Shown in pieces: positions 1 through 64,000 of a stretch of DNA of 64,000 bases. The notes beneath the pieces were generated by a model. The model saw nothing but the letters and a program-made list of their open reading frames with translations. It was not told the origin of the DNA and ran no database searches. Origin of the DNA: a virus; IMG/VR virus record IMGVR_UViG_3300020048_000068, positions 32,317 through 96,316 of that record; one strand, 5' to 3'. A program made the position numbers and the translations under genes. Within the stretch, counting starts at the first letter, position 1. Each line of letters begins with the position of its first letter.

Positions 1-2791
1 TCAATAATAATTCTGCTAATTGAGGAATCATGTTTTCATCTTTAGCTGCACTTAAAAAAGTACCCATTATCTGACTACTATCTTTAGTTGGTTTTTTTAA
101 TCGTTCTTCCGTTATACCTTTTGGAAACTCTATTTTCATAGTTTGTATTTGAGGCAAATTATTAAATAAATCCATTATAATAGGAGTCATTTTACTCTTT
201 ATACTAATGATTGCAGCTTGAGATTTATTTGTGCAATCAACAATTAAATTATATAATGCTTGATCTGAATCTTTAGATATAGTTCTAATCTGTTCACTTG
301 TAAAAACAGGATTGTTATCTATATTACCTAAATCTTTATAAAATTCAGCAATAGCTAATCCTTCGTTTAATTTATCTTCGTTATCTGACTTAGATAACTC
401 CATCATTCTATTTATATCTTGTTCTAAATATTCAGTAATACTAGTTTCTTTATGAATATTAATTAATTCTTGAATTTGCTGAATAATACCTTTAATATCT
501 TTATTACCGTGTAATTGAGTTATTATATCAGTACGAGTCTTATTTAAGTTAGCTCTTTCTTCACCAGTAAGATTAGATAAATTCAATCTTGAATCATAAG
601 ATGCTAATCTTTCTTCATAAAAACTCTTTATACTCTTTTTTTGTGCTATTAATTTAAGAGTATTAAACGATTCTGCTGGTGTAACTTGAGCATTAGGATC
701 AAGATTAGGATCATAAATTTCATATGGTTCTTCATCAGTTATAGGATAAGCATAAACAGGATGTAATTTCTGAGAGTTAATTTGATTCATAACTATTTGA
801 TTGACTATATAATTACCATCTCTAACTTCAATTAATGATCCTCTTATCTGATAATTATTTATATAATCAGCATTTAACTTTCCTATTTCCTCTATACTTT
901 TTCCTTCTATTAATTCATCTAATAAAGAAACACTAAGTAATCCTTTATGTAAATCTTCTTTCTTGAATACATTTCTTATTTCATCTTTATCGTTAGTAAA
1001 TACTGGTATATTATTTTGTATACTTATAATAGGTTCTTCACTATCATCTAGTATAGGATTCCAATCTTTAAACTCTTTAGTCTTAGTATTTAAATACACT
1101 TGTTCAGCAATATCTTTAGTAGTATAATCTAATAATGTTTTAAATAAATAACTTGGTCTTACATCACCATTTTCAGTAACAACATTAGGTATTAATTGAT
1201 CTTCAAAAGATTTACTTGTAACATCTTTATATGTAGAAGTATTTTTTGTTCTATCAAAATTAAAATGTCTAAAACCTGTGATTTCAGCAAATTTACCATC
1301 TATTTTAGTATTAAAAGGTACATAATTTGCAAAATCTCTTATATCTTTAGGTCTACCCATTTTTAATTTAGCAACAAAGATACTTTGCCAATCTTGAAAA
1401 CCTTTTTCATTCTTGTCAAGAACTTCATCTTTTACTATAAACAAATCTATAATATAATCATCTATTTTACCTGTTATGGTATATTCACCTTTTACAACAC
1501 CTTTAAATATATTGGTAATTTTATAGTTAGGATATTTCTTTTTTATCTTTTCTAAAAATGATAAATTGTTATTTTTAATTTTATTTGATATTATCTTATT
1601 TACATTAGTAAAAATATACATAGTATCTTCATTTACTAAACTAGTAAGTAATTTACTATCATTTTCAGTAAGTACAGTTTGCACAACTGTAAAATCTAAA
1701 TCATGTAAATCTTCTTCAGACGATCTATATAAACTACCTTGTTTTCTAATTGCCAAACTACCAGTAAGTATTATTCCTAAATCTTGAAAATCATCAATTA
1801 TAGTTTTAGCTTTTGGATCAACAACTATAGTTTTATTATAATTAGTTAACTGTTGTTCTGATGATAAATTTGTATTAAACTTATTCATGTTTTGTTCAAG
1901 AACACTATTTGCTATATCATCTAGTAAGTTCTTATACTCTTGATTAGATAGATGACTATTTGAAAATAAATTTTTAATAAATCTACTTATCTTACTAAGA
2001 ATATATTTAACTTTCTTCTCTAATTTACTATTACCTTTAATAGTCCAATAATCAGCTTCTCTATTTTGATAACTATCTTTAGGTATTTCATAATTAGATT
2101 TAATAGCATCTGCAAGAAACTCTATAACTATAAGTTCTTTAATTTTATAATCACTTAATTGAGGACTTCTTATTTTGTACTTACTAAATATAAGATCGTA
2201 GTTATCCATACTTTCTACAGAATGGATAAGATCAGTACGTATTTTATTTTTCTTTCCTAAAAAACTATACGCTACATAAGCAGTTTCTTTTAACAAACCT
2301 TCTTCCTTAGAATTATTTTTTACAAGTATTGCTTTGTATATAAGGTCGGTTAAACTAGTAGGATTGTATAAAGATGAATCTTTTAAGTCATTTTTAAATT
2401 CTGTAGTAAAATTAAGTTTGTTTAAAAATCCAACAAGTTTTTCAGACAATTCACTTTCAACACCTTGATCATTAATTTTTTCATTAATAACTTCTTCTTT
2501 AACTTCTAATTTAGGTTCAATACCAGATTCTAACCAACTATTTTTACCTTCTAAATAGTAAGATGCTTTCTCTCTAAGGGTAGTAAGAATTAATTCTTCA
2601 CCTTTATAACCTAAGTTCTTATTCTTATTAAGAATATCATTATATAGGGTACTAACCTGCCCGTTAGGTGTAAAATCTAAAGAATTACCTTTATTTTTAT
2701 ACCACACTAATGTAGCAATATCAATATTTGTTGCTTTTTCAAGAAGTTTCCATTCTTTTACATTTTTATTCGGGCAGTATGTAGTTGACAT
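1..2791 (-). CDS. Giant virion cargo / polyvalent protein, N-terminal ~930 aa (runs off the window start); contains a Pol-beta-type nucleotidyltransferase domain
   Basis: Not in the ORF track, presumably because there is no stop in the window. ATG at 2791 (MSTTYCPNKNVKEWKLLE...); frame open in the stretches I translated. Motifs IILTGSLAIRKQG..LHDLDF, IIDLF and AKLKMGRPKDIRD. Follows the vRNAP and ferritin genes. Confidence 0.8.
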   Translation of the reverse strand, partial: MSTTYCPNKNVKEWKLLEKATNIDIATLVWYKNKGNSLDFTPNGQVSTLYNDILNKNKNLGYKGEELILTTLREKASYYLEGKNSWLESGIEPKLEVKEEVINEKINDQGVESELSEKLVGFLNKLNFTTEFKNDLKDSSLYNPTSLTDLIYKAILVKNNSKEEGLLKETAYVAYSFLGKKNKIRTDLIHSVESMDNYDLIFSKYKIRSPQLSDYKIKELIVIEFLADAIKSNYEIPKDSYQNREADYWTIKGNSKLEKKVKYILSKISRFIKNLFSNSHLSNQEYKNLLDDIANSVLEQNMNKFNTNLSSEQQLTNYNKTIVVDPKAKTIIDDFQDLGIILTGSLAIRKQGSLYRSSEEDLHDLDFTVVQTVLTENDSKLLTSLVNEDTMYIFTNVNKIISNKIKNNNLSFLEKIKKKYPNYKITNIFKGVVKGEYTITGKIDDYIIDLFIVKDEVLDKNEKGFQDWQSIFVAKLKMGRPKDIRDFANYVPFNTKIDGKFAEITGFRHFNFDRTKNTSTYKDVTSKSFEDQLIPNVVTENGDVRPSYLFKTLLDYTTKDIAEQVYLNTKTKEFKDWNPILDDSEEPIISIQNNIPVFTNDKDEIRNVFKKEDLHKGLLSVSLLDELIEGKSIEEIGKLNADYINNYQIRGSLIEVRDGNYIVNQIVMNQINSQKLHPVYAYPITDEEPYEIYDPNLDPNAQVTPAESFNTLKLIAQKKSIKSFYEERLASYDSRLNLSNLTGEERANLNKTRTDIITQLHGNKDIKGIIQQIQELINIHKETSITEYLEQDINRMMELSKSDNEDKLNEGLAIAEFYKDLGNIDNNPVFTSEQIRTISKDSDQALYNLIVDCTNKSQAAIISIKSKMTPIIMDLFNNLPQIQTMKIEFPKGITEERLKKPTKDSSQIMGTFLSAAKDENMIPQLAELLL

Positions 2792-2803
2792 ATATTTGTT
2801 TTA

Positions 2804-3289
2804 TTAAATTGAAATTTCTTTATCAAGAAGTTGTAAAGATACTTTAGAACCATCATAAAATGTTTTAAGTAGATTACATAAGTGATCAACTTTTTCTATT
2901 TCTTCTATTTGTTCATGCACATACCACATACCTAAATCAAATACCATGAAATTACCTGTAGTCTGACCAGCTAATGCTAATTCCTCACATTGTTTAGTAA
3001 TTATAAGTTCGTGTTCATAACTCCTTTTAATGATAGAAGGTAAGTCTTTAAACTCTGTATCTACACTTTGTATAGTTCTAATATCAGGCATAATACTAAA
3101 AGATAACAAGAAATCATAAGCCTTTTTAGCATGTACAAGTTCTTCTTCAGCATACTTTTTCCATAATGAAGAAGAATTATATCCTTCATTATCTAACCAT
3201 ACACTCATTGCATAATATAATCGTGAACTATATTCTTCAAAGTTAATTCTATAATTAATTAACTCTATTAATTTATCATTTGGTTTCAT
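2804..3289 (-). CDS. Non-haem ferritin (FtnA-like)
   Basis: 161 aa with the ferroxidase pattern INFEEYSSRLY, AEEELVHA, YEHELIIT, YVHEQIEE and C-terminal LQLLDKEI. Confidence 0.9.
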   Translation of the reverse strand: MKPNDKLIELINYRINFEEYSSRLYYAMSVWLDNEGYNSSSLWKKYAEEELVHAKKAYDFLLSFSIMPDIRTIQSVDTEFKDLPSIIKRSYEHELIITKQCEELALAGQTTGNFMVFDLGMWYVHEQIEEIEKVDHLCNLLKTFYDGSKVSLQLLDKEISI

Positions 3290-3295
3290 GTGATT

Positions 3296-6200
3296 TTATG
3301 AGTTTGGGTTACATATTTTATTGATTTCATCAAGTTCTTTTTGTTCAATTGGTGATAAATGTATTTCAGGTTTAGCTAATTTTAATATAGCTATTCTATT
3401 TCCATTATTATTAGACCAATTCATCATATTACCCGTTTTAATAGAAATAATATCATTATTATCATATACACCATATTGTTGATTTGCATAAGTAATAATA
3501 GTAGCTCTCTTTTCTTTAATCGCCATATTAAATAGGATTTTATTTCTATCTATACTATTTGTTTTAAATACTTCAATACCTTTCTTATTAAATATTTGTT
3601 CACCTTTAACCGTATAAGTTTGTTGAATTTTTCCTTTAGGTGTATAAGTAATCACTCTATCAATCTGTTCTAAAGTTTTTAAATCGTTACTAATAGGAGT
3701 AATAGGTTTAACACTAGCAACTGGTTGAGTAGGTTTAAGTTCACCTTTAACCATAGATTCAAGACCCATTGATTCACGTTTGACATCTATTGCTACCATT
3801 ATATTTTTAATAGTATGACTAGTAATATTATTACCAGCTAATGAATTAAAGAATTTCTTTACGATATCTATGAATTTATCATACAAATTCATTGTACTTG
3901 TATATGGTGCTTTAGCTAAATATTGTTGAATACCTTTATGTGATGATATTTCACTTATAAATTCATGTATATCACTTGCTGCATTAGTATAATGATTATC
4001 ATACACAAATTTATGGCTTTTTATTTTATTTCTATCCTTTAACTCTACTTTAGCTTTATTATATAAGACAGAAAGTTCTCTCATATAATCAGGTATTTTA
4101 ATTCCTTCTTTTAGTTTACTATTTTCATCAAAGTATTTACTAATATCTTCAGATAATAAACCATGTACTACTTCATGTAAATATATTCTACTTCCTTCTT
4201 CTACATCTTTATCTACAACAGGTTTATTTAAACTAATAGTATTATTTTCAGTATCGAATTTACCTCCAACACGCACACCATCAATTACTACTTCTCCTTT
4301 AGATTCTACTTTTATATCTTTAAGTAAAGGTAAAGCATATTGTTTTAAGAAGGCAACTACTTCTTTATTTTCATCTTCTATATTGACATCTTTAATAATA
4401 CTACTCATAATAGTATCATGATTATTAGAACTAAAAGGAATTGGTTCTATATTAAGAGCGTCAGATTTAATATTTTCTACTAAATCGTTATTAAATAAAT
4501 CATTAATAGCTGGATCAAAATTGTTATTATCATTATCGTTATTGACAATACTTGAGTATATAAAATCTTCATTACTTGAGTTATATTCAGCAATATTTCT
4601 ATTACCTAGTACCGGTATTCTATGATATACTCCATTTAAATCTGTTTTTAAATAGATAAAAAATTTATCTGGTTGTTTTTTTCCTTTATCGTCTTTAATT
4701 GATTTTAATTTAACTGAAAACATCGTTGGATAATTTTCTTTATTAGGAATATAAATAACAGGCTTACCATTAGTAACAAGAACATTGTCAGCATTTATAT
4801 ATTTCTTTTTAGGAAGTGTTTCAGGATGATGTTGTTTGTATTGAATAAAAATTTTACTTTGTCTTTTTTCAGATAAACCAAATATATTTTTTTTGTAGTT
4901 TTTATTAATAATAGCAACTTCCTCTCTAGATTTATGTAAATAAGTATCAATATTCCTAACTACTTCTGTAAACTTTAAATCTAATAATAACACAGGTATA
5001 AATTTACCAAATTCAGTAGCTTGTTGTATACCTCCTTTCAAATAATTATACGCTAATAGATCAAATAATAAGTTATGTGTCGTATAAGGTTTACCATTAC
5101 GAGGTTCTAATAATACAGGATCAGAAGTTACTTCTTCTTTTCCATTTACTAAACTAATATTAGTTGTTAATAATGAAAGTAATGCTTTATACATACCTTT
5201 TTCACTAACACCTTCTGCTTGTTTATTATTGAATATGATTAACGAAGGTGTTCCATCTACTTTTAATTCATAATTAAAACTACGAATCAGATCATTTTTA
5301 ATTACTAATTCATGAGTTGCTCTTTCTAAATAAGTAGGTAATGACTCATTATTTTTAGAATCAATAAATAAATCTCTCCTATTTTGTTCAGTAGTATTGG
5401 TACTATTATTAGTAAACAGTAATGTATTACGACTAAAAATAAACTTTTTAGTTTCTATAATCATATCCTGTTTATCTTTAACAGTTAACTCTTTATCTCC
5501 ACCAATTTCTTTAAGTATATCTACTAATGTATCTGTTTGATAAGGGAATAACTTTAACCATTTATTCTTGCTTTCTTCTAATCCTGTCTCAATATAATGT
5601 TGAGGCAAATTGTTATTAGTTAATAGTATACTTGCGTTTCTTATTTTAAATATGTTAAATTTATCTTCTTTAATAACATCAATTCTCTCAAGCATATCAA
5701 CAGTATCAAGTAATGATTTACCTAATCCTTTAGCGTTGATTTTAGTAGGTGATTGAATTTTTCTTTGTACTTCACCAAAAGTTTTAAGTTTTAAAAATAA
5801 ATCTAAACACATTTGTTGATAGTTATTATCAACATCTGTAGATTCAATATTTCTTGCAAACTGAGCATTGGTTAAATTAATACCCTTATGTGAAACTGGT
5901 CTACGTCTTCCATCTTCGTAAAATTTTTCATTGTAAACATAATATTTATCAAGTAAGTCATTTACGACACTTTGATCTTTATCTTCTACATATTCAGAAA
6001 GATTAGATGATAATTTCATCATCATTTTTACATAATCTTTAATAATAGGTTGATTGAGTAATAAAAATGAGATACTGTTTATTTTATTTTTACCTAAATT
6101 TACCGTTTCTCCTTTATCCATATTCATATTAGCCATTATAACATCAGCGTCAAACGTATACTTATTAATATTGACATCTCCCATTATATTAGCAGTACCG

Positions 6201-9200
6201 TTATCAACAGCAAAGTTCTGTCTTTCACCTAATACTTCAAGAACATTCCTACTTTGTCCTTCTTCTCTAATTTTACCTAATTTACCATCAAATATTTTAC
6301 CGTCAATCTCTACTTCAAATAGTTCATCACCCATAGTTAATTCTAATTGATGTTCTGGATCAGTAATAGCAATTTGTTCCATCAATGCTTGCATAATTAA
6401 AGCATTTGAATAAACTGCTGTACCTAGCTTACCAGAAGCATTTTTTAACATTGCTTGTTTTTGGTATTCATCAGATAAAAATGTTTTAGACCAACGACTA
6501 GCTTTAGCATTAGTTTGTTTAATGGCTTTTGATTGTTCTTTAGCATCATCAATAGATAAAATTACATGAGTCATTGTTTTAACAGTATCGTGGGAAAGAA
6601 TACTTCTATCTAATTCAACCATTAAGTTATTAATAACTTTCTCTTTAATATCATTTAATTCATCTTTTGTTTTACCTTCGGCAATTTTTAATTGTTCATC
6701 AATGGTTTTAATTTCATATTTACGGTGTAAAGGAACTATTTTACCGTATTGATCTTGATATGTCCAATAATGATAAGTATTCTCTTTATCTACATCAAAA
6801 TCAAGACCTTTCTGTGTAGTTTTATCTGGAGCAACTAACATTAAATCACCACATTCAAGAGGTAAGAATCCAACTATATCATCTAATGACATTGAACTAT
6901 GATTAGAAGTAGGAATACGTATAGAAATTAGTTTAAGTAATTCATCACTTATTTTATCTTTATTTAATTTCCTATAAGTAGAACCATCTTCTCTTTTTTC
7001 TTCTATACTATAGTCATCACTAGTTAAATCAATTAATTCATCATTATTATCTCTAAATTTAGATGATATAAGTACTTGATTTGTAGTTAAATGATCAATA
7101 GGTTTATCCGCCCATACTATTCTTGAAGTATGTTCAAAGTCTTTAAATTTTCTAATACCTTTATCTTTATATCCAACACTACTACCAGCTACATAAGAGT
7201 AACCGGGCATCTTAAACTTAATAATATGTTTATTAATAATAGACTGAAGTAAAGATTCATATTTATCAGGATCAGGAGTTAACCATATAGGTATATTAAA
7301 TTCATAAGTACTATTTCCATTTTCATCAATAACTTCTTTTAAAGTAAGTGCTTCTACGTCCTGAATACCTTTATCTTTAGCTTCTTTTTTAAGAAGTTTT
7401 TCTATTTTTTCAATATTATCATACGTTTCATCAAATATTTTCTGTTTATGATTAAGTAATGTTCTTACTAACTCATTATTTATAGCTTGTATTTTTTTTC
7501 CTGAGTATGTTTTACCCTGATATTTAAATCCCTCTAATCCTGTTACTCCATTAGCAAGTTTAAGAACAGCCATCTGAGTCATATTAGATATAGTATCTTC
7601 ATCGTGTAATTCAGATTTAAAAGGAACATCTTGCTGTATTCTAAGATTACTTCTATTCAATATATGAGAATGATTAGCAATAACTTTATCAACAATTTCA
7701 TCATTAATTTCTCCTTTATCATCAAAGAAACTAACATCACCTTCATTAACGTAACCAGCAGTACCGTCTTTCTTTACCCAACTTAAAGGGTTTTTAACTG
7801 CACCTATTTTATTAGCAGATTGATATGATGCTCTTACAAACCTTTTTTCTTTCTTTTCAACAGCTTCCATAAGTCTTCTAAGATCATCAATTTCTAAACC
7901 AACAGTTACTTGTGGTATTAGAGGAATTGATGATGACTTTATGTATATGGGTCTAAGAATACCATATTTTTTATCAAAATACATACCACTATATACAGGT
8001 TTCATGGGTTGTAAAACCTTTCTTAATAACAACTTATCTTTTTCTGTTAAAGATCTATTTGATTTAAATAGTTCAATAGCATCTTCTTTGTCTTTTTCAG
8101 TAAAATCTACTTCCGAATCTGGTATCTTACCATATCTTACAAGTATATTTAGATGTTCTCCTGTTGTAGTATATTCCTGAGCATCAGTAGAATTATTATT
8201 ACCATAACCTTGAGCACCAAATTCACCTAATCTTACAATAAGTTCAGTAAGTTGAGTAGATGCACTTATTATATCTGCTAAATTAATTTGTGTGTATTCA
8301 TCTTTTTCAACACTATTGCTAATTTGATTACCGGGAGCAATTAAACTAGCAAGACGTTTGGTAATATTATCATAAGTAATATCAACAGTTTCATTAATAA
8401 CATGATCAGTTTCTTTATCTGTTAAATCAGCTAATACTTTACCTTGTGGAATTTTACCTTTTACGTAGAAAGCATTATCTAAATAGTAAAGTTTACCTAT
8501 TTCAGCATTAGTTAACATAGTATTAATTATATAATCATAAGCTACTAACTTACTAAGAACTACTTGATCATATTCTTTCTCTATATTTTCAAACTTAGTT
8601 TCTACATATTTGGTATCAAACTTATATTCACTATCTGTTGTAATACCTAATTCATTCCATATTTTTATCTTATCATTAACTAAAGAAGTAAATACCTTAT
8701 TTAATACTAAATCTGTTTTAGTTTTAATTTGCTCTTGTATTTCGGGAGTTATTATTCCTTTATTTCTTAAGTACTTAATTAATCTAACATCTTCTCCATT
8801 AACACTTATAGTTAGATAATTCATTTGAGGAAATTGATAAAATACAGACCCGTCATATCCGGCAATATTGTAATCAGGTTCTTTATTAAACTGTATAATT
8901 CTATTAAGTTCAGGAGTAATAAGTTGATCTCTTAAAATGTCTCTAAGATCATCCTTCATAGTAACCTCATTATTACTATCTATATCAAAATTTTGTTTTG
9001 TAAGATCTAATGCTACGGTTTTAATTCCATAAGTACTAGTTTTATCTGAAAATGAAGGAGGTAATATAGACGACATTCTTAAACCAAATCCTTTATATTT
9101 TTCAAATAATTTACCCTGAGATAAATCTTGGTGCATTCCTAAACCAAGCAATTCATGATCACCGTCTGATAAAGAAACAGTATCAGTATCTTGATAAGAT

Positions 9201-12200
9201 TTCTTAGTTCCAAATTTGATAGCTTCTTTACTTATATCAAATATTGAAAAACTATACTTGAAATTATCTGAAGTTTCTAATAATTCAAGAATCATAGAAT
9301 TTTTACTAAAAGTATCTTGTTTAAATAATTCTCTTACCTCACTCTTTTTTAAATTATTAGTTCTATCACGTAATAGATTACCTGCTGTATAACCAAACAA
9401 TGTTTTACCACCTTCTCTAGTAGAAGTAACTGGTCTCTTATGACTATAAATAGACTGTTTTTTAGCTATATTTTGAAAATCATATCCATTAAAAGTACTT
9501 TCGTTGAATGTAATCTCTTCACCTTTTAATATCTTATCAAATAAAGTAATTAATTGACCAAATATACTAGCTCTATCTAATTTTACCTGTAAATTTCCGT
9601 GTTTATCTTTCTTATTACTAAGAATTTTAGAAAATGGAACCTTAATTCCATTACTATTATAAAACTTATCCTCTACAAAAGATGTAAATAATTCAGGTGA
9701 TATATCAATACCTACTTTGTTTAACCAATTAATAAAAAGAGAACCGTCTTCTTTAAGGTCATTAGATGAATTAAGTAACTCATTATACTCTTTAACTAAT
9801 GTTCTTACTTTATCTACATCATAATTAGCATCGGTACTTGTTCCCAATCTTTCAGTAAGATTGTTTTTAATTTTACTAATCCATCCTTTTTTAATTTCAT
9901 TAGTAAGACTACTAAGATCGGTATCATACACTTTTAAATAATGCTTACCTTCATATTCATTAACAATTACCATCTTACTAATACGTCTATTATTAGTAAA
10001 AGCAACAGTAAAGTTATGTTGTAATTGTGTGAGTTCTTTGAAATTGTTGTTTTTTAATAACTTACCTACAACTGTATTATCTTGTTTTTTCTTATAGTCA
10101 TTTGTTTCTAGTTCATTAGTAAATTGTTTACCATCTTCTAACCATAACCAAGGTAAATTAGTAGCATTCTCTTTTAGAGCATTAATTTTACCTTCAAAAG
10201 TAATATCAGAACAGTTTTCCGAACAAGTTAATTCTAGTAATTTATTCCATATTTCATTTCTATCTACATATTTAGGTAAACCCAAGAAAATAGTAGTTGT
10301 ATTACCTTCACTATCTGTATCTAATTGACCAAATAAGAATCTTTTAAGTTTTTCTCCTACTTTCATAAAAGAATCTTTTTCAGCAGAATCTTTATCAAAA
10401 CTAAGTTGACCTGAATCTTCTTTATCTGAATCTTCTTCACCTACTTCTTTAATTGCTTTTTCTAAAACAAGATTATCAAAAATATCATTAATAAGAATAC
10501 TTGTATCAAGACTATCTATATCACTAAATAAATTATTTATTTTAGAACTAAGTAATTCATAATCATTAATTAATAATGATACATTTGGATACTTTTTTTT
10601 ATCAACTCTCTTTAAAGTTAAGTCATGTAATTCTACTATGTTAGCTTTATTATCTAAGTGTTCCTTTATATATTTTTGAATTTCTTCTTTTAAACTTTTT
10701 TTATTTTCTTTAATATTAAGATCATTATTTAATATTTTAGTATGAAATAAAGATGATATACTATTAACTAATTCTGTTTTTTCAACATCAGATATATTTG
10801 CAATACTTCTATTATATTCCCTAATTGATTCTAATGTAGTTAAGGGAGAAGGATGTACTTTTGGTTCAGTATCATTTAATATCTGATTAAGTACTTTTGC
10901 TTGTCTATAATCAGTTGAATACAGACCATTTATTGCATTAAAAGCATTAATAATAATATTTTTATCGTCATCATTAGTAAGTACTATTTCTTCTTTCTTA
11001 GTGTCTTTATTATTAGCTGGTGTTTTTAATGCTTCTTGTATAACATCTTTAGGTTTATGTACTACTTGATTACTTGTTATATCTACTTCAAGAATAGGTA
11101 TTATATTAGGAGTATAATATGGTTCTTCATTATCATTAGCTACATTAAAACTTTTAATATTATGTACAAGATTCTGTTCAATGTAATCTAAATAATTTTC
11201 ATATTCATCACTATTACTAAGAACACCATCTTTACTTACTAGTTTAATTTGTTTATTTAAACCAGTAATACCTTCCTTTGTTGTTAAGTTAAAAGGTAAT
11301 AAACTTATGTTAATAGGAAGTGTATCTAAGAATCTATAAATGATATCTTTACTAGCATTTAATTGATCAGGAGTTTGTTCAAAAAAGTTACTAGTAATAG
11401 TAGTATCTTGATTTTCTCCATTTTCGTCTACAGAACTAATAGTAACACCTTTGTTTTTTACTTTTATATCAAATTTTTCAACATACTCTTCTTTATTGAT
11501 TTTTACATAAGTTTGATAAAAATTCTTTATATAATTTTTAGCACCCTTCATTTCTGTAAAATTACCATCATCCTTCCCATATTCATTTGTCGATATATCA
11601 CTAATCTCTTTTATAAATGCTTTATCATTTCTATTGACGTTTGCTTTAACATATAAATACAACATATTTATAATACTGTCTTTTATTGCTGTACTATGTT
11701 TCTTAATAGTTGATGTTTGTACACCTGATACTTGATATATTATTTTATCATTTATTTTATTAACAGGCATAAAGTAAACGAAAGTAGCATCTTCATTAGA
11801 GATTTCTTCGGGTATATAATCAATTTCTTCAAGTTTATTAGTAACATTGTTATATACACGATATGTTCTTCTACCATCAAATGACTTATGATATATTCCA
11901 ATTTTAGGTCTATTATCTTCTATCTGAGGAATATTTTTTAAAGGAATAAACTCTTCTTTAGTTTTAATTTTAGCAGGATTAAAAGTACCATTTGATCTTT
12001 CTGTAATTACTAAATTAAGAGACCCTTTTTCTAAAACAATATTTCTATATGTTCTAGCAATATTCTTAAGTCCTTCTATATGTTGCTGATTCTCATTATT
12101 GTGTACAGGATTAAAATAATTTACATCATAAGCATACGTAGAACCATAACTTAAATCATGATCTCTATGTTGCATAATCATAGGTACAGTATCTTTATAC

Positions 12201-15200
12201 CTAAGAGAATCTTTTTCTATTTTGTAGTTAATATCTCTTGTTGTACCATCTCCATTATCTATTCTAATATCAGCACCTTTTGATGATAATAAGTCAGCAT
12301 AACTAGGTATTTTACCTATTATTTTAACATTATGTCCTACTAATAAAGGATCAGTATTAATTAATTGAGAATCAAAAGTAGAATCAGATTCAACATCAGA
12401 ATCTTCACTTTGCCACGTTAAAAACCTAACAGGAATGTTTTCTAATTGTTCATTAGTTGCTAATTTTACTACTAAAGGAGTTCCTACATTGAACTTATCT
12501 GGATGCGCAAATCCTTTTTCAGATACACCATTTTTATCAACTATTCCAAAATTAACATGTGATCCTTCTATCCAAACAGTTTTAATTTCAATTTCTTTAG
12601 TTTCTTCATTTCTTTTTCTTACACTAATAGATGTAGAACCCAATCCTCTCATAGGTACTTTACTAATAAGACTATTATTATTGCCATAAATAGTAGGTTC
12701 AGATGTAGTACCAGATGCAGTAGTTGTAGTTTTTAGATTAGCAACACTAATATTCGCATTATAAATATTATCATTATCTTTTGACCTTTCTTCTTCAGAT
12801 CTATAATTAATACTTAATCTTTTTTCAAGATTATCTATGAAGTTCTGAGCTTGAAATATATCATGATACACCTTATCAATTTCTGCCTTATTATTTTTAC
12901 CTTTAAATTCATTCCAACCTAATGCTATGTAATTAAATACAGTGTTAATTCTATTTTTATTATTAAAATTATTACCGAGATCATTAACAAGTTTATTTAT
13001 TACATCTCTAAAGGTAATTGTATTAATATCTCTGTTTTCATGTTTAGCCATACTTTTAACAAGAGTTTCAACTTCCTCTTTATAAAACTCTATATCTTCA
13101 TTACTAAGATTACCTACTGTTAGTGGTGAAGGATGTATTTTAATAGAAGTATCTTCATTACTAGCAGCATTACGGAATATGTTATCTATAACATCATTTA
13201 TGTCAGTATTAGTATTTATTGGTACTTCTTTCTTCTCTTTTATTACCTTCTTTATAATATTATTTACTGGGTTACTTAGTTCTTCTCGTCTTGCTACATC
13301 TTCTTTTATTTCAACTTGTTCTTCTTTAGTAATTTTAAATTCTTTTTCTAAAGCAATTTTTACATCTTTAAGTTGTTCTAATTCTAAAACAATAATATCT
13401 TTATTTAGTTGATCTGGATTTTTTAAAAATTCTTCTAAATGACTTATTTCCTTTTCAATCTTAATAATTTTATCTGAAACATTTACTACTTTATTTTGTA
13501 CTCTAATTTCTGGTGTCTCAGGTATTGATTTAGTATAAAGTTCTACTTGTTTGTTAAAATTCTTTATTTCTACTTCTGCAAGTCTATCTTGTTCTTCTTT
13601 AGTATGAAGTTTAGTTATTTCTTCTCTTTTAATTTTTGCATCTTCTTCTGCTTGCTGTTGTTTTTTTATAGTTTCATTATATGAAAGCATTGGACCATAA
13701 GCACCGATAATAAGATTATCCTCTCTACGATCTTCGTCATTAATATCTGTATTATAATCATCTTCTATTTCTTTAAACTTCAATTCATTCTTCTTAAGCC
13801 TTTCTTCAAATCCTTTTAATTCTTTTTTAAGAAACGATTTAATTTCACCATTAGTTTCTCTATCAATTGATTGTTTTACTGTTTTAATTAAACTTAGAGT
13901 AGCAAGTAGTTCACTTTTTGCAGTATGATATTCTTTACCTAAAGCACTTACACCACTATTAGATTTATTAATTTTATCAATATTAAATAATTCTTTTCTA
14001 TATTTTTCAACACTATCTTGAATAATACCTAACTCTAATTTTGCATGAGTCATTGGTATTAACATATGGGATGGAGTTTTATCCGCAACTTCATCATCAA
14101 ATATATATTTAGCATTTCTAGTCTGCTTAATTAATTCAGGATAAGTATTTTCAATTGCTTTAATATCATCAGTTTTATCTGGATTAGCAGTTGCTTCTTT
14201 TAATGTATTTTCTAAGAAATTCAATTGAGAATTATACAAAGAAGCATCTCCTTCAGCATTAACTATGCGATCAAAATTTAAATTATAAACAGAAGTATGT
14301 TTATTAAAATTACTAATCAAACTATTAGCAAGAGGAATATCATTATCATTAAATGCGTCTGATATTTTCTTTATATATTCAATTTTAATACCCTGATCCC
14401 TTTCTTTTAATAATTCTTTATGTGCTTTATACACTTTATCCATACCAGTGTATTTATCACCAATTTTATTAATACCGTAACCTATAGCAGGAATAAATCC
14501 ACCTCCAGCTGCACCACCAAGAACATTATTCCAAGTTTCAGCACTAGTAAAATACTCTGGTAATCTATCAGTAAAGAAATCATTATCTTCTTCTAAACCA
14601 GCACTAATCATAGCATAATGTTTAGCCTCCCAATCATATACTTTCTGACGACCTTCTTCTTCACCTTCTAAAGACATACCAACAACGGTTTTAACTGCTG
14701 TCTTTGCTATCTTATTAGGAATTAAATCTAATCCTCTTTCTAATACATTCCACTTACTAGCACCTTCTACTAATCCACCTTTAATAGGACTATAAGTCAT
14801 AAGTGCAGCTTCTACTGCTCCTAATGCTGTACCAGTAACAAAGTCTCTTCTAAACATATAACTAGCAGCTTCAGAAGCTTGTTTATTTGCTTGTTCTTCA
14901 GGTATACCTTTATCTCTTAACGTCTGAAGGGTTTCTTCATATGTAGCAGCAGCATTCATAATTGCTTCTCTACCTCTACCAATAGCATATGTACCCATGA
15001 ATACTTTCTTGGCATTCTTAGCAGTAGTAAGTCCTTGTAACATTTTACCTATTTTTTCTACCATACCTATACCAGTACCAATAGCTCCACCAACCGCTGT
15101 ACCAAAACCGGGTGTTATTACCGTACCTATTCCTGCACCTATAAGAGCTGCTGCCCTAGCTTCAACAGCACTTTCTCCTACTATACCTATTACAGAACCA

Positions 15201-15673
15201 ACTCCAGGAGCAATAACATTAGCCCACCAAGCAGGATCAGCAGGATTAACGGTATTAGGATCTCTTTCCAGGGCTATTTGCATGTTATCACGCATGAAAT
15301 TAGAACCCCAACCATATAAACCACCAGACTTTATAGTTTCTCCCCATACATCGGCATCACCTATTGCCATTTTAGCAATATTACCATTGAATAAATCGGG
15401 TAAAGTAGATGCATTTTGTGCAAACATACCTATACTACTAACAGCAAGATTCTTTAATCCAATACCTACTGTTTCAAGAATAGGAGTATTAGCTGCTGCT
15501 TTAGCATACATATTAGGATCATCTACTGATAAATCTTCTGGTGCTATTTTTCTTTTATATTCTGCAAAATTAGGAATATTATAAGATGCACCGTATAATA
15601 ATGCACCTGCATATTCATTTGCGGCTGGATTAACTACTGGTGGTTTTAATACTTCATCTATAAGAAATGGCAT
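3296..15673 (-). CDS. Giant virion-packaged RNA polymerase polyprotein (crAss-like vRNAP) with C-terminal zincin domain
   Basis: 4125 aa. Catalytic GLDFDVDK (nt 6788-6802) preceded by RIPTSNHSS, resembling the DFDID motif of crAss-like vRNAPs. HEVVH...HEFISE zincin (nt 4163-4177). Gly-rich hydrophobic N-terminus typical of ejected proteins. Confidence 0.9.
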   Translation of the reverse strand: MPFLIDEVLKPPVVNPAANEYAGALLYGASYNIPNFAEYKRKIAPEDLSVDDPNMYAKAAANTPILETVGIGLKNLAVSSIGMFAQNASTLPDLFNGNIAKMAIGDADVWGETIKSGGLYGWGSNFMRDNMQIALERDPNTVNPADPAWWANVIAPGVGSVIGIVGESAVEARAAALIGAGIGTVITPGFGTAVGGAIGTGIGMVEKIGKMLQGLTTAKNAKKVFMGTYAIGRGREAIMNAAATYEETLQTLRDKGIPEEQANKQASEAASYMFRRDFVTGTALGAVEAALMTYSPIKGGLVEGASKWNVLERGLDLIPNKIAKTAVKTVVGMSLEGEEEGRQKVYDWEAKHYAMISAGLEEDNDFFTDRLPEYFTSAETWNNVLGGAAGGGFIPAIGYGINKIGDKYTGMDKVYKAHKELLKERDQGIKIEYIKKISDAFNDNDIPLANSLISNFNKHTSVYNLNFDRIVNAEGDASLYNSQLNFLENTLKEATANPDKTDDIKAIENTYPELIKQTRNAKYIFDDEVADKTPSHMLIPMTHAKLELGIIQDSVEKYRKELFNIDKINKSNSGVSALGKEYHTAKSELLATLSLIKTVKQSIDRETNGEIKSFLKKELKGFEERLKKNELKFKEIEDDYNTDINDEDRREDNLIIGAYGPMLSYNETIKKQQQAEEDAKIKREEITKLHTKEEQDRLAEVEIKNFNKQVELYTKSIPETPEIRVQNKVVNVSDKIIKIEKEISHLEEFLKNPDQLNKDIIVLELEQLKDVKIALEKEFKITKEEQVEIKEDVARREELSNPVNNIIKKVIKEKKEVPINTNTDINDVIDNIFRNAASNEDTSIKIHPSPLTVGNLSNEDIEFYKEEVETLVKSMAKHENRDINTITFRDVINKLVNDLGNNFNNKNRINTVFNYIALGWNEFKGKNNKAEIDKVYHDIFQAQNFIDNLEKRLSINYRSEEERSKDNDNIYNANISVANLKTTTTASGTTSEPTIYGNNNSLISKVPMRGLGSTSISVRKRNEETKEIEIKTVWIEGSHVNFGIVDKNGVSEKGFAHPDKFNVGTPLVVKLATNEQLENIPVRFLTWQSEDSDVESDSTFDSQLINTDPLLVGHNVKIIGKIPSYADLLSSKGADIRIDNGDGTTRDINYKIEKDSLRYKDTVPMIMQHRDHDLSYGSTYAYDVNYFNPVHNNENQQHIEGLKNIARTYRNIVLEKGSLNLVITERSNGTFNPAKIKTKEEFIPLKNIPQIEDNRPKIGIYHKSFDGRRTYRVYNNVTNKLEEIDYIPEEISNEDATFVYFMPVNKINDKIIYQVSGVQTSTIKKHSTAIKDSIINMLYLYVKANVNRNDKAFIKEISDISTNEYGKDDGNFTEMKGAKNYIKNFYQTYVKINKEEYVEKFDIKVKNKGVTISSVDENGENQDTTITSNFFEQTPDQLNASKDIIYRFLDTLPINISLLPFNLTTKEGITGLNKQIKLVSKDGVLSNSDEYENYLDYIEQNLVHNIKSFNVANDNEEPYYTPNIIPILEVDITSNQVVHKPKDVIQEALKTPANNKDTKKEEIVLTNDDDKNIIINAFNAINGLYSTDYRQAKVLNQILNDTEPKVHPSPLTTLESIREYNRSIANISDVEKTELVNSISSLFHTKILNNDLNIKENKKSLKEEIQKYIKEHLDNKANIVELHDLTLKRVDKKKYPNVSLLINDYELLSSKINNLFSDIDSLDTSILINDIFDNLVLEKAIKEVGEEDSDKEDSGQLSFDKDSAEKDSFMKVGEKLKRFLFGQLDTDSEGNTTTIFLGLPKYVDRNEIWNKLLELTCSENCSDITFEGKINALKENATNLPWLWLEDGKQFTNELETNDYKKKQDNTVVGKLLKNNNFKELTQLQHNFTVAFTNNRRISKMVIVNEYEGKHYLKVYDTDLSSLTNEIKKGWISKIKNNLTERLGTSTDANYDVDKVRTLVKEYNELLNSSNDLKEDGSLFINWLNKVGIDISPELFTSFVEDKFYNSNGIKVPFSKILSNKKDKHGNLQVKLDRASIFGQLITLFDKILKGEEITFNESTFNGYDFQNIAKKQSIYSHKRPVTSTREGGKTLFGYTAGNLLRDRTNNLKKSEVRELFKQDTFSKNSMILELLETSDNFKYSFSIFDISKEAIKFGTKKSYQDTDTVSLSDGDHELLGLGMHQDLSQGKLFEKYKGFGLRMSSILPPSFSDKTSTYGIKTVALDLTKQNFDIDSNNEVTMKDDLRDILRDQLITPELNRIIQFNKEPDYNIAGYDGSVFYQFPQMNYLTISVNGEDVRLIKYLRNKGIITPEIQEQIKTKTDLVLNKVFTSLVNDKIKIWNELGITTDSEYKFDTKYVETKFENIEKEYDQVVLSKLVAYDYIINTMLTNAEIGKLYYLDNAFYVKGKIPQGKVLADLTDKETDHVINETVDITYDNITKRLASLIAPGNQISNSVEKDEYTQINLADIISASTQLTELIVRLGEFGAQGYGNNNSTDAQEYTTTGEHLNILVRYGKIPDSEVDFTEKDKEDAIELFKSNRSLTEKDKLLLRKVLQPMKPVYSGMYFDKKYGILRPIYIKSSSIPLIPQVTVGLEIDDLRRLMEAVEKKEKRFVRASYQSANKIGAVKNPLSWVKKDGTAGYVNEGDVSFFDDKGEINDEIVDKVIANHSHILNRSNLRIQQDVPFKSELHDEDTISNMTQMAVLKLANGVTGLEGFKYQGKTYSGKKIQAINNELVRTLLNHKQKIFDETYDNIEKIEKLLKKEAKDKGIQDVEALTLKEVIDENGNSTYEFNIPIWLTPDPDKYESLLQSIINKHIIKFKMPGYSYVAGSSVGYKDKGIRKFKDFEHTSRIVWADKPIDHLTTNQVLISSKFRDNNDELIDLTSDDYSIEEKREDGSTYRKLNKDKISDELLKLISIRIPTSNHSSMSLDDIVGFLPLECGDLMLVAPDKTTQKGLDFDVDKENTYHYWTYQDQYGKIVPLHRKYEIKTIDEQLKIAEGKTKDELNDIKEKVINNLMVELDRSILSHDTVKTMTHVILSIDDAKEQSKAIKQTNAKASRWSKTFLSDEYQKQAMLKNASGKLGTAVYSNALIMQALMEQIAITDPEHQLELTMGDELFEVEIDGKIFDGKLGKIREEGQSRNVLEVLGERQNFAVDNGTANIMGDVNINKYTFDADVIMANMNMDKGETVNLGKNKINSISFLLLNQPIIKDYVKMMMKLSSNLSEYVEDKDQSVVNDLLDKYYVYNEKFYEDGRRRPVSHKGINLTNAQFARNIESTDVDNNYQQMCLDLFLKLKTFGEVQRKIQSPTKINAKGLGKSLLDTVDMLERIDVIKEDKFNIFKIRNASILLTNNNLPQHYIETGLEESKNKWLKLFPYQTDTLVDILKEIGGDKELTVKDKQDMIIETKKFIFSRNTLLFTNNSTNTTEQNRRDLFIDSKNNESLPTYLERATHELVIKNDLIRSFNYELKVDGTPSLIIFNNKQAEGVSEKGMYKALLSLLTTNISLVNGKEEVTSDPVLLEPRNGKPYTTHNLLFDLLAYNYLKGGIQQATEFGKFIPVLLLDLKFTEVVRNIDTYLHKSREEVAIINKNYKKNIFGLSEKRQSKIFIQYKQHHPETLPKKKYINADNVLVTNGKPVIYIPNKENYPTMFSVKLKSIKDDKGKKQPDKFFIYLKTDLNGVYHRIPVLGNRNIAEYNSSNEDFIYSSIVNNDNDNNNFDPAINDLFNNDLVENIKSDALNIEPIPFSSNNHDTIMSSIIKDVNIEDENKEVVAFLKQYALPLLKDIKVESKGEVVIDGVRVGGKFDTENNTISLNKPVVDKDVEEGSRIYLHEVVHGLLSEDISKYFDENSKLKEGIKIPDYMRELSVLYNKAKVELKDRNKIKSHKFVYDNHYTNAASDIHEFISEISSHKGIQQYLAKAPYTSTMNLYDKFIDIVKKFFNSLAGNNITSHTIKNIMVAIDVKRESMGLESMVKGELKPTQPVASVKPITPISNDLKTLEQIDRVITYTPKGKIQQTYTVKGEQIFNKKGIEVFKTNSIDRNKILFNMAIKEKRATIITYANQQYGVYDNNDIISIKTGNMMNWSNNNGNRIAILKLAKPEIHLSPIEQKELDEINKICNPNS

Positions 15674-15691
15674 AAGTTATTATTTATATTT

Positions 15692-18022
15692 TTATAAGAA
15701 AGCTGAAAATGTTTCCGACGGATATAATTCCCTTGAATTTTCTTCAGGTATTATTTGTTTTTCTTTTCTTTCTTCTTCAAGTTTACTATAACGTGTAGGA
15801 AATATATGTATATTATTAGGATCAACAAAATATTTATCTAAAGATTCACCTTTACTTATCGCCATTTTCTTTTTTTCTTCTACTAATTGTTTAATTACAG
15901 TAGGGTTTGATTTATAAAGTTTAATATAGTCAGCTAATTCGCCATTAGCATCACTTCCTGTAATTATAGGTAAAACTAACACATTACCATCTGGTTCTTT
16001 AATACTAGCAATAATACCACCACTTTGTGTTTTTCTAACGTATGCTGTAACATCATCATAATTAATTTCTGTTACTGCTCCATAATTAATATTAGGTGTA
16101 GGAAGAGGTGCATTTTGTATACCAAAAACTAATCTTGCTAATTTAGAATCAGTAAGTGCTTCACCTAATGTTTTAGTAGTTTTACCGTACTTACCTACTC
16201 TAATTGCTTCTTGTATTGGCATAGCAGCGTTTTCACTTATAATAAATGTAGTTACTTTATTATTATCTGATTTATCTACTGCTTGTATTTCAACTTTTCC
16301 TTCACCAATAGGAGTTATACTTTTAAACAAATAAGCATCTGTAAGATTACCTTTAGTACCAATCTTAGTATTTATAATGTCACTAGCACTGTTTTTATTA
16401 TCATTTCCTTTTATTGTAAGTGTTGATGGTTCAGCAAGTAGAGCAATTGATGCTGCATCTTGTAAATCAGTTTGTCCTGCTATAACTATACTCTTATTCT
16501 GATTAGCTTGATTATTTTGAATCATATTACTTTTTGCAACATATATACTATTATATTCATCTCTTAAACCCTTTGCTTCTTGATATTTTGCTGATAATTC
16601 TTGATATTCTTTTGCATAAGCTTTGTTTGTAGAACTATCACCCGGTTCCATATTAAATCTAAGTTGATTTAATTCTCCTAATCTTCTTTTATAATTATTT
16701 ACATTTGCAAGTAATTCTTTTTGTTTAGTTGAAACTCCTTTACCATCATTCATTTCTTGATAAGTAATATCTCTTATTTGATTATGTCTATTTATAGCAT
16801 TACGTTGATTAAGATATATTTCATTTCTTTCTAATTCAGCTTCTCTTCTTTCATCTGGTGAAGCATTTTTATCAGCAAGAGTAGCATTAATAGAAGGTCT
16901 ATTACCTCTTGGTGCATCTAACAATACTTTTTCAGTTCCCGGTACATATAATGGTGCTGAAGTAGTATTATTATTTTGTTCAGGAGAAGAACCTACTACT
17001 GGTAAATTAATATTACTTTTTGAACCACCAGAACTACCCGGTTTATTACCTTCTGCATCTAATATTATTGTACCACCACCATATTTCGTTCCATATATTT
17101 CAGCAAATTTCTGTAATTGATAATCATCCAATGGCATAGCATCTTCTTTAATATTTGTCTTTCCATACTCAATTCTACCATTAGCATCTGTTTTATATAC
17201 AGGTTTACCTTTTTCATCTGTTTCAAAGGTACGTTGATTTTTATCACTTTTAACTGGTACACGAGATACTCTTATTTTACCATAAAATAAATTATTACCC
17301 TTAGTATCTTTTTCTGATAAAACCGTTGGTCCTTTTCTAGTAGGATCAAAAGCATTCATTGAATGTATATAATTTTGATATGATGGATCATTTTCTACTT
17401 CAGCTATAGCAGCACGTATAGCTATTGGTGATTTTCCTTTAACATGTTGTCCAGTATCATCTATATAATCACTATCAGGAATAGAACTTATTGCTTTATC
17501 TATTTTCTCAGTTACGTTAACATAATCAGGAACATAAGCTTGAGTTAATTCTTTACCTGCTTTTAATTCTTCAAGATTTTTCTTTTTTATAGCATTATAA
17601 ACAGTACGTACATCTGCTTCACTTTTCTTAGGGTCTTTTAAGGCAGTAGCAAAACCAGTACTCCAATCAGAATAACCTTTAGTATATCTACTAATATCAC
17701 CTGTAGTCATATCTTTAGTAAGAGCACGACCTGCTTCTCTTAATTGTCCACCTATTTGTAGATATCTCATAGGATCAGTTTTTGCTAAACCAGCAGATTG
17801 TTCTACTAAATCTTGATACTGTTTGATTTTTGCTTGTAATTCAGGCATTGCTTCAGGATGTGTTTTAAGACTACCAAGTGCAGTATCAAAATTACTAATA
17901 CTTTGTTCATTAGTTTTAATAGTATTTCCTACAAGTTCAGTTAACTTTCCCATTTCTTCTAAAGGTAGTTTACTAAAAGAAGTATCCATTTTAAATGGTG
18001 AATATAGCGACGGTATTTCCAT
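15692..18022 (-). CDS. Putative virion cargo (ejection) protein
   Basis: 776 aa, helical; lies directly upstream of the vRNAP gene, as cargo genes do in crAss-like phages. Confidence 0.6.
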   Translation of the reverse strand: MEIPSLYSPFKMDTSFSKLPLEEMGKLTELVGNTIKTNEQSISNFDTALGSLKTHPEAMPELQAKIKQYQDLVEQSAGLAKTDPMRYLQIGGQLREAGRALTKDMTTGDISRYTKGYSDWSTGFATALKDPKKSEADVRTVYNAIKKKNLEELKAGKELTQAYVPDYVNVTEKIDKAISSIPDSDYIDDTGQHVKGKSPIAIRAAIAEVENDPSYQNYIHSMNAFDPTRKGPTVLSEKDTKGNNLFYGKIRVSRVPVKSDKNQRTFETDEKGKPVYKTDANGRIEYGKTNIKEDAMPLDDYQLQKFAEIYGTKYGGGTIILDAEGNKPGSSGGSKSNINLPVVGSSPEQNNNTTSAPLYVPGTEKVLLDAPRGNRPSINATLADKNASPDERREAELERNEIYLNQRNAINRHNQIRDITYQEMNDGKGVSTKQKELLANVNNYKRRLGELNQLRFNMEPGDSSTNKAYAKEYQELSAKYQEAKGLRDEYNSIYVAKSNMIQNNQANQNKSIVIAGQTDLQDAASIALLAEPSTLTIKGNDNKNSASDIINTKIGTKGNLTDAYLFKSITPIGEGKVEIQAVDKSDNNKVTTFIISENAAMPIQEAIRVGKYGKTTKTLGEALTDSKLARLVFGIQNAPLPTPNINYGAVTEINYDDVTAYVRKTQSGGIIASIKEPDGNVLVLPIITGSDANGELADYIKLYKSNPTVIKQLVEEKKKMAISKGESLDKYFVDPNNIHIFPTRYSKLEEERKEKQIIPEENSRELYPSETFSAFL

Positions 18023-18028
18023 ATTATT

Positions 18029-20875
18029 TTATGACTTAATTGAGTTATATTTCTTCATCCAACTTCTTTGATAAGAAGAAGGTAACATTCCATTATTTGC
18101 TGCTAATGCCTTTTGACTAATTTTACCATAAATATTACCAGTATACCATTCAAGAGGTACTTTTGATACATCTCCGCCTGCTCGTTTGAGTATATCTTGT
18201 AGATATTTACGTGCAACTGCATCTTGTATTTCTGGTGGTGCTAATCCTGCTTTACTATATTCAGTACCAATACCAAATCGTTTACTTAATGTTTTCCATG
18301 TTCCTTTTGTAAATTGATAAGCACCACTTGCTGAAGATGCACCTGCTTTATTATCTACATTATATCTACCACTAGACTCTTTACCTCTAATAGTTGCTAA
18401 TGCCCTTTCAACATCTTTACTACCTTTGGCTAATACCGCACTACTAAATTTTTGTTCATTATCATATAATTGTTTTATTTTAGCATTAGTACCACCTAAT
18501 TCATTAACAAATCCAGTATTTAAATCTGGTTCTGGTGTAGTAGTTTGGTTAGCAAAAGTAATTGGTTCACGTTTAATTGATGAAAGCATATCTAATAAAG
18601 GATTAGATTTACCACCTACTTCACCACCTAATGCAAAATAAGAAGGTTGTTTTTTAGTACCTCCACTCATAATACTATTATAATTATTAAGATTAAAATC
18701 ACCTAATGTAGATGTAGAACCAAGATTAGTTCCCCAATTACTAGTATTAGCACCTACAGTATTATTTATTGGTCCAAATTTACCATTTGTAAAACCAAAT
18801 TTACCTTCACCTTGTATCATAAGCATATTATTCATCAATTCTGTTTGTCTATCTTGTAAGTTAGATTCACTAATTGACTTTCCTATACCACCAATACTAC
18901 CTATTAATTCATTACTTGCAGCATTACTTGCACCAGCATTTGATCTTGCTAATGCTGTATCATATTCAAATTTAGCTTTCTCTCCACCTGCTAAAGCTAC
19001 ATCTCTTGCATTTAACATAGTTGCTTCTTGACCAGCAAGTTGAGTTTGTGCTCCAAGTACTTCACTATTTAACTTAGTCATAGTATCACCATAAACTTGA
19101 TTTACATCATTAGCTGATTTACTTCTAAGTGCTCTTCTAAGATTAATAGAACCACCCATATTATCTATACCAGCAGCACTATCTTGTTTACCTTGTTGTA
19201 ACTGACTGTTAATAATATTCTGTGCATAAGTACCTTGTGTTTTTAAATCTTCACTTGCACCTCTAAGTTTCTCTAATCCAGCAGTACCATAATTCTTATT
19301 AAAATTAGGCATTGGTTGTGATGTACTTGCAATTGATTTTTCAACATTACTTTTATTCATAAATGAACCAAGTATATTCATACCTGTATTTATATAATCA
19401 CCAGTACCCCAAGCAGCTTTAGGTACTTCATTAGAATCAACATTAGAGTTAAGATTACCTCTACCTTCAATTGCATTTCTAACCATAGTCTGTAAAGCAA
19501 CATCAGCCTGTTCTTCCTGATCTAACTTCTGACCAGTTCTTGCTATTGTATTAATCTGAAAAGGATCTCTTTGTCTCTTACCAAGTCTTGCAAGAGTATT
19601 CTCTCTAATTCTCTTTCTATCAGCTAAAGATGAGAACTTGCCTTTATTATCTTTAATACCAATTCTATCAGAAAAGATAAGTGAACCATTTGGTACATTC
19701 AAATTTACACCACCATTAGCGTGTGTAGCACCATTAATATTACCTACTTGACCTTGAGGTGTTTGAAGAATTTCGCCCCCCTCAGCATTTATAGTAGAAT
19801 TAGTTTGTCCTCCAAATGCGTATTTCTTTCTCATATTTGGTAAAATAAGGTTACTACCTTTTTCATAAGTGTTAAAGTATTCTTGTAACTTATTTGTAGG
19901 TGTGTTTTTTAAATTATATTCTGTTGGTATAAATGACCAAGCACCAGATTCATCTTCTTTTTCATTTTTCCATTGTCCACCAGTATGTTCAGGTGTACTA
20001 TAAATAGAACCATTTGAAAATGTAATATGATTAGGTTTTTTAAATTCATCATTAAGATGTAATTCAGGAGTTATTATTTCAGGTAAATCTACACCTTTAT
20101 GTTTTTTATAATAACCTTGTAAATCATAATCTCTTGTTAAATTTTCTATTTTAAAATTTTTACTTTTAGCATATTTTTGAGCAAAAGTATTATAACCTAT
20201 TAATTCTTCAGGAGTAAGTTCAGTATCATAAGTATTTACTTTACCACCTAACGCCATATAATTATTTTTATTTGTATTTGTATCATTAAATGTAGTTAAA
20301 TTTAATAAATCAACAATAGATTCACTATCAAATAATTCTTGTAAGTCATTAATGTTATTACTATTACCTTTATAAGTTTTCATGAACTTATCTACATGTT
20401 TTGGTGTAATAACTTCTTTCGGATTAACTTTCATTTCACGTCTTAAATTCATTAATCTTGGTATAACTTCATCAGAATTACTATAATAATCATATTTTTC
20501 ATTATAATCACCAGTTAATTTATTTTTAGGTTTTATTAATTGGTTAACAACATCTTTATTAGTAGTTCTTGTATATAAGTCTTGAGCTAATATTCTATGA
20601 GTATCTTCATGTAAAGCAGTATCTTTATCAGCATTTTTATTTAATAAAATAGTATTATTTTCATATCTACCTTGTACATTTTTATCTACTTCATCTACTC
20701 TATTAACAGTATAAGGTTGAGAAATTCTATTTAATAAATCTTTTCTATCTAAATTAAGAGCTTCATTAATATGAGGATCAGATATTTTTCTATTTTTAAA
20801 CCAATTTTTTAGAAATTTATCTTCTTCTACTAATCCACCAGTAGCATATTTTCTTATATTTTTCTTATTTCTCAT
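18029..20875 (-). CDS. Multi-module virion protein: HExxH module, EGGE/HxNGG module, pilot-like region, C-terminal lytic transglycosylase-like domain
   Basis: LHEDTH; NAEGGE..GATHANGGV; C-terminal ESSGRY..SSASGAYQF lysozyme-like motif. Modules are separated by [YFM]AxGG repeats. Confidence 0.7.
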   Translation of the reverse strand: MRNKKNIRKYATGGLVEEDKFLKNWFKNRKISDPHINEALNLDRKDLLNRISQPYTVNRVDEVDKNVQGRYENNTILLNKNADKDTALHEDTHRILAQDLYTRTTNKDVVNQLIKPKNKLTGDYNEKYDYYSNSDEVIPRLMNLRREMKVNPKEVITPKHVDKFMKTYKGNSNNINDLQELFDSESIVDLLNLTTFNDTNTNKNNYMALGGKVNTYDTELTPEELIGYNTFAQKYAKSKNFKIENLTRDYDLQGYYKKHKGVDLPEIITPELHLNDEFKKPNHITFSNGSIYSTPEHTGGQWKNEKEDESGAWSFIPTEYNLKNTPTNKLQEYFNTYEKGSNLILPNMRKKYAFGGQTNSTINAEGGEILQTPQGQVGNINGATHANGGVNLNVPNGSLIFSDRIGIKDNKGKFSSLADRKRIRENTLARLGKRQRDPFQINTIARTGQKLDQEEQADVALQTMVRNAIEGRGNLNSNVDSNEVPKAAWGTGDYINTGMNILGSFMNKSNVEKSIASTSQPMPNFNKNYGTAGLEKLRGASEDLKTQGTYAQNIINSQLQQGKQDSAAGIDNMGGSINLRRALRSKSANDVNQVYGDTMTKLNSEVLGAQTQLAGQEATMLNARDVALAGGEKAKFEYDTALARSNAGASNAASNELIGSIGGIGKSISESNLQDRQTELMNNMLMIQGEGKFGFTNGKFGPINNTVGANTSNWGTNLGSTSTLGDFNLNNYNSIMSGGTKKQPSYFALGGEVGGKSNPLLDMLSSIKREPITFANQTTTPEPDLNTGFVNELGGTNAKIKQLYDNEQKFSSAVLAKGSKDVERALATIRGKESSGRYNVDNKAGASSASGAYQFTKGTWKTLSKRFGIGTEYSKAGLAPPEIQDAVARKYLQDILKRAGGDVSKVPLEWYTGNIYGKISQKALAANNGMLPSSYQRSWMKKYNSIKS

Positions 20876-20893
20876 AATAATATTTTAATTAAC

Positions 20894-20918
20894 GAAAGTC
20901 ACCTTTTGAGTGACTTTC
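20894..20918 (-). terminator. Intergenic hairpin, likely terminator or processing stem
   Basis: GAAAGTCAC-7nt-GTGACTTTC perfect 9-bp stem between the micro-ORF and the 948-aa gene; the U-tract is weak. Confidence 0.5.
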
Positions 20919-20931
20919 ATATATTGATTGA

Positions 20932-20967
20932 TTAACAGCCTTTGCCGCCCTTCTTTTTCTTAGCCAT
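20932..20967 (-). CDS. 11-aa basic micropeptide MAKKKKGGKGC
   Basis: ATG GCT AAG AAA AAG AAG GGC GGC AAA GGC TGT TAA; GC-rich codons in an AT-rich spacer, AT-rich leader, hairpin downstream. Confidence 0.5.
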   Translation of the reverse strand: MAKKKKGGKGC

Positions 20968-21004
20968 GGTATATATAATTAAGTGTTAATAAGATATTAT
21001 TTAT

Positions 21005-21622
21005 TTATCGTGGTGAAGTTGTCATTTTAATATTTACTATTCTAGTAATAAGTTGTTTAGTATAATCATGAGTATCTATCAATCTTACAATGAGATATTT
21101 ATCTCTAAACATTTCTAATTCATACCAATCTTTATCTGAACTAACCGTTTCAGTATTTACTACTTTATCAATTGGAAAATTATTCTTAATCTTACTCCAT
21201 TCTTTACTGAATAAAGTTTTATTATTGGTTATTACATAATTTCTAAAACCAGTAATTACCCAATTACCTTCTTTTTTAACTGCTGTAACACCACTTAATA
21301 AACCTTGTAATTGTTGATCAAAAAAATCACCAGTAGAATCAGGACAACTAATTATTTTTATAAATAAATCTCCAGAACATTGTCTTCTATTGTATATAAT
21401 TGCTCTATCAAAAAATCCATATTGATTATCATAATATTCATTTTCTACACTATCAAACTTTTTTGATTCTATATCTAATTTAATAGCAGTTTGAACCTTA
21501 GTTTCATCAAAATCTTTATTAAATACCATTTCAATTATATGTGGATAAGTAACAAGGTCTCCACTACCATCTTGAAATCTACAATAATCACCCTCTGTAT
21601 TGTGTTTATATAACTTAGGCAT
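21005..21622 (-). CDS. C-terminal segment of the tail stabilisation (muzzle) protein, encoded as a separate gene
   Basis: Starts LYKHN..YCRF..YPHIIE; contains FDRAIIYNRRQCSG and FRDKYLIVRL, motifs I recall from the C-terminus of crAss-like stabilisation proteins. Confidence 0.6.
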   Translation of the reverse strand: MPKLYKHNTEGDYCRFQDGSGDLVTYPHIIEMVFNKDFDETKVQTAIKLDIESKKFDSVENEYYDNQYGFFDRAIIYNRRQCSGDLFIKIISCPDSTGDFFDQQLQGLLSGVTAVKKEGNWVITGFRNYVITNNKTLFSKEWSKIKNNFPIDKVVNTETVSSDKDWYELEMFRDKYLIVRLIDTHDYTKQLITRIVNIKMTTSPR

Positions 21623-22437
21623 TAAACGTATCCTTTAAATTGAATAAATGCTAAAGCATAATATGGAGGAAGATTAGCGTTAGTTCCTGATACACCTGTT
21701 GCTGTATTTGTGGTTGTTGTACTTACAGATGTACTTACACTTACTGATGCACTTGTGAAACCTACATATAAATCAGTACCTTCAGGGTTAGTTGTAGATG
21801 CACCAGTCTGAACACCTCTATGACCAAACCACTTTTGAGCATCAGATGAAGCTGTCGATCCAGCCGAGGATGATGAACTTGCTGTATGATTATGTGAAAC
21901 AACAATTGCATCTTTACTTCCACCAATACTACCACTAGTATAAGTAGTACCAGTACCAATTACAAATCTATCTCTTAAATCAACCGTTCCATTAGTACCA
22001 TTACAAAGATACCAACCAAGAGGAATATTATTAATTAATCCACCCCACATAATAATAGCATTGATAGGCATAAGTCTTCTATCATTACCACCTACAACAT
22101 CAGTTGATGTTATACCAATATTTGTTTTAGTAAGAAATATACTATTTGGATCATCTGTTAATCCTAGTGTATTTATTGTTTGACGTTGTTCTTGTTGTGA
22201 TTCTTGAGCAACAAAAGTATATCCTACAGAACTAATAACAAGTCCATCAGGAAGTAATACATTACCGGGATCACCTTTATTTCCTTTATCACCTTTAAAT
22301 GAAGATGCTTTAATTGCGCCAATTAATCCCTGATCATCACCAGTTGTATTAACAAGCATTGTAGATTCAGAAGATAAGTCTTCATAAAGAACTTCATCCC
22401 AATCACCTAATGCACCATATAATTTTTTCTCAGCCAT
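21622..22437 (-). CDS. Short tail-fibre protein with tail-collar domain
   Basis: MPINAIIMWGG..IPLGWYLCNGTNGTVDLRDRFVIG collar motif, HNH metal motif, NLPPYYALAFI terminus. Confidence 0.85.
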   Translation of the reverse strand: MAEKKLYGALGDWDEVLYEDLSSESTMLVNTTGDDQGLIGAIKASSFKGDKGNKGDPGNVLLPDGLVISSVGYTFVAQESQQEQRQTINTLGLTDDPNSIFLTKTNIGITSTDVVGGNDRRLMPINAIIMWGGLINNIPLGWYLCNGTNGTVDLRDRFVIGTGTTYTSGSIGGSKDAIVVSHNHTASSSSSAGSTASSDAQKWFGHRGVQTGASTTNPEGTDLYVGFTSASVSVSTSVSTTTTNTATGVSGTNANLPPYYALAFIQFKGYV

Positions 22438-23332
22438 AGGTATATTTATAATAAGTTATAATTTCGTTATTACTACCTGTTATGTAGTTATTTGATTCGT
22501 CTCTAATTGTATATTCTATACTTAATTCATCATTTATTAAAGAATATAACGCTGTATTTGTAGTTAAATAATAATCTGGTATATATGAGTGAAATGAAAC
22601 CCAGTTGTTTGTATCTAATGAATAACTAAGTGTCCATGAATGATTAACAAATGCCTCTTTATCTGTAAAATCTAATTCATCAGCTATTACTACGTATTCT
22701 TCGATTTTAAAATCAGATAAAGTCAATAATCCACTAGCAAAAAAACTTATCTTTTTATTATCTTTTAACTCTAAATATTCAACATAAGTACCTGAAGAAT
22801 TAATTGTGATTCCTTTATTAGAACCTAACATTACATATAAATTAAACAAACGGTCACTTGTTACAGTATACTGAATTTTATAATATTTACCAATAATTGC
22901 TTCATTAAATGAGTAATCTAAGTTTGTTTCTATACCTATTAAATGTTCAGTACTAATATTTAAACTAACAGTATAATGAAAGATATCTATATATTCATCA
23001 AAATTTATAGGAGTTGAATGCGGTATAGATTCTGCATAAGTATTATTATATTTTGTTGGTTTAACATCACCGGAATATATATTGAACAATACATACTTTA
23101 AATCATTAATTTCATCAGTAATTGTTATGTCTGTATAATAATTTGTACCGTTAATTATGTATTGAAATCTACCAATAACTTCAGTTTCAGTAATAGGAAA
23201 TACTTTTTCAAAATCTAAATAAACTTTTACCTGTATAAAATAATGTTTAGTCCAAGAATCAAATTTATAATCACCTGATACTTTTAATAATTCGGGTGTA
23301 TTTTTATCTGCTAAATAATAATTAATGATCAT
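22430..23332 (-). CDS. Structural protein carrying an internal muzzle segment
   Basis: Contains SWTLSYSLDTNNWVSFHSYIPDYY; translationally coupled to both neighbours. Confidence 0.6.
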   Translation of the reverse strand: MIINYYLADKNTPELLKVSGDYKFDSWTKHYFIQVKVYLDFEKVFPITETEVIGRFQYIINGTNYYTDITITDEINDLKYVLFNIYSGDVKPTKYNNTYAESIPHSTPINFDEYIDIFHYTVSLNISTEHLIGIETNLDYSFNEAIIGKYYKIQYTVTSDRLFNLYVMLGSNKGITINSSGTYVEYLELKDNKKISFFASGLLTLSDFKIEEYVVIADELDFTDKEAFVNHSWTLSYSLDTNNWVSFHSYIPDYYLTTNTALYSLINDELSIEYTIRDESNNYITGSNNEIITYYKYTYG

Positions 23333-23333
23333 A

Positions 23334-26300
23334 TTAATCTAAGTAATATTCAAATTCATAATTTATCTCTTTTATATAAGTATTATTATCCGAAGGATTT
23401 ATCCAGTCGCATTCAACGGTTATAGTTAATACTGTTTTTCCTGCTTCAAAAGTTAAATGCCTAACATCTTCTTCATTAATATTAATATCCCATAATGTAG
23501 TCTTATCAAATATAAACTGTTGATTATCTGTATATTTAATAATAAATCTATGGGGAACTGTTATTCTATCTCTTACTAATAACGTTCCAGAAGCAGCTAT
23601 AGGAAAATTTATAATTTCATGATATATAGGTGTTGGATTAGTAGTTATTATACCAGATTCAAAAGGAAAAGATTCTGTTGATCCAGTTACATCTTTTACT
23701 ATTACAGCAATAGTTTCTTCTTCATCTGTATAAATACTTTTATTAGTTTTAATTTTAAAATAATCTATACCTTCAAAATCTGTAGGAGGAATATATTTAA
23801 AATATCCAGTATCGTATTTTTCTATTATTGCACCTTCATCAGAGATAGTAGTTAGACCTACCAATAATGATGCAGCTCCAGTACCTTGATAAAATTCTAT
23901 TCTTATTGTATACTCTTTATTAGCTTCTAACATTTTAGTACCAATTCTAAAAGTAGCAGTTTGATCATACCAATTATTAACAACTAATTCAGAAACAACA
24001 ACTCCATCAATAAGAGTATCTACGTATAATCTAGAACCATCATCACTCTTTGTATAAAAAGTATAGTTCTTACTTTCTTTTGCGATATAAGTAGTTTGAA
24101 AAAATCCATTTATATAAGTACTATTTAGATTAGGAGGTCTATTAATTAATAAATTATTCCAACCTATATCAAAGGTATTTGTTTCAATATAATAAGGACT
24201 ATTATAATCGATGGTTTTATAAGTTAAAATATTCTTATTAAACCATTTTCCAACAATATTTTTTTCAAAAACAGTTGTTGTACTGATATCAACATTAAAA
24301 ATAGTTATATCTTTGTTTTCAATAAAATCATCAAATGATACTTCTTTAATTACTTTGTATTCTGCTCGATCAACGATATTAAAAATATTATCTTTAATGT
24401 AAATATCCTTACTTTTGTAATCTGTTTTTGTATAATCAAATTCACCAACATAATCAACTGTATTGGTAAATTCATAATCTTTCTTAGTAATAATAATTCT
24501 ATTTAATTTCGGATCATATCCAGATAATACTCCACAACCTATAGATGGATTATTAATTCTCCATTTGTATTCTGAAAGATTATATAATTGAGCTTTAATA
24601 TTCAAAGGAAGATTATTTAAAAACCAATTTCTCATACCTTTTTCTGAGATTTCTTTTATTTCAGACCCATTAAAAATATAAATTTTACTTAACTGCTGAT
24701 TAATAAATAATATTCCACTTTTTACAAGTATAGTAGCAAAATCTGTTTGACTACCATAATTAATAATACCTTCTTCTATTTTTCTAGGAGCAATAGATAA
24801 AAATTCACCTGTTCCAATGTATGATACTAACTCAGTAGTAAGTTTTTCTTGAATATTTTGTGGTACAAACCATAAACTATTAGCTGTATGTATATAAATA
24901 GAATTTTTTAATCTAAAAAGTCCAGTCATAATACCATGTTCGCCTTCAAAATCTTTATAATTATTTGGTAAGAAAACTCTATAATTATCTGTTTGTTCTT
25001 CTTGAAATGATTGTTGACTATAAAGTAATCTATTATTATACTTTTCTGAGAAATCTCCGTTAATTCCTAAACCATCATATGTACTTGGTAAGTGAATAAA
25101 TACTTTTTCTTCATTAGATTTATGATAATCAGGATTAACATCATACCATTCTGTATTTGCAAACCCTCTATAAATTCTACCATCCCCTCTAACTGGATCT
25201 AAAAGAGTAAGTTTTTCAGTTAAATAAGCCCTGAATTCATTTATATCATATCCTGATTTACTAAAAGAATTAATAAAATCAATACCAATAGTATTTAAAC
25301 TAGAACGTAATCCCATATTAACAGAAGACTCCATTACTAAATCAGTCAATCTATCAGCAAACCATACAATACAATCATCTGAATTTTTAGTTCCTGATGT
25401 AAGATTACATTTATCGCTATCTGTCATATCAGAATCTCTAATACCTAATTCTAAACCTTTAGGATAATCTTCTGCAATCATCTTTTTTAATGCTTCTAAT
25501 TCTAAATAAGAACTATACATAGAAGCTCCTGCTGATATTGCCATAGCACCCAAGGTTGATACTGTAGCCATAGCAGCAATACTACCTAATGTACCTGCTG
25601 TACCAAGAGCACCAAATACACCTAAAGCAGCACCAGCAGTAAAAATAGTTGCTACAATACCCACAACTAATAATCCTATACCCAATATACCAGATGATTT
25701 CTTTTCTTTCTTAGCTCTATTTGCCATTACCATACCAAAATAGGTAGATGCTACTGGTGAACAAGCATTTACATATACATCACCATTAAATATTTCTATA
25801 CTATTACCAACTTCATTAGAGTTAAAATAAATAACATTATTATGCTCCTTATAGTAATCTCTATCTATAAAATTAGTATAAGCAGATTCATTATTTGAAA
25901 TAAGAGAACCATAAAATAATCTAGTACCTCCATTAAAAAGAGAAGTATTTATTTCATGACCTGCACTAAATTTTATAATACCTATCTTGTTATCTTGACA
26001 CGCATTATAAAAAGTATTACCGTTATAGAATTTACTATTAGCACCACCTACATACAATATATTTTCTATAGTTGATGTATCATCAGTATCATATGACCAT
26101 GTAATATTTGCTACCTTATTATCATAAGTAAGATTGGAATTTCTATATCCAACTAAAAGATTAAATCCATCTCCATCAACAGTCGAATCTGTATCTGGAT
26201 TATAAGAAGTACCTTCCATAATATCACTTATGACTACTCCATAATTATTAACGTCATATTCACCTCCTGTATTAGGAGGTTCACCTGCATTTTTAGATGT

Positions 26301-28415
26301 GGTTATTGTAGTATCATAATAACCATCTATTCGTATATGATCAAAGTTTAAATTTTCACCTGTAAATTGAAATTCGGGTGAAAAGAAATAAATAGATTCA
26401 GTATCTAAAGTTGCTTTATTAACCCATTTATTAAATATCCTATAATCTATAGAACCAGTATCGTACTTAGTTAAAGGTCCAAATAAAGCATTATCAATTA
26501 TTGTTTTATCGCTATCTAATCGTTTGTTTCTAGTAATAAAATAACCAACAATATCAGGATGAGGTAATTCTATATTATCAAATTTAATACCAAAAATATT
26601 AGTGTAATAAGCAGGATTTAATATTTCTTCTATAATAGGTGTATATATAAAATTAATATTAAATAAGTCAATATATGTTATTATTTCACCACTTATTACA
26701 CCTCTATCACCACTATCTAATACTTGTAATTCAATATCACTTTTATAAACTTGATCTATAAAAGTTTCAACTTCAATATTAGAAGTTAAAAAAGTACTAA
26801 ATTCATTATAACTAGAAGAATTTACTTTTTTACAAGCAATACTGCAACCAATAATTATTGGTTCACCTGTAATTTTATTTACAGGATAACTTTTTCCTGA
26901 TTTTAATGTGACCTTTATTTCTAACTTATAACTATAGATAGTAACAGAAGATGCTTCTTTTTCATATAAAGAAATATTTCTATCTTTTCTATTTGGAAAT
27001 TTATGATGTCGTTTTGGAGAACCAGTTAAATAACTACCATAACTATCTTGACCCCAATAATTATTTCTATTAACGTAACTATGTATTTCAGGATATTTAG
27101 ACATAGGGGTTTCATAATAATCCATATTATCATTAAACCCATTAACTGTTTCTCTTAGTTCTCTTTTATTTCTACCGGGAATATGATATGTAGGACTTAT
27201 TGTACCATCGTTAAATACATAGTTAATACCAAAAGAATATACTTCTCCCGGCATATATCCGACAGAATCAAATGTAGATGTGGGATCTTTTGGATTACCA
27301 CTACCTTTAATGCTATTTAAATAAACTTTTTTTGTAGTAAGATGACTTCTGATTTTAGAAGCTTTTTCTTGAAATTCAACAAAATTAATATTTTTAGTTC
27401 TATACTTACCAAGAATTAATCTGTTTTCAATTTGTTCAATATATTCTACATTATCAATATCTTGTTTATCAATAATAACAGATGATAAAGGTATACTTGT
27501 TAAAGACTCATCATTACCATAATAGACATAATCACTCTGATTTGTAGAAAGAATTTCAGTTAAGAAAGCTTTATTAGTAACACCAGTCATACTATTGCAT
27601 ACAATAATTACCAGTCTGTAAAACAAATATGATGGATCTAAATTACCAACAGAAACCTTAATTGATTTATCGGTAGAAGCATAAGACATAAGTGCACTAT
27701 CAATATTTCTACTTCCTCTAATATTAGAATATTCTCTATTTAAAGGATCATTATAAATATTAACAAAGTTAGAAGTAGTTACAACATTTGTAGAATTTGT
27801 ATCTTCATCAACATATATAATACCAAAAGAATAACTTCCTGCTTTTATATTACCAGAAGGTAAAACTTCTATACTATTAAAATCAGGTATTTGATTATAA
27901 CTTTTTACAAGATTAAATTTTAAACTATTCCATTTTTCATTAGTAAAGTCACTTTCAGAATTACCTAAATCTAACCATTCTCTAAAACTAACAGAATAAT
28001 AATTAATTAATCTATCTATATTAATTGATCTTGGTTTATTAATTCCATCAACAAAATAGATAACCCTTTCTTCATTTTTTCTTAATCTAAATGTAGATCT
28101 AATTGGATATTTCTCAGAAAAATTTAAAACTCTTGTATTAAGAATTGTTTGATAATTTCCTTTTTCACTTAATATTCCAATTTCAGAAATACCATCAAAT
28201 GCTGAAAATAATAATTCATCATTATTATTAAGATGTGTAGAACCTATAAGTATATATCCATCAGGTATTTGAGCAATAAATGAATTAGACATTTCTTTAG
28301 TTAAGAAACCAAAATCACCAGTAATCGTTTGATTAACAGCATTTAAGGCATAACTATAAGTACCTTCAGGTTGAAGTATTGGTGAGTAATCTGTATTTAA
28401 TCCTTTATTCTGCAT
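23334..28415 (-). CDS. Tail stabilisation / muzzle protein (P22 gp10-like), N-terminal part, with appended PA14 domain
   Basis: KGLNTDYSP..QPEGTYSYALNAV start; GYMPGEVYSFGI; NRLLYSQQS; GYDPKLNRIIITKKDY; PA14 signature YTFYTKSDDGSRLYVD..YTIRIEFYQGTG near the C-terminus. Confidence 0.8.
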   Translation of the reverse strand: MQNKGLNTDYSPILQPEGTYSYALNAVNQTITGDFGFLTKEMSNSFIAQIPDGYILIGSTHLNNNDELLFSAFDGISEIGILSEKGNYQTILNTRVLNFSEKYPIRSTFRLRKNEERVIYFVDGINKPRSINIDRLINYYSVSFREWLDLGNSESDFTNEKWNSLKFNLVKSYNQIPDFNSIEVLPSGNIKAGSYSFGIIYVDEDTNSTNVVTTSNFVNIYNDPLNREYSNIRGSRNIDSALMSYASTDKSIKVSVGNLDPSYLFYRLVIIVCNSMTGVTNKAFLTEILSTNQSDYVYYGNDESLTSIPLSSVIIDKQDIDNVEYIEQIENRLILGKYRTKNINFVEFQEKASKIRSHLTTKKVYLNSIKGSGNPKDPTSTFDSVGYMPGEVYSFGINYVFNDGTISPTYHIPGRNKRELRETVNGFNDNMDYYETPMSKYPEIHSYVNRNNYWGQDSYGSYLTGSPKRHHKFPNRKDRNISLYEKEASSVTIYSYKLEIKVTLKSGKSYPVNKITGEPIIIGCSIACKKVNSSSYNEFSTFLTSNIEVETFIDQVYKSDIELQVLDSGDRGVISGEIITYIDLFNINFIYTPIIEEILNPAYYTNIFGIKFDNIELPHPDIVGYFITRNKRLDSDKTIIDNALFGPLTKYDTGSIDYRIFNKWVNKATLDTESIYFFSPEFQFTGENLNFDHIRIDGYYDTTITTSKNAGEPPNTGGEYDVNNYGVVISDIMEGTSYNPDTDSTVDGDGFNLLVGYRNSNLTYDNKVANITWSYDTDDTSTIENILYVGGANSKFYNGNTFYNACQDNKIGIIKFSAGHEINTSLFNGGTRLFYGSLISNNESAYTNFIDRDYYKEHNNVIYFNSNEVGNSIEIFNGDVYVNACSPVASTYFGMVMANRAKKEKKSSGILGIGLLVVGIVATIFTAGAALGVFGALGTAGTLGSIAAMATVSTLGAMAISAGASMYSSYLELEALKKMIAEDYPKGLELGIRDSDMTDSDKCNLTSGTKNSDDCIVWFADRLTDLVMESSVNMGLRSSLNTIGIDFINSFSKSGYDINEFRAYLTEKLTLLDPVRGDGRIYRGFANTEWYDVNPDYHKSNEEKVFIHLPSTYDGLGINGDFSEKYNNRLLYSQQSFQEEQTDNYRVFLPNNYKDFEGEHGIMTGLFRLKNSIYIHTANSLWFVPQNIQEKLTTELVSYIGTGEFLSIAPRKIEEGIINYGSQTDFATILVKSGILFINQQLSKIYIFNGSEIKEISEKGMRNWFLNNLPLNIKAQLYNLSEYKWRINNPSIGCGVLSGYDPKLNRIIITKKDYEFTNTVDYVGEFDYTKTDYKSKDIYIKDNIFNIVDRAEYKVIKEVSFDDFIENKDITIFNVDISTTTVFEKNIVGKWFNKNILTYKTIDYNSPYYIETNTFDIGWNNLLINRPPNLNSTYINGFFQTTYIAKESKNYTFYTKSDDGSRLYVDTLIDGVVVSELVVNNWYDQTATFRIGTKMLEANKEYTIRIEFYQGTGAASLLVGLTTISDEGAIIEKYDTGYFKYIPPTDFEGIDYFKIKTNKSIYTDEEETIAVIVKDVTGSTESFPFESGIITTNPTPIYHEIINFPIAASGTLLVRDRITVPHRFIIKYTDNQQFIFDKTTLWDININEEDVRHLTFEAGKTVLTITVECDWINPSDNNTYIKEINYEFEYYLD

Positions 28416-28418
28416 GTA

Positions 28419-29303
28419 TTACCTAACGTAAGTGGTTTTATTACCGTAATTATAATAGTTGTTATCAAAGTAATTTTCATATCTACTACTACCTTGTACA
28501 ATATTACTATTATTTCTAACAAGTCTTTCCATTTCATCAAGAGTCTGAGGTATAATAGAAAGTGCTCTTGCTTGTTCTTTAAACTTAATCCAATCTGCTT
28601 CTGACTTAATTAACCTAGAATCAGAACCCTGTACATGGTTATAAAATTCTTTATTACTTATTCTCCACATAACGTAACTTTCAATTGCTTTCTGAAATAC
28701 ATAATGATCTGGTATCATAGGAAATCCAGTATCACTTGTTTTTCTCTGATAAAAAGCAACGTAGACTTGTCCTTCTATGAAATTAAATCGTAGAATAGAT
28801 TCATCAACTATAGTATATTCAAAGTTATTTTTTTTATAAGGATTCTCTCTAACTTCAATAGGAGTAATCTCATCAAAGAAGGTATTACCACTTAATCTAA
28901 CTGGACTAAATCTTTCTTGTAATTTAGTTGAATTCCAAAAGGTAGATGAAAAGTAAACTTCCATATAAGGAATGACAGTAAGGTCTGTGCTTTGTACAAT
29001 AAGATTACCTTCAGTATCATAGAACTTAATGTCATCCTGATTAGGTAATGTACTAATGCTATCTACATCAAAATGATTATTCCTTGCTATCTGTAATATA
29101 GATTCGCAGTTATTAGGTAATAGACACTGATGATTACTAACATTCATTATAGCAACCTTCTTATCAAATGCTATTGTACCAGCAATTAAAGCATCAAGGG
29201 CTTCACCTACCCATTCAATGATATCACCTTCATCTAATTGCTTACCATAATCTCGATAGATCTTAGTAAGAATGCTTTCTATTGATACGTATTTAAGATT
29301 CAT
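28419..29303 (-). CDS. Tail tubular / ring protein
   Basis: YVSIESILTKIYRD..DIIEWVGEAL; GFPMIPD; position just before the stabilisation gene, as in crAss-like phages. Confidence 0.75.
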   Translation of the reverse strand: MNLKYVSIESILTKIYRDYGKQLDEGDIIEWVGEALDALIAGTIAFDKKVAIMNVSNHQCLLPNNCESILQIARNNHFDVDSISTLPNQDDIKFYDTEGNLIVQSTDLTVIPYMEVYFSSTFWNSTKLQERFSPVRLSGNTFFDEITPIEVRENPYKKNNFEYTIVDESILRFNFIEGQVYVAFYQRKTSDTGFPMIPDHYVFQKAIESYVMWRISNKEFYNHVQGSDSRLIKSEADWIKFKEQARALSIIPQTLDEMERLVRNNSNIVQGSSRYENYFDNNYYNYGNKTTYVR

Positions 29304-29314
29304 ATTAAAAATTA

Positions 29315-29776
29315 TTACCTTACTATAAATTCAGTTTCTTCTTTAAATATAATTTGTGCAAATCTTCTCTTTAATGCTCTTGCTGGAATAAAGAGATAAA
29401 AGTTTTTATTCTTAACTACACAATATCTTTTCTTCCAATAAAACTTATATCTAATCCCATAAGTATGTTCATTAAAATGATATATAAATGTTTTGTTCTC
29501 ATTAGCTATAGGATTATTCTTCCAATTCTTTTGAGTTTCTTTCCAATCAACAGATAGATTCTTTATGTTTCCATCTTCATCTAATGTTGGCATAACTTTT
29601 TTACCTGCAAAATGTAAATCTCCTAATCCTTCAGGTAATCTTAATATCTTACCCTCTGCTAACTTTAGTATTATAAATTCTACAAATGAACATGTTAAAT
29701 TCCTATATGTATGTATATCAACTGGTTCTTTAACACTAGTACAATACAATTTATAAGCATCACTAATACCTTTCAC
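29315..29776 (-). CDS. IHF/HU-like DNA-binding protein (crAss-like)
   Basis: LRLPEGLGDL..VDWKET..FNEHT..YKFYW..FIPARALKR pattern; GTG start; conserved position in the tail module. Confidence 0.7.
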   Translation of the reverse strand: MKGISDAYKLYCTSVKEPVDIHTYRNLTCSFVEFIILKLAEGKILRLPEGLGDLHFAGKKVMPTLDEDGNIKNLSVDWKETQKNWKNNPIANENKTFIYHFNEHTYGIRYKFYWKKRYCVVKNKNFYLFIPARALKRRFAQIIFKEETEFIVR

Positions 29777-30409
29777 TTATGCAGTTTGTTCTTGTTGTTG
29801 AGATTGTGGTATCTTTTTACCAGATAATTCTTCTATAGTTAATGCTACAATACTATCTATCATTCTTGCATCTGCTATAAACCTTCTATCAAGGATTGGT
29901 ATAGTACTTTCTTCTACAGTAGGGTCAGCAAATACTGCTGTAACTACTACATTAGTAAGTTTATCATTGTTCAATATATACAAATAATTATTATAAATAT
30001 AATAAAATACTTTTCTACGAGTATACTTGTTACCTATTATGTTTCTTTTTTGATCCCAAGTAGTTTTATAAAACGCATTCCTACCACCAACATCACCTAC
30101 TATTTTAATTAGAGGTCTATTAGCTTCGGTAACTATTTCTGGTATAGATAAAAGTGATTGTTTAACTGGAATCGCATATACTGATGTATCAAAACCTTCA
30201 TTACCATTAGTTAAAATAACATTAATAGATTGATAACACCAATCACTAATAACATTATTCCTACTTGCTTCTTGAGCAATAACTCTATTTCTAGAACTAA
30301 TTAACTTATCAAATATCTGTCTATTATAAAGAAGTTTATTTGATTGAGTTACATTCTTTTCGTAGTATATTCTTTTTACCCTTTCAATAAGAGCACGATT
30401 AGTAATCAT
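29777..30409 (-). CDS. Tail ring / structural protein
   Basis: 210 aa with YYIYNNYLYI..VVVTAVFADP motif; position in the tail module. Confidence 0.65.
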   Translation of the reverse strand: MITNRALIERVKRIYYEKNVTQSNKLLYNRQIFDKLISSRNRVIAQEASRNNVISDWCYQSINVILTNGNEGFDTSVYAIPVKQSLLSIPEIVTEANRPLIKIVGDVGGRNAFYKTTWDQKRNIIGNKYTRRKVFYYIYNNYLYILNNDKLTNVVVTAVFADPTVEESTIPILDRRFIADARMIDSIVALTIEELSGKKIPQSQQQEQTA

Positions 30410-30410
30410 A

Positions 30411-30701
30411 TTATTCTTTTATATAACCTATATTTAAAACATCAAGAATTGGTTTAATTAATTTATCATAAGCTATAATAGAAGCAAAGAAAGATGGAAA
30501 TAAAGATTTACCTTCTGCCCAATTATATTTCAAAAATATACCTGCTACTAATAAACTAATAACTATGGTTATTGATTCTTTTATTACTATAGCTAATGGT
30601 TTAGTTTTATCAAGATTATCAACAAACTTAATAATAAGATAAGTAAATAATACTGTACTACATATATAGTATAAGTCAAATATATTTAATAATTGTTCCA
30701 T
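30411..30701 (-). CDS. Small membrane protein, possible holin
   Basis: 96 aa with about three hydrophobic segments. Confidence 0.5.
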   Translation of the reverse strand: MEQLLNIFDLYYICSTVLFTYLIIKFVDNLDKTKPLAIVIKESITIVISLLVAGIFLKYNWAEGKSLFPSFFASIIAYDKLIKPILDVLNIGYIKE

Positions 30702-30722
30702 AGGTATCTATTTAATATTTGT

Positions 30723-31448
30723 TTATGTACTTAAGGATTGATAGTATCTGATATGTTGACTAAAATCAAGTGTAGGTAATCTTTCAAAAGAACTATCTTC
30801 TTTTAACCAAATTATTTCTCTGTCTATTACTTTTAAGTCTATATCTTCTAATGGTATTTGATAATAAGATAACTGTAATTGATATTTATTAAAGTTATTA
30901 TCTAATAGAAAATCAAATGGTTTTAGTAACTTTTGATTTCTAAAATTCTTATATAAGTCACCATTAGTTTTAAAGTCGGCAACTATCAAACCTTTTCTCT
31001 TTACGTCATACAATAGTAAATCAAATGTACCAGCATATGCAAGAAGTTCACTACAAATACGAGTTTCACAAAGTACAGGAATAAGATTTTTATCCTTATC
31101 TATACTATCCCAATAATTCATTACTGCTTCTTCTAATCCTATAGTAGGAGTAATTTCTTTATTGTAAAACCTTCTTTCTGCAAAGTCATGTACTCTTGTA
31201 CCTAAATCACAGGAAGTATTTTTCTTATCTTCCCATTGTTTAAGTACATCTTCTTGTTTTAATTTATTCTTCTTAGCGTATGCTTCTGATATCTTATTAC
31301 TATCAAAAGATGTCTTGTAATTGTCTAAACAATTAGATACACACTTTAGATTTTTACCATTGATATCATAAGTATGATTATCTTTTAAGAAATTTAAATG
31401 TCTAAAAGTTAATAGTATTTTCTTTCTAATTTCTTCTACTTCTTTCAT
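30723..31448 (-). CDS. PD-(D/E)XK nuclease (RecB/Cas4-like exonuclease)
   Basis: GTRVH, E..AGTFDLL..IVADFKT and YQLQLSYY motifs. Confidence 0.85.
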   Translation of the reverse strand: MKEVEEIRKKILLTFRHLNFLKDNHTYDINGKNLKCVSNCLDNYKTSFDSNKISEAYAKKNKLKQEDVLKQWEDKKNTSCDLGTRVHDFAERRFYNKEITPTIGLEEAVMNYWDSIDKDKNLIPVLCETRICSELLAYAGTFDLLLYDVKRKGLIVADFKTNGDLYKNFRNQKLLKPFDFLLDNNFNKYQLQLSYYQIPLEDIDLKVIDREIIWLKEDSSFERLPTLDFSQHIRYYQSLST

Positions 31449-31504
31449 GTTAGTTTGTTAAATTAATGATGCATTAATATATAACAAATTAACATGAAAT
31501 CATA

Positions 31505-31738
31505 TTATCTATCTTGTTTTTTATTTAACATGTCTGAGATAGTATCTAGTTTATCATATATTCTTTCTGCTACACGATTGAAATCATCTTTACGTATATA
31601 ATCATTAGCAACTTCAATACGAAAGGTAGCTATATCAGTAGTTAAATCTCTTGTTGCTGCCCAAACAGTTTTACCAAACCATCCTAGTATGCCAGATATT
31701 AAACCTATACTGATATTAAAAAATACTTGAAAATCCAT
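31505..31738 (-). CDS. Small membrane-anchored coiled-coil protein (holin-like)
   Basis: N-terminal TM segment followed by a YIRKDDF..IYDKLD coiled coil. Confidence 0.5.
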   Translation of the reverse strand: MDFQVFFNISIGLISGILGWFGKTVWAATRDLTTDIATFRIEVANDYIRKDDFNRVAERIYDKLDTISDMLNKKQDR

Positions 31739-31770
31739 TTTATTTATTTATTAAAGAATTATTAAAAATT

Positions 31771-32073
31771 TTACGAAGCAATAATTACCTTTACCTCTTC
31801 TATTGTATATCCCATTTGATATAATTTACAATTAGGATTCTCTTTGAGTTCATATTGAGTTTTATACTCTACCCCTTCTCTTTCCTCTATTACAACTTTA
31901 TGTGTATCATCAGTTATACCTTCTCCTTCAACTCCAACTAATTCACCACTTGGATACCATTGTAGTATATCATTACTAATTTCTGAGAGGAATACTTTTG
32001 TTTCTATAGGATGTGTAAGAAGAAGAACTTCTACATCATGTCTTGTTTGTATTACTTTTGGAAAGCCTTGCAT
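31771..32073 (-). CDS. Hypothetical partner/chaperone of the adjacent receptor-binding protein
   Basis: ATG at 32073 (MQGFPKVIQ) preferred over the TTG start in the track; directly follows the Mtd-like gene. Confidence 0.55.
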   Translation of the reverse strand: MQGFPKVIQTRHDVEVLLLTHPIETKVFLSEISNDILQWYPSGELVGVEGEGITDDTHKVVIEEREGVEYKTQYELKENPNCKLYQMGYTIEEVKVIIAS

Positions 32074-32142
32074 ATAGTTTTTAACCGTTTGATTATCCAA
32101 TTATTGTCTACTTTAGTCTTCATTGACTAAACTTTTAAAATT

Positions 32143-33405
32143 TTAATATGAAGATGCTGACTCCGCGACACCCCGCGAGGAAAAACCAGAATAAAGAATA
32201 AGCGGCGAACTATCCCACGAAACAGAACGCGACCCACAAACCACACCACTATCCCAAATGCCCCCAAAGCAAGGACGAGTTGGTTCATTATAATGTTGCC
32301 CTCCTACACCTGTATCGTTGGCATCAAAGGCATTTGCCCATGAAGTCGCTCCTGCAATTGCTCCTTGTTCTCTTCCCCATTGAGAGAAAACGCCGCACAT
32401 ATCTTCACAACCGATATTACTTATCATTCTACGTCCTGCTGTATCAGTATGTCCACCTGTTGTGGTCGGATTCGCAGACCCGGCGATATTTGTAGACTGA
32501 TTAGCACCCAAAGACGCGACAACAAATTCCATTGAAGCGATGGGCTTCTTACCCTGCTGTCCAAACCACTGATCCCATTTGTAAGCGTGGAATTTAACGG
32601 CTGTTGTGCCAGAAGCAATTGCGCCTCCATTAACTGAAACTACAGTTGACCCCGATACGGAAGGAAGGTAGATATCAACCCACTGATTTGTTAGTGAATA
32701 TACCATTCCTTCTACCGCAGATATAGGTCTATTCTTTAAATCCCATACCGAGCGGGGGATTATATCTCCGGCAAGATACCCTGTGAGGGTGTGTCCACTA
32801 ATTGTTCCAACAGCTACACACTCGCAATGAAATCCACCTACCTTACGAGTATTTGAAGCAGAAGGTGTTCCGCCTGATGGCATTGCTGTAGGATAGGTTG
32901 TACTGTGTGAAAGAATATAATCAGGTACAAACCCACTTATAGGAGTACAAGCATAAACATAGAAATCAAGTCCTACACGATTTGCCGCTGTAGCATAGGT
33001 TGTATTATCCCAATTACCTGTTGTACTAAGTAGTTTACTAATTGCAGTTGGATTTCTATATACTATGCCATTTATTGATAGAATTGTATCAGGAATAGTA
33101 ACTGTAATCCTATCAGCAGCTGTTGCTGAACTTGTGTAATATCCTGTTGCTACTGTATTTCCACCTTGTAACTGATTAGCTCTTTTATAATATGAAGAAT
33201 GAAATGGTGAAATACCACTGGAAACTGCATCTGGATAGGTTATAGTTCCACTAAATGTAGGACTTGCACTGAGCACAATATTCCCAGTACCTGTACTATT
33301 TACAGGAAACGAAACTGTACCTGTACCACTTACATTGATAGCAGAAATACCTTCATTAGAAACAGTACCTGAACCGTCTAAATTTGATTTAAAACTTATT
33401 GCCAT
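32143..33405 (-). CDS. Tail receptor-binding protein, Mtd-like C-type-lectin fold (DGR-target type)
   Basis: GGFHC, SVWDL, WVDIYL, GRRMISNIGCEDMCG..QW, and C-terminal FGGIWDSGVVCGSR..W..SSRGVAE. Confidence 0.8.
   Translation of the reverse strand: MAISFKSNLDGSGTVSNEGISAINVSGTGTVSFPVNSTGTGNIVLSASPTFSGTITYPDAVSSGISPFHSSYYKRANQLQGGNTVATGYYTSSATAADRITVTIPDTILSINGIVYRNPTAISKLLSTTGNWDNTTYATAANRVGLDFYVYACTPISGFVPDYILSHSTTYPTAMPSGGTPSASNTRKVGGFHCECVAVGTISGHTLTGYLAGDIIPRSVWDLKNRPISAVEGMVYSLTNQWVDIYLPSVSGSTVVSVNGGAIASGTTAVKFHAYKWDQWFGQQGKKPIASMEFVVASLGANQSTNIAGSANPTTTGGHTDTAGRRMISNIGCEDMCGVFSQWGREQGAIAGATSWANAFDANDTGVGGQHYNEPTRPCFGGIWDSGVVCGSRSVSWDSSPLILYSGFSSRGVAESASSY
32161..32280 (-). other. DGR-type variable region VR1
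   Basis: 40 codons with only 9 A in 120 nt on the coding strand, none ending in A, ~53% GC. Framework codons are A-free; putative variable codons end in T (ATT, GAT, AGT, TAT, TCT, GTT). Confidence 0.7.
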
Positions 33406-33408
33406 GTT

Positions 33409-33786
33409 TTATGTGTTTTCTAGTGTTATTTCTATCCAATTCTTCTGTTCCTCTGACCACTGATACATCTTACCGTCTGTTGGCATAGATGTGGGAGATT
33501 GCCATTGACAAGTATCTTCATTTAGAATCCATGAAGGATATGGTTGTGGTGCAATGAACGCATCACGCACTCTGTCATAAGTATATCCAATACCTGCGTA
33601 GTTCTTACGGACAGTACCATTATAGGATGTCTGCACCCACTTAGAATAGCCACCTGACCAACGGATAAAGAAAGCCTTACCCATGTCCTCTGACTCTACA
33701 CCTTCAGAGGTTAGCATCTCTATGTTGTTTAATGCGTGGACATCAATCACCACGTCGTTTTCATCTAGTTTAGCGAAATAAGCCAT
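33409..33786 (-). CDS. Tail-fibre-associated protein (partner of the Gly-rich fibre)
   Basis: MAYFAKLDENDVV..WVQTSYNGTVRKNYAGIGYTYD..FIAPQPYPSWILNE, a family I recognise next to Gly-rich fibres of aquatic phages. Confidence 0.7.
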   Translation of the reverse strand: MAYFAKLDENDVVIDVHALNNIEMLTSEGVESEDMGKAFFIRWSGGYSKWVQTSYNGTVRKNYAGIGYTYDRVRDAFIAPQPYPSWILNEDTCQWQSPTSMPTDGKMYQWSEEQKNWIEITLENT

Positions 33787-33795
33787 TGTAAATCC

Positions 33796-34896
33796 TTAGA
33801 TTGTAATTGAACCTGAACCTGTCCATTTATAGACACGATAGCCACCAGCGACTGTTATAGTAGGTGAGCCTGTGGTTGAAGTAGCAGCAGGATATGTGTC
33901 AGCATAACGAATGATAACTATACCTGAACCACCAGCACCGCCATTTCCATTATCGCCACCTGCTCCACCACCACCACCTGTGTTGACAGTACCTGCTGTA
34001 CCACTAGCAGCATTACCTGCGCCAGCACCGCCACCGCCTGCACCGCCAGTACCACCTGCACCTGTATTAAATGTTCCTCCACCACCACCGCCAGCATAAG
34101 TTACGCTAGAGCCACTAATTGAACTAGCTGTACCTGCCCCACCATTACCACCATTTGTTCCGCCATTACCACCAACTGCGGAAGCTCCACCGCCACCACC
34201 ACCAGCTCTATTTGCTGTGCCAGTATTGTTACCACCATTATTACCTTGGCTAGGAGAAGTTGATGGTGTGTTTCCTGCGCCACCAGTTGTGGTAGTCCAA
34301 CCGCCACCTCCGCCTGAACCGCCAGCTCCTACTGTTCCGTTACCTTCGTAATACCCTTTACCACCCCCTGCTGATGATATAGAGCCAAAAACAGAGGCTG
34401 CCCCGCTTGTTCCATCCGTTGCTAGACTTGCTATTGTTGCATTTCCACCAGCACCAACTGTAACTGTTATAGCAGAGCCAGCATTTACAGCAAACCCTAT
34501 TGCAGTCCTATATCCACCTGCTCCACCGCCACCTCCAGCACCATAACCACCACCACCGCCACCGCCTCCTACTACTAAATACTCTACGGTTGGGGTTGGA
34601 GTTGTAGCAGTCACGCTATACCAAGCCGTACCGTTGTAGTATTCTTTCACGTTCAGTGTAGTATTAAACCTCTCCATCCCAATAATACCCACAGCGGGTC
34701 TTTCAGCGGTAGTACCAGAAGGAAGAATCACAGCACCTGTAGTATTGAAAGTAGTTGTTCCTGTAAAAGTAGGTGATACAGTTAAAGCCAATGTACCTGA
34801 AGTAGAAGGCAGAGTTGCCACCACCGTTCCTGTTACATTTGGTGGTGCTACGGTGAATGTACCTCCGAGTGCTGAATTAAGTGTTAATTGTGACAT
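33796..34896 (-). CDS. Glycine-rich tail fibre/tip protein
   Basis: LPSGTTAERP adaptor; VEYLVVGGGGGG..GGSGIVIIRY..YKWTGSGSIT polyglycine domain. Confidence 0.8.
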   Translation of the reverse strand: MSQLTLNSALGGTFTVAPPNVTGTVVATLPSTSGTLALTVSPTFTGTTTFNTTGAVILPSGTTAERPAVGIIGMERFNTTLNVKEYYNGTAWYSVTATTPTPTVEYLVVGGGGGGGGYGAGGGGGAGGYRTAIGFAVNAGSAITVTVGAGGNATIASLATDGTSGAASVFGSISSAGGGKGYYEGNGTVGAGGSGGGGGWTTTTGGAGNTPSTSPSQGNNGGNNTGTANRAGGGGGGASAVGGNGGTNGGNGGAGTASSISGSSVTYAGGGGGGTFNTGAGGTGGAGGGGAGAGNAASGTAGTVNTGGGGGAGGDNGNGGAGGSGIVIIRYADTYPAATSTTGSPTITVAGGYRVYKWTGSGSITI

Positions 34897-34910
34897 GTAT
34901 TTTTATTGTT

Positions 34911-35267
34911 TTATACCCAAACTGGTTGTGGTTCTATAGGCCATACTGGTTCTGCTATTGGTGTTAAAATGAGTGCTCTGAGTTCTAAACGATATACTAT
35001 ATATTCAGATACATTAAGGATTCCTACATCTGAAAGAACTGCCCAATCTGTCTTGGATATTAAAGATTTAGCTTCTGATTTGCAGTTGTCAAAGGGAACC
35101 TTGGCAATCAGCCTTTCGAGTTCTGTGTCTATTTCTTCTCTTGTTACTGGTGCTTCTGCTTCTGATGGTCTAATCCATTCGATTATTGCTTCTGTGCCAG
35201 TATCTCTTACTACTACCTCTGCATTGGGCACTAAAGAGATTATTGCATTAATAAGTGATGGTTGCAT
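34911..35267 (-). CDS. Tail fibre assembly chaperone-like protein
   Basis: LISKTDWAVLSD..YRLELRAL..VWPIEP motif. Confidence 0.7.
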   Translation of the reverse strand: MQPSLINAIISLVPNAEVVVRDTGTEAIIEWIRPSEAEAPVTREEIDTELERLIAKVPFDNCKSEAKSLISKTDWAVLSDVGILNVSEYIVYRLELRALILTPIAEPVWPIEPQPVWV

Positions 35268-35296
35268 TTTATATTATGATTTACTGTTAAGGGTTG

Positions 35297-35977
35297 TTAG
35301 CCAGCGATCTCTATTAGAATCCAATCAACTCCAGCATCACCATGTGCACTATCTATAGACCTACCTCCAATATTAATTGGAGTAGTGCCACCATTAGGTT
35401 TAACACTATTTAATGTATAGTATGTAGCAGAAGTAGTTGCTGGAGAATCAACTACAGTAAATGTAGAGTTGTCAACGGTGTAACTTGTATGCCGAGTATA
35501 ATGTTGAGTTAAAGTTGTTGTTCCATTTCTTTTTAAATAAAATACTGCATTTTCAGCTAAATCTATACTTAAAGAAGATGTTGCAATAACTACTATTTTA
35601 CTTGTAGCACTTGTTGGAGTAATAGAAACTGAAGTTACTAATACCGTATCAGATGCAGATGTAGTTGAAAATTTACCTGAATTAAACCCACTAACAACCT
35701 GCAACACATTGCCTGTTCGAGCAAGTGTGTCGATTGTACTTGTTTTTGCTGGAACAGTAAGTGTGAAATTACTTGCTGTTGAAACAGGTGTTAAAGTAAT
35801 CAGACCTCCACCCGCAGATGTAATTACTGGACTACCAGTAAATATAGGACTTGCAATAGTCTGTCCTGAAGGATATACAACAGTTCCTGTAAGTGTAGGA
35901 CTTTCAATAGTCTTACTTACGAGTGCTGTGTTATTTACTGTATCTATTCCTGTTGTACCTGAGATATTAACGGTCAT
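35297..35977 (-). CDS. Tail fibre subunit
   Basis: GNVLQVV..SVSITPTSATSKIVV..DSPATTSATYY..ILIEIAG, a gp53-like C-terminal domain pattern. Confidence 0.7.
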   Translation of the reverse strand: MTVNISGTTGIDTVNNTALVSKTIESPTLTGTVVYPSGQTIASPIFTGSPVITSAGGGLITLTPVSTASNFTLTVPAKTSTIDTLARTGNVLQVVSGFNSGKFSTTSASDTVLVTSVSITPTSATSKIVVIATSSLSIDLAENAVFYLKRNGTTTLTQHYTRHTSYTVDNSTFTVVDSPATTSATYYTLNSVKPNGGTTPINIGGRSIDSAHGDAGVDWILIEIAG

Positions 35978-36008
35978 ATTTACTTTTCTTTATATTTATA
36001 AATCCTTT

Positions 36009-38162
36009 TTATCCACCTACAATTGTCCAGTTACTTCCTGATTCTATAGTTACTGTATAAGAATTAGTAATAGTAATTGGCCCTGCTGATAATCCGTTAT
36101 TACCAGATGTTATTGTTACATTCTCACTGATAGTACTACTATTATAAGCAATAGCTTTAGTTGCTGCTGCCCCAAAGTATTGACCTCCTGCTACTGTTGC
36201 AGTAGATACTCCTGTTACAAGACCTTTAGCATTAACTGTTACTACTGGTATACTTATAGATGAACCAAATGTACCAACATTACTATTAACTGTAGTTAAT
36301 GTAGTAGCAAAACTACTTGTTCCACTACCAGTAACATCGCCCGTAAGTGTAATGGTTTGATCACCAGTATTAGTACCACTGGTATTACTAATTACAGTTT
36401 TCTGAGCATCGGTGCAGTATCGCTTATCAGTAGAATCCGCAATATCAGCAGTTGTTGCATCTGCGCCAGAAGTAATTAATCCTTTACTATCATAGGTTAT
36501 TTTAATTTTAGTTGCACCAGTAATAGAACTATTACTTACTACTCCTCCAAGAGTAGTAATAGAAGGAAAAGTACAATTTGTTAATGTACCACTACTTGGA
36601 GTACCTAATGCACCACCATTATATAATACCGTTCCACCTGTACCAAAAGCAATCGAACTATTATCTGTACCAGTAAGAGTAAGACTATTATTAATTGTCA
36701 ATGACTTACCACTAACTGCTTTTGCGCTTGAATAATCTTTTTCCCATATTCCAGTTGTTGTACTAATATTCGTACATGTTAAATATAAATCACAACTTGG
36801 TGCAATAATCCACAAATCAGTACCACCATTCGTTTTAATAGTAATAGATTGAGTTGAATCATTATCCATTCTAATCTTTCTACCTAAAGAAAGAGTTGTT
36901 GCATTAGGAAGAATTACTGTTTGTCCTTGAGAACCAGTAAAAATTACATAGTCAGCTATTGATGAAGTAAAGGTCGTAGTTCCACCAGTAGTTACTATAG
37001 ATTGTAATCCCATATTAACTGAAGGAATGGTACTTGTACCAGTAAATATTGGAGCTGTTAATCCAGCTAATCCACCTGTTGGAACAGCAAGTCCATTTTT
37101 AAGTAATTTAGAATTTACTCCATCCCATTGAGGTAAATAATCTGCTGAATTAGTTGCTGGAGCCACTACAAGACCTTCAGATGATACATAGGCAGCTACC
37201 CAAATAGTACCATTATATAATCTCATTACTCCCGATACACTATTAAAGTATAATGTACCACCTATAAGAGGATTACCGTCATTATCAACAATAGGGTCAG
37301 CAATTTTAGCACCTAAGTATCTATCATCAAAATTATCAAAAGCAGTAAGAGTAGAATCTCTCGCACTTTCAGCAGCAATTTTAGCTGCACTTGCATCACT
37401 AGCATAACCACTTGCTAAACCAGCTTGAGTTGTTGCTGTAGCGGCATTTGCACTTGCTCCTAATACAGAAGTCATATTAGTAGATACATCGGCAACTGCT
37501 ACAATATTAGTTGCAACACTATCTATATTAGTAATATCAGTATAAATAGCATCTATGTTACCAATACTAGTATATACTCTATCAATATTATCTATAGAGG
37601 TAAATAACCTGTCTAGTTTTAATATAGAATCATGAAGTCTATCTAAGTTAGTTATTGATGTATATAAGGTATCTAATTTATCTACAGAAGTATGTAGTCT
37701 ATCAATGTTATCTATTGATGTATATACTCTATCAACTTTACTTATTGATGTATATACTCTGTCTAATTCAGTTATGGAAGTATGTAACCTATCAAGATTA
37801 TCTACTGAAGTATATAATCTATCTATATTAATAATAGAAGTAAATAATCTATCTATTTCATCAATAGAAAGAAATACTCTATCAATCTCATCTACGTGTT
37901 CTCCCATTGCTATTATAGTATCAATATTTGATACAATATTATTAATATTAGTCGTGTTATTAGCAACAATATTAATATTATTAATGTTATCACTAACAGT
38001 AGTTATATTAATATAAGTAAAATATAGAAATGTAGTAGTATCATCTAAAAAATTAGTTAGAGTAACTAAATCTTCTTTAGTAAGATATTTAACTGGTACT
38101 TCAAATCTTTGTTGAAGATTAGCAATTGCTTGTTGTAATTCTATATTAGTAGTTATACTCAT
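36009..38162 (-). CDS. Long tail fibre / spike protein
   Basis: 717 aa: 10-aa repeat stalk, FDDRYLGAK..DNDGNPL..LYFN domain, Thr/Gly beta repeats, C-terminal NGLSAGPITI..WTIV. Confidence 0.8.
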   Translation of the reverse strand: MSITTNIELQQAIANLQQRFEVPVKYLTKEDLVTLTNFLDDTTTFLYFTYINITTVSDNINNINIVANNTTNINNIVSNIDTIIAMGEHVDEIDRVFLSIDEIDRLFTSIINIDRLYTSVDNLDRLHTSITELDRVYTSISKVDRVYTSIDNIDRLHTSVDKLDTLYTSITNLDRLHDSILKLDRLFTSIDNIDRVYTSIGNIDAIYTDITNIDSVATNIVAVADVSTNMTSVLGASANAATATTQAGLASGYASDASAAKIAAESARDSTLTAFDNFDDRYLGAKIADPIVDNDGNPLIGGTLYFNSVSGVMRLYNGTIWVAAYVSSEGLVVAPATNSADYLPQWDGVNSKLLKNGLAVPTGGLAGLTAPIFTGTSTIPSVNMGLQSIVTTGGTTTFTSSIADYVIFTGSQGQTVILPNATTLSLGRKIRMDNDSTQSITIKTNGGTDLWIIAPSCDLYLTCTNISTTTGIWEKDYSSAKAVSGKSLTINNSLTLTGTDNSSIAFGTGGTVLYNGGALGTPSSGTLTNCTFPSITTLGGVVSNSSITGATKIKITYDSKGLITSGADATTADIADSTDKRYCTDAQKTVISNTSGTNTGDQTITLTGDVTGSGTSSFATTLTTVNSNVGTFGSSISIPVVTVNAKGLVTGVSTATVAGGQYFGAAATKAIAYNSSTISENVTITSGNNGLSAGPITITNSYTVTIESGSNWTIVGG
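37526..37895 (-). repeat. About 12 degenerate 30-bp tandem repeats encoding (I/L)DR(L/V)(Y/H/F)TSI(D/T)x
   Basis: IDRVFLSIDE IDRLFTSIIN IDRLYTSVDN LDRLHTSITE LDRVYTSISK VDRVYTSIDN IDRLHTSVDK ...; boundaries approximate. Confidence 0.85.
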
Positions 38163-38461
38163 ATTAATTTATCATAAGTAAATGATGTTTGAGGATTATT
38201 TATATTGACATATAATTTAATAATATTTAGATTAAATACAAAATTATTATTTCTAATAATTGAACTTGCAACATCATAAATACTATTTATATCTGATTTA
38301 CTAACATCATACCATTCACTTTCTTCTATTATATTTTGTATAATAGTAAGAATAAATAATGCTTCTTTTTTATTAAAATCATTATTACCATAAATAGTAT
38401 TTAAGTCAATAAGTATATCATTTGTATCTAATAAAGAATTTGTTAATTGACTTAATATCAT
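38159..38461 (-). CDS. Hypothetical structural protein
   Basis: 100-aa ORF coupled to its neighbours. Confidence 0.55.
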   Translation of the reverse strand: MILSQLTNSLLDTNDILIDLNTIYGNNDFNKKEALFILTIIQNIIEESEWYDVSKSDINSIYDVASSIIRNNNFVFNLNIIKLYVNINNPQTSFTYDKLI

Positions 38462-38953
38462 TTAAATAATTAATTTTTTAAGTTCATTACAATAATAATT
38501 AGCATCTTCAAATCTTTCTAAAGATAGTGCCATTTTCATTAAATTTTCAGATATATAAATATTATATAAATACTCTTTATTTAAAAAAAGAGGATTATAT
38601 AATTCTTTTATAGCTATTACTTTTTTAGAGTAACTTGTACTTAAATCAGCAACAGAAGCATTTGAATATAAAATATTATCAACTATTTCTGATCCTGTAC
38701 CATCCCATTCAATAGTAAATTGGATATAGTATAGAATATCAGAAACAATACTATTTAGTGGTATATTCTTAATTTCTTTATTATTAACTTTATCTAAATT
38801 AGAACCCAAATCAATAGTTGTCAATGTTGGAGTCCAGATACTACTATCATTTGAAGTCCATATATAAAGATTCTTAAATTTATAATTAGAATCTGTTTCT
38901 ACATTGACTTCAAGTGATCCATTAAATACACGTAAAAGATTTATACTTATCAT
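38462..38953 (-). CDS. Hypothetical structural (tail hub-like) protein
   Basis: Probable start MISINLL at 38953, which avoids overlap with the upstream gene; C-terminal ALSLERFEDANYY helix. Confidence 0.55.
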   Translation of the reverse strand: MISINLLRVFNGSLEVNVETDSNYKFKNLYIWTSNDSSIWTPTLTTIDLGSNLDKVNNKEIKNIPLNSIVSDILYYIQFTIEWDGTGSEIVDNILYSNASVADLSTSYSKKVIAIKELYNPLFLNKEYLYNIYISENLMKMALSLERFEDANYYCNELKKLII

Positions 38954-38970
38954 ATTATAATTAATAATTA

Positions 38971-39501
38971 TTAACCCTGAGCAATAATTATCCAATTAGT
39001 GCCATTACTTTCAAGTATTGCCCATTTACCAGCAGTAGCAGCAAGAATAGCAGTACCTGGAGTTACACTATTAATAGGTGCAACATTAGAACTATTACTA
39101 TTAACTGCATAAGCACCAATAGTTTTAACCCTAATACTTTTACCAGTATATGAAGCAGCAGCAGGTAGAGTTACTGTATGAGTAGCAGAACCATTAAAGA
39201 TTTGAGTAAAAGGTGCATTAGCAATGGTACTTGTAGTACCAGTTACAGTAGTAGCAGCAGAAGGAATAATTGCATTAACATTACCATTAAGTTTCTGAAT
39301 AGCACTAAGAATACTATCTGTAGCAGCTACAGTTCCAGCACCAGATGTATAACCCGTTAATACAGTAGAAGTCAAGGTAGTAGTAGCTAATTTAGCATCA
39401 ATACCTTTAAGATGACCATCTAATTTGCTATCAACCTTTGTATAATTAATAGGTTTATATGCAGAGGGTACATTATATTTAATCGGAAGTGAAAAGATCA
39501 T
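38971..39501 (-). CDS. Small fibre-like structural protein
   Basis: TDSILSAIQKL coiled motif, TVTLPAAA..GKSIRVK, SNGTNWIII terminus. Confidence 0.65.
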   Translation of the reverse strand: MIFSLPIKYNVPSAYKPINYTKVDSKLDGHLKGIDAKLATTTLTSTVLTGYTSGAGTVAATDSILSAIQKLNGNVNAIIPSAATTVTGTTSTIANAPFTQIFNGSATHTVTLPAAASYTGKSIRVKTIGAYAVNSNSSNVAPINSVTPGTAILAATAGKWAILESNGTNWIIIAQG

Positions 39502-39538
39502 TTTATGTTTTAATATTTAAATTTTTTAGAATTAATTA

Positions 39539-39565
39539 AAAGAGGATGTTTTATTATCCTCTTTT
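39539..39565 (-). terminator. Intrinsic terminator-like hairpin
   Basis: AAAGAGGAT-8nt-ATCCTCTTT stem directly downstream of the 341-aa gene. Confidence 0.6.
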
Positions 39566-39580
39566 ATAATTAAATTAATT

Positions 39581-40606
39581 TTAAGAAGCAATCTTTTTAC
39601 CACTAATAACAAGAGCAGCATTAATAGCATCAATAGTAGCAATAGAAGAGGAGTCAGAACTTAATACCGCAACAATAGTTTCTACGTTATTAATCTTATT
39701 TGCATTCTGTGGATAATCAAGATCATAATTATAAACATAAACAGTATAATTACTTCCAGCAGCAGCTTCAGGTAGGAACACATTATAGAGAGGAAGCGTA
39801 GAACTAAATCTATGTGCTCCTTTACCCGTAGTACCATTCCAACCAGCAGCCTGACGTTCAAGTTCCTGTACATAAGAACCTTTTCCTTCAGAATAAGCAA
39901 AAGCAGTACCATAACTACCAGTCATATTATCGTTGATAGTAATAGAAGTATGTGAAGCATATCCCTGCGCAGTCTTACCATTAAGTGTATTCTTTCCCTG
40001 ACCATATTGACCAGTAGTAGTTGAAAAATCATCAGTGTTACTAAGAGTAATCAGTAGTTTATTAGTTCCACTTGTGTAAGTAGCTAAAAGAAAACCACCA
40101 TTAGCAGTTGATTCTTTGTCAGCATTAATAAGAGTAACCAATGCCGCACCAGTTAGATCAGCAGTTGATAATGCCTGAAGAATATAAAACTTCCTAACTT
40201 CATTACCATAATTAGTAGTAATTACATTACCATCACTAATACGAAGTTTGATTTCAATATCTTCACCTTCATTAATAACCGCAGAATCATCATTACCAAT
40301 AGCAGGAAGCGTAAATTCGATTGTTGCAGATACATTGGCTTTATATGCTTTCTTAGTAATAGAGTTAAGTCTATTTACATTAATTACTTTACCTACTGAA
40401 GTAAAGACATTAGAACTATTAACTGGAGCCATATAGAACTTAATATTTTTAGCAGTATCAGCGTCAGTATCATCAATAGTAATACCCAAATCTACATCCA
40501 TAATTGCAAGATTGCTTTCAGTAGCAAGAGCTTCACTGAGAGTTTTATTCCTTACACTAATAGTACTTGCAACAAGTACCTGAAACATATTATTATCGTT
40601 TTTCAT
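39581..40606 (-). CDS. Structural protein (auxiliary capsid-like)
   Basis: 341 aa, Ala/Thr-rich, EGKGSYVQELE motif; lies in the block downstream of the MCP. Confidence 0.6.
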   Translation of the reverse strand: MKNDNNMFQVLVASTISVRNKTLSEALATESNLAIMDVDLGITIDDTDADTAKNIKFYMAPVNSSNVFTSVGKVINVNRLNSITKKAYKANVSATIEFTLPAIGNDDSAVINEGEDIEIKLRISDGNVITTNYGNEVRKFYILQALSTADLTGAALVTLINADKESTANGGFLLATYTSGTNKLLITLSNTDDFSTTTGQYGQGKNTLNGKTAQGYASHTSITINDNMTGSYGTAFAYSEGKGSYVQELERQAAGWNGTTGKGAHRFSSTLPLYNVFLPEAAAGSNYTVYVYNYDLDYPQNANKINNVETIVAVLSSDSSSIATIDAINAALVISGKKIAS

Positions 40607-40623
40607 TTTAAATTTTTATTGTT

Positions 40624-41424
40624 TTAGTTTTGTTGTTTATTTATTGAAATTAAGTTTTCCATAACATCTTGTACTGCAATATCGACAACATCTTCAAATG
40701 TATTTTCAGATAATTCTGAATCTACATATCCAAATAAAGTCAAACCGTTAAGTGATTTATAACCATTGATTGTATAAAGAGTTTCAGATACAATATTAGC
40801 AATGGGTATAGTCAAACCTCGTGGTATTCTATTATATAAAGTATAATAAGTAGTTATTACTGATCCTAATACAAAAACTGTGCCATAATGTGATTCTGCA
40901 TTGTGAGATAACACTGGTACTTTCACATACTTTAATGTGATAGATGTAATATTGAAAGTACCATCTGTTATAAAAACAAGTTGTTTATTTAAGAATATAA
41001 CATTTAATTCTTCCCATTCAAATGAAGTTGAATTAAATATCATTATTTCTTCAGTATTATTCCTAACTTGACAAGGAATAACCTTTGTAATACCCCCTTT
41101 AGTACATGTTGCTTTACAATCTATATAGTAATAGTAATCAGTTGGTAAATTAGCATACCAATTAGTGCTAGTATCTGTATGAGTTAAAGATGTAATTGTA
41201 CTAGAAGTAGTTATATTCTTTAAATCATCAATTACTTTATTATTAAATTCATATGTACCTTTATTAAAAGGATTAGATTGAGACATTCTTTCTTTAATAA
41301 ACTTAGCCTCTGCTCTTTTAAGTCTCCAATCTATTTCTGGTACTACATAATTAATATTAGTCGCACTATCAACTTTATCAAGTTTGAGTTTAAATTGATA
41401 GTGCATTTCTTTAATTGATGACAT
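40624..41424 (-). CDS. Head-tail ring protein
   Basis: EMHYQFKLKLDKVDS..EIDWRL; LPTDYYY; LKYVKVP; ELSENTFEDVVDIAV pattern of crAss-like ring proteins. Confidence 0.7.
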   Translation of the reverse strand: MSSIKEMHYQFKLKLDKVDSATNINYVVPEIDWRLKRAEAKFIKERMSQSNPFNKGTYEFNNKVIDDLKNITTSSTITSLTHTDTSTNWYANLPTDYYYYIDCKATCTKGGITKVIPCQVRNNTEEIMIFNSTSFEWEELNVIFLNKQLVFITDGTFNITSITLKYVKVPVLSHNAESHYGTVFVLGSVITTYYTLYNRIPRGLTIPIANIVSETLYTINGYKSLNGLTLFGYVDSELSENTFEDVVDIAVQDVMENLISINKQQN

Positions 41425-41431
41425 AAGATAT

Positions 41432-42220
41432 TTACTTATTTAGTTTTTCTAAAATACTGGTTTTAATTATCTGATTATTAGGATCTTTAAACCAAGATAC
41501 TGCTTCTTCAATACCATAACCAATAACATCTCCCATATAACAAATAGTAGGACCTTCTTTAGTCAATACATTCATTCTAAGAGCATCAAGTACTGTAGCC
41601 TTAATATGATTCTCTTTTTTATCCTTCTTAGCATAAGTAAGAAACTCAATAGGTTTACTTTTAATAATATCATCAATAGCAACATCAATAAAGTTCTGAC
41701 TTCTACCTTTAAGAGGTTTATCACCAAGACAAATAGCAATATTAATCTTCTCTTCGAGTGACATTTTAGCAGCAGCTATAATACACGAATTATTAATTTC
41801 AACTTTCTTAGCTTTTACTGCAATTTCTTCTTCTTCACTAAAAATATAATGAGTTGCTTCTGAAAACATACCATCTTCATATTCTTTTAAACTATTAGCT
41901 ACAAAAGGACTTCCTTTCATAATACCTACTTTAACAGCATCAAGAACATTTTTAGTATCGAAGATCATAGTATTGTTCTCAAGTTTAACTCTTCCTTGAG
42001 CACTACAATAAAACTCATGTGGTTTATCTACTCTAAAAGTAGTATCTAAATTAACTCCCAACTTTTCACCATAAACTTTGAGTTCTTCTTCATTTAGATC
42101 GACTGAATATCTACCTTTATCGTACAAAGCTTCAATAGTAATTGGTCTTTTAAATGATTCTTTACCACCTTTCTTATGCCATGATTCTTTCTCTATAACT
42201 CTAACTTCAACTTGTGCCAT
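41432..42220 (-). CDS. Conserved crAss-like protein downstream of the MCP
   Basis: 262 aa with C-terminal IGYGIEEAVSWFKDPNNQ; conserved position. Confidence 0.65.
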   Translation of the reverse strand: MAQVEVRVIEKESWHKKGGKESFKRPITIEALYDKGRYSVDLNEEELKVYGEKLGVNLDTTFRVDKPHEFYCSAQGRVKLENNTMIFDTKNVLDAVKVGIMKGSPFVANSLKEYEDGMFSEATHYIFSEEEEIAVKAKKVEINNSCIIAAAKMSLEEKINIAICLGDKPLKGRSQNFIDVAIDDIIKSKPIEFLTYAKKDKKENHIKATVLDALRMNVLTKEGPTICYMGDVIGYGIEEAVSWFKDPNNQIIKTSILEKLNK

Positions 42221-42283
42221 AAATATTTGTTTTAATTAATTAAATTATCTGTCTAAAGACAATTTAATATATAACATTTTCTT

Positions 42284-43441
42284 TTAATTACAAGAATTTT
42301 CTTCAATAAAATTATCTATTAAATCTGTAATATTAACATCTGAATATTTAATTCTTAATAGTGGTATATTATTAACTTTACAATATTCATTTTTAATTTT
42401 ATCTTTTAACTGTAAATTATTAAATGCTTCCTCACCACCAAAATAATCTACAGGTCTAAAATGTTGTTCACCATCATATTCTATTAATATATTATGATCT
42501 ATTAAATAAAAATCAAATTTTAATAATCTAATAAATTTTAAATCTGAAAATGTCTTTTGAGTTTCAAATTTTATATTTTTATTAGATAAATATAAATTTA
42601 TCGTATTTTCAGCTTGTGATGATTTACATAATGGACAACCAGAATTTTGTATATGTGATGCTGGTGTCTGACTAAAAATCAAATTATGTTTTTTACATAA
42701 AATATCAACTTTATTGAATGTACCAGTATAATTTACATTACTATAATCATATTTATCTCCGTGTATTAAAGTAGCTTTTTGTATAAATCCATCTGTAGAC
42801 CAAATTCTATCACCACTTAATTTATCCGAAGCACATTTTTTACAACCACCACCTTTTAAAAGAACTTCTGCTGTAGTTTCATAATCACCATGTATTTTAC
42901 AGGTAACTATTACTTTTTCTCTTTTACTTACATATAGTGTTTTTTCAAAAGACAAATTAGGAATATCTTTTACTCTATCAAGAAATTGTTGTTGAGTTAG
43001 TGTATTACTATTACTTGTTGCTATTTTAGCACAAACTGGACAACCATGACCTTCTATGTGAGAATGTGGAAACATTAAATGTTCACCATGTTCTGAACAA
43101 ATTATAATTATTTTCGTTGTTGCGTTAATATAATTTGTTTTAGAATAATCAAATTTATTGTTATGTATCTTTCTTGCTTTTAAAATCCAATCTTCATTTG
43201 ATAATCTTTTATTCTCTTGATTAAATTTAGTCATTGCTATTTTTCTGACTAACTTAGAACATTCAGGACATTGAGATTTTTGTAAATGCCATTGTGGTTT
43301 TGTTATAAACAAACCATGTTCTGGACAAATTACTTTTATATCTGTTAACCCATTAATGTATTCTACTTCTGAATAATCAAACTTATTATTCCAAATGATG
43401 TTTACTTTTTCTATAAAACTTTCTTTTGTTAACTTTTTCAT
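42284..43441 (-). mobile_element. Free-standing homing endonuclease: four CxxH..CxxC Zn-ribbon repeats plus a Vsr-like PD-(D/E)XK domain
   Basis: Repeated FIxKA..H.KYDYS.V.Y...K..I.CxxHG....GCPxC units; C-terminal LKFDFYL..ILIEYDGEQH; more AT-rich than the flanking MCP gene. Confidence 0.8.
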
Positions 43442-43488
43442 ATATTGTACTATTTTTAGTTATTGAAACTTACTCATAGTACAATATA
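43441..43488 (-). promoter_or_regulatory. 13-bp inverted repeat occluding the endonuclease translation start
   Basis: TATATTGTACTAT (43441-43453) / ATAGTACAATATA (43476-43488); the stem includes the A of the ATG. Confidence 0.65.
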
Positions 43489-43543
43489 CAAAATAAATAT
43501 TTAAGAACCAACTTTATTTAGTGATTAACACATATACAAGAGA

Positions 43544-44989
43544 TCACCCTCTGCGGAGAATAAGCTCTCCTGCTCTTGTGATATCTTCAATGTGAATACC
43601 TTGCTGTTTTTCAACGTGCATCTCATAGTAACCACCACTGTGAGACATAAGTCCCTTAGTATTAGGTCCATAAGGAGTCTGCATACCAGCAACATAACCC
43701 AAAGCAAAACCATTAGTCCTATCAACAAGCTGAACATTCTTAGCACTCAATCCACCATCAGTTACATCAAGGAACGTATATCTCATACTCTCAATAGGAT
43801 AACCAGTAACTTCATCTTTTTCAAAGTTAATCTGAACATCATCATAAAGAGGATTATGCTCAAGTTCAAGAGAAGCACCGTTAGCCATGTTGTATTTAAC
43901 ATACTGTAGACCAACAGATGCACCAACACTTGTATAAGAACTACTTGCAGGTTTCTGATAAATATCAACAGTCTTGATAAAACCACTATTATCTACCATA
44001 CTCTGTACAGCACGATGGAACTGCAACATACCATATTCACCAGTGTAAGCCTTAATCTGACGACCAGAACCCGGACGAGTTTTACCGTAGAAAATATCCA
44101 TAAGATACTCTTCAATCAATTTAGCAGAAAGAGTATTGTAGTAGTAAATATTACTATCCTTCAACAATTCCTGAACACCGGGGCCTGAATAGATAGGACG
44201 TCCACTTGCACTATTAACAGTATTAGTAGATTTAGAATACCATGCACCTCTCTCAAGTTCCCTATACCACTGCTTCCAATATTCAACTTCTGCATAACCT
44301 ACCCATGTATCATGGTAAACACCATTAGAGTCAGGAATCTTAATTGCAAGAACCTGATTAGCAGCATCATTAGTAACCTTATACATCTTACGATACCTAG
44401 ACATACGACTAGACAACACAAGAGGAAGAGAGTACTGAGTAGAACCAGACTGTTCTTCAGCTTCACCATATTGTGAATAAAGTTTAGCCCAGCGAGTACC
44501 TGGAGATAGATATTTAATAGGAAGATAAGCACCCCTATCATCACTCATATAACGAACAGAATACACACAACCATTACCCTGTTTACCAACAACTTCCTGA
44601 ATACGTAGCTGAATATCAGGATTACCTGGATGAATAACGTCACCAGCAAGATACCAATCTTCATCAAGTTTAATTCTAAATTCCTGATTATATTTACCTG
44701 GAGTAGAATTAGCACTTTCAAGATTCTCAACAACTACCAAAGGACGAGTAGACAAACCACGAAGTTCCCATTCCCATTCACTACTACCAATAGTACGAGT
44801 ACTACCGGTCTTCATCAACATACCAGTCAGAGGATTATCTGAATAAGTATATGCACTGAAAATCTGATTAGCCTTCGATTCAAAAATCTCTGGTTTGATA
44901 ATCATAGCAGCACCAAGATGATTCTTTTCAGTCATGTTAGCGTGCCAAGGCATCTTTTTAATAATTAGTTTATTCTCAACTATTGCCAT
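43544..44989 (-). CDS. Major capsid protein (crAss-like, HK97 fold)
   Basis: 481 aa in portal-scaffold-MCP order; MTEKNHL, EWEWEL, SGPGVQE, YTGEYGMLQFH, LEHNPLYDD motifs; codon usage suggests high expression. Confidence 0.9.
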   Translation of the reverse strand: MAIVENKLIIKKMPWHANMTEKNHLGAAMIIKPEIFESKANQIFSAYTYSDNPLTGMLMKTGSTRTIGSSEWEWELRGLSTRPLVVVENLESANSTPGKYNQEFRIKLDEDWYLAGDVIHPGNPDIQLRIQEVVGKQGNGCVYSVRYMSDDRGAYLPIKYLSPGTRWAKLYSQYGEAEEQSGSTQYSLPLVLSSRMSRYRKMYKVTNDAANQVLAIKIPDSNGVYHDTWVGYAEVEYWKQWYRELERGAWYSKSTNTVNSASGRPIYSGPGVQELLKDSNIYYYNTLSAKLIEEYLMDIFYGKTRPGSGRQIKAYTGEYGMLQFHRAVQSMVDNSGFIKTVDIYQKPASSSYTSVGASVGLQYVKYNMANGASLELEHNPLYDDVQINFEKDEVTGYPIESMRYTFLDVTDGGLSAKNVQLVDRTNGFALGYVAGMQTPYGPNTKGLMSHSGGYYEMHVEKQQGIHIEDITRAGELILRRG

Positions 44990-45017
44990 GTTTTTTTTGT
45001 TTTAATTGTTCTTTTTA

Positions 45018-46184
45018 TTATTTAAAATAATCAATAAGTGATTTTCCTGAGTCTACAGTTTTATATTCCTTTCTTGTTCTAATAGTATGAAGTGTTTTCT
45101 TATTAGCGTCACTTTCTGCTTTCTTTTTAACACTACTAAAATCAAAATCACTATTTACTAGTTTTGCAAGAAGTATTAGTTTCTTTTCATCATTAAATAT
45201 TTCACTAAGTTTAGTTTGAAACATAGTTGCAGATAACTTTGTCTCTTTATTAAAAATAGGTTTAGTAATGAAGTCAACAAGAGATCCATCTTTTTTAGGG
45301 TCTATCATTAGATCACCAATCTGTTTTTCAGTATTAATAATTGTTCTCAAATTATTATGAAACTTTCTCTGGTGTTCTACTTGTTGTTTTTTATTATCCT
45401 CCTGTTGTTTAAGTAATTCAGTTTTTTCTTTAGCATATTCAAATTCTAGTTTCTCAAAGTGCTTCTTAGCATATTTCTCTAAAGTACCTTTCTCACCATA
45501 ACTTACAATCCTATCATCAATATCATCAGAATCTAAATCTTCATCTAACGAATAATAATATCTTAAAAATGCTTCTTGATTTTCTTCACTATCAACATTA
45601 TCAACTGGTATTTCAGATACCTGACCATACAACTCAAAAAACTTTCTTGTATCACCACCATTACTTTTAAATTTTAAAAATGTAGCAGCATCATTATCCA
45701 AAGTTGTAATCAAATTTTCTATAATACCATTTGCTCTAGTACTAACTTCTTCTTCAATCTTCTCAAAGAACAAATCAGGAGTAACTTCTTCATCACTAAA
45801 GTCAGTAGTAAATACACCCATTTCTTTAAAATCTTTAGCTAGATCACTAAACAGCTTTATTTCTTCTGGTGTACTAGAAAGGGTTTCCTTCTTCTCTTTC
45901 TTTTCTTCTTCTCCTTCTTTCTTTTCCTTTTTCTCTTTCTTATCTTCCTTCTCCTCTCCTTCCTCATCTTTCTCTCTAGGAATAAAAGTAAAGTCATCTT
46001 CACTTACTATATTCTCTGGTTTTTCAGGTTCTGTTAGAGTACTATTATCTATTTCTTTCTCAACCTTAGTAGCAGGAACAAATACTGTTTCTACTGCTGA
46101 ATTAGGTACCCCAAAAAAATCATTTACATTAGGAGTATCAAATTCAAAATTATCCAACAAAGAGTCACTATTTTCTACTAGCAT
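45018..46184 (-). CDS. Acidic coiled-coil protein, probable scaffold
   Basis: 388 aa, E/K-rich, between portal and MCP. Confidence 0.65.
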   Translation of the reverse strand: MLVENSDSLLDNFEFDTPNVNDFFGVPNSAVETVFVPATKVEKEIDNSTLTEPEKPENIVSEDDFTFIPREKDEEGEEKEDKKEKKEKKEGEEEKKEKKETLSSTPEEIKLFSDLAKDFKEMGVFTTDFSDEEVTPDLFFEKIEEEVSTRANGIIENLITTLDNDAATFLKFKSNGGDTRKFFELYGQVSEIPVDNVDSEENQEAFLRYYYSLDEDLDSDDIDDRIVSYGEKGTLEKYAKKHFEKLEFEYAKEKTELLKQQEDNKKQQVEHQRKFHNNLRTIINTEKQIGDLMIDPKKDGSLVDFITKPIFNKETKLSATMFQTKLSEIFNDEKKLILLAKLVNSDFDFSSVKKKAESDANKKTLHTIRTRKEYKTVDSGKSLIDYFK

Positions 46185-46264
46185 ATTAATTACATTTAAT
46201 TTATTAAGTTTTATACAATTTCAAAATGTATTTTTGTATCTATTTAATTTAACTTTAAATAGCA

Positions 46265-48721
46265 TTATTTATTAGTCTTTCCCATCTTACTAATCTTCTG
46301 TTTATCTAAAGATAACTTTTCTTTATCTATTTCTTTTTGATGTGTATCCATAGTCTGTTGCTGATTAAATTTCTTTTCATCTAAGTCTTGTTTCTTCTGT
46401 TTAAGATTAGCTTCAATACCATGTTTATAAACCTCAAATACATCAGGTTCTCCATCACTATCACTATCTTTATTAACATCAAATCCCATAGATAACATTG
46501 CTTGTTTCTGTAATTCAGTTTCCCTTCTTTCAGATTCCTTTAATACTATCAACTCCTTCTCTCTTTCAAATGCTGCTTGACTATATGCCTCCTGTTGTTT
46601 AGCTAATTCTTGTTGTTGTTTATTCTTAAATTCTTCCATATCTTTTTGTCTCTGTTCAAAATCTCTTTCAGACTTCTCAAGTAATTCCTGAGCTGCCTGT
46701 AAAGTATCACTCATAGTTATCTTAATAACATCACTAAAGTTAGCTTTATCATTCTGTAAAGCTGCTTGCGCAAGTTGTTGAATCATCTGTTTAGTCATCT
46801 GTATCTTACTAGAATTAGAAACAAATAAACCAAAACTACTTGCAGCTAACATCTCAGTATCAAGAGTTAAATACTGTACTGACATATCATCTAATACATA
46901 ACTTAATCTCTCTGCTTTCTTAGGATCAGCATATATATATCTAGATAGTTCTAATAATGATGTAAGTACATTACGTTTAACTCTTTCGTGCATATTAAAA
47001 TCAGGTTCTAATATATTAGATACCATATTAATATTCTGTTCTGTATTACTAACAGCAGCACTATTAGCAATCTGACCTTCTATCTCTGGAGTAACTCCAA
47101 TAGCTCTACCACACTTCTCTTCTATATATGTTGCTAATTCAATATACTTTTTGATATCAGCAACCACACTTAAATCTAATTCTTTACTTGCAGTAGATAC
47201 ATCACCTAATTCATTAGTTGGATCCATAAATCCTATCTTTAATGTATCTATAAAGTAGAGCCATTTATCCATGTCAATACCTAAAGATTTAGGAATCATC
47301 TTACTATTAATAAGTGCAATCTTACCTTTATCACTCGCCATTAGTTTCTCAACTCTAAACATAATAATATTATAATAGAACTGCCAAGTCTTCATCCTAT
47401 CCATAGCTGATATAGGTTCAGCATTTATATTATCATAGATAACACCATGGTAAGGTAACTTCACATTATATAAATTATTAATATCTCTATACTGTCCTTT
47501 AAGTGGTTTCATTCCTTTATAAATACCAAAACCAATTCTATATCCTTCGTGTACTTCTGGAATCCATTCCCATTCAATACCTATATCACCTGCTTCTTTA
47601 TCTAATTTATAATCTTCATTAACAGGTTTAGTTACTTCAACTCCTTCAGCATCTACATAAGTAAGGAAACCAATCTTTCTAAGACTCTTCCATGACGCAT
47701 GAAATACCCTTACATTTCTTCTATAATTACTTACTTTAGTATCAGTAAAAGTAAACTGAGGGTCAACACCTCTACCTTCTGCTAATGAATAAATAGTATC
47801 TATCTCATCTTCATCCAATTCTTTACTAAACAAGGCTACAACTTCACTAGGAGACATGTTCATCTCATAGACAGCCCATTCACCATCTTCAATAAACTCT
47901 GTATCTGGAGACTTTGCACAGTCAAAATATACAGGATTAATTACTCTACAGATTGGTAATTCATTTCTTTCTCCAACCCAATAAACTTCATAAGCAGAAA
48001 TACGACCATGTTTCCATCCTTTATTAAATGTGTCCTTTATATAATTAAATTGATTTACCCACTCAAAGAGTTGTGACATCATTACTTCAGCAGGGTCTTG
48101 ATGTTCTCTTGCCATATACTTAGCAATCTCAGGAGGAGTAGCAGCTTGTATACTTGCTTCTATTTCTTTTTCTATCTGTGCTTGCTGTTCAGGAGTAGGT
48201 TGTTGTCCATTAAGTTGAGCATAAGCTTCTTCTTTCTTTTGTTGTTCAATAGGCATCATAATTTGAGATATTACATAATCTCTAATCCTACCAAAGTGTT
48301 CTTCTTCCTTTCTAGTAGTAGCTTCTTCGTTAATAGCAAGTATTTTAAAATCAAGAGGTCTTCTCATTTCCATACCAAGAAGTGCTCTTATCTTATTACT
48401 TACGATATCTTTATTAGTGAAATTAGCAGGTAACTTTAATTCAGCATTCTTTGGGTTATTAGAGTAAGGTCTAATTACATAGTTAAAATCATCTTCATTA
48501 ATCTTATTATTAAATAAATCATAATTAGTTTTCATCCTCATAGTTTCTGATATACCACCAAAACCATAAGAATGATAAGCAGCAGTATCAAATGTCTGTA
48601 TCTTATGTTTATACCATGCCTGGTTATCAGCATCCTTTTCTTTTTGACTTATTCTATCTCTCTTAGTACTACTTAAATAACCATTAGTAGGAGACATTGA
48701 TGGTTCTGTATTATGATTCAT
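46265..48721 (-). CDS. Portal protein
   Basis: 818 aa directly downstream of the terminase; KIRALLGMEMRRP, WEWIPEVHEG, MDRMKTWQFYYNI; C-terminal coiled coil. Confidence 0.9.
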   Translation of the reverse strand: MNHNTEPSMSPTNGYLSSTKRDRISQKEKDADNQAWYKHKIQTFDTAAYHSYGFGGISETMRMKTNYDLFNNKINEDDFNYVIRPYSNNPKNAELKLPANFTNKDIVSNKIRALLGMEMRRPLDFKILAINEEATTRKEEEHFGRIRDYVISQIMMPIEQQKKEEAYAQLNGQQPTPEQQAQIEKEIEASIQAATPPEIAKYMAREHQDPAEVMMSQLFEWVNQFNYIKDTFNKGWKHGRISAYEVYWVGERNELPICRVINPVYFDCAKSPDTEFIEDGEWAVYEMNMSPSEVVALFSKELDEDEIDTIYSLAEGRGVDPQFTFTDTKVSNYRRNVRVFHASWKSLRKIGFLTYVDAEGVEVTKPVNEDYKLDKEAGDIGIEWEWIPEVHEGYRIGFGIYKGMKPLKGQYRDINNLYNVKLPYHGVIYDNINAEPISAMDRMKTWQFYYNIIMFRVEKLMASDKGKIALINSKMIPKSLGIDMDKWLYFIDTLKIGFMDPTNELGDVSTASKELDLSVVADIKKYIELATYIEEKCGRAIGVTPEIEGQIANSAAVSNTEQNINMVSNILEPDFNMHERVKRNVLTSLLELSRYIYADPKKAERLSYVLDDMSVQYLTLDTEMLAASSFGLFVSNSSKIQMTKQMIQQLAQAALQNDKANFSDVIKITMSDTLQAAQELLEKSERDFEQRQKDMEEFKNKQQQELAKQQEAYSQAAFEREKELIVLKESERRETELQKQAMLSMGFDVNKDSDSDGEPDVFEVYKHGIEANLKQKKQDLDEKKFNQQQTMDTHQKEIDKEKLSLDKQKISKMGKTNK

Positions 48722-48754
48722 TTATATAAGTTAATATTATAGTTAATAATTAGT

Positions 48755-50851
48755 CTAATTTTTAAATAAAGTAAATGCAAAGTCATCCCAAAACTTCTCA
48801 TTCTCTTCTAATCTTTCTCCGTGTATTTTATTCTCTCCATCATTTTCAATAAACATCATTAATACAATTAACGCACTTATTCTATCAAAGTTACCTTTCC
48901 TATTATATTGTATTAATTCTTCAAGTAAACCTATATCATATATAGTATTTAAGTTAAGAATAAGTTTATTTTCTGAATCAATATTCTTTTCAGTTAATAA
49001 CCACTGTTTAAGATACTTTTCACCAGCATCTTTAAGTTTTTCATTCATGTGTATACCATATACACGTGCTACTTTAGAGTGTTTAATAGTAGCAGATATA
49101 ATAGCATCAGGTTGTACAGAAAGTAAATGTAACTTCTTTCTTTTAGTAAAATAAGACCTTACTTCAGTAACTTCATTTTCAAATCCTATTTCTGCTGCAT
49201 ATAATTCACTTAACATTTCTAAATTTCTATTATAATCATCACTTGTATTAGGTCTACCTACATAAGATGCTACTAAACAATCATAAGTAGATTGCCCTTG
49301 CATTACTCCTTTGTATACAAATGTAGCACCTAATGAGGTACTATCGGCAGCCTGATTCTGCCTATAAGGATCATAACCTATTTTATATAAACCCTTTGGA
49401 GCATCAGGTATAGGATATTCATATATAACTACTGCTCCTCTAATATCGGTATCTTTAATTTTATATGAAGTAATTGGTGTTAATTCATTCTTTAAATCTA
49501 TTTTAAATTTAACTTTACCACTATCTTCATCTCTATATAAAGTACCGGCCATGCCTTTCTTAATATGTAAATTCTCTCTTCTAACAAAATCAAGTTGATG
49601 TTGTAATTCTACAATAGGGAAATCATTAGTAGATACAGTTAAGAATGCTTCACTTGGACAAAGAGGTTTCTCCTGTACACGTTTTTGTAATACATAAGAA
49701 CTATTAGCAGCTTTTCTTAAAGCTTCTCTCTTATCTAACTCATATTTCCTTGCACCTTCAATATCAGAATTACCTTGTTTATCATAAAAACCTACTAAAT
49801 TTAATGTTTCCGGATGGAAGAATCCACATGATGAAGCTGTAGCATTATCATCCCATATATTAGTAAACGGTAATAGATCATAAGCTTCTGGGTTAAAAAA
49901 CATTTCAGCAAAATCTAATGTACCAGATTCCATATCACCACCAGTACCAAAAATAATCATCTGTCCTGTAACAAACGATCCGTCTTCCAAAGATTCTTTT
50001 GTTGCCATATATGAATCTTTTAAATTTGGAAATTTACCAGCTTCTTCAAAAAGAATTAGCAAGGGGTCTTTTCCTCTACAGGCATCAGCATTATCACCAA
50101 ATGTTAAAGCAATAATTTCAGACATATAACCTCTTTCTACAGGAACACCTTGTACAAAACTTTTATAAGAAGCTTTTCTGTGTTCCTGTTTATCAACAAA
50201 TTCTCTTGCTTTTCTCCATCCAGTATTAGCATTTAAGAAATCAATAAATCTACTTGTCATACCCATAGTACCACGAGGATAAAGATACTTTTTATCATAA
50301 GCTCCTATAACAACTAATGAATCAGGTACAGTATTATAAACATTAGCACACATACTTCCTCCTTTGTAGGAATATCCGCGACGACGTGCTTTACCAACAA
50401 TCATATGATAACCACCAGTTAGAAATCTATCTTGTAAAGTAAATTCTAATTTTAGATTATCAAAATATTCTCTACTACATCCATTTCTTGCAATATCCAA
50501 AGCATGAAAATAGTTATAATCTCCATCCCAAAAATCAGGACAAACTGATACTTTAGAACCTTTAGTTTTCTTAATATCTTTAACTACACTCTCATCACCT
50601 TTATCTTTAGTCAACATGATATTAGTGAAGTTAAGGTAGAAGTAATGATGACCTGTTATATAAGCACCACCTACAGAATAACCATCTTTACAACGTCTAA
50701 GTTGCTCATTCCAATAGTCTACCCATGCAGGTGATCCCCAAGCTTCAGGAGTAAAGTACTTATTCTTTTGAAAAGATAATCCTTCTTCTCTAAAGCATTC
50801 TGTATTAATCCAGATACCTTCTTTATTTCTAATTGCGTTAACTTGGGACAT
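48755..50851 (-). CDS. terL: Terminase large subunit
   Basis: GHHYFYLNF, Walker A GKARRRGYS, Walker B LFEEAG, FGTGG, RNase H-like IGYDPY..NFDRISA. Confidence 0.95.
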   Translation of the reverse strand: MSQVNAIRNKEGIWINTECFREEGLSFQKNKYFTPEAWGSPAWVDYWNEQLRRCKDGYSVGGAYITGHHYFYLNFTNIMLTKDKGDESVVKDIKKTKGSKVSVCPDFWDGDYNYFHALDIARNGCSREYFDNLKLEFTLQDRFLTGGYHMIVGKARRRGYSYKGGSMCANVYNTVPDSLVVIGAYDKKYLYPRGTMGMTSRFIDFLNANTGWRKAREFVDKQEHRKASYKSFVQGVPVERGYMSEIIALTFGDNADACRGKDPLLILFEEAGKFPNLKDSYMATKESLEDGSFVTGQMIIFGTGGDMESGTLDFAEMFFNPEAYDLLPFTNIWDDNATASSCGFFHPETLNLVGFYDKQGNSDIEGARKYELDKREALRKAANSSYVLQKRVQEKPLCPSEAFLTVSTNDFPIVELQHQLDFVRRENLHIKKGMAGTLYRDEDSGKVKFKIDLKNELTPITSYKIKDTDIRGAVVIYEYPIPDAPKGLYKIGYDPYRQNQAADSTSLGATFVYKGVMQGQSTYDCLVASYVGRPNTSDDYNRNLEMLSELYAAEIGFENEVTEVRSYFTKRKKLHLLSVQPDAIISATIKHSKVARVYGIHMNEKLKDAGEKYLKQWLLTEKNIDSENKLILNLNTIYDIGLLEELIQYNRKGNFDRISALIVLMMFIENDGENKIHGERLEENEKFWDDFAFTLFKN

Positions 50852-51054
50852 TAACAGGTACTATTATCTACATTAAAAATACTGTGTTCTACTTTTGTTG
50901 GAAGTTTCCATTCACTATTTGGTCCTAAAATAGGATTACCTATCATAATATAAGGATTATGTTCATCTTTGCATTCACATGGTTTATTAGCACCATTAGG
51001 TAATTCTATTTTACCTTTACCATTACAGCATATACAAGTACATTCTTTTTCCAT
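50851..51054 (-). CDS. Small Cys-rich (CxxCxGxG) protein
   Basis: CICCNGKGKI..KPCEC. Confidence 0.55.
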   Translation of the reverse strand: MEKECTCICCNGKGKIELPNGANKPCECKDEHNPYIMIGNPILGPNSEWKLPTKVEHSIFNVDNSTC

Positions 51055-51056
51055 TA

Positions 51057-51197
51057 TTATTTAGTATCTAATGTTATTAGAGGAGTTAATGTTTCTTTAT
51101 AGTTTACTTTATTAATATAATATCCTTCTAATTCCCACAACTGTTCAATTGCATTGTCATAAGCTATTTTCTTACCTATTTCAAATAGTGATGTCAT
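51057..51197 (-). pseudogene. 46-aa ORF resembling the C-terminal half of the N4 Gp49/Sf6 gp66 family
   Basis: Not in the track. MTSLFEIGKKIAYDNAIEQLWELEGYYINK...; ATGA overlap with the upstream gene. Confidence 0.55.
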
Positions 51198-51769
51198 ATA
51201 CTATCTATTTCCTCTGGTCTAATTTCAAAATGATTGATTTCTCTATTACTTCTAGTCTTATTACTTTCATATAATTCTTGTTCTACTTTCTGTTGCATAA
51301 GAGAAAGCTGTTTTAATGTATCATATGCCTTACTTGTTATTTGTGTTATATGAGAAGGTGTATATACAGGAGCACCTCTATTATCTCTTTCACTTAAATC
51401 TACATCTTCAGAGAACTTAATTAACTTCTCCACTGCTTTAACAAGTGATCTATAGAAGCGGAGGGACAAAGAACTTTCATTTTGTATTTCATCATATACA
51501 TTAGCAGCTACTTTAACAGAAGCATCAGGTATATACTTGACATCATCGAATACATGTTCACAAACTTTCCTATGACGATTAAAGGGTTCATAATTAATAA
51601 AAGGATTTGTCTTCTTAAATGAATACATAAATTCAATATAAGAAAATTCTTTAATTGCTTGTTCTTTCTTTTTACTTTTATCTCTATCCCATAATACTTT
51701 AAATGGTTTAATTAGTAATGCTTCAGTTGTTGGTATTACTATATTATTTTCTATATGAAATATGTTCAT
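51194..51769 (-). CDS. Conserved crAss-like protein upstream of the terminase (small-terminase candidate)
   Basis: LIKPFKVLWDRDKSKKKEQAIKEFSYIEF motif; position. Confidence 0.55.
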   Translation of the reverse strand: MNIFHIENNIVIPTTEALLIKPFKVLWDRDKSKKKEQAIKEFSYIEFMYSFKKTNPFINYEPFNRHRKVCEHVFDDVKYIPDASVKVAANVYDEIQNESSLSLRFYRSLVKAVEKLIKFSEDVDLSERDNRGAPVYTPSHITQITSKAYDTLKQLSLMQQKVEQELYESNKTRSNREINHFEIRPEEIDSI

Positions 51770-51993
51770 TAAAAGAAATCTGGTTTAGTAATAGCACGAG
51801 TTAATTCCATAAATCCTTTTTGTAAATCTGTTATTCCAATAGCAAGCCATCTTTTATCTACATCAGGATTTCCTGACATAGCATCAGTCATACTACCAAT
51901 AGAATTTGCCATTTCTTTTACTACATTCATTGCTGATATCTGAACTTCATCAAGTTCTTTATATCCTTTAATTTTCCTATGTTGATTATCCAT
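51769..51993 (-). CDS. acb2: Acb2-like anti-CBASS cyclic-nucleotide sponge
   Basis: MDNQHRKIKGYKEL..MNVVKE..RWLAIGITDLQKGFMELTRAITKPDFF closely matches Pseudomonas phage Acb2 as I recall it ([41 protein letters not shown]). Confidence 0.85.
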   Translation of the reverse strand: MDNQHRKIKGYKELDEVQISAMNVVKEMANSIGSMTDAMSGNPDVDKRWLAIGITDLQKGFMELTRAITKPDFF

Positions 51994-52021
51994 TATTGTT
52001 TTCTAATTCTTTAATGTCCAT

Positions 52022-52189
52022 TTATTTTAAAATTGCTTTACCAGTTTTAGGATCATAAATACAACTACGAAAATCACCATTTGTTTCTCTAAGTGCTTTC
52101 TTTATTGCTTTATCTTCTCCTTCTTTTTTAGTTAAATCTTTTTTTACTATGACTACAACTTTATTATGTTTATTTGATATTTTTTTCAT
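52022..52189 (-). CDS. Hypothetical 55-aa basic protein
   Basis: Not in the track; TAATG coupling; MKKISNKHNK..YDPKTGKAILK. Confidence 0.5.
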   Translation of the reverse strand: MKKISNKHNKVVVIVKKDLTKKEGEDKAIKKALRETNGDFRSCIYDPKTGKAILK

Positions 52190-52425
52190 TATTTAAATTT
52201 TTTATTAAGAGCATTAACCATCTCCTTATCAAATGGTACTGTTATTATTTCATTTTCAAATTCTAAATTAATATTACCTTTGTGAGTTTTATATGCGTAC
52301 CTAACATCATTAATATCAAACCAAAAAGTATCCCAAGTTTTAATTTCATCTGGTATTGGTATACCTATTTTATCAGCATATTCGATATCATCCAAATTAA
52401 TTACTACAACAGTTTTACTTATCAT
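52189..52425 (-). CDS. Hypothetical protein
   Basis: 78-aa ORF in a coupled run. Confidence 0.55.
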   Translation of the reverse strand: MISKTVVVINLDDIEYADKIGIPIPDEIKTWDTFWFDINDVRYAYKTHKGNINLEFENEIITVPFDKEMVNALNKKFK

Positions 52426-52664
52426 ACTACTTTAATTTCTCTAATTGTTCCTGAAAGTTTCTTACTAATTACTAATGAATACTTCTCAAACATCATACAA
52501 TATTTACCTAATTTAGTATCTAATTCAAGTGGTTTCTCTTTATAAAGAAACTCAAAGAATTTAGGTGATACATAAATAATAGGAAAAAGCTCTCCTTTAC
52601 CTCTACCATTATCTTTAAAATAAGTATTGAGTGTTTTTTGTACTTCTTGTGTATATGATTTCAT
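52422..52664 (-). CDS. Hypothetical protein
   Basis: 80-aa ORF in a coupled run. Confidence 0.55.
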   Translation of the reverse strand: MKSYTQEVQKTLNTYFKDNGRGKGELFPIIYVSPKFFEFLYKEKPLELDTKLGKYCMMFEKYSLVISKKLSGTIREIKVV

Positions 52665-52922
52665 TTAATCTTCTATTATTATTGTTATTCTTTTTCCTCT
52701 CTTAGTTTTTACATAAGGAACTTCATGTAAAGGTTCGTCTGCTTTGTAATCTAAATATACTGGTTCTTCTATATAATCCACAGTATCTATACGTATGGAA
52801 TTAATTTTATCATGAGGTGTACAATTTAAAGAATTAAAGAATTGATAAAGTTTTGGAAGATCCTTTCCACTTATTCTTTGATCTGGCATATAATATTTAT
52901 AATATTCTTCCATATTACACAT
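52665..52922 (-). CDS. Hypothetical protein
   Basis: 85-aa ORF in a coupled run. Confidence 0.5.
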   Translation of the reverse strand: MCNMEEYYKYYMPDQRISGKDLPKLYQFFNSLNCTPHDKINSIRIDTVDYIEEPVYLDYKADEPLHEVPYVKTKRGKRITIIIED

Positions 52923-52924
52923 GA

Positions 52925-53689
52925 TTAGAAAGTTGAAAATTGCATGTGCATATAATCATACCCTTTACATTCTCCAATATTAATAGCACCGTGTTTATTC
53001 CAAATATCCATCCAATCGGCGTACTCAGGAGTTGCAAATACAGCTTTATCTCTACCCCATTTAAGTTGATTATTTTCTGGGTTATAATCAAAAGCTATTC
53101 CGTATGAATGTGTACTTACCTCACTACCACCTCTCATTTTACGTGGTGGAGAAATGAAACCACCTCCAAATAGATCAAGACCAAGTTTATGTATTTCATC
53201 AATACCATAAGTAGATAATGTTTCTTCTAAGATAGTAGTATAAACATCACTTATCTTCTTATGACAACTTACTTTATTAACTACTTGTCTAGGATTCCAA
53301 GCAAGAATGTGTTTGAAAGGAACACTTACTGTAACTATGTTCTTACTTATATCACTCATTTTACCATAGAAAGATTCAATATTCTTATAAGATGGATATT
53401 CTGTTTTTAAATACGTTACGTTATTAGTTGTATCAGTACGAAAGTTAACAATCTTACCCGTCTTAATCTTCTCTTTAAACATATTATATGCAATATCAGT
53501 CTGTTCTCCCCATAGACCATCTACTTTACCAGCATTAAAATGCTGAGAGAGAAGAAAGGATTGTATTTGAGCAACATCTTGACGACTATTTATTATGTTT
53601 GGTATAATTGAAGGTGTATTTAACTTATTTAATTTCCAATAGTTATTGAAATAAACAACTGCTTCAAGTGCCTTTTCTTTGTAATTCAT
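52925..53689 (-). CDS. Endolysin: peptidoglycan-binding domain plus M15 peptidase
   Basis: IQSFL..GKVDGLWGEQT binding motif; R..STHSYGIAFD..DYMHMQ Zn ligands. Confidence 0.85.
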   Translation of the reverse strand: MNYKEKALEAVVYFNNYWKLNKLNTPSIIPNIINSRQDVAQIQSFLLSQHFNAGKVDGLWGEQTDIAYNMFKEKIKTGKIVNFRTDTTNNVTYLKTEYPSYKNIESFYGKMSDISKNIVTVSVPFKHILAWNPRQVVNKVSCHKKISDVYTTILEETLSTYGIDEIHKLGLDLFGGGFISPPRKMRGGSEVSTHSYGIAFDYNPENNQLKWGRDKAVFATPEYADWMDIWNKHGAINIGECKGYDYMHMQFSTF

Positions 53690-53704
53690 GTTAATTGATT
53701 TTTA

Positions 53705-53971
53705 TTAAAATTCTATTAAGAATAGTCTACTATTTATTTCTCTTAAACTTAAACACATAGTACTACCTTTTTCAATATTTTCTACAATAACAATATTTTC
53801 ATTATTAAATTGTACTACATATAATTGTTTATGTTCTGTTATTTTTTCCCACTTATCATCTTCATTATTTCTATCTAAGAGAACAAGTAAAGGATAATAA
53901 TCACTAAATTCTTTATATAAAAAAGTACCTACGGATATTTCTTTCAGTGAACGTATATACTTATAGTTCAT
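53705..53971 (-). CDS. Hypothetical protein
   Basis: 88-aa ORF. Confidence 0.5.
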   Translation of the reverse strand: MNYKYIRSLKEISVGTFLYKEFSDYYPLLVLLDRNNEDDKWEKITEHKQLYVVQFNNENIVIVENIEKGSTMCLSLREINSRLFLIEF

Positions 53972-54245
53972 TTTCGTATTTGTCTATCATTTTTATAATT
54001 CTAATATATTCTTTTTCTGGTATTACATTCTTTTCAAGGAATACATTCATATCTTTTCTTATTCTTCTTACACTTCCAGGAAACACTTTAAATGTACCTA
54101 AATTCTTTATTCTTACCTCTTCTAAATTACCTTCTTTAAATGTTTCTTTAACATTAGTAAAAAGATGTTTAGATATTTTTATGAAGTGTTCTTTAGATAA
54201 GTCTGGAAACTTGTCTTTATTTAATTCATAAAATTCATTAAGCAT
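53961..54245 (-). CDS. IHF/HU-like protein
   Basis: EEVRIKNLGTFKV histone-like motif. Confidence 0.7.
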   Translation of the reverse strand: MLNEFYELNKDKFPDLSKEHFIKISKHLFTNVKETFKEGNLEEVRIKNLGTFKVFPGSVRRIRKDMNVFLEKNVIPEKEYIRIIKMIDKYENEL

Positions 54246-54362
54246 TAGACGATATTCTCAATTTTAAATTTTATCTCAGAACTATCATTTCTTCTTTAGA
54301 TACACTTTCAATACCAAATAACTTACGTCCTATTATTTCAGCAAGTGGATGTGATGTGTTAT

Positions 54363-54716
54363 TCATTTCATTATTAATTTAATAAGATAAACTTGTTCTA
54401 TCTTACCCGGAAAAAGAATAGGTAGAAGATTAAGAACATTCTCTCTTTCCTTTAAAAATCCTTTAGTAGTAAGATTAATAATATAATTAGAAAGAGACTG
54501 ATGTGAAAGAGAAAGTTTATCTCTTACTATCTTTCTACCTGTAGTACAGAAAGGATTTTCAGCAAGTGTACCTGTGAAGGACATGAATATAGAGAGGATT
54601 TCAATTTCTTTTGGTGATAATTTAATAGGTAAAATAGGATTAATAAGTTCCATATGAACCTTATAATAAGTATCAGGTGGAAGACTTAAAGTCTTGCTTA
54701 TTGTTGTTGATGTCAT
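54363..54716 (-). CDS. Winged-helix DNA-binding protein
   Basis: LSPKEIEIL..RKIVRDKLSLSHQSLSNYIINLTTKGFL; first gene of the minus-strand module. Confidence 0.7.
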   Translation of the reverse strand: MTSTTISKTLSLPPDTYYKVHMELINPILPIKLSPKEIEILSIFMSFTGTLAENPFCTTGRKIVRDKLSLSHQSLSNYIINLTTKGFLKERENVLNLLPILFPGKIEQVYLIKLIMK

Positions 54717-54751
54717 ATATTCATATTAAAATTTACTTTGTTACATATGGT

Positions 54752-54786
54752 AATTTACAATAATAAAATTGAAATGCAAATGTTTT
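54752..54786 (-). promoter_or_regulatory. Sigma70-like promoter candidate for the minus-strand module
   Basis: AAAAACAT-TTGCAT-N16-TAAATT; a similar element lies at 56274-56309 on +. Confidence 0.35.
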
Positions 54787-54861
54787 TATAAGAATAATGT
54801 ATGTAGGATGCTTTTCTAAAATTTTTTTATAAAATTTGTGAGGAGGGTATTTCTATTATCC

Positions 54862-54885
54862 TAAAATTTTTTATAAAAAATTTTA
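54862..54885. repeat. Perfect 24-bp palindrome at the strand switch
   Basis: TAAAATTTTTTATAAAAAATTTTA; a degenerate copy sits at ~54817-54837, and both are followed by TGTGAGGA. Confidence 0.7.
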
Positions 54886-55052
54886 TAATAATTGTGTGAG
54901 GATGGATGTACCCCGTTACACACTCTCTCATTTTCAGCACTAACAACTACCCCGGGTATCATCTCAAAACACCTTTTTATTGCCACAAATATAAAACGAT
55001 TACACACTCTCTTATTCTTAGCAATTTATCTTTTAACTTAAATCATACTATC

Positions 55053-55217
55053 ATGAAAAAAACTGTTGCTAACATCAAACTCAATGGCTCACGCTTCTAT
55101 AATACACGTGAGGGTTTCAAAAGTTTCAAGACTGGTCAGATATACAGTATTGAGACAATGCGTGTTATGTGGTTGGCTTGCGCTCCTGATAAGAGACAGA
55201 TAGTCTGGAAATACTAA
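55053..55217 (+). CDS. 54-aa early protein
   Basis: Start MKKTVANIK at 55053, downstream of the repeat box; the longer track ORF runs through regulatory DNA. Confidence 0.6.
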   Translation: MKKTVANIKLNGSRFYNTREGFKSFKTGQIYSIETMRVMWLACAPDKRQIVWKY

Positions 55218-55221
55218 CACA

Positions 55222-55250
55222 ATAGGGAGAGCTGTAATGGCTCTCCTTAT
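55222..55250 (+). other. Hairpin A (12-bp stem, GTAAT loop, followed by ACCA)
   Basis: ATAGGGAGAGCT-GTAAT-GGCTCTCCTTAT. Confidence 0.7.
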
Positions 55251-55301
55251 ACCACCAAATCTAATTTCTGTATCTTCTTCTTCAACTTAAATTGTACTAT
55301 T

Positions 55302-55523
55302 ATGCCAGTATTTAAATCATTGTTTGACGAGTATGGTAATCCTGATATGTATGGAAAGGATATTAGTATGGAAATGATGTATGCTATTCGTAAAATTTTG
55401 TCTAATGCAGGAGATACTCATCCTCTTAATATCAATGAAATAGAACACATACTACATTCAGAGGTATCAGTAGCTTGTGCTGATGCAAGAATCAAAGCAC
55501 AACGTAAAATGCGTAGTATGTAA
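55302..55523 (+). CDS. Hypothetical early protein
   Basis: 73-aa ORF flanked by the twin hairpins. Confidence 0.6.
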   Translation: MPVFKSLFDEYGNPDMYGKDISMEMMYAIRKILSNAGDTHPLNINEIEHILHSEVSVACADARIKAQRKMRSM

Positions 55524-55530
55524 TTAACTA

Positions 55531-55559
55531 ATAAGAAGAGTCGTAATGGCTCTTCTTAT
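55531..55559 (+). other. Hairpin B (12-bp stem, GTAAT loop, followed by ACCA)
   Basis: ATAAGAAGAGTC-GTAAT-GGCTCTTCTTAT; covaries with hairpin A. Confidence 0.7.
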
Positions 55560-55644
55560 ACCATTAATCCAATACACTATTACACACTCTCTCATTTTCG
55601 GCAATCAATGCCATTTTCCTAAATCATTTTAAACAACAATTACC

Positions 55645-56181
55645 ATGAACATTTCATACGCTCCTGTTATTGTCGAAAAGTTTGTATCTGGCGACTTTGA
55701 AGTTGCAGGTTTCAAGACAGTTCTTCTTACACAGATGGTTACCAAGTATTACGGTGGTGAACCAAATCTTCTGTTTCCTGAAAGCCCTGTTGGCAAGCCA
55801 TACACCAGCAAGAGGACTTTCTTGATGAAGAATTTACCTGAAGCAGCAACGATTGCTATGATACAGGCTCGTGTACCCAAGACTGCAATGATTAGTGAGA
55901 CTATCTCACATAGTCCTATTATCTCCGATAACTTGCAGTACGCTATCGACAAAGGCAATACAACTGTTGATAAGATTAAGTCTCGTCAAATAGTACAAGC
56001 TGTTGACAAAGTTACTGGCGAACTTGTCATTATACTTGACAAGAAGAATCTTAAGCCAATGTACAGGCTTACAGAGTTCAACATGAGTCCAACCGAGGAC
56101 ACTGACCTGCGCACCTATACTCCGGCTGAACTGGCAGCATTTGAATTGCGTAAGGCATCAGCAGTTGAACAGGATATCTAA
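55645..56181 (+). CDS. Early protein of unknown function, probably highly expressed
   Basis: 178 aa with noticeably GC-richer codons (AAG, GAC, CTG); own repeat box upstream and GGGAGA-GCAA-TCTCCC hairpin downstream (~56198-56213). Confidence 0.75.
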   Translation: MNISYAPVIVEKFVSGDFEVAGFKTVLLTQMVTKYYGGEPNLLFPESPVGKPYTSKRTFLMKNLPEAATIAMIQARVPKTAMISETISHSPIISDNLQYAIDKGNTTVDKIKSRQIVQAVDKVTGELVIILDKKNLKPMYRLTEFNMSPTEDTDLRTYTPAELAAFELRKASAVEQDI

Positions 56182-56273
56182 CAAGGAATTAATTGATGGG
56201 GAGAGCAATCTCCCTATTAATTAACGCTATTTGATATTAATTTATTTTAGTCATTTTTATGTGTTTATTTTTC

Positions 56274-56309
56274 AAAAACACTTGCGTATGTCTGGAATTT
56301 TCTTATTTT
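56274..56309 (+). promoter_or_regulatory. Sigma70-like promoter candidate
   Basis: AAAAACAC-TTGCGT-N16-TATTTT. Confidence 0.35.
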
Positions 56310-56557
56310 TAATCTATTTGATTTAACAAATCGATAGATGACTTTGAAAATTGTAAAGAATTTCTTTCTTTTCTCTCTTTCCCCCTTTCTCTCTTTTCTT
56401 TCTTTGTAGGTTTAAAAAGTCTATTTGAGTTAAAGAAAACTTTAAGTGAAAGGGGTTAAGTTGTTTGATTATATAGACATAACCCAATCCCCCCATTATC
56501 TCCTCAATTCTAATCATCTCAATTTCCATACTTACCATAACTATAGCTTAATTTATC

Positions 56558-56848
56558 ATGAACAACAAAAGTGATTTATTAAAACACATTAAACATGTTA
56601 ACTCAACAATTAAATGTGTTATTATCAAATTCAATAATTCTGATAATAAGATTACATTACCTATTAATTTTCATACAATAATTGATAAGTATTCTGACTT
56701 CATATCAGAATTAGGTGATATGAATGACGATATTGATTATGGTACCATTTGGTTTAATAATGGTAGTTACTCAATATATAGTTATTCTGACTATGGCCAA
56801 GGATGGATTAATTATTCTATCCCTTCTATACCTACGGAACTTTTGTAG
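56558..56848 (+). CDS. Hypothetical protein
   Basis: 96 aa; GTIWFNNGSY..GW..P motif seen in small phage proteins. Confidence 0.6.
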   Translation: MNNKSDLLKHIKHVNSTIKCVIIKFNNSDNKITLPINFHTIIDKYSDFISELGDMNDDIDYGTIWFNNGSYSIYSYSDYGQGWINYSIPSIPTELL

Positions 56849-56860
56849 GTTAATTGAAAT

Positions 56861-57034
56861 TGTGGTATAGCTATCTACACTGATAATGTATGATAGAGAA
56901 ACCTCCACTGATGTCTATATCACCTATTTATCAGATAGGGTTCTAATAGGTGAGTATCATAAATACTCTCATAATAAGATTCGTCTTATTATATTTGGAT
57001 ATAGACATAAATCATTGCGTATGTAGTTTCCACA
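56861..57034 (+). ncRNA. Structured intergenic RNA (nested multi-stem)
   Basis: 11-bp perfect stem 56911-21/56998-57008 enclosing three hairpins, one with a TTCG loop; outer pairings ATGAT/ATCAT, CTACA/TGTAG, TGTGG/CCACA. Confidence 0.6.
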
Positions 57035-57137
57035 TCCTCCAATAAGGATAGCAATAAAAGCTAATACATGTATTAGCACAAAAACTACAATTGGCTCTGT
57101 AGTATTTTTATTTTTGTTTTATTAATATTATTAAATC

Positions 57138-57338
57138 ATGATTGAGTTATCAATAGTACGAACTCCTTATGCTGTAAACTGTCCTACTCATGGTTCAGTA
57201 TACATGACAAAAGATTTTTATCAAGAACAATTACATTTACCAAATAACAAATGGATTTGCCCTATATGTAAAGAAGATAGTTGGTGGGATGACAACAATT
57301 ATGAAACATTTTATGATAATATAATTTACTCTACATGA
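57138..57338 (+). CDS. Small zinc-finger protein
   Basis: CPTHG...CPIC. Confidence 0.6.
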   Translation: MIELSIVRTPYAVNCPTHGSVYMTKDFYQEQLHLPNNKWICPICKEDSWWDDNNYETFYDNIIYST

Positions 57339-57595
57339 AAAAGAAGAAATACACTAACGATAATAAATCAATATATCATCCTGATTTATCAATCGTTGCT
57401 ATCAGATTTACAGTTACTATTTACTGGTTTGAATATCTCAATATCAAACCTATTTACTTAATTCCATTCAATACTTGTAAAGATTTAAGAATAGCATTTA
57501 AGACTGATATGGAAGGTACATTTTTAACTCTTAAAAGATTACCTAATGTGGGTGATAAGACTATTTGGAATCTTTACAACTTCATAAATCAATAA
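57335..57595 (+). CDS. Hypothetical protein with C-terminal helix-hairpin-helix-like motif
   Basis: LKRLPNVGDKT. Confidence 0.5.
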   Translation: MKKKKYTNDNKSIYHPDLSIVAIRFTVTIYWFEYLNIKPIYLIPFNTCKDLRIAFKTDMEGTFLTLKRLPNVGDKTIWNLYNFINQ

Positions 57596-57596
57596 T

Positions 57597-57977
57597 ATGA
57601 AAAAAATATTCATTTCTTTTATTCTACTATTTACATTATCATACTTAAATGTAAATGGGGAGGTTCGCTATAAATTTATTAGTAAAAATAATAATATTAC
57701 ATGTTTAGTAGATTTAAACAGTATTGTAAATAATAATGTTTATAAAACAATAGACCTTTATTATAAATATGATACTCTACAATATAGTAATAATGCAAAT
57801 GATTATTATGATACACTTATTACTCGTATGTATCTAAATACTATAAATGGTAGTTATATAATCTGCCCTACAGCTTTTAGAAAGAATGGTAACATTATAT
57901 ATATCATAAAAGAACCAATACAAAGTAATCTTATAACAGATAACTTAGAATTGTTTATAACACTTACATCTTTGTAG
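57597..57977 (+). CDS. Secreted/periplasmic hypothetical protein
   Basis: MKKIFISFILLFTLSYLNVNG signal peptide. Confidence 0.6.
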   Translation: MKKIFISFILLFTLSYLNVNGEVRYKFISKNNNITCLVDLNSIVNNNVYKTIDLYYKYDTLQYSNNANDYYDTLITRMYLNTINGSYIICPTAFRKNGNIIYIIKEPIQSNLITDNLELFITLTSL

Positions 57978-57987
57978 ATAATAATTT

Positions 57988-58159
57988 AAATAGCAGTGTA
58001 GCAAGTTCTAATACTGTATGTGATATGACGGATATAATCCATATCTAACCACATATTAAATTGTTATTTCTTTAAAAAGACATAAGTTTATAAACGGTGC
58101 TTTTCATTGTTGGGTTTTACCTCGGCATCTGCGTTTGTAGGTGGACTTATGTCTTTTTA
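57988..58159 (+). ncRNA. Two adjacent structured RNA elements
   Basis: Stems 57988-97/58060-69 and 58073-88/58144-59 with nested inner helices and G-U pairs. Confidence 0.5.
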
Positions 58160-58382
58160 TTTTATAAGAGAAACTTACTATAAATATGTATAAATTAACT
58201 AATTTAAATAATACACTTATGTTCTGGCTATTAGTTAGTATTGGTCTTTATAACATAGGTAAGAATGCTCCTTATCTATATAAAGAAATGAAAGAATTGT
58301 TCAATTAAAGTTTAGTATGAGGTACTTTTAATTATTCTCACTAGAGGGGAGAATCCTTTAATTGGATAAAACGTTTTTAAAT

Positions 58383-58459
58383 ACAGGAATATTCCCTCGA
58401 TCTTATACATCGTAGAAAGGATAATTGGTCACATGTGGGTTCAAATCCCACTTCCTGTA
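58383..58459 (+). tRNA. Non-canonical D-armless tRNA-like RNA, anticodon TAT (Ile)
   Basis: Acceptor ACAGGAA/TTCCTGT; T-arm GTGGG-TTCAAAT-CCCAC; anticodon arm CGAT-CTTATAC-ATCG; no D-arm. Confidence 0.6.
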
Positions 58460-58489
58460 CAAATAACATTAACTTAAATTAAAATAATT

Positions 58490-58693
58490 ATGATATTACG
58501 TAAAACTAATTTAGGTTGGCAATTAGCATTATATGATATTATTCTACCAATGAAATTTGAAAATAAATTAACTGGGGAAATTGCAAAGACTATGAAATTA
58601 GAAGATTTACTATTTATCTATTCAGAAGTATTAAATAGCGGCAGGAAACTTATTTCAAAACTTGATTTAATAAAAGCATATAATATAAGCTAA
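58490..58693 (+). CDS. Hypothetical protein
   Basis: 67-aa ORF. Confidence 0.5.
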   Translation: MILRKTNLGWQLALYDIILPMKFENKLTGEIAKTMKLEDLLFIYSEVLNSGRKLISKLDLIKAYNIS

Positions 58694-58699
58694 TAAAAT

Positions 58700-58849
58700 A
58701 TGAATAATATAGTTAAAGCATTAATATGTACATTTATTGGGTTTGTGATACTATTTTCTAATGTAGTTATATCTAATAATATGATATATGCAGCAATTTG
58801 TTTTTCGACAAGTATTATTTTAATTGGCATGACAAAAATCCATAAATAA
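58700..58849 (+). CDS. 49-aa two-TM membrane protein
   Basis: Not in the track; MNNIVKALICTFIGFVILFS..AAICFSTSIILIGMTKIHK. Confidence 0.45.
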   Translation: MNNIVKALICTFIGFVILFSNVVISNNMIYAAICFSTSIILIGMTKIHK

Positions 58850-58903
58850 TGGAAGAACAATCTATTGATTTTAATAAGATTATAACTTTAAAATAATTAA
58901 ATA

Positions 58904-59563
58904 ATGAATAAAACATTAACTATTTCGTTAAAAGAAGCCCGAAAACTTTATTCTAATGGTGGGGAAGATATTAAAAATCTTCTCCTTAATTCGTTTACTA
59001 TAGAAGAACTCGTTTCTTTTACTCCCAAGGAGTGGAACAATTATGTAAAAGTGAGTATGGATGGTAAAATCTTCTTTATTAGTAAATACTTAGTTACACA
59101 AAAAGATTGGTATAATATCATGGGTACTAATCCAAGTCACTTTGAAGGTAATAACAAACCAGTAGAAAACGTTTCCTATAATGATATCGTGATCTTCATT
59201 AAGAAACTAAATATATTTATTGATAAAGAACAATATCGTTTGCCGACAGAAGAAGAATGGCAATATTGTGCAGAATGTGGAAGCGGAATTAAATATACTG
59301 CAAACGAAGAAAATGCTATATTTGATATTTATAATACAGAAAATGTAGGACAAAAGAAACCCAATGATTGGGGGTTATATGATATGCTTGGTAACGTATG
59401 GGAGTGGACAGATAGTTGGTATGACAGTTCGAACCGCGTGATTCGTGGCGGGAGCTGGTGCAACAATGCCGAGAACTGTCGGTCGGCTATTCGGAACAGC
59501 AACTCCCCCGACTACCGGAGCAGCAATTTTGGCTTCCGCCTTATAATGAATCCTTATTCTTAA
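58904..59563 (+). CDS. FGE-sulfatase (SUMF1)/CLec-fold protein, DGR-target type
   Basis: KYLVTQ..PVENVSY..YRLPTEEEWQY..PNDWGLYDMLGNVWEW..RVIRGGSW..CRSAIR..FGFRL. Confidence 0.9.
   Translation: MNKTLTISLKEARKLYSNGGEDIKNLLLNSFTIEELVSFTPKEWNNYVKVSMDGKIFFISKYLVTQKDWYNIMGTNPSHFEGNNKPVENVSYNDIVIFIKKLNIFIDKEQYRLPTEEEWQYCAECGSGIKYTANEENAIFDIYNTENVGQKKPNDWGLYDMLGNVWEWTDSWYDSSNRVIRGGSWCNNAENCRSAIRNSNSPDYRSSNFGFRLIMNPYS
59429..59542 (+). other. DGR-type variable region VR2
   Basis: 38 codons, 67/114 nt GC (59%) in an otherwise AT-rich gene; no codon ends in A; AAC/AAT codons alternate with AAY-derivable codons (ATT, TGC, AGC, TAC, TTT). Confidence 0.8.
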
Positions 59564-59585
59564 TTAATAATTAATTTATCTTATC

Positions 59586-59786
59586 ATGAATAATTCTTAT
59601 GAAATTAGTTACACAGGTAAATGTAAAAATGAGTATAACTTTGAAATTAAAGAGTTAACTGAAGAAGAATTATCTTCTTATATTGATTCATTAAAATTAA
59701 AAGGAGTTATTAGTATAGAAGTTTATTCTGATACAGAATTAGTTTACTTACATGGTGAATTTACTGATTATCAATTAACTGATTAA
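59586..59786 (+). CDS. Hypothetical acidic protein
   Basis: 66-aa ORF. Confidence 0.5.
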   Translation: MNNSYEISYTGKCKNEYNFEIKELTEEELSSYIDSLKLKGVISIEVYSDTELVYLHGEFTDYQLTD

Positions 59787-59941
59787 AAACATAACAATTA
59801 TATTACAAGAGAATGAAAAAATAGTATATCATCCAATTACAGGTAATATACTAATAGAATCTGATTATAGGAAGTATGAAGATTCTGATGGAACAATATT
59901 TATTAATTTAGGTAACTGTAATCAACTAATAACTAATTCCC

Positions 59942-60088
59942 ATGATGACAATTAAAGAATGTACTTGTATCCATACTTATCAAGATAAAACTCTTGGTAA
60001 GTTTAAAAGATGGATGAATGAATTATTTGGTAATAGTGGTTGGAGATGCACTGTTTGTGGAACCATTTATAAAACAGGTAAAAAATGA
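59942..60088 (+). CDS. 48-aa Zn-binding protein
   Basis: Not in the track; CTCIHTYQD...RCTVCG; ATGA overlap with the next gene. Confidence 0.6.
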   Translation: MMTIKECTCIHTYQDKTLGKFKRWMNELFGNSGWRCTVCGTIYKTGKK

Positions 60089-60399
60089 TATTTGAAATTG
60101 ATAACAATAATAAAACCTTCATTGTTGATTTTAAACATAACATAGAAGATAGAATAACCACAGGTATACTCTATTTGTATGATAAAAAAACTAAGGAAAA
60201 AGAAGAACTATTAAGAAATATAGCTTTGTGTAATGAGAAAGATCAATACAATAAGTCGCAAGGTAGAAAAGTAGTTTTAAGAAGATTACTACACAATCTT
60301 AGAGCTGATCGTTGTTTTAAAACACAAATTTGGAAACAATACTTTATACAAACAAATAAAATATATTGTACTAATAAAAAATTCAATCTATATACATGA
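60085..60399 (+). CDS. Hypothetical protein with A.C...D.Y.K..GRK motif
   Basis: IALCNEKDQYNKSQGRKVVLRRLL. Confidence 0.6.
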   Translation: MIFEIDNNNKTFIVDFKHNIEDRITTGILYLYDKKTKEKEELLRNIALCNEKDQYNKSQGRKVVLRRLLHNLRADRCFKTQIWKQYFIQTNKIYCTNKKFNLYT

Positions 60400-60668
60400 A
60401 AGATTCAGATATCACAAGTTATAATGAAAGTTGGTTACTAGAGAACAAAGACAAATATGTTTATTGTATACCTAAAGACTATCCTAAAGCCTTTCCTATT
60501 AGTCATATTTATAAACATACTGAATTAGATTTCCTTAATAGTATAACACCATTAACATTTAATGATATCAATGTTAATACCATATTAACAGATACTTTAG
60601 ATTATGAACTATGGCAGAAAACTATGAGTTATCCTTTTCAGATTGAAGAAATAGATTTTAATAATTAA
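60396..60668 (+). CDS. Hypothetical protein
   Basis: 90-aa ORF, ATGA-coupled. Confidence 0.5.
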   Translation: MKDSDITSYNESWLLENKDKYVYCIPKDYPKAFPISHIYKHTELDFLNSITPLTFNDINVNTILTDTLDYELWQKTMSYPFQIEEIDFNN

Positions 60669-60923
60669 TAACTTTTGACTTTACTTTTATGTGAATCCAG
60701 TCTCAGTCAAACTAGTACGTTGAACCAATAAACAGTATTATACTGTATTATACATATATACAGAAGATTTCAGCATTCTTACATTTACATCTCTAAAGTG
60801 AGTTATTTATGTACTCTTAGAATTATAATCTGTTCTAAGAGTACTTTATTTCTAATTATGCACCTATGCTGGAATTGGTGTATGATATATGGTATTGTAG
60901 ATATAGTAAAAGAATAAATTAAT

Positions 60924-61005
60924 GCGGGTGTGATGAAATTGGTAAACATAATGGTCTTAAAAACCATTGAGGAAACTCTTGGGGATTCGACTTCCCCCAT
61001 CCGTA
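60924..61005 (+). tRNA. tRNA-Leu(TAA)
   Basis: Acceptor GCGGGTG/CATCCGT; D-loop with GG; ATGGT-CTTAAAA-ACCAT; long variable arm; TTCGA T-loop. Confidence 0.85.
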
Positions 61006-61037
61006 CAATAACTTATTATAACATAAACTAACAACAA

Positions 61038-61826
61038 ATGAAATATAAAGAAGTTAAAGAAGCTCTTATTAATAAAGGTTTTGTTTTAGAGTGGTGTCAA
61101 TCAGCAGGTGTATTAGATGCTGTTACTTTTATTTCTCCTACATACTGTAGTGAAACAAATGATGGTATTACTATTGAGTTTGATTGTAAAGAAGAAGATT
61201 TACCAATTAACATTAGAAATCATGAAGAATTTAGTTATGATGATAAATGGATTGAAGAATTAGATGTTAAAAATATCCTTTTTAATATTGATAAAGGAAT
61301 ATCATTCGGAGTTAATGGTTGTAGCAACAATGTTCTTCTTGAATATGAATATAAGTGTAGTGGTAATTATAAAACAAATCCATCTACTTTATATTTGTTT
61401 TCTTATTTTTTAGATATCTTTACAACTGATGATTATATTCATTTCTGTAATCGATTTCTAAAAGAATATCTTATCTTCACAAATATAATTTTAAATAAAT
61501 TTAAACCTATTCTTAATAGGTTTAAATGTTCTATTCAATCTTTTAATATGATTAACAATTACGATATTGTTCCACAATATTGTGATAAAAGCATTAATTA
61601 TGTTTTCAAAAAACCATATGGAAATGTAATTTTTTATTTCGACAATGTTACTTGGAAAATGTTTTGTCAGATTCAAATTTATCCTTTAATAACAGAAGAA
61701 GAAATGGATGGAGCAACGTTTGATTTAAATTGTGATATTAACTTATTTGAAACCGAATTAAATAAACAAATTAAATTACAATTAGAACTTGAAGAAAAAT
61801 ATTATTTGAAGAAAAATATTATTTAA
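61038..61826 (+). CDS. Hypothetical protein
   Basis: 262-aa ORF, no recognised motif. Confidence 0.6.
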   Translation: MKYKEVKEALINKGFVLEWCQSAGVLDAVTFISPTYCSETNDGITIEFDCKEEDLPINIRNHEEFSYDDKWIEELDVKNILFNIDKGISFGVNGCSNNVLLEYEYKCSGNYKTNPSTLYLFSYFLDIFTTDDYIHFCNRFLKEYLIFTNIILNKFKPILNRFKCSIQSFNMINNYDIVPQYCDKSINYVFKKPYGNVIFYFDNVTWKMFCQIQIYPLITEEEMDGATFDLNCDINLFETELNKQIKLQLELEEKYYLKKNII

Positions 61827-61996
61827 ACAAAAATAATCTATAATTATATACATGTTGGTAAAATATTCTTTTCATAATAATGAAATCATGAAAAAAAAAT
61901 TAAATTGTTTAATTAAGATATTACTAAATTACAAAAGAAATTATAGATTTTGTCATAAAGATGTTAGACAATATGAATACAAATTAAATAAATATT

Positions 61997-62332
61997 ATGA
62001 ATGAATTAATTTATGACAAAACAATTAGGATTAATGATATAGTAACTTCTTATGATGATGGTTATTGGGAAGTTACTCATATCGAAATAAGAAAACCTTA
62101 TAAAAATGGAGTTTTTAAAAATATTACTCCCCCACCTCTATTGTCTGGTAATTACGTAATGACATCAAGTGGAATAATTGTTAAGCATGGAAAAACTAAT
62201 ACTTGGGATGCTTCCCATTCACAAAAAGTAACAAAAGAATGGATTATGAGTGTTTATAATAAGGAAATAGATAATGCAGCAATTAAAAGAGATAATCTTT
62301 TTCATCTTATAGGAAATAACTATGATTACTAA
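61997..62332 (+). CDS. Hypothetical protein
   Basis: 111-aa ORF. Confidence 0.55.
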   Translation: MNELIYDKTIRINDIVTSYDDGYWEVTHIEIRKPYKNGVFKNITPPPLLSGNYVMTSSGIIVKHGKTNTWDASHSQKVTKEWIMSVYNKEIDNAAIKRDNLFHLIGNNYDY

Positions 62333-62564
62333 ATTATATAAAATAGAAGACATAACTACTACTGTTAATAACGTAGATTTCTGTTTAAATGAAGACATTT
62401 ATGATGTTGTTCGCATCTACTGTGAAAATTATGGTTATAAAATAATTAGAAATCAAGAGTATATTCGTATTCCAGAAACATTATTTGTGTTACTTAACAA
62501 TGATGATATTGAAAATCCAAAAGTTTTTGAAATTAAAATAACACCACAAGAAATATTAAAATGA
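62322..62564 (+). CDS. Hypothetical protein
   Basis: 80-aa ORF, coupled. Confidence 0.5.
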   Translation: MITKLYKIEDITTTVNNVDFCLNEDIYDVVRIYCENYGYKIIRNQEYIRIPETLFVLLNNDDIENPKVFEIKITPQEILK

Positions 62565-63079
62565 ACAATCCACTAATTGACCTTATACAAACATATCAGT
62601 TACTTGATAATCTTCTTACTAATAGTGAAGGAGAAGTAACAGAAGAAATTAATAATCTATTAAATAATTTTGATGGTGATCTTAAAACTCTATTAGATAA
62701 CTATAGAGGATGGATTAGCTTTAATGAATCCCAAGCAAGCATGTATGAAGTTGAAGAAAAGCGTTTAAAAGCACGTAAAGAGGCTTGTAAAACAAGAATA
62801 GAACATGCACGTTCAGTTATTCAAGAAGCAATTGAACTCGCAGGCGAGACGAAAATTAAGACTGATAATGCAAGTTATTCATTAAGACAAACAGAGAGTT
62901 GGAAAGTTAAAGATGATATTGATAGTACAACTAAAGTAGCTATGGTTGATGCGGGTTTTGCAACCCTGGAATTTAAACCGTTCATTACTACTATTAAAGA
63001 AGCAGTAAGAAATCATACCCTTACTTGTATTCCTTCTTATATTGATATAAAAAGGAATACTTCATTAATTATAAGATAA
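62561..63079 (+). CDS. Siphovirus Gp157-like (Gam-like) coiled-coil protein
   Basis: EGEVTEE..EEKRLKARKE..KIKTDNASYSLR..SLIIR architecture. Confidence 0.75.
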   Translation: MNNPLIDLIQTYQLLDNLLTNSEGEVTEEINNLLNNFDGDLKTLLDNYRGWISFNESQASMYEVEEKRLKARKEACKTRIEHARSVIQEAIELAGETKIKTDNASYSLRQTESWKVKDDIDSTTKVAMVDAGFATLEFKPFITTIKEAVRNHTLTCIPSYIDIKRNTSLIIR

Positions 63080-63238
63080 ACAATTATGGAATAGAAATTA
63101 TTTATTATATTAATGACATTAATAAGCATTGTTTTAAATTTCGTTCGAGTCGAGGCGGGGTGAGTAGTGAAATAGTAATAAAGTAACTACATGGCCCAGC
63201 CTAATAGGAAAGCGGATTCCTTTAATAATATTTTGGTT

Positions 63239-63312
63239 TTCAGTATAGCTCAGAGGCAGAGCATTCAGGCGTAATAGTCCAGAGGTCATAGGTTCGAGTC
63301 CTATTACTGAAA
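63239..63312 (+). tRNA. tRNA-like gene with irregular anticodon arm (identity undetermined)
   Basis: Acceptor TTCAGTA/TACTGAA, D-arm GCTC/GAGC, T-arm ATAGG-TTCGAGT-CCTAT; the anticodon arm has an A-A mismatch and a ~9-nt loop. Confidence 0.6.
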
Positions 63313-63474
63313 CGAAGTTTGGTTCGATTCCAAATGGGTTACTGACATACTGGTGTGAAGGGAGTGTAGTTCGATTCTACATGATTACAGGTTTATTATG
63401 ATGATAAAATAGTAAACTAACTTAGGTGAGCTGAGTACGAGCAAGGGAGCGTTAGACCCTTCAAATTTATTTAC

Positions 63475-63581
63475 AAAAACTATTGTAATCCTAGAGGTCG
63501 CAACCAAAAGTAACATATTCAAAACACAATATGTAGGTGCACTATCATATTTGAGAATATGCAAATAGTACAATAGTTTTT
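63475..63581 (+). ncRNA. Closed multi-stem RNA element
   Basis: 13-bp closing stem AAAAACTATTGTA/TACAATAGTTTTT enclosing three hairpins. Confidence 0.5.
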
Positions 63582-63614
63582 TTATATTAAAACATTATTA
63601 AACATTAAATAATT

Positions 63615-63752
63615 ATGGAAGAAACAATTACTATTACAAAATCAGAATACGAATCTCTTTTAGAAGATTCAAATGTATTGAATTCATTGTATGCTGCTGG
63701 TGTTGATAATTGGTGTGGTTATGATGAAGCTATGAATTCAGAAGAAAATTAA
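63615..63752 (+). CDS. 45-aa small phage protein with AGVDNWxGY motif
   Basis: Not in the track; MEETITITKSEYESLLEDSNVLNSLYAAGVDNWCGYDEAMNSEEN. Confidence 0.7.
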   Translation: MEETITITKSEYESLLEDSNVLNSLYAAGVDNWCGYDEAMNSEEN

Positions 63753-63766
63753 ATTATCATTATTTT

Positions 63767-63874
63767 ATAATAAACCAAGGTAATACAGTGTAGATTTGTC
63801 TACTACAACTTAGTCACTAATATAGATGATTAAGAGAAAAGTATCTGATGACAAAGATCACCTTGGTTTATTAT
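63767..63874 (+). ncRNA. Closed four-way-junction RNA element
   Basis: 15-bp closing stem ATAATAAACCAAGGT/ACCTTGGTTTATTAT enclosing three hairpins, then a T-tract. Confidence 0.55.
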
Positions 63875-63901
63875 TTTTTTTATTAACTAAATAAATTGCC
63901 T

Positions 63902-64000
63902 ATGAAGAAATTAATACTATTAAGTTTAATATTACTAACTCCTGTAATAAGTATTGCGCAATCAGGTATTGCAAGTTATTATGGTGAACAACATCAAGGT
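63902..64000 (+). CDS. RlpA-like (DPBB) protein, 5' part
   Basis: Signal peptide followed by QSGIASYYG; truncated by the window end. Confidence 0.65.
   Translation, partial: MKKLILLSLILLTPVISIAQSGIASYYGEQHQG

Follow-up and report, generated by a model that had tools for sequence, protein, structure and literature searches.

DGRs are treated as self-contained elements, in which the RT, the template repeat (TR) and the targets travel in one genome. It is documented that a DGR can diversify remote targets in trans within a single genome (Thiohalocapsa PB-PSB1; Doré et al., bioRxiv 10.1101/2023.09.22.558884). It is this DGR, together with the multi-target DGRs of Treponema and Legionella, that the locus described here resembles in having a variable region (VR) which lies far from the RT and TR and is recognised by its non-adenine matching to the TR. 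Thiohalocapsa PB-PSB1 is also alike in its FGE-type C-type-lectin targets and in that targets on the host side are fused to NACHT/STAND, TPR and similar modules. Unlike in that system, however, the phage variable region considered here, VR2, sits on another replicon (28% GC), with the RT and TR in the presumed host chromosome, and has neither the 3' flank nor the hairpin.

Phage-encoded DGRs (BPP-1 Mtd; crAss-like phage LMMB, Zeta, Epsilon; PMC7290462, PMC12386605) share with our case, as we read it, a phage gene whose lectin-fold VR is rewritten specifically at adenines, and crAss-like phages often carry complete or partial DGR cassettes (PMC7290462, PMC12386605). These elements are self-contained, incorporating target, VR, TR and RT, and act on tail-fibre targets, whereas here the target is a small non-structural protein, there is no RT or TR, and the template family is that of a bacterial chromosome. 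The counterpart of the phage-encoded kind in the present genome is an Mtd-like gene with its own variable region (VR1), the cassette of which has apparently been lost. DGRs of Chlorobi have been listed (Roux et al., bioRxiv 10.1101/2020.04.01.020958). With the multi-target DGRs of Chlorobiaceae the phage gene shares the same VR scaffold at the DNA level and a target domain that is 51-56% identical in protein, its best full-domain relatives being Chlorobium/Chlorobiaceae proteins. However, the Chlorobiaceae targets are multidomain proteins of 270-1050 aa, encoded at about 48% GC and with a full 3' flank and hairpin, whereas the phage has the bare domain in AT-rich DNA.

In the open-access literature that we searched, coverage of which was incomplete, there was no report of a host DGR templating the variable regions of an RT-less phage. 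DGR targeting across replicons is thus probably new, whereas in-trans targeting within a genome and phage DGRs are already known. We hypothesise that VR2 was templated by a chromosomal DGR of Chlorobiaceae and not by one of the phage's own, a reading to which we give a probability of about 0.6.

The phage and its 219-residue lectin-fold protein

The window, by which we mean the whole stretch of 64,000 nucleotides that was analysed, comprises bases 32317-96316 of a 96,316-bp IMG/VR virus record, the genome having 28% GC. Coordinates are those of the window unless given as genome positions. The record satisfies the criteria for Crassvirales, with matches to phrog_11589, phrog_6547 and phrog_6681 at E<=1e-140 (crAss-type major head, portal, terminase) and a 4125-aa ORF, as required for the giant virion RNA polymerase. 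Its TerL is 47% identical to that of Flavobacterium phage FpV4, with weaker matches to crAssphage and Bacteroides phages. The first 32 kb of the genome contain replication genes, RNR, Thy1 and several homing endonucleases, and the phage also encodes a Sak4-like annealing protein. There is little doubt that this is a freshwater crAss-like phage, and one that looks virulent. The gene of interest is the following:

58904..59563, + strand: ORF for the 219-aa FGE-sulfatase/C-type-lectin protein (PF03781)

It is found within a block of small plus-strand genes, beside two tRNA genes, and no sulfatase gene was seen among the neighbouring ORFs. The protein is made up of a 45-aa phage-specific leader and a single FGE-sulfatase/C-type-lectin domain, to which Pfam PF03781 matches over residues 38-214 (E 1.3e-32). 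Among solved structures the nearest in sequence is that of TvpA (Treponema denticola variable protein 1, PDB 2Y3C; E 1.8e-20, residues 101-217), in an alignment that covers the VR. These two matches satisfy the criterion that a C-terminal VR should lie in a domain of C-type-lectin/FGE fold. TvpA has the same FGE-subtype C-type-lectin fold and C-terminal VR; however, it is a lipoprotein, made by a bacterium that has a DGR itself, whereas the phage protein has only its leader and no evident signal sequence. The phage protein is small and cytoplasmic-looking and is probably an intracellular binder, although this is inferred from its sequence and there are no binding data.

In 14 related crAss-like genomes (60-65% MCP identity) we found no FGE gene, and since these relatives lack it the gene appears to be a lineage-specific gain.

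Composition, edges and probable templates of VR2

Three features of the gene are needed to describe the patch:

59427..59542, + strand: VR2, variable region homologous to Chlorobiaceae DGR template repeats (59% GC, TR alignment, codon statistics)
59531..59542, + strand: GC-rich 3' end of VR2, GGCTTCCGCCTT, where TR homology stops
59345..59426, + strand: coding stretch 5' of VR2, ending GNVWEWTDSWYDS, which resembles host target genes and not TRs

The residues SNRVIRGGSW...GFRL, in the C-terminal part of the protein, are encoded by 59429-59542. A sequence-only reading had described this patch as 59% GC with sharp edges, six CGN arginine codons and no A-ending codon, and all of this held. The GC content of the patch is 58.8%, against a genome mean of 28.1% (sd 6.5%, 114-nt windows), and just 0.06% of the genome's 114-nt windows reach or exceed it. 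GC3 is 0.76 in the patch and 0.26 in the remainder of the gene, which has 31% GC. All six arginine codons are CGN, compared with a genome-wide CGN share of 18% (P=3.5e-5), and none of the 38 codons ends in A, compared with a genome-wide third-position A of 38% (P=1.6e-8). The GC excess is thus due to codon choice and not to amino-acid content. Past 59542, that is right after GGCTTCCGCCTT, the 100-nt GC drops from 0.55 to 0.18 within 100 nt. The patch shows no similarity to the genome's other GC-rich VR-like patches.

The same reading had placed the start of the patch at 59429, which is two bases late. Template comparison puts the homologous block at 59427 to 59541 or 59542, with BLAST matches to TRs starting at 59427 and stopping at 59539-59542. 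The 5' limit of homology between phage and TR (59427) is the same base as the 5' limit of homology between host VRs and TRs, and is the TR 5' end. With host target genes the alignment starts at 59345 (72-81% overall) and with TRs not before 59427, and a 6-nt indel separates phage and host genes immediately 5' of VR2. At the other edge the phage sequence matches the TR through the GC-rich GGCTTCCGCCT, beyond which there is unrelated AT-rich DNA; because TR homology ends there, GGCTTCCGCCTT is likely to be the 3' junction of the sequence transfer and to be IMH-like. In the hosts, VR/TR identity continues for a further 17 nt (GGTTTTCGTCCCGTAG) and is followed in host VRs by a conserved hairpin, AGTTGGC-N7-GCCGACT. 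This extension and hairpin, present after every host VR of this TR family, are absent at the phage VR2. There is also no stable hairpin in the phage 3' flank, which folds no better than shuffled sequence (z -1.9, with an AT-only stem). A criterion of an IMH-type 3' element with a downstream hairpin or cruciform is not met at VR2, where only GGCTTCCGCCT is common to phage and hosts.

Third-position identity to host genes is 84% within VR2 and 44-48% outside it, where the protein identity between the phage domain and host targets is 48-54%. The difference in third-position identity indicates that the patch is far younger than the gene and was written after the gene had diverged and ameliorated. 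The upstream stretch, 59345-59426, is likely to be old, ameliorated sequence.

A 20-base scaffold of the patch matched 85 metagenome stretches, and ranking these by mismatches outside TR adenines yielded A-rich non-coding copies, the TRs, on freshwater contigs of about 48% GC, in which there are also several genes for FGE targets, NACHT/STAND fusions and an HRDC gene. A 29-base scaffold, used against one genome each of 185,579 species, matched 84 stretches, of which Chlorobiaceae/Chlorobium MAGs accounted for 83 and a Thermoguttaceae MAG for the remaining one; it had no match among 2.9 million viral contigs (IMG/VR). The Chlorobiaceae cassettes have the order: 1) a target gene with its VR; 2) an HRDC-type accessory gene; 3) the RT; and, 4) the TR.

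Of 114 bases of the phage patch, 100-101 are the same in Chlorobiaceae TRs; the mismatches comprise 9-11 that fall on TR adenines and 3-4 at other bases. The best of these TRs, on contig 118 of MAG E-4_bin-046 (G001:C118), is identical at 100 of 114 bases and differs at 11 of its 34 adenines and at 3 of its 80 other bases (Fisher p=8e-5). The three non-adenine mismatches (59437, 59467 and 59542) are synonymous, lie at third codon positions and coincide with sites at which the 30 distinct TRs of the sample differ from one another. Every base of the patch either is the base of some variant among these 30 or falls on a TR adenine. None of the 30 variants has zero non-adenine mismatches to VR2, three being the fewest; the median pairwise difference among them is 12. 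For bona fide host VRs, 65 of 78 have 0-3 non-adenine mismatches to the nearest sampled TR. Since the three mismatches in VR2 are within this range and are all explained by TR variants, VR2 looks like the VR of an unsampled member of this Chlorobiaceae TR family, which we regard as likely. The cysteine codon TGC at 59459-59461 corresponds to AAC in the TR, and this cysteine is therefore a variable position. The number of TR adenines changed is 11 of 34 in the phage VR2 against a mean of 17 in host VRs, and the host VR nearest to the phage allele has 21 differences.

The G001 locus is a complete DGR, with a 630-aa target that has TPR and FGE domains, an HRDC-like ORF, an RT and the TR. The VR of the 630-aa target differs from the TR at 21 positions, all of them adenines. 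The RT was identified by RVT_1 (56.8 bits, G001:C118:17419-17928) and has the motifs IGNLTSQ and YMDD. The TR begins where the RT ORF ends, and the locus thus meets the criterion of a TR beside a DGR RT. The relationship of VR2 to these TRs, its adenine bias, its boundaries and the presence of the RT beside the TR in Chlorobiaceae are shown by these data. They support the earlier suggestion of a host DGR acting in trans, in that the TR lies beside an RT on contigs of Chlorobiaceae MAGs and mismatches are mostly at TR adenines, although homing has not been observed. The accompanying expectation of a TR differing only at adenines held in part, given the 11 adenine and 3 non-adenine mismatches of the best TR. 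In the hosts the FGE domain forms the C-terminal end of TPR, NACHT/STAND or zinc-ribbon proteins, and the further idea that the phage protein mimics DGR-diversified proteins of the host is plausible on this account.

Related alleles, other variable regions and the missing cassette

Among 5.8 billion proteins the 219-aa protein has only one close relative, P0002 of an NCBI record, which has 217 aa and the same phage-specific leader. Identity between the two is 78% outside the VR and 50% within it. Within the VR the two proteins differ at 17 of the 19 codons that have a TR adenine at position 1 or 2, compared with 2 of the 19 other codons (p=8e-7). The comparison of VR alleles among related phages, which the sequence-only reading had put forward as a check, could be made at the protein level only, and at that level it fits DGR diversification. 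A search of 122 Chlorobiaceae genomes did not reveal the source of P0002, the highest identity being 56%, and P0002 is absent from the collected DGR loci too. A scan of viral contigs gave no relative of the 219-aa protein. Of two sequence-pattern scans of viral contigs, one had no match and the other gave 10 chance matches at about 30% identity. The DNA of the gene did not match GenBank phages.

These comparisons bear on the possibility that the patch is an artefact or a matter of chance, arising from chimeric assembly of Chlorobiaceae reads or from a composition forced by the amino acids. In its favour, host and phage would co-occur in samples, and the motif RGGSW..CRS..R..GFR is conserved across the family. 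However, the patch is in frame, is not exactly like any host VR and has phage sequence on both sides within one ORF; the 219-aa protein is recorded identically from three sources, and P0002, an independent record, has the same architecture; and the GC excess, as shown above, arises from codon choice. We consider this explanation very unlikely.

Outside the window the phage has a second variable region of host type:

genome 4984..5721: Lcl_C/DUF1566 gene, with a VR in a GC-rich patch at genome 5176..5306

The DNA of this patch matches 75 of 101 Chlorobiaceae genomes at E<=1, the best matches having 76-82% identity with E down to 1.8e-28. Aligned over 111 nt with its best TR (G093:C123), it has mismatches at 27 adenines and 9 further sites (p=1.6e-6), and, as in VR2, the match to the TR breaks off sharply on the 3' side. 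The TR families of VR2 and of the Lcl_C VR are different, yet they co-occur in single Chlorobiaceae genomes (G002, G089 and G093). The Lcl_C scaffold had no match in viral contigs. One relative, with 88% identity outside the VR, has this VR allele except at one residue; in another, with about 52% identity there, the allele is different, and its differences are enriched at TR-adenine codons (p=0.017). Because the VR is nearly unchanged at 88% identity and changed at about 52%, rewriting would be episodic, and not constant or frequent. A further GC-rich patch, at genome 16481-16714, had no match in Chlorobiaceae.

The third variable region, VR1, belongs to the tail-fibre gene:

32143..33405, - strand: Mtd-like gene for a tail fibre (Pfam mtd_2nd, E 6.6e-12), the 3' end of which, VR1, resembles a VR and is poor in adenine

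There is no TR for VR1 in the phage genome and no match to VR1 in 101 Chlorobiaceae genomes. Homologues of the tail fibre in IMG/VR (68% identity) have an RT adjoining. The TR of these homologues was considered as the template of VR1 and rejected, as it has 33 non-A mismatches. VR1 is likely to be a separate, phage-type DGR target which has neither TR nor RT, the cassette apparently having been lost, and it stands outside the host-templated pair. The claim that VR2 has no DNA similarity to VR1 held, but the conclusion drawn from it by the sequence-only reading, that these two VRs imply two different templates, needs correction; VR1 is a remnant of phage type, and the second VR of host type is that of the Lcl_C gene.

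It had also been claimed that neither TR nor RT lies in the 64 kb, which held and now extends to all 96,316 bp of the record. The finding set beforehand as refuting a host DGR, a TR and RT located elsewhere in the phage, was looked for in four ways and not made. No RT was detected in the phage by Pfam RVT_1 in six frames with stops read through; the DGR-RT motifs YxDD and [LIVMP]GxxxSQ had no match in the phage genome; none of the 24 ORFs in genome 1-32 kb that are 150 aa or longer was identified as an RT when scanned against Pfam and PHROG; and the host DGR RT, used as a query against the phage genome, found nothing at E<=10. A recoded or hidden RT in the phage is ruled out by the empty six-frame read-through searches. 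Adenine-aware ungapped scans found no TR in the phage for VR2 or for the two other VR-like patches, and one GC-rich patch of the phage serving as the TR of another is ruled out by their lack of shared similarity. The DGR criterion of an RT and TR in the same genome as the VR is therefore not met in the record searched. The absence of RT and TR from the record, the second VR of like kind and the differing VR alleles in related phages are all shown.

An ordinary DGR of the phage or of a satellite could nevertheless be responsible, if an RT and TRs derived from Chlorobiaceae lay in an unassembled part or had been lost very recently, leaving relic VRs. This would be consistent with the record being linear without terminal repeats, with another assembly of the same protein's contig being 566 bp longer, with the partial cassettes that are common in crAss-like phages (incomplete in 66 of 91 genus I genomes; PMC7290462) and with VR1, which looks like such a relic. 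Against it, CheckV completeness of the record is 100%, the record is longer than complete crAss-like relatives with terminal repeats (85-93 kb), and no ORF is truncated at either contig end. The gap would also need to hold two distinct GC-rich TRs and an RT; the TR families are otherwise found only in Chlorobiaceae chromosomes and are absent from the 2.9 million viral contigs; and the FGE gene is missing from the 14 related genomes. A cassette in a missing piece of the record is thus improbable, although for a linear record without terminal repeats a missing 2-3 kb is not excluded, and we regard the explanation as a whole as unlikely.

The probable hosts of the phage are the Chlorobiaceae (green sulfur bacteria), which is inferred only from the VRs, there being no independent host link. 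A search of window 36001-56000 for spacer-grade matches in 122 Chlorobiaceae genomes gave only chance-level matches (E>=5e-4, 81-90% over 30-50 nt). In a comparison of window 44001-64000 with Chlorobiaceae genomes no match lay outside the VR region; as scoring was limited to two candidates per genome, spacers may have been missed. The VR/TR match would itself be a new kind of phage-host link, which points to Chlorobiaceae for a freshwater crAss-like phage. The nearest cultured relatives by TerL (47%) are Flavobacterium phages, which counts against Chlorobiaceae as host.

A host-templated reading and its alternatives

We propose that the gene began as the FGE-type lectin domain of a host DGR target, acquired by an ancestor of the present crAss-like phage, and that it then drifted to an AT-rich, phage-like composition. 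During infection of a cell with an active DGR, the host RT would copy the host TR RNA into adenine-mutagenised cDNA, part of which would replace the homologous 116 bases of the phage gene, with the 5' junction set by the TR end and the 3' junction in the GC-rich GGCTTCCGCCT. Every such event would reset the patch to host-like, GC-rich codons and provide a new binding surface. The phage protein would, in this view, be just the sensor domain found at the C-termini of host DGR targets. This reading is based on the 5' edge set by the TR, the IMH-like 3' edge, the adenine bias, the youth of the patch and the repetition in two genes and in related phages. We favour cross-replicon homing in trans into two phage genes as the most economical account, with moderate confidence. 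Direct transfer into phage DNA during infection, whether transfer is still ongoing and the binding partner of the protein are all inferred, as homing was not observed and there are no read-level data.

A rival to this account is DNA recombination without homing, in which the 3' part of the gene was swapped, once or a few times, with diversified VR or TR DNA of the host and no cDNA entered. Several observations may be consistent with it: the 82 nt 5' of VR2 resemble host target genes (the alignment running from 59345), VR2 is without the 3' recognition flank and the hairpin of the hosts, the Lcl_C VR has hardly changed between close relatives, and a copied host VR would likewise differ from the TR at adenines only. 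However, the homology steps exactly at the TR 5' end, with the 6-nt indel relative to host genes just 5' of it; past 59542 there is zero homology for a second crossover; no host VR resembles the phage allele, the nearest being the one with 21 differences; and recombination would have had to repeat an equally precise replacement in a second, unrelated phage gene and in the lineages of P0002 and P0123. Thus, we think recombination alone unlikely.

The host-templated reading has points against it as well: there is no exact TR, VR2 has no 3' flank or hairpin, the share of adenines changed (11/34) is below the host mean of 17, the Lcl_C VR is stable, and the host link rests on the VRs. Bordetella phage BPP-1 needs such 3' elements for efficient homing, and since the 3' extension and hairpin are missing, canonical homing into VR2 may be inefficient.

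A bolder version of the host-templated reading, which we think unlikely, is that the phage uses the host DGR as a free diversification service for its FGE and Lcl_C genes. These would be stripped-down copies of the sensor domains of DGR-diversified host NACHT/TPR proteins, kept homologous to the TRs so that cDNA of the host can rewrite them in the course of infection, and their soluble variable domains would act as decoys or blockers in competition with the diversified sensors of the host, or bind other host factors. If this were true, the phage would possess a counter-defence that evolves at the rate of the defence and in its sequence space. It is possible, though no more than an idea, that the Sak4-like protein installs host cDNA at the replication fork, which would make the hairpin and flank unnecessary.

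If the host-templated reading is right, DGR cDNA acts across replicons, and because the phage target is without the usual 3' elements such action bears on how targets are recognised. The hypothesis that cellular DGR targets are immune sensors would also become directly testable, since there would be viral look-alikes templated by the same TR. Moreover, phages could have hypervariable proteins without carrying an RT, and surveys based on RT genes would miss such cases. FGE-domain genes are also present in lytic Microcystis phages, which hints at a wider pattern.

Presumed host loci and the second orphan variable region

The template repeat (TR) family matching VR2, the variable region of the 219-aa FGE-sulfatase-domain phage protein, belongs to host DGR loci, three of which (L048, L090 and L191) were found on contigs from Chlorobiaceae and lake metagenomes. 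Each carries several FGE targets, with TPR, zinc-ribbon and NACHT/STAND fusions, and an HRDC accessory gene, with HEPN and ParE genes close by. All host VRs of this TR family have in common the 3' flank GGTTTTCGTCCCGTAG and a hairpin. A second GC-rich orphan VR is found in the phage, within an Lcl_C/DUF1566 gene, and it matches a different TR family of Chlorobiaceae, with 27 mismatches at adenines and 9 others. No stop codon follows this VR; the ORF continues into a C-terminal part of ~135 aa that is common to the proteins P0122 and P0123.

Features outside the window (genome coordinates, locus L002)
4984-5721, Lcl_C/DUF1566 gene, VR at about 5176-5306
16481-16714, further GC-rich patch (53%) in a small ORF

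The small ORF holding the 53% GC patch ends in CxxC...CxxC; the patch lacks a DGR-like codon pattern and had zero matches in 122 Chlorobiaceae genomes.

Tail-fibre VR1 and the tail module

Features of the tail region (window coordinates)
32143-33405, minus strand, Mtd-like tail-fibre gene, VR-like end (VR1) at about 32143-32300
33796-34896, minus strand, 366-aa glycine-rich protein (PF21722), part of the GC-rich tail module

The 3' end of the Mtd-like gene is poor in adenine, and neither a TR or RT for this gene nor a Chlorobiaceae match to its VR-like end was found. An RT does adjoin its homologues at loci L212 and L216 in IMG/VR (68% identity). This VR is likely to represent a decayed DGR of phage type. 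The GC content of the tail module (surroundings 32135-34900) is 45-64%, far above that of the remaining phage genome, and the module may have been acquired from another source.

Within a 717-aa tail-fibre gene, at 37519-37894 on the minus strand, there is a 30-nt periodic repeat of at least 10 copies, which encodes decapeptide repeats of the type ...DRLYTSI...

tRNA genes and FGE genes of Microcystis phages

Two tRNA genes lie amid small early-type genes (window coordinates)
60924-61006, plus strand, tRNA-Leu(TAA)
63239-63313, plus strand, tRNA-Ile(AAT)

Lytic Microcystis phages in GenBank carry 1-4 FGE-sulfatase-domain genes each, as in Ma-LMM01 (NC_008562.1, 28232-28744), KF356199.1, MN013189.1 and others. 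Their FGE proteins share 41-48% identity with the 219-aa phage protein, and the genes are annotated in GenBank as 'kinase'.
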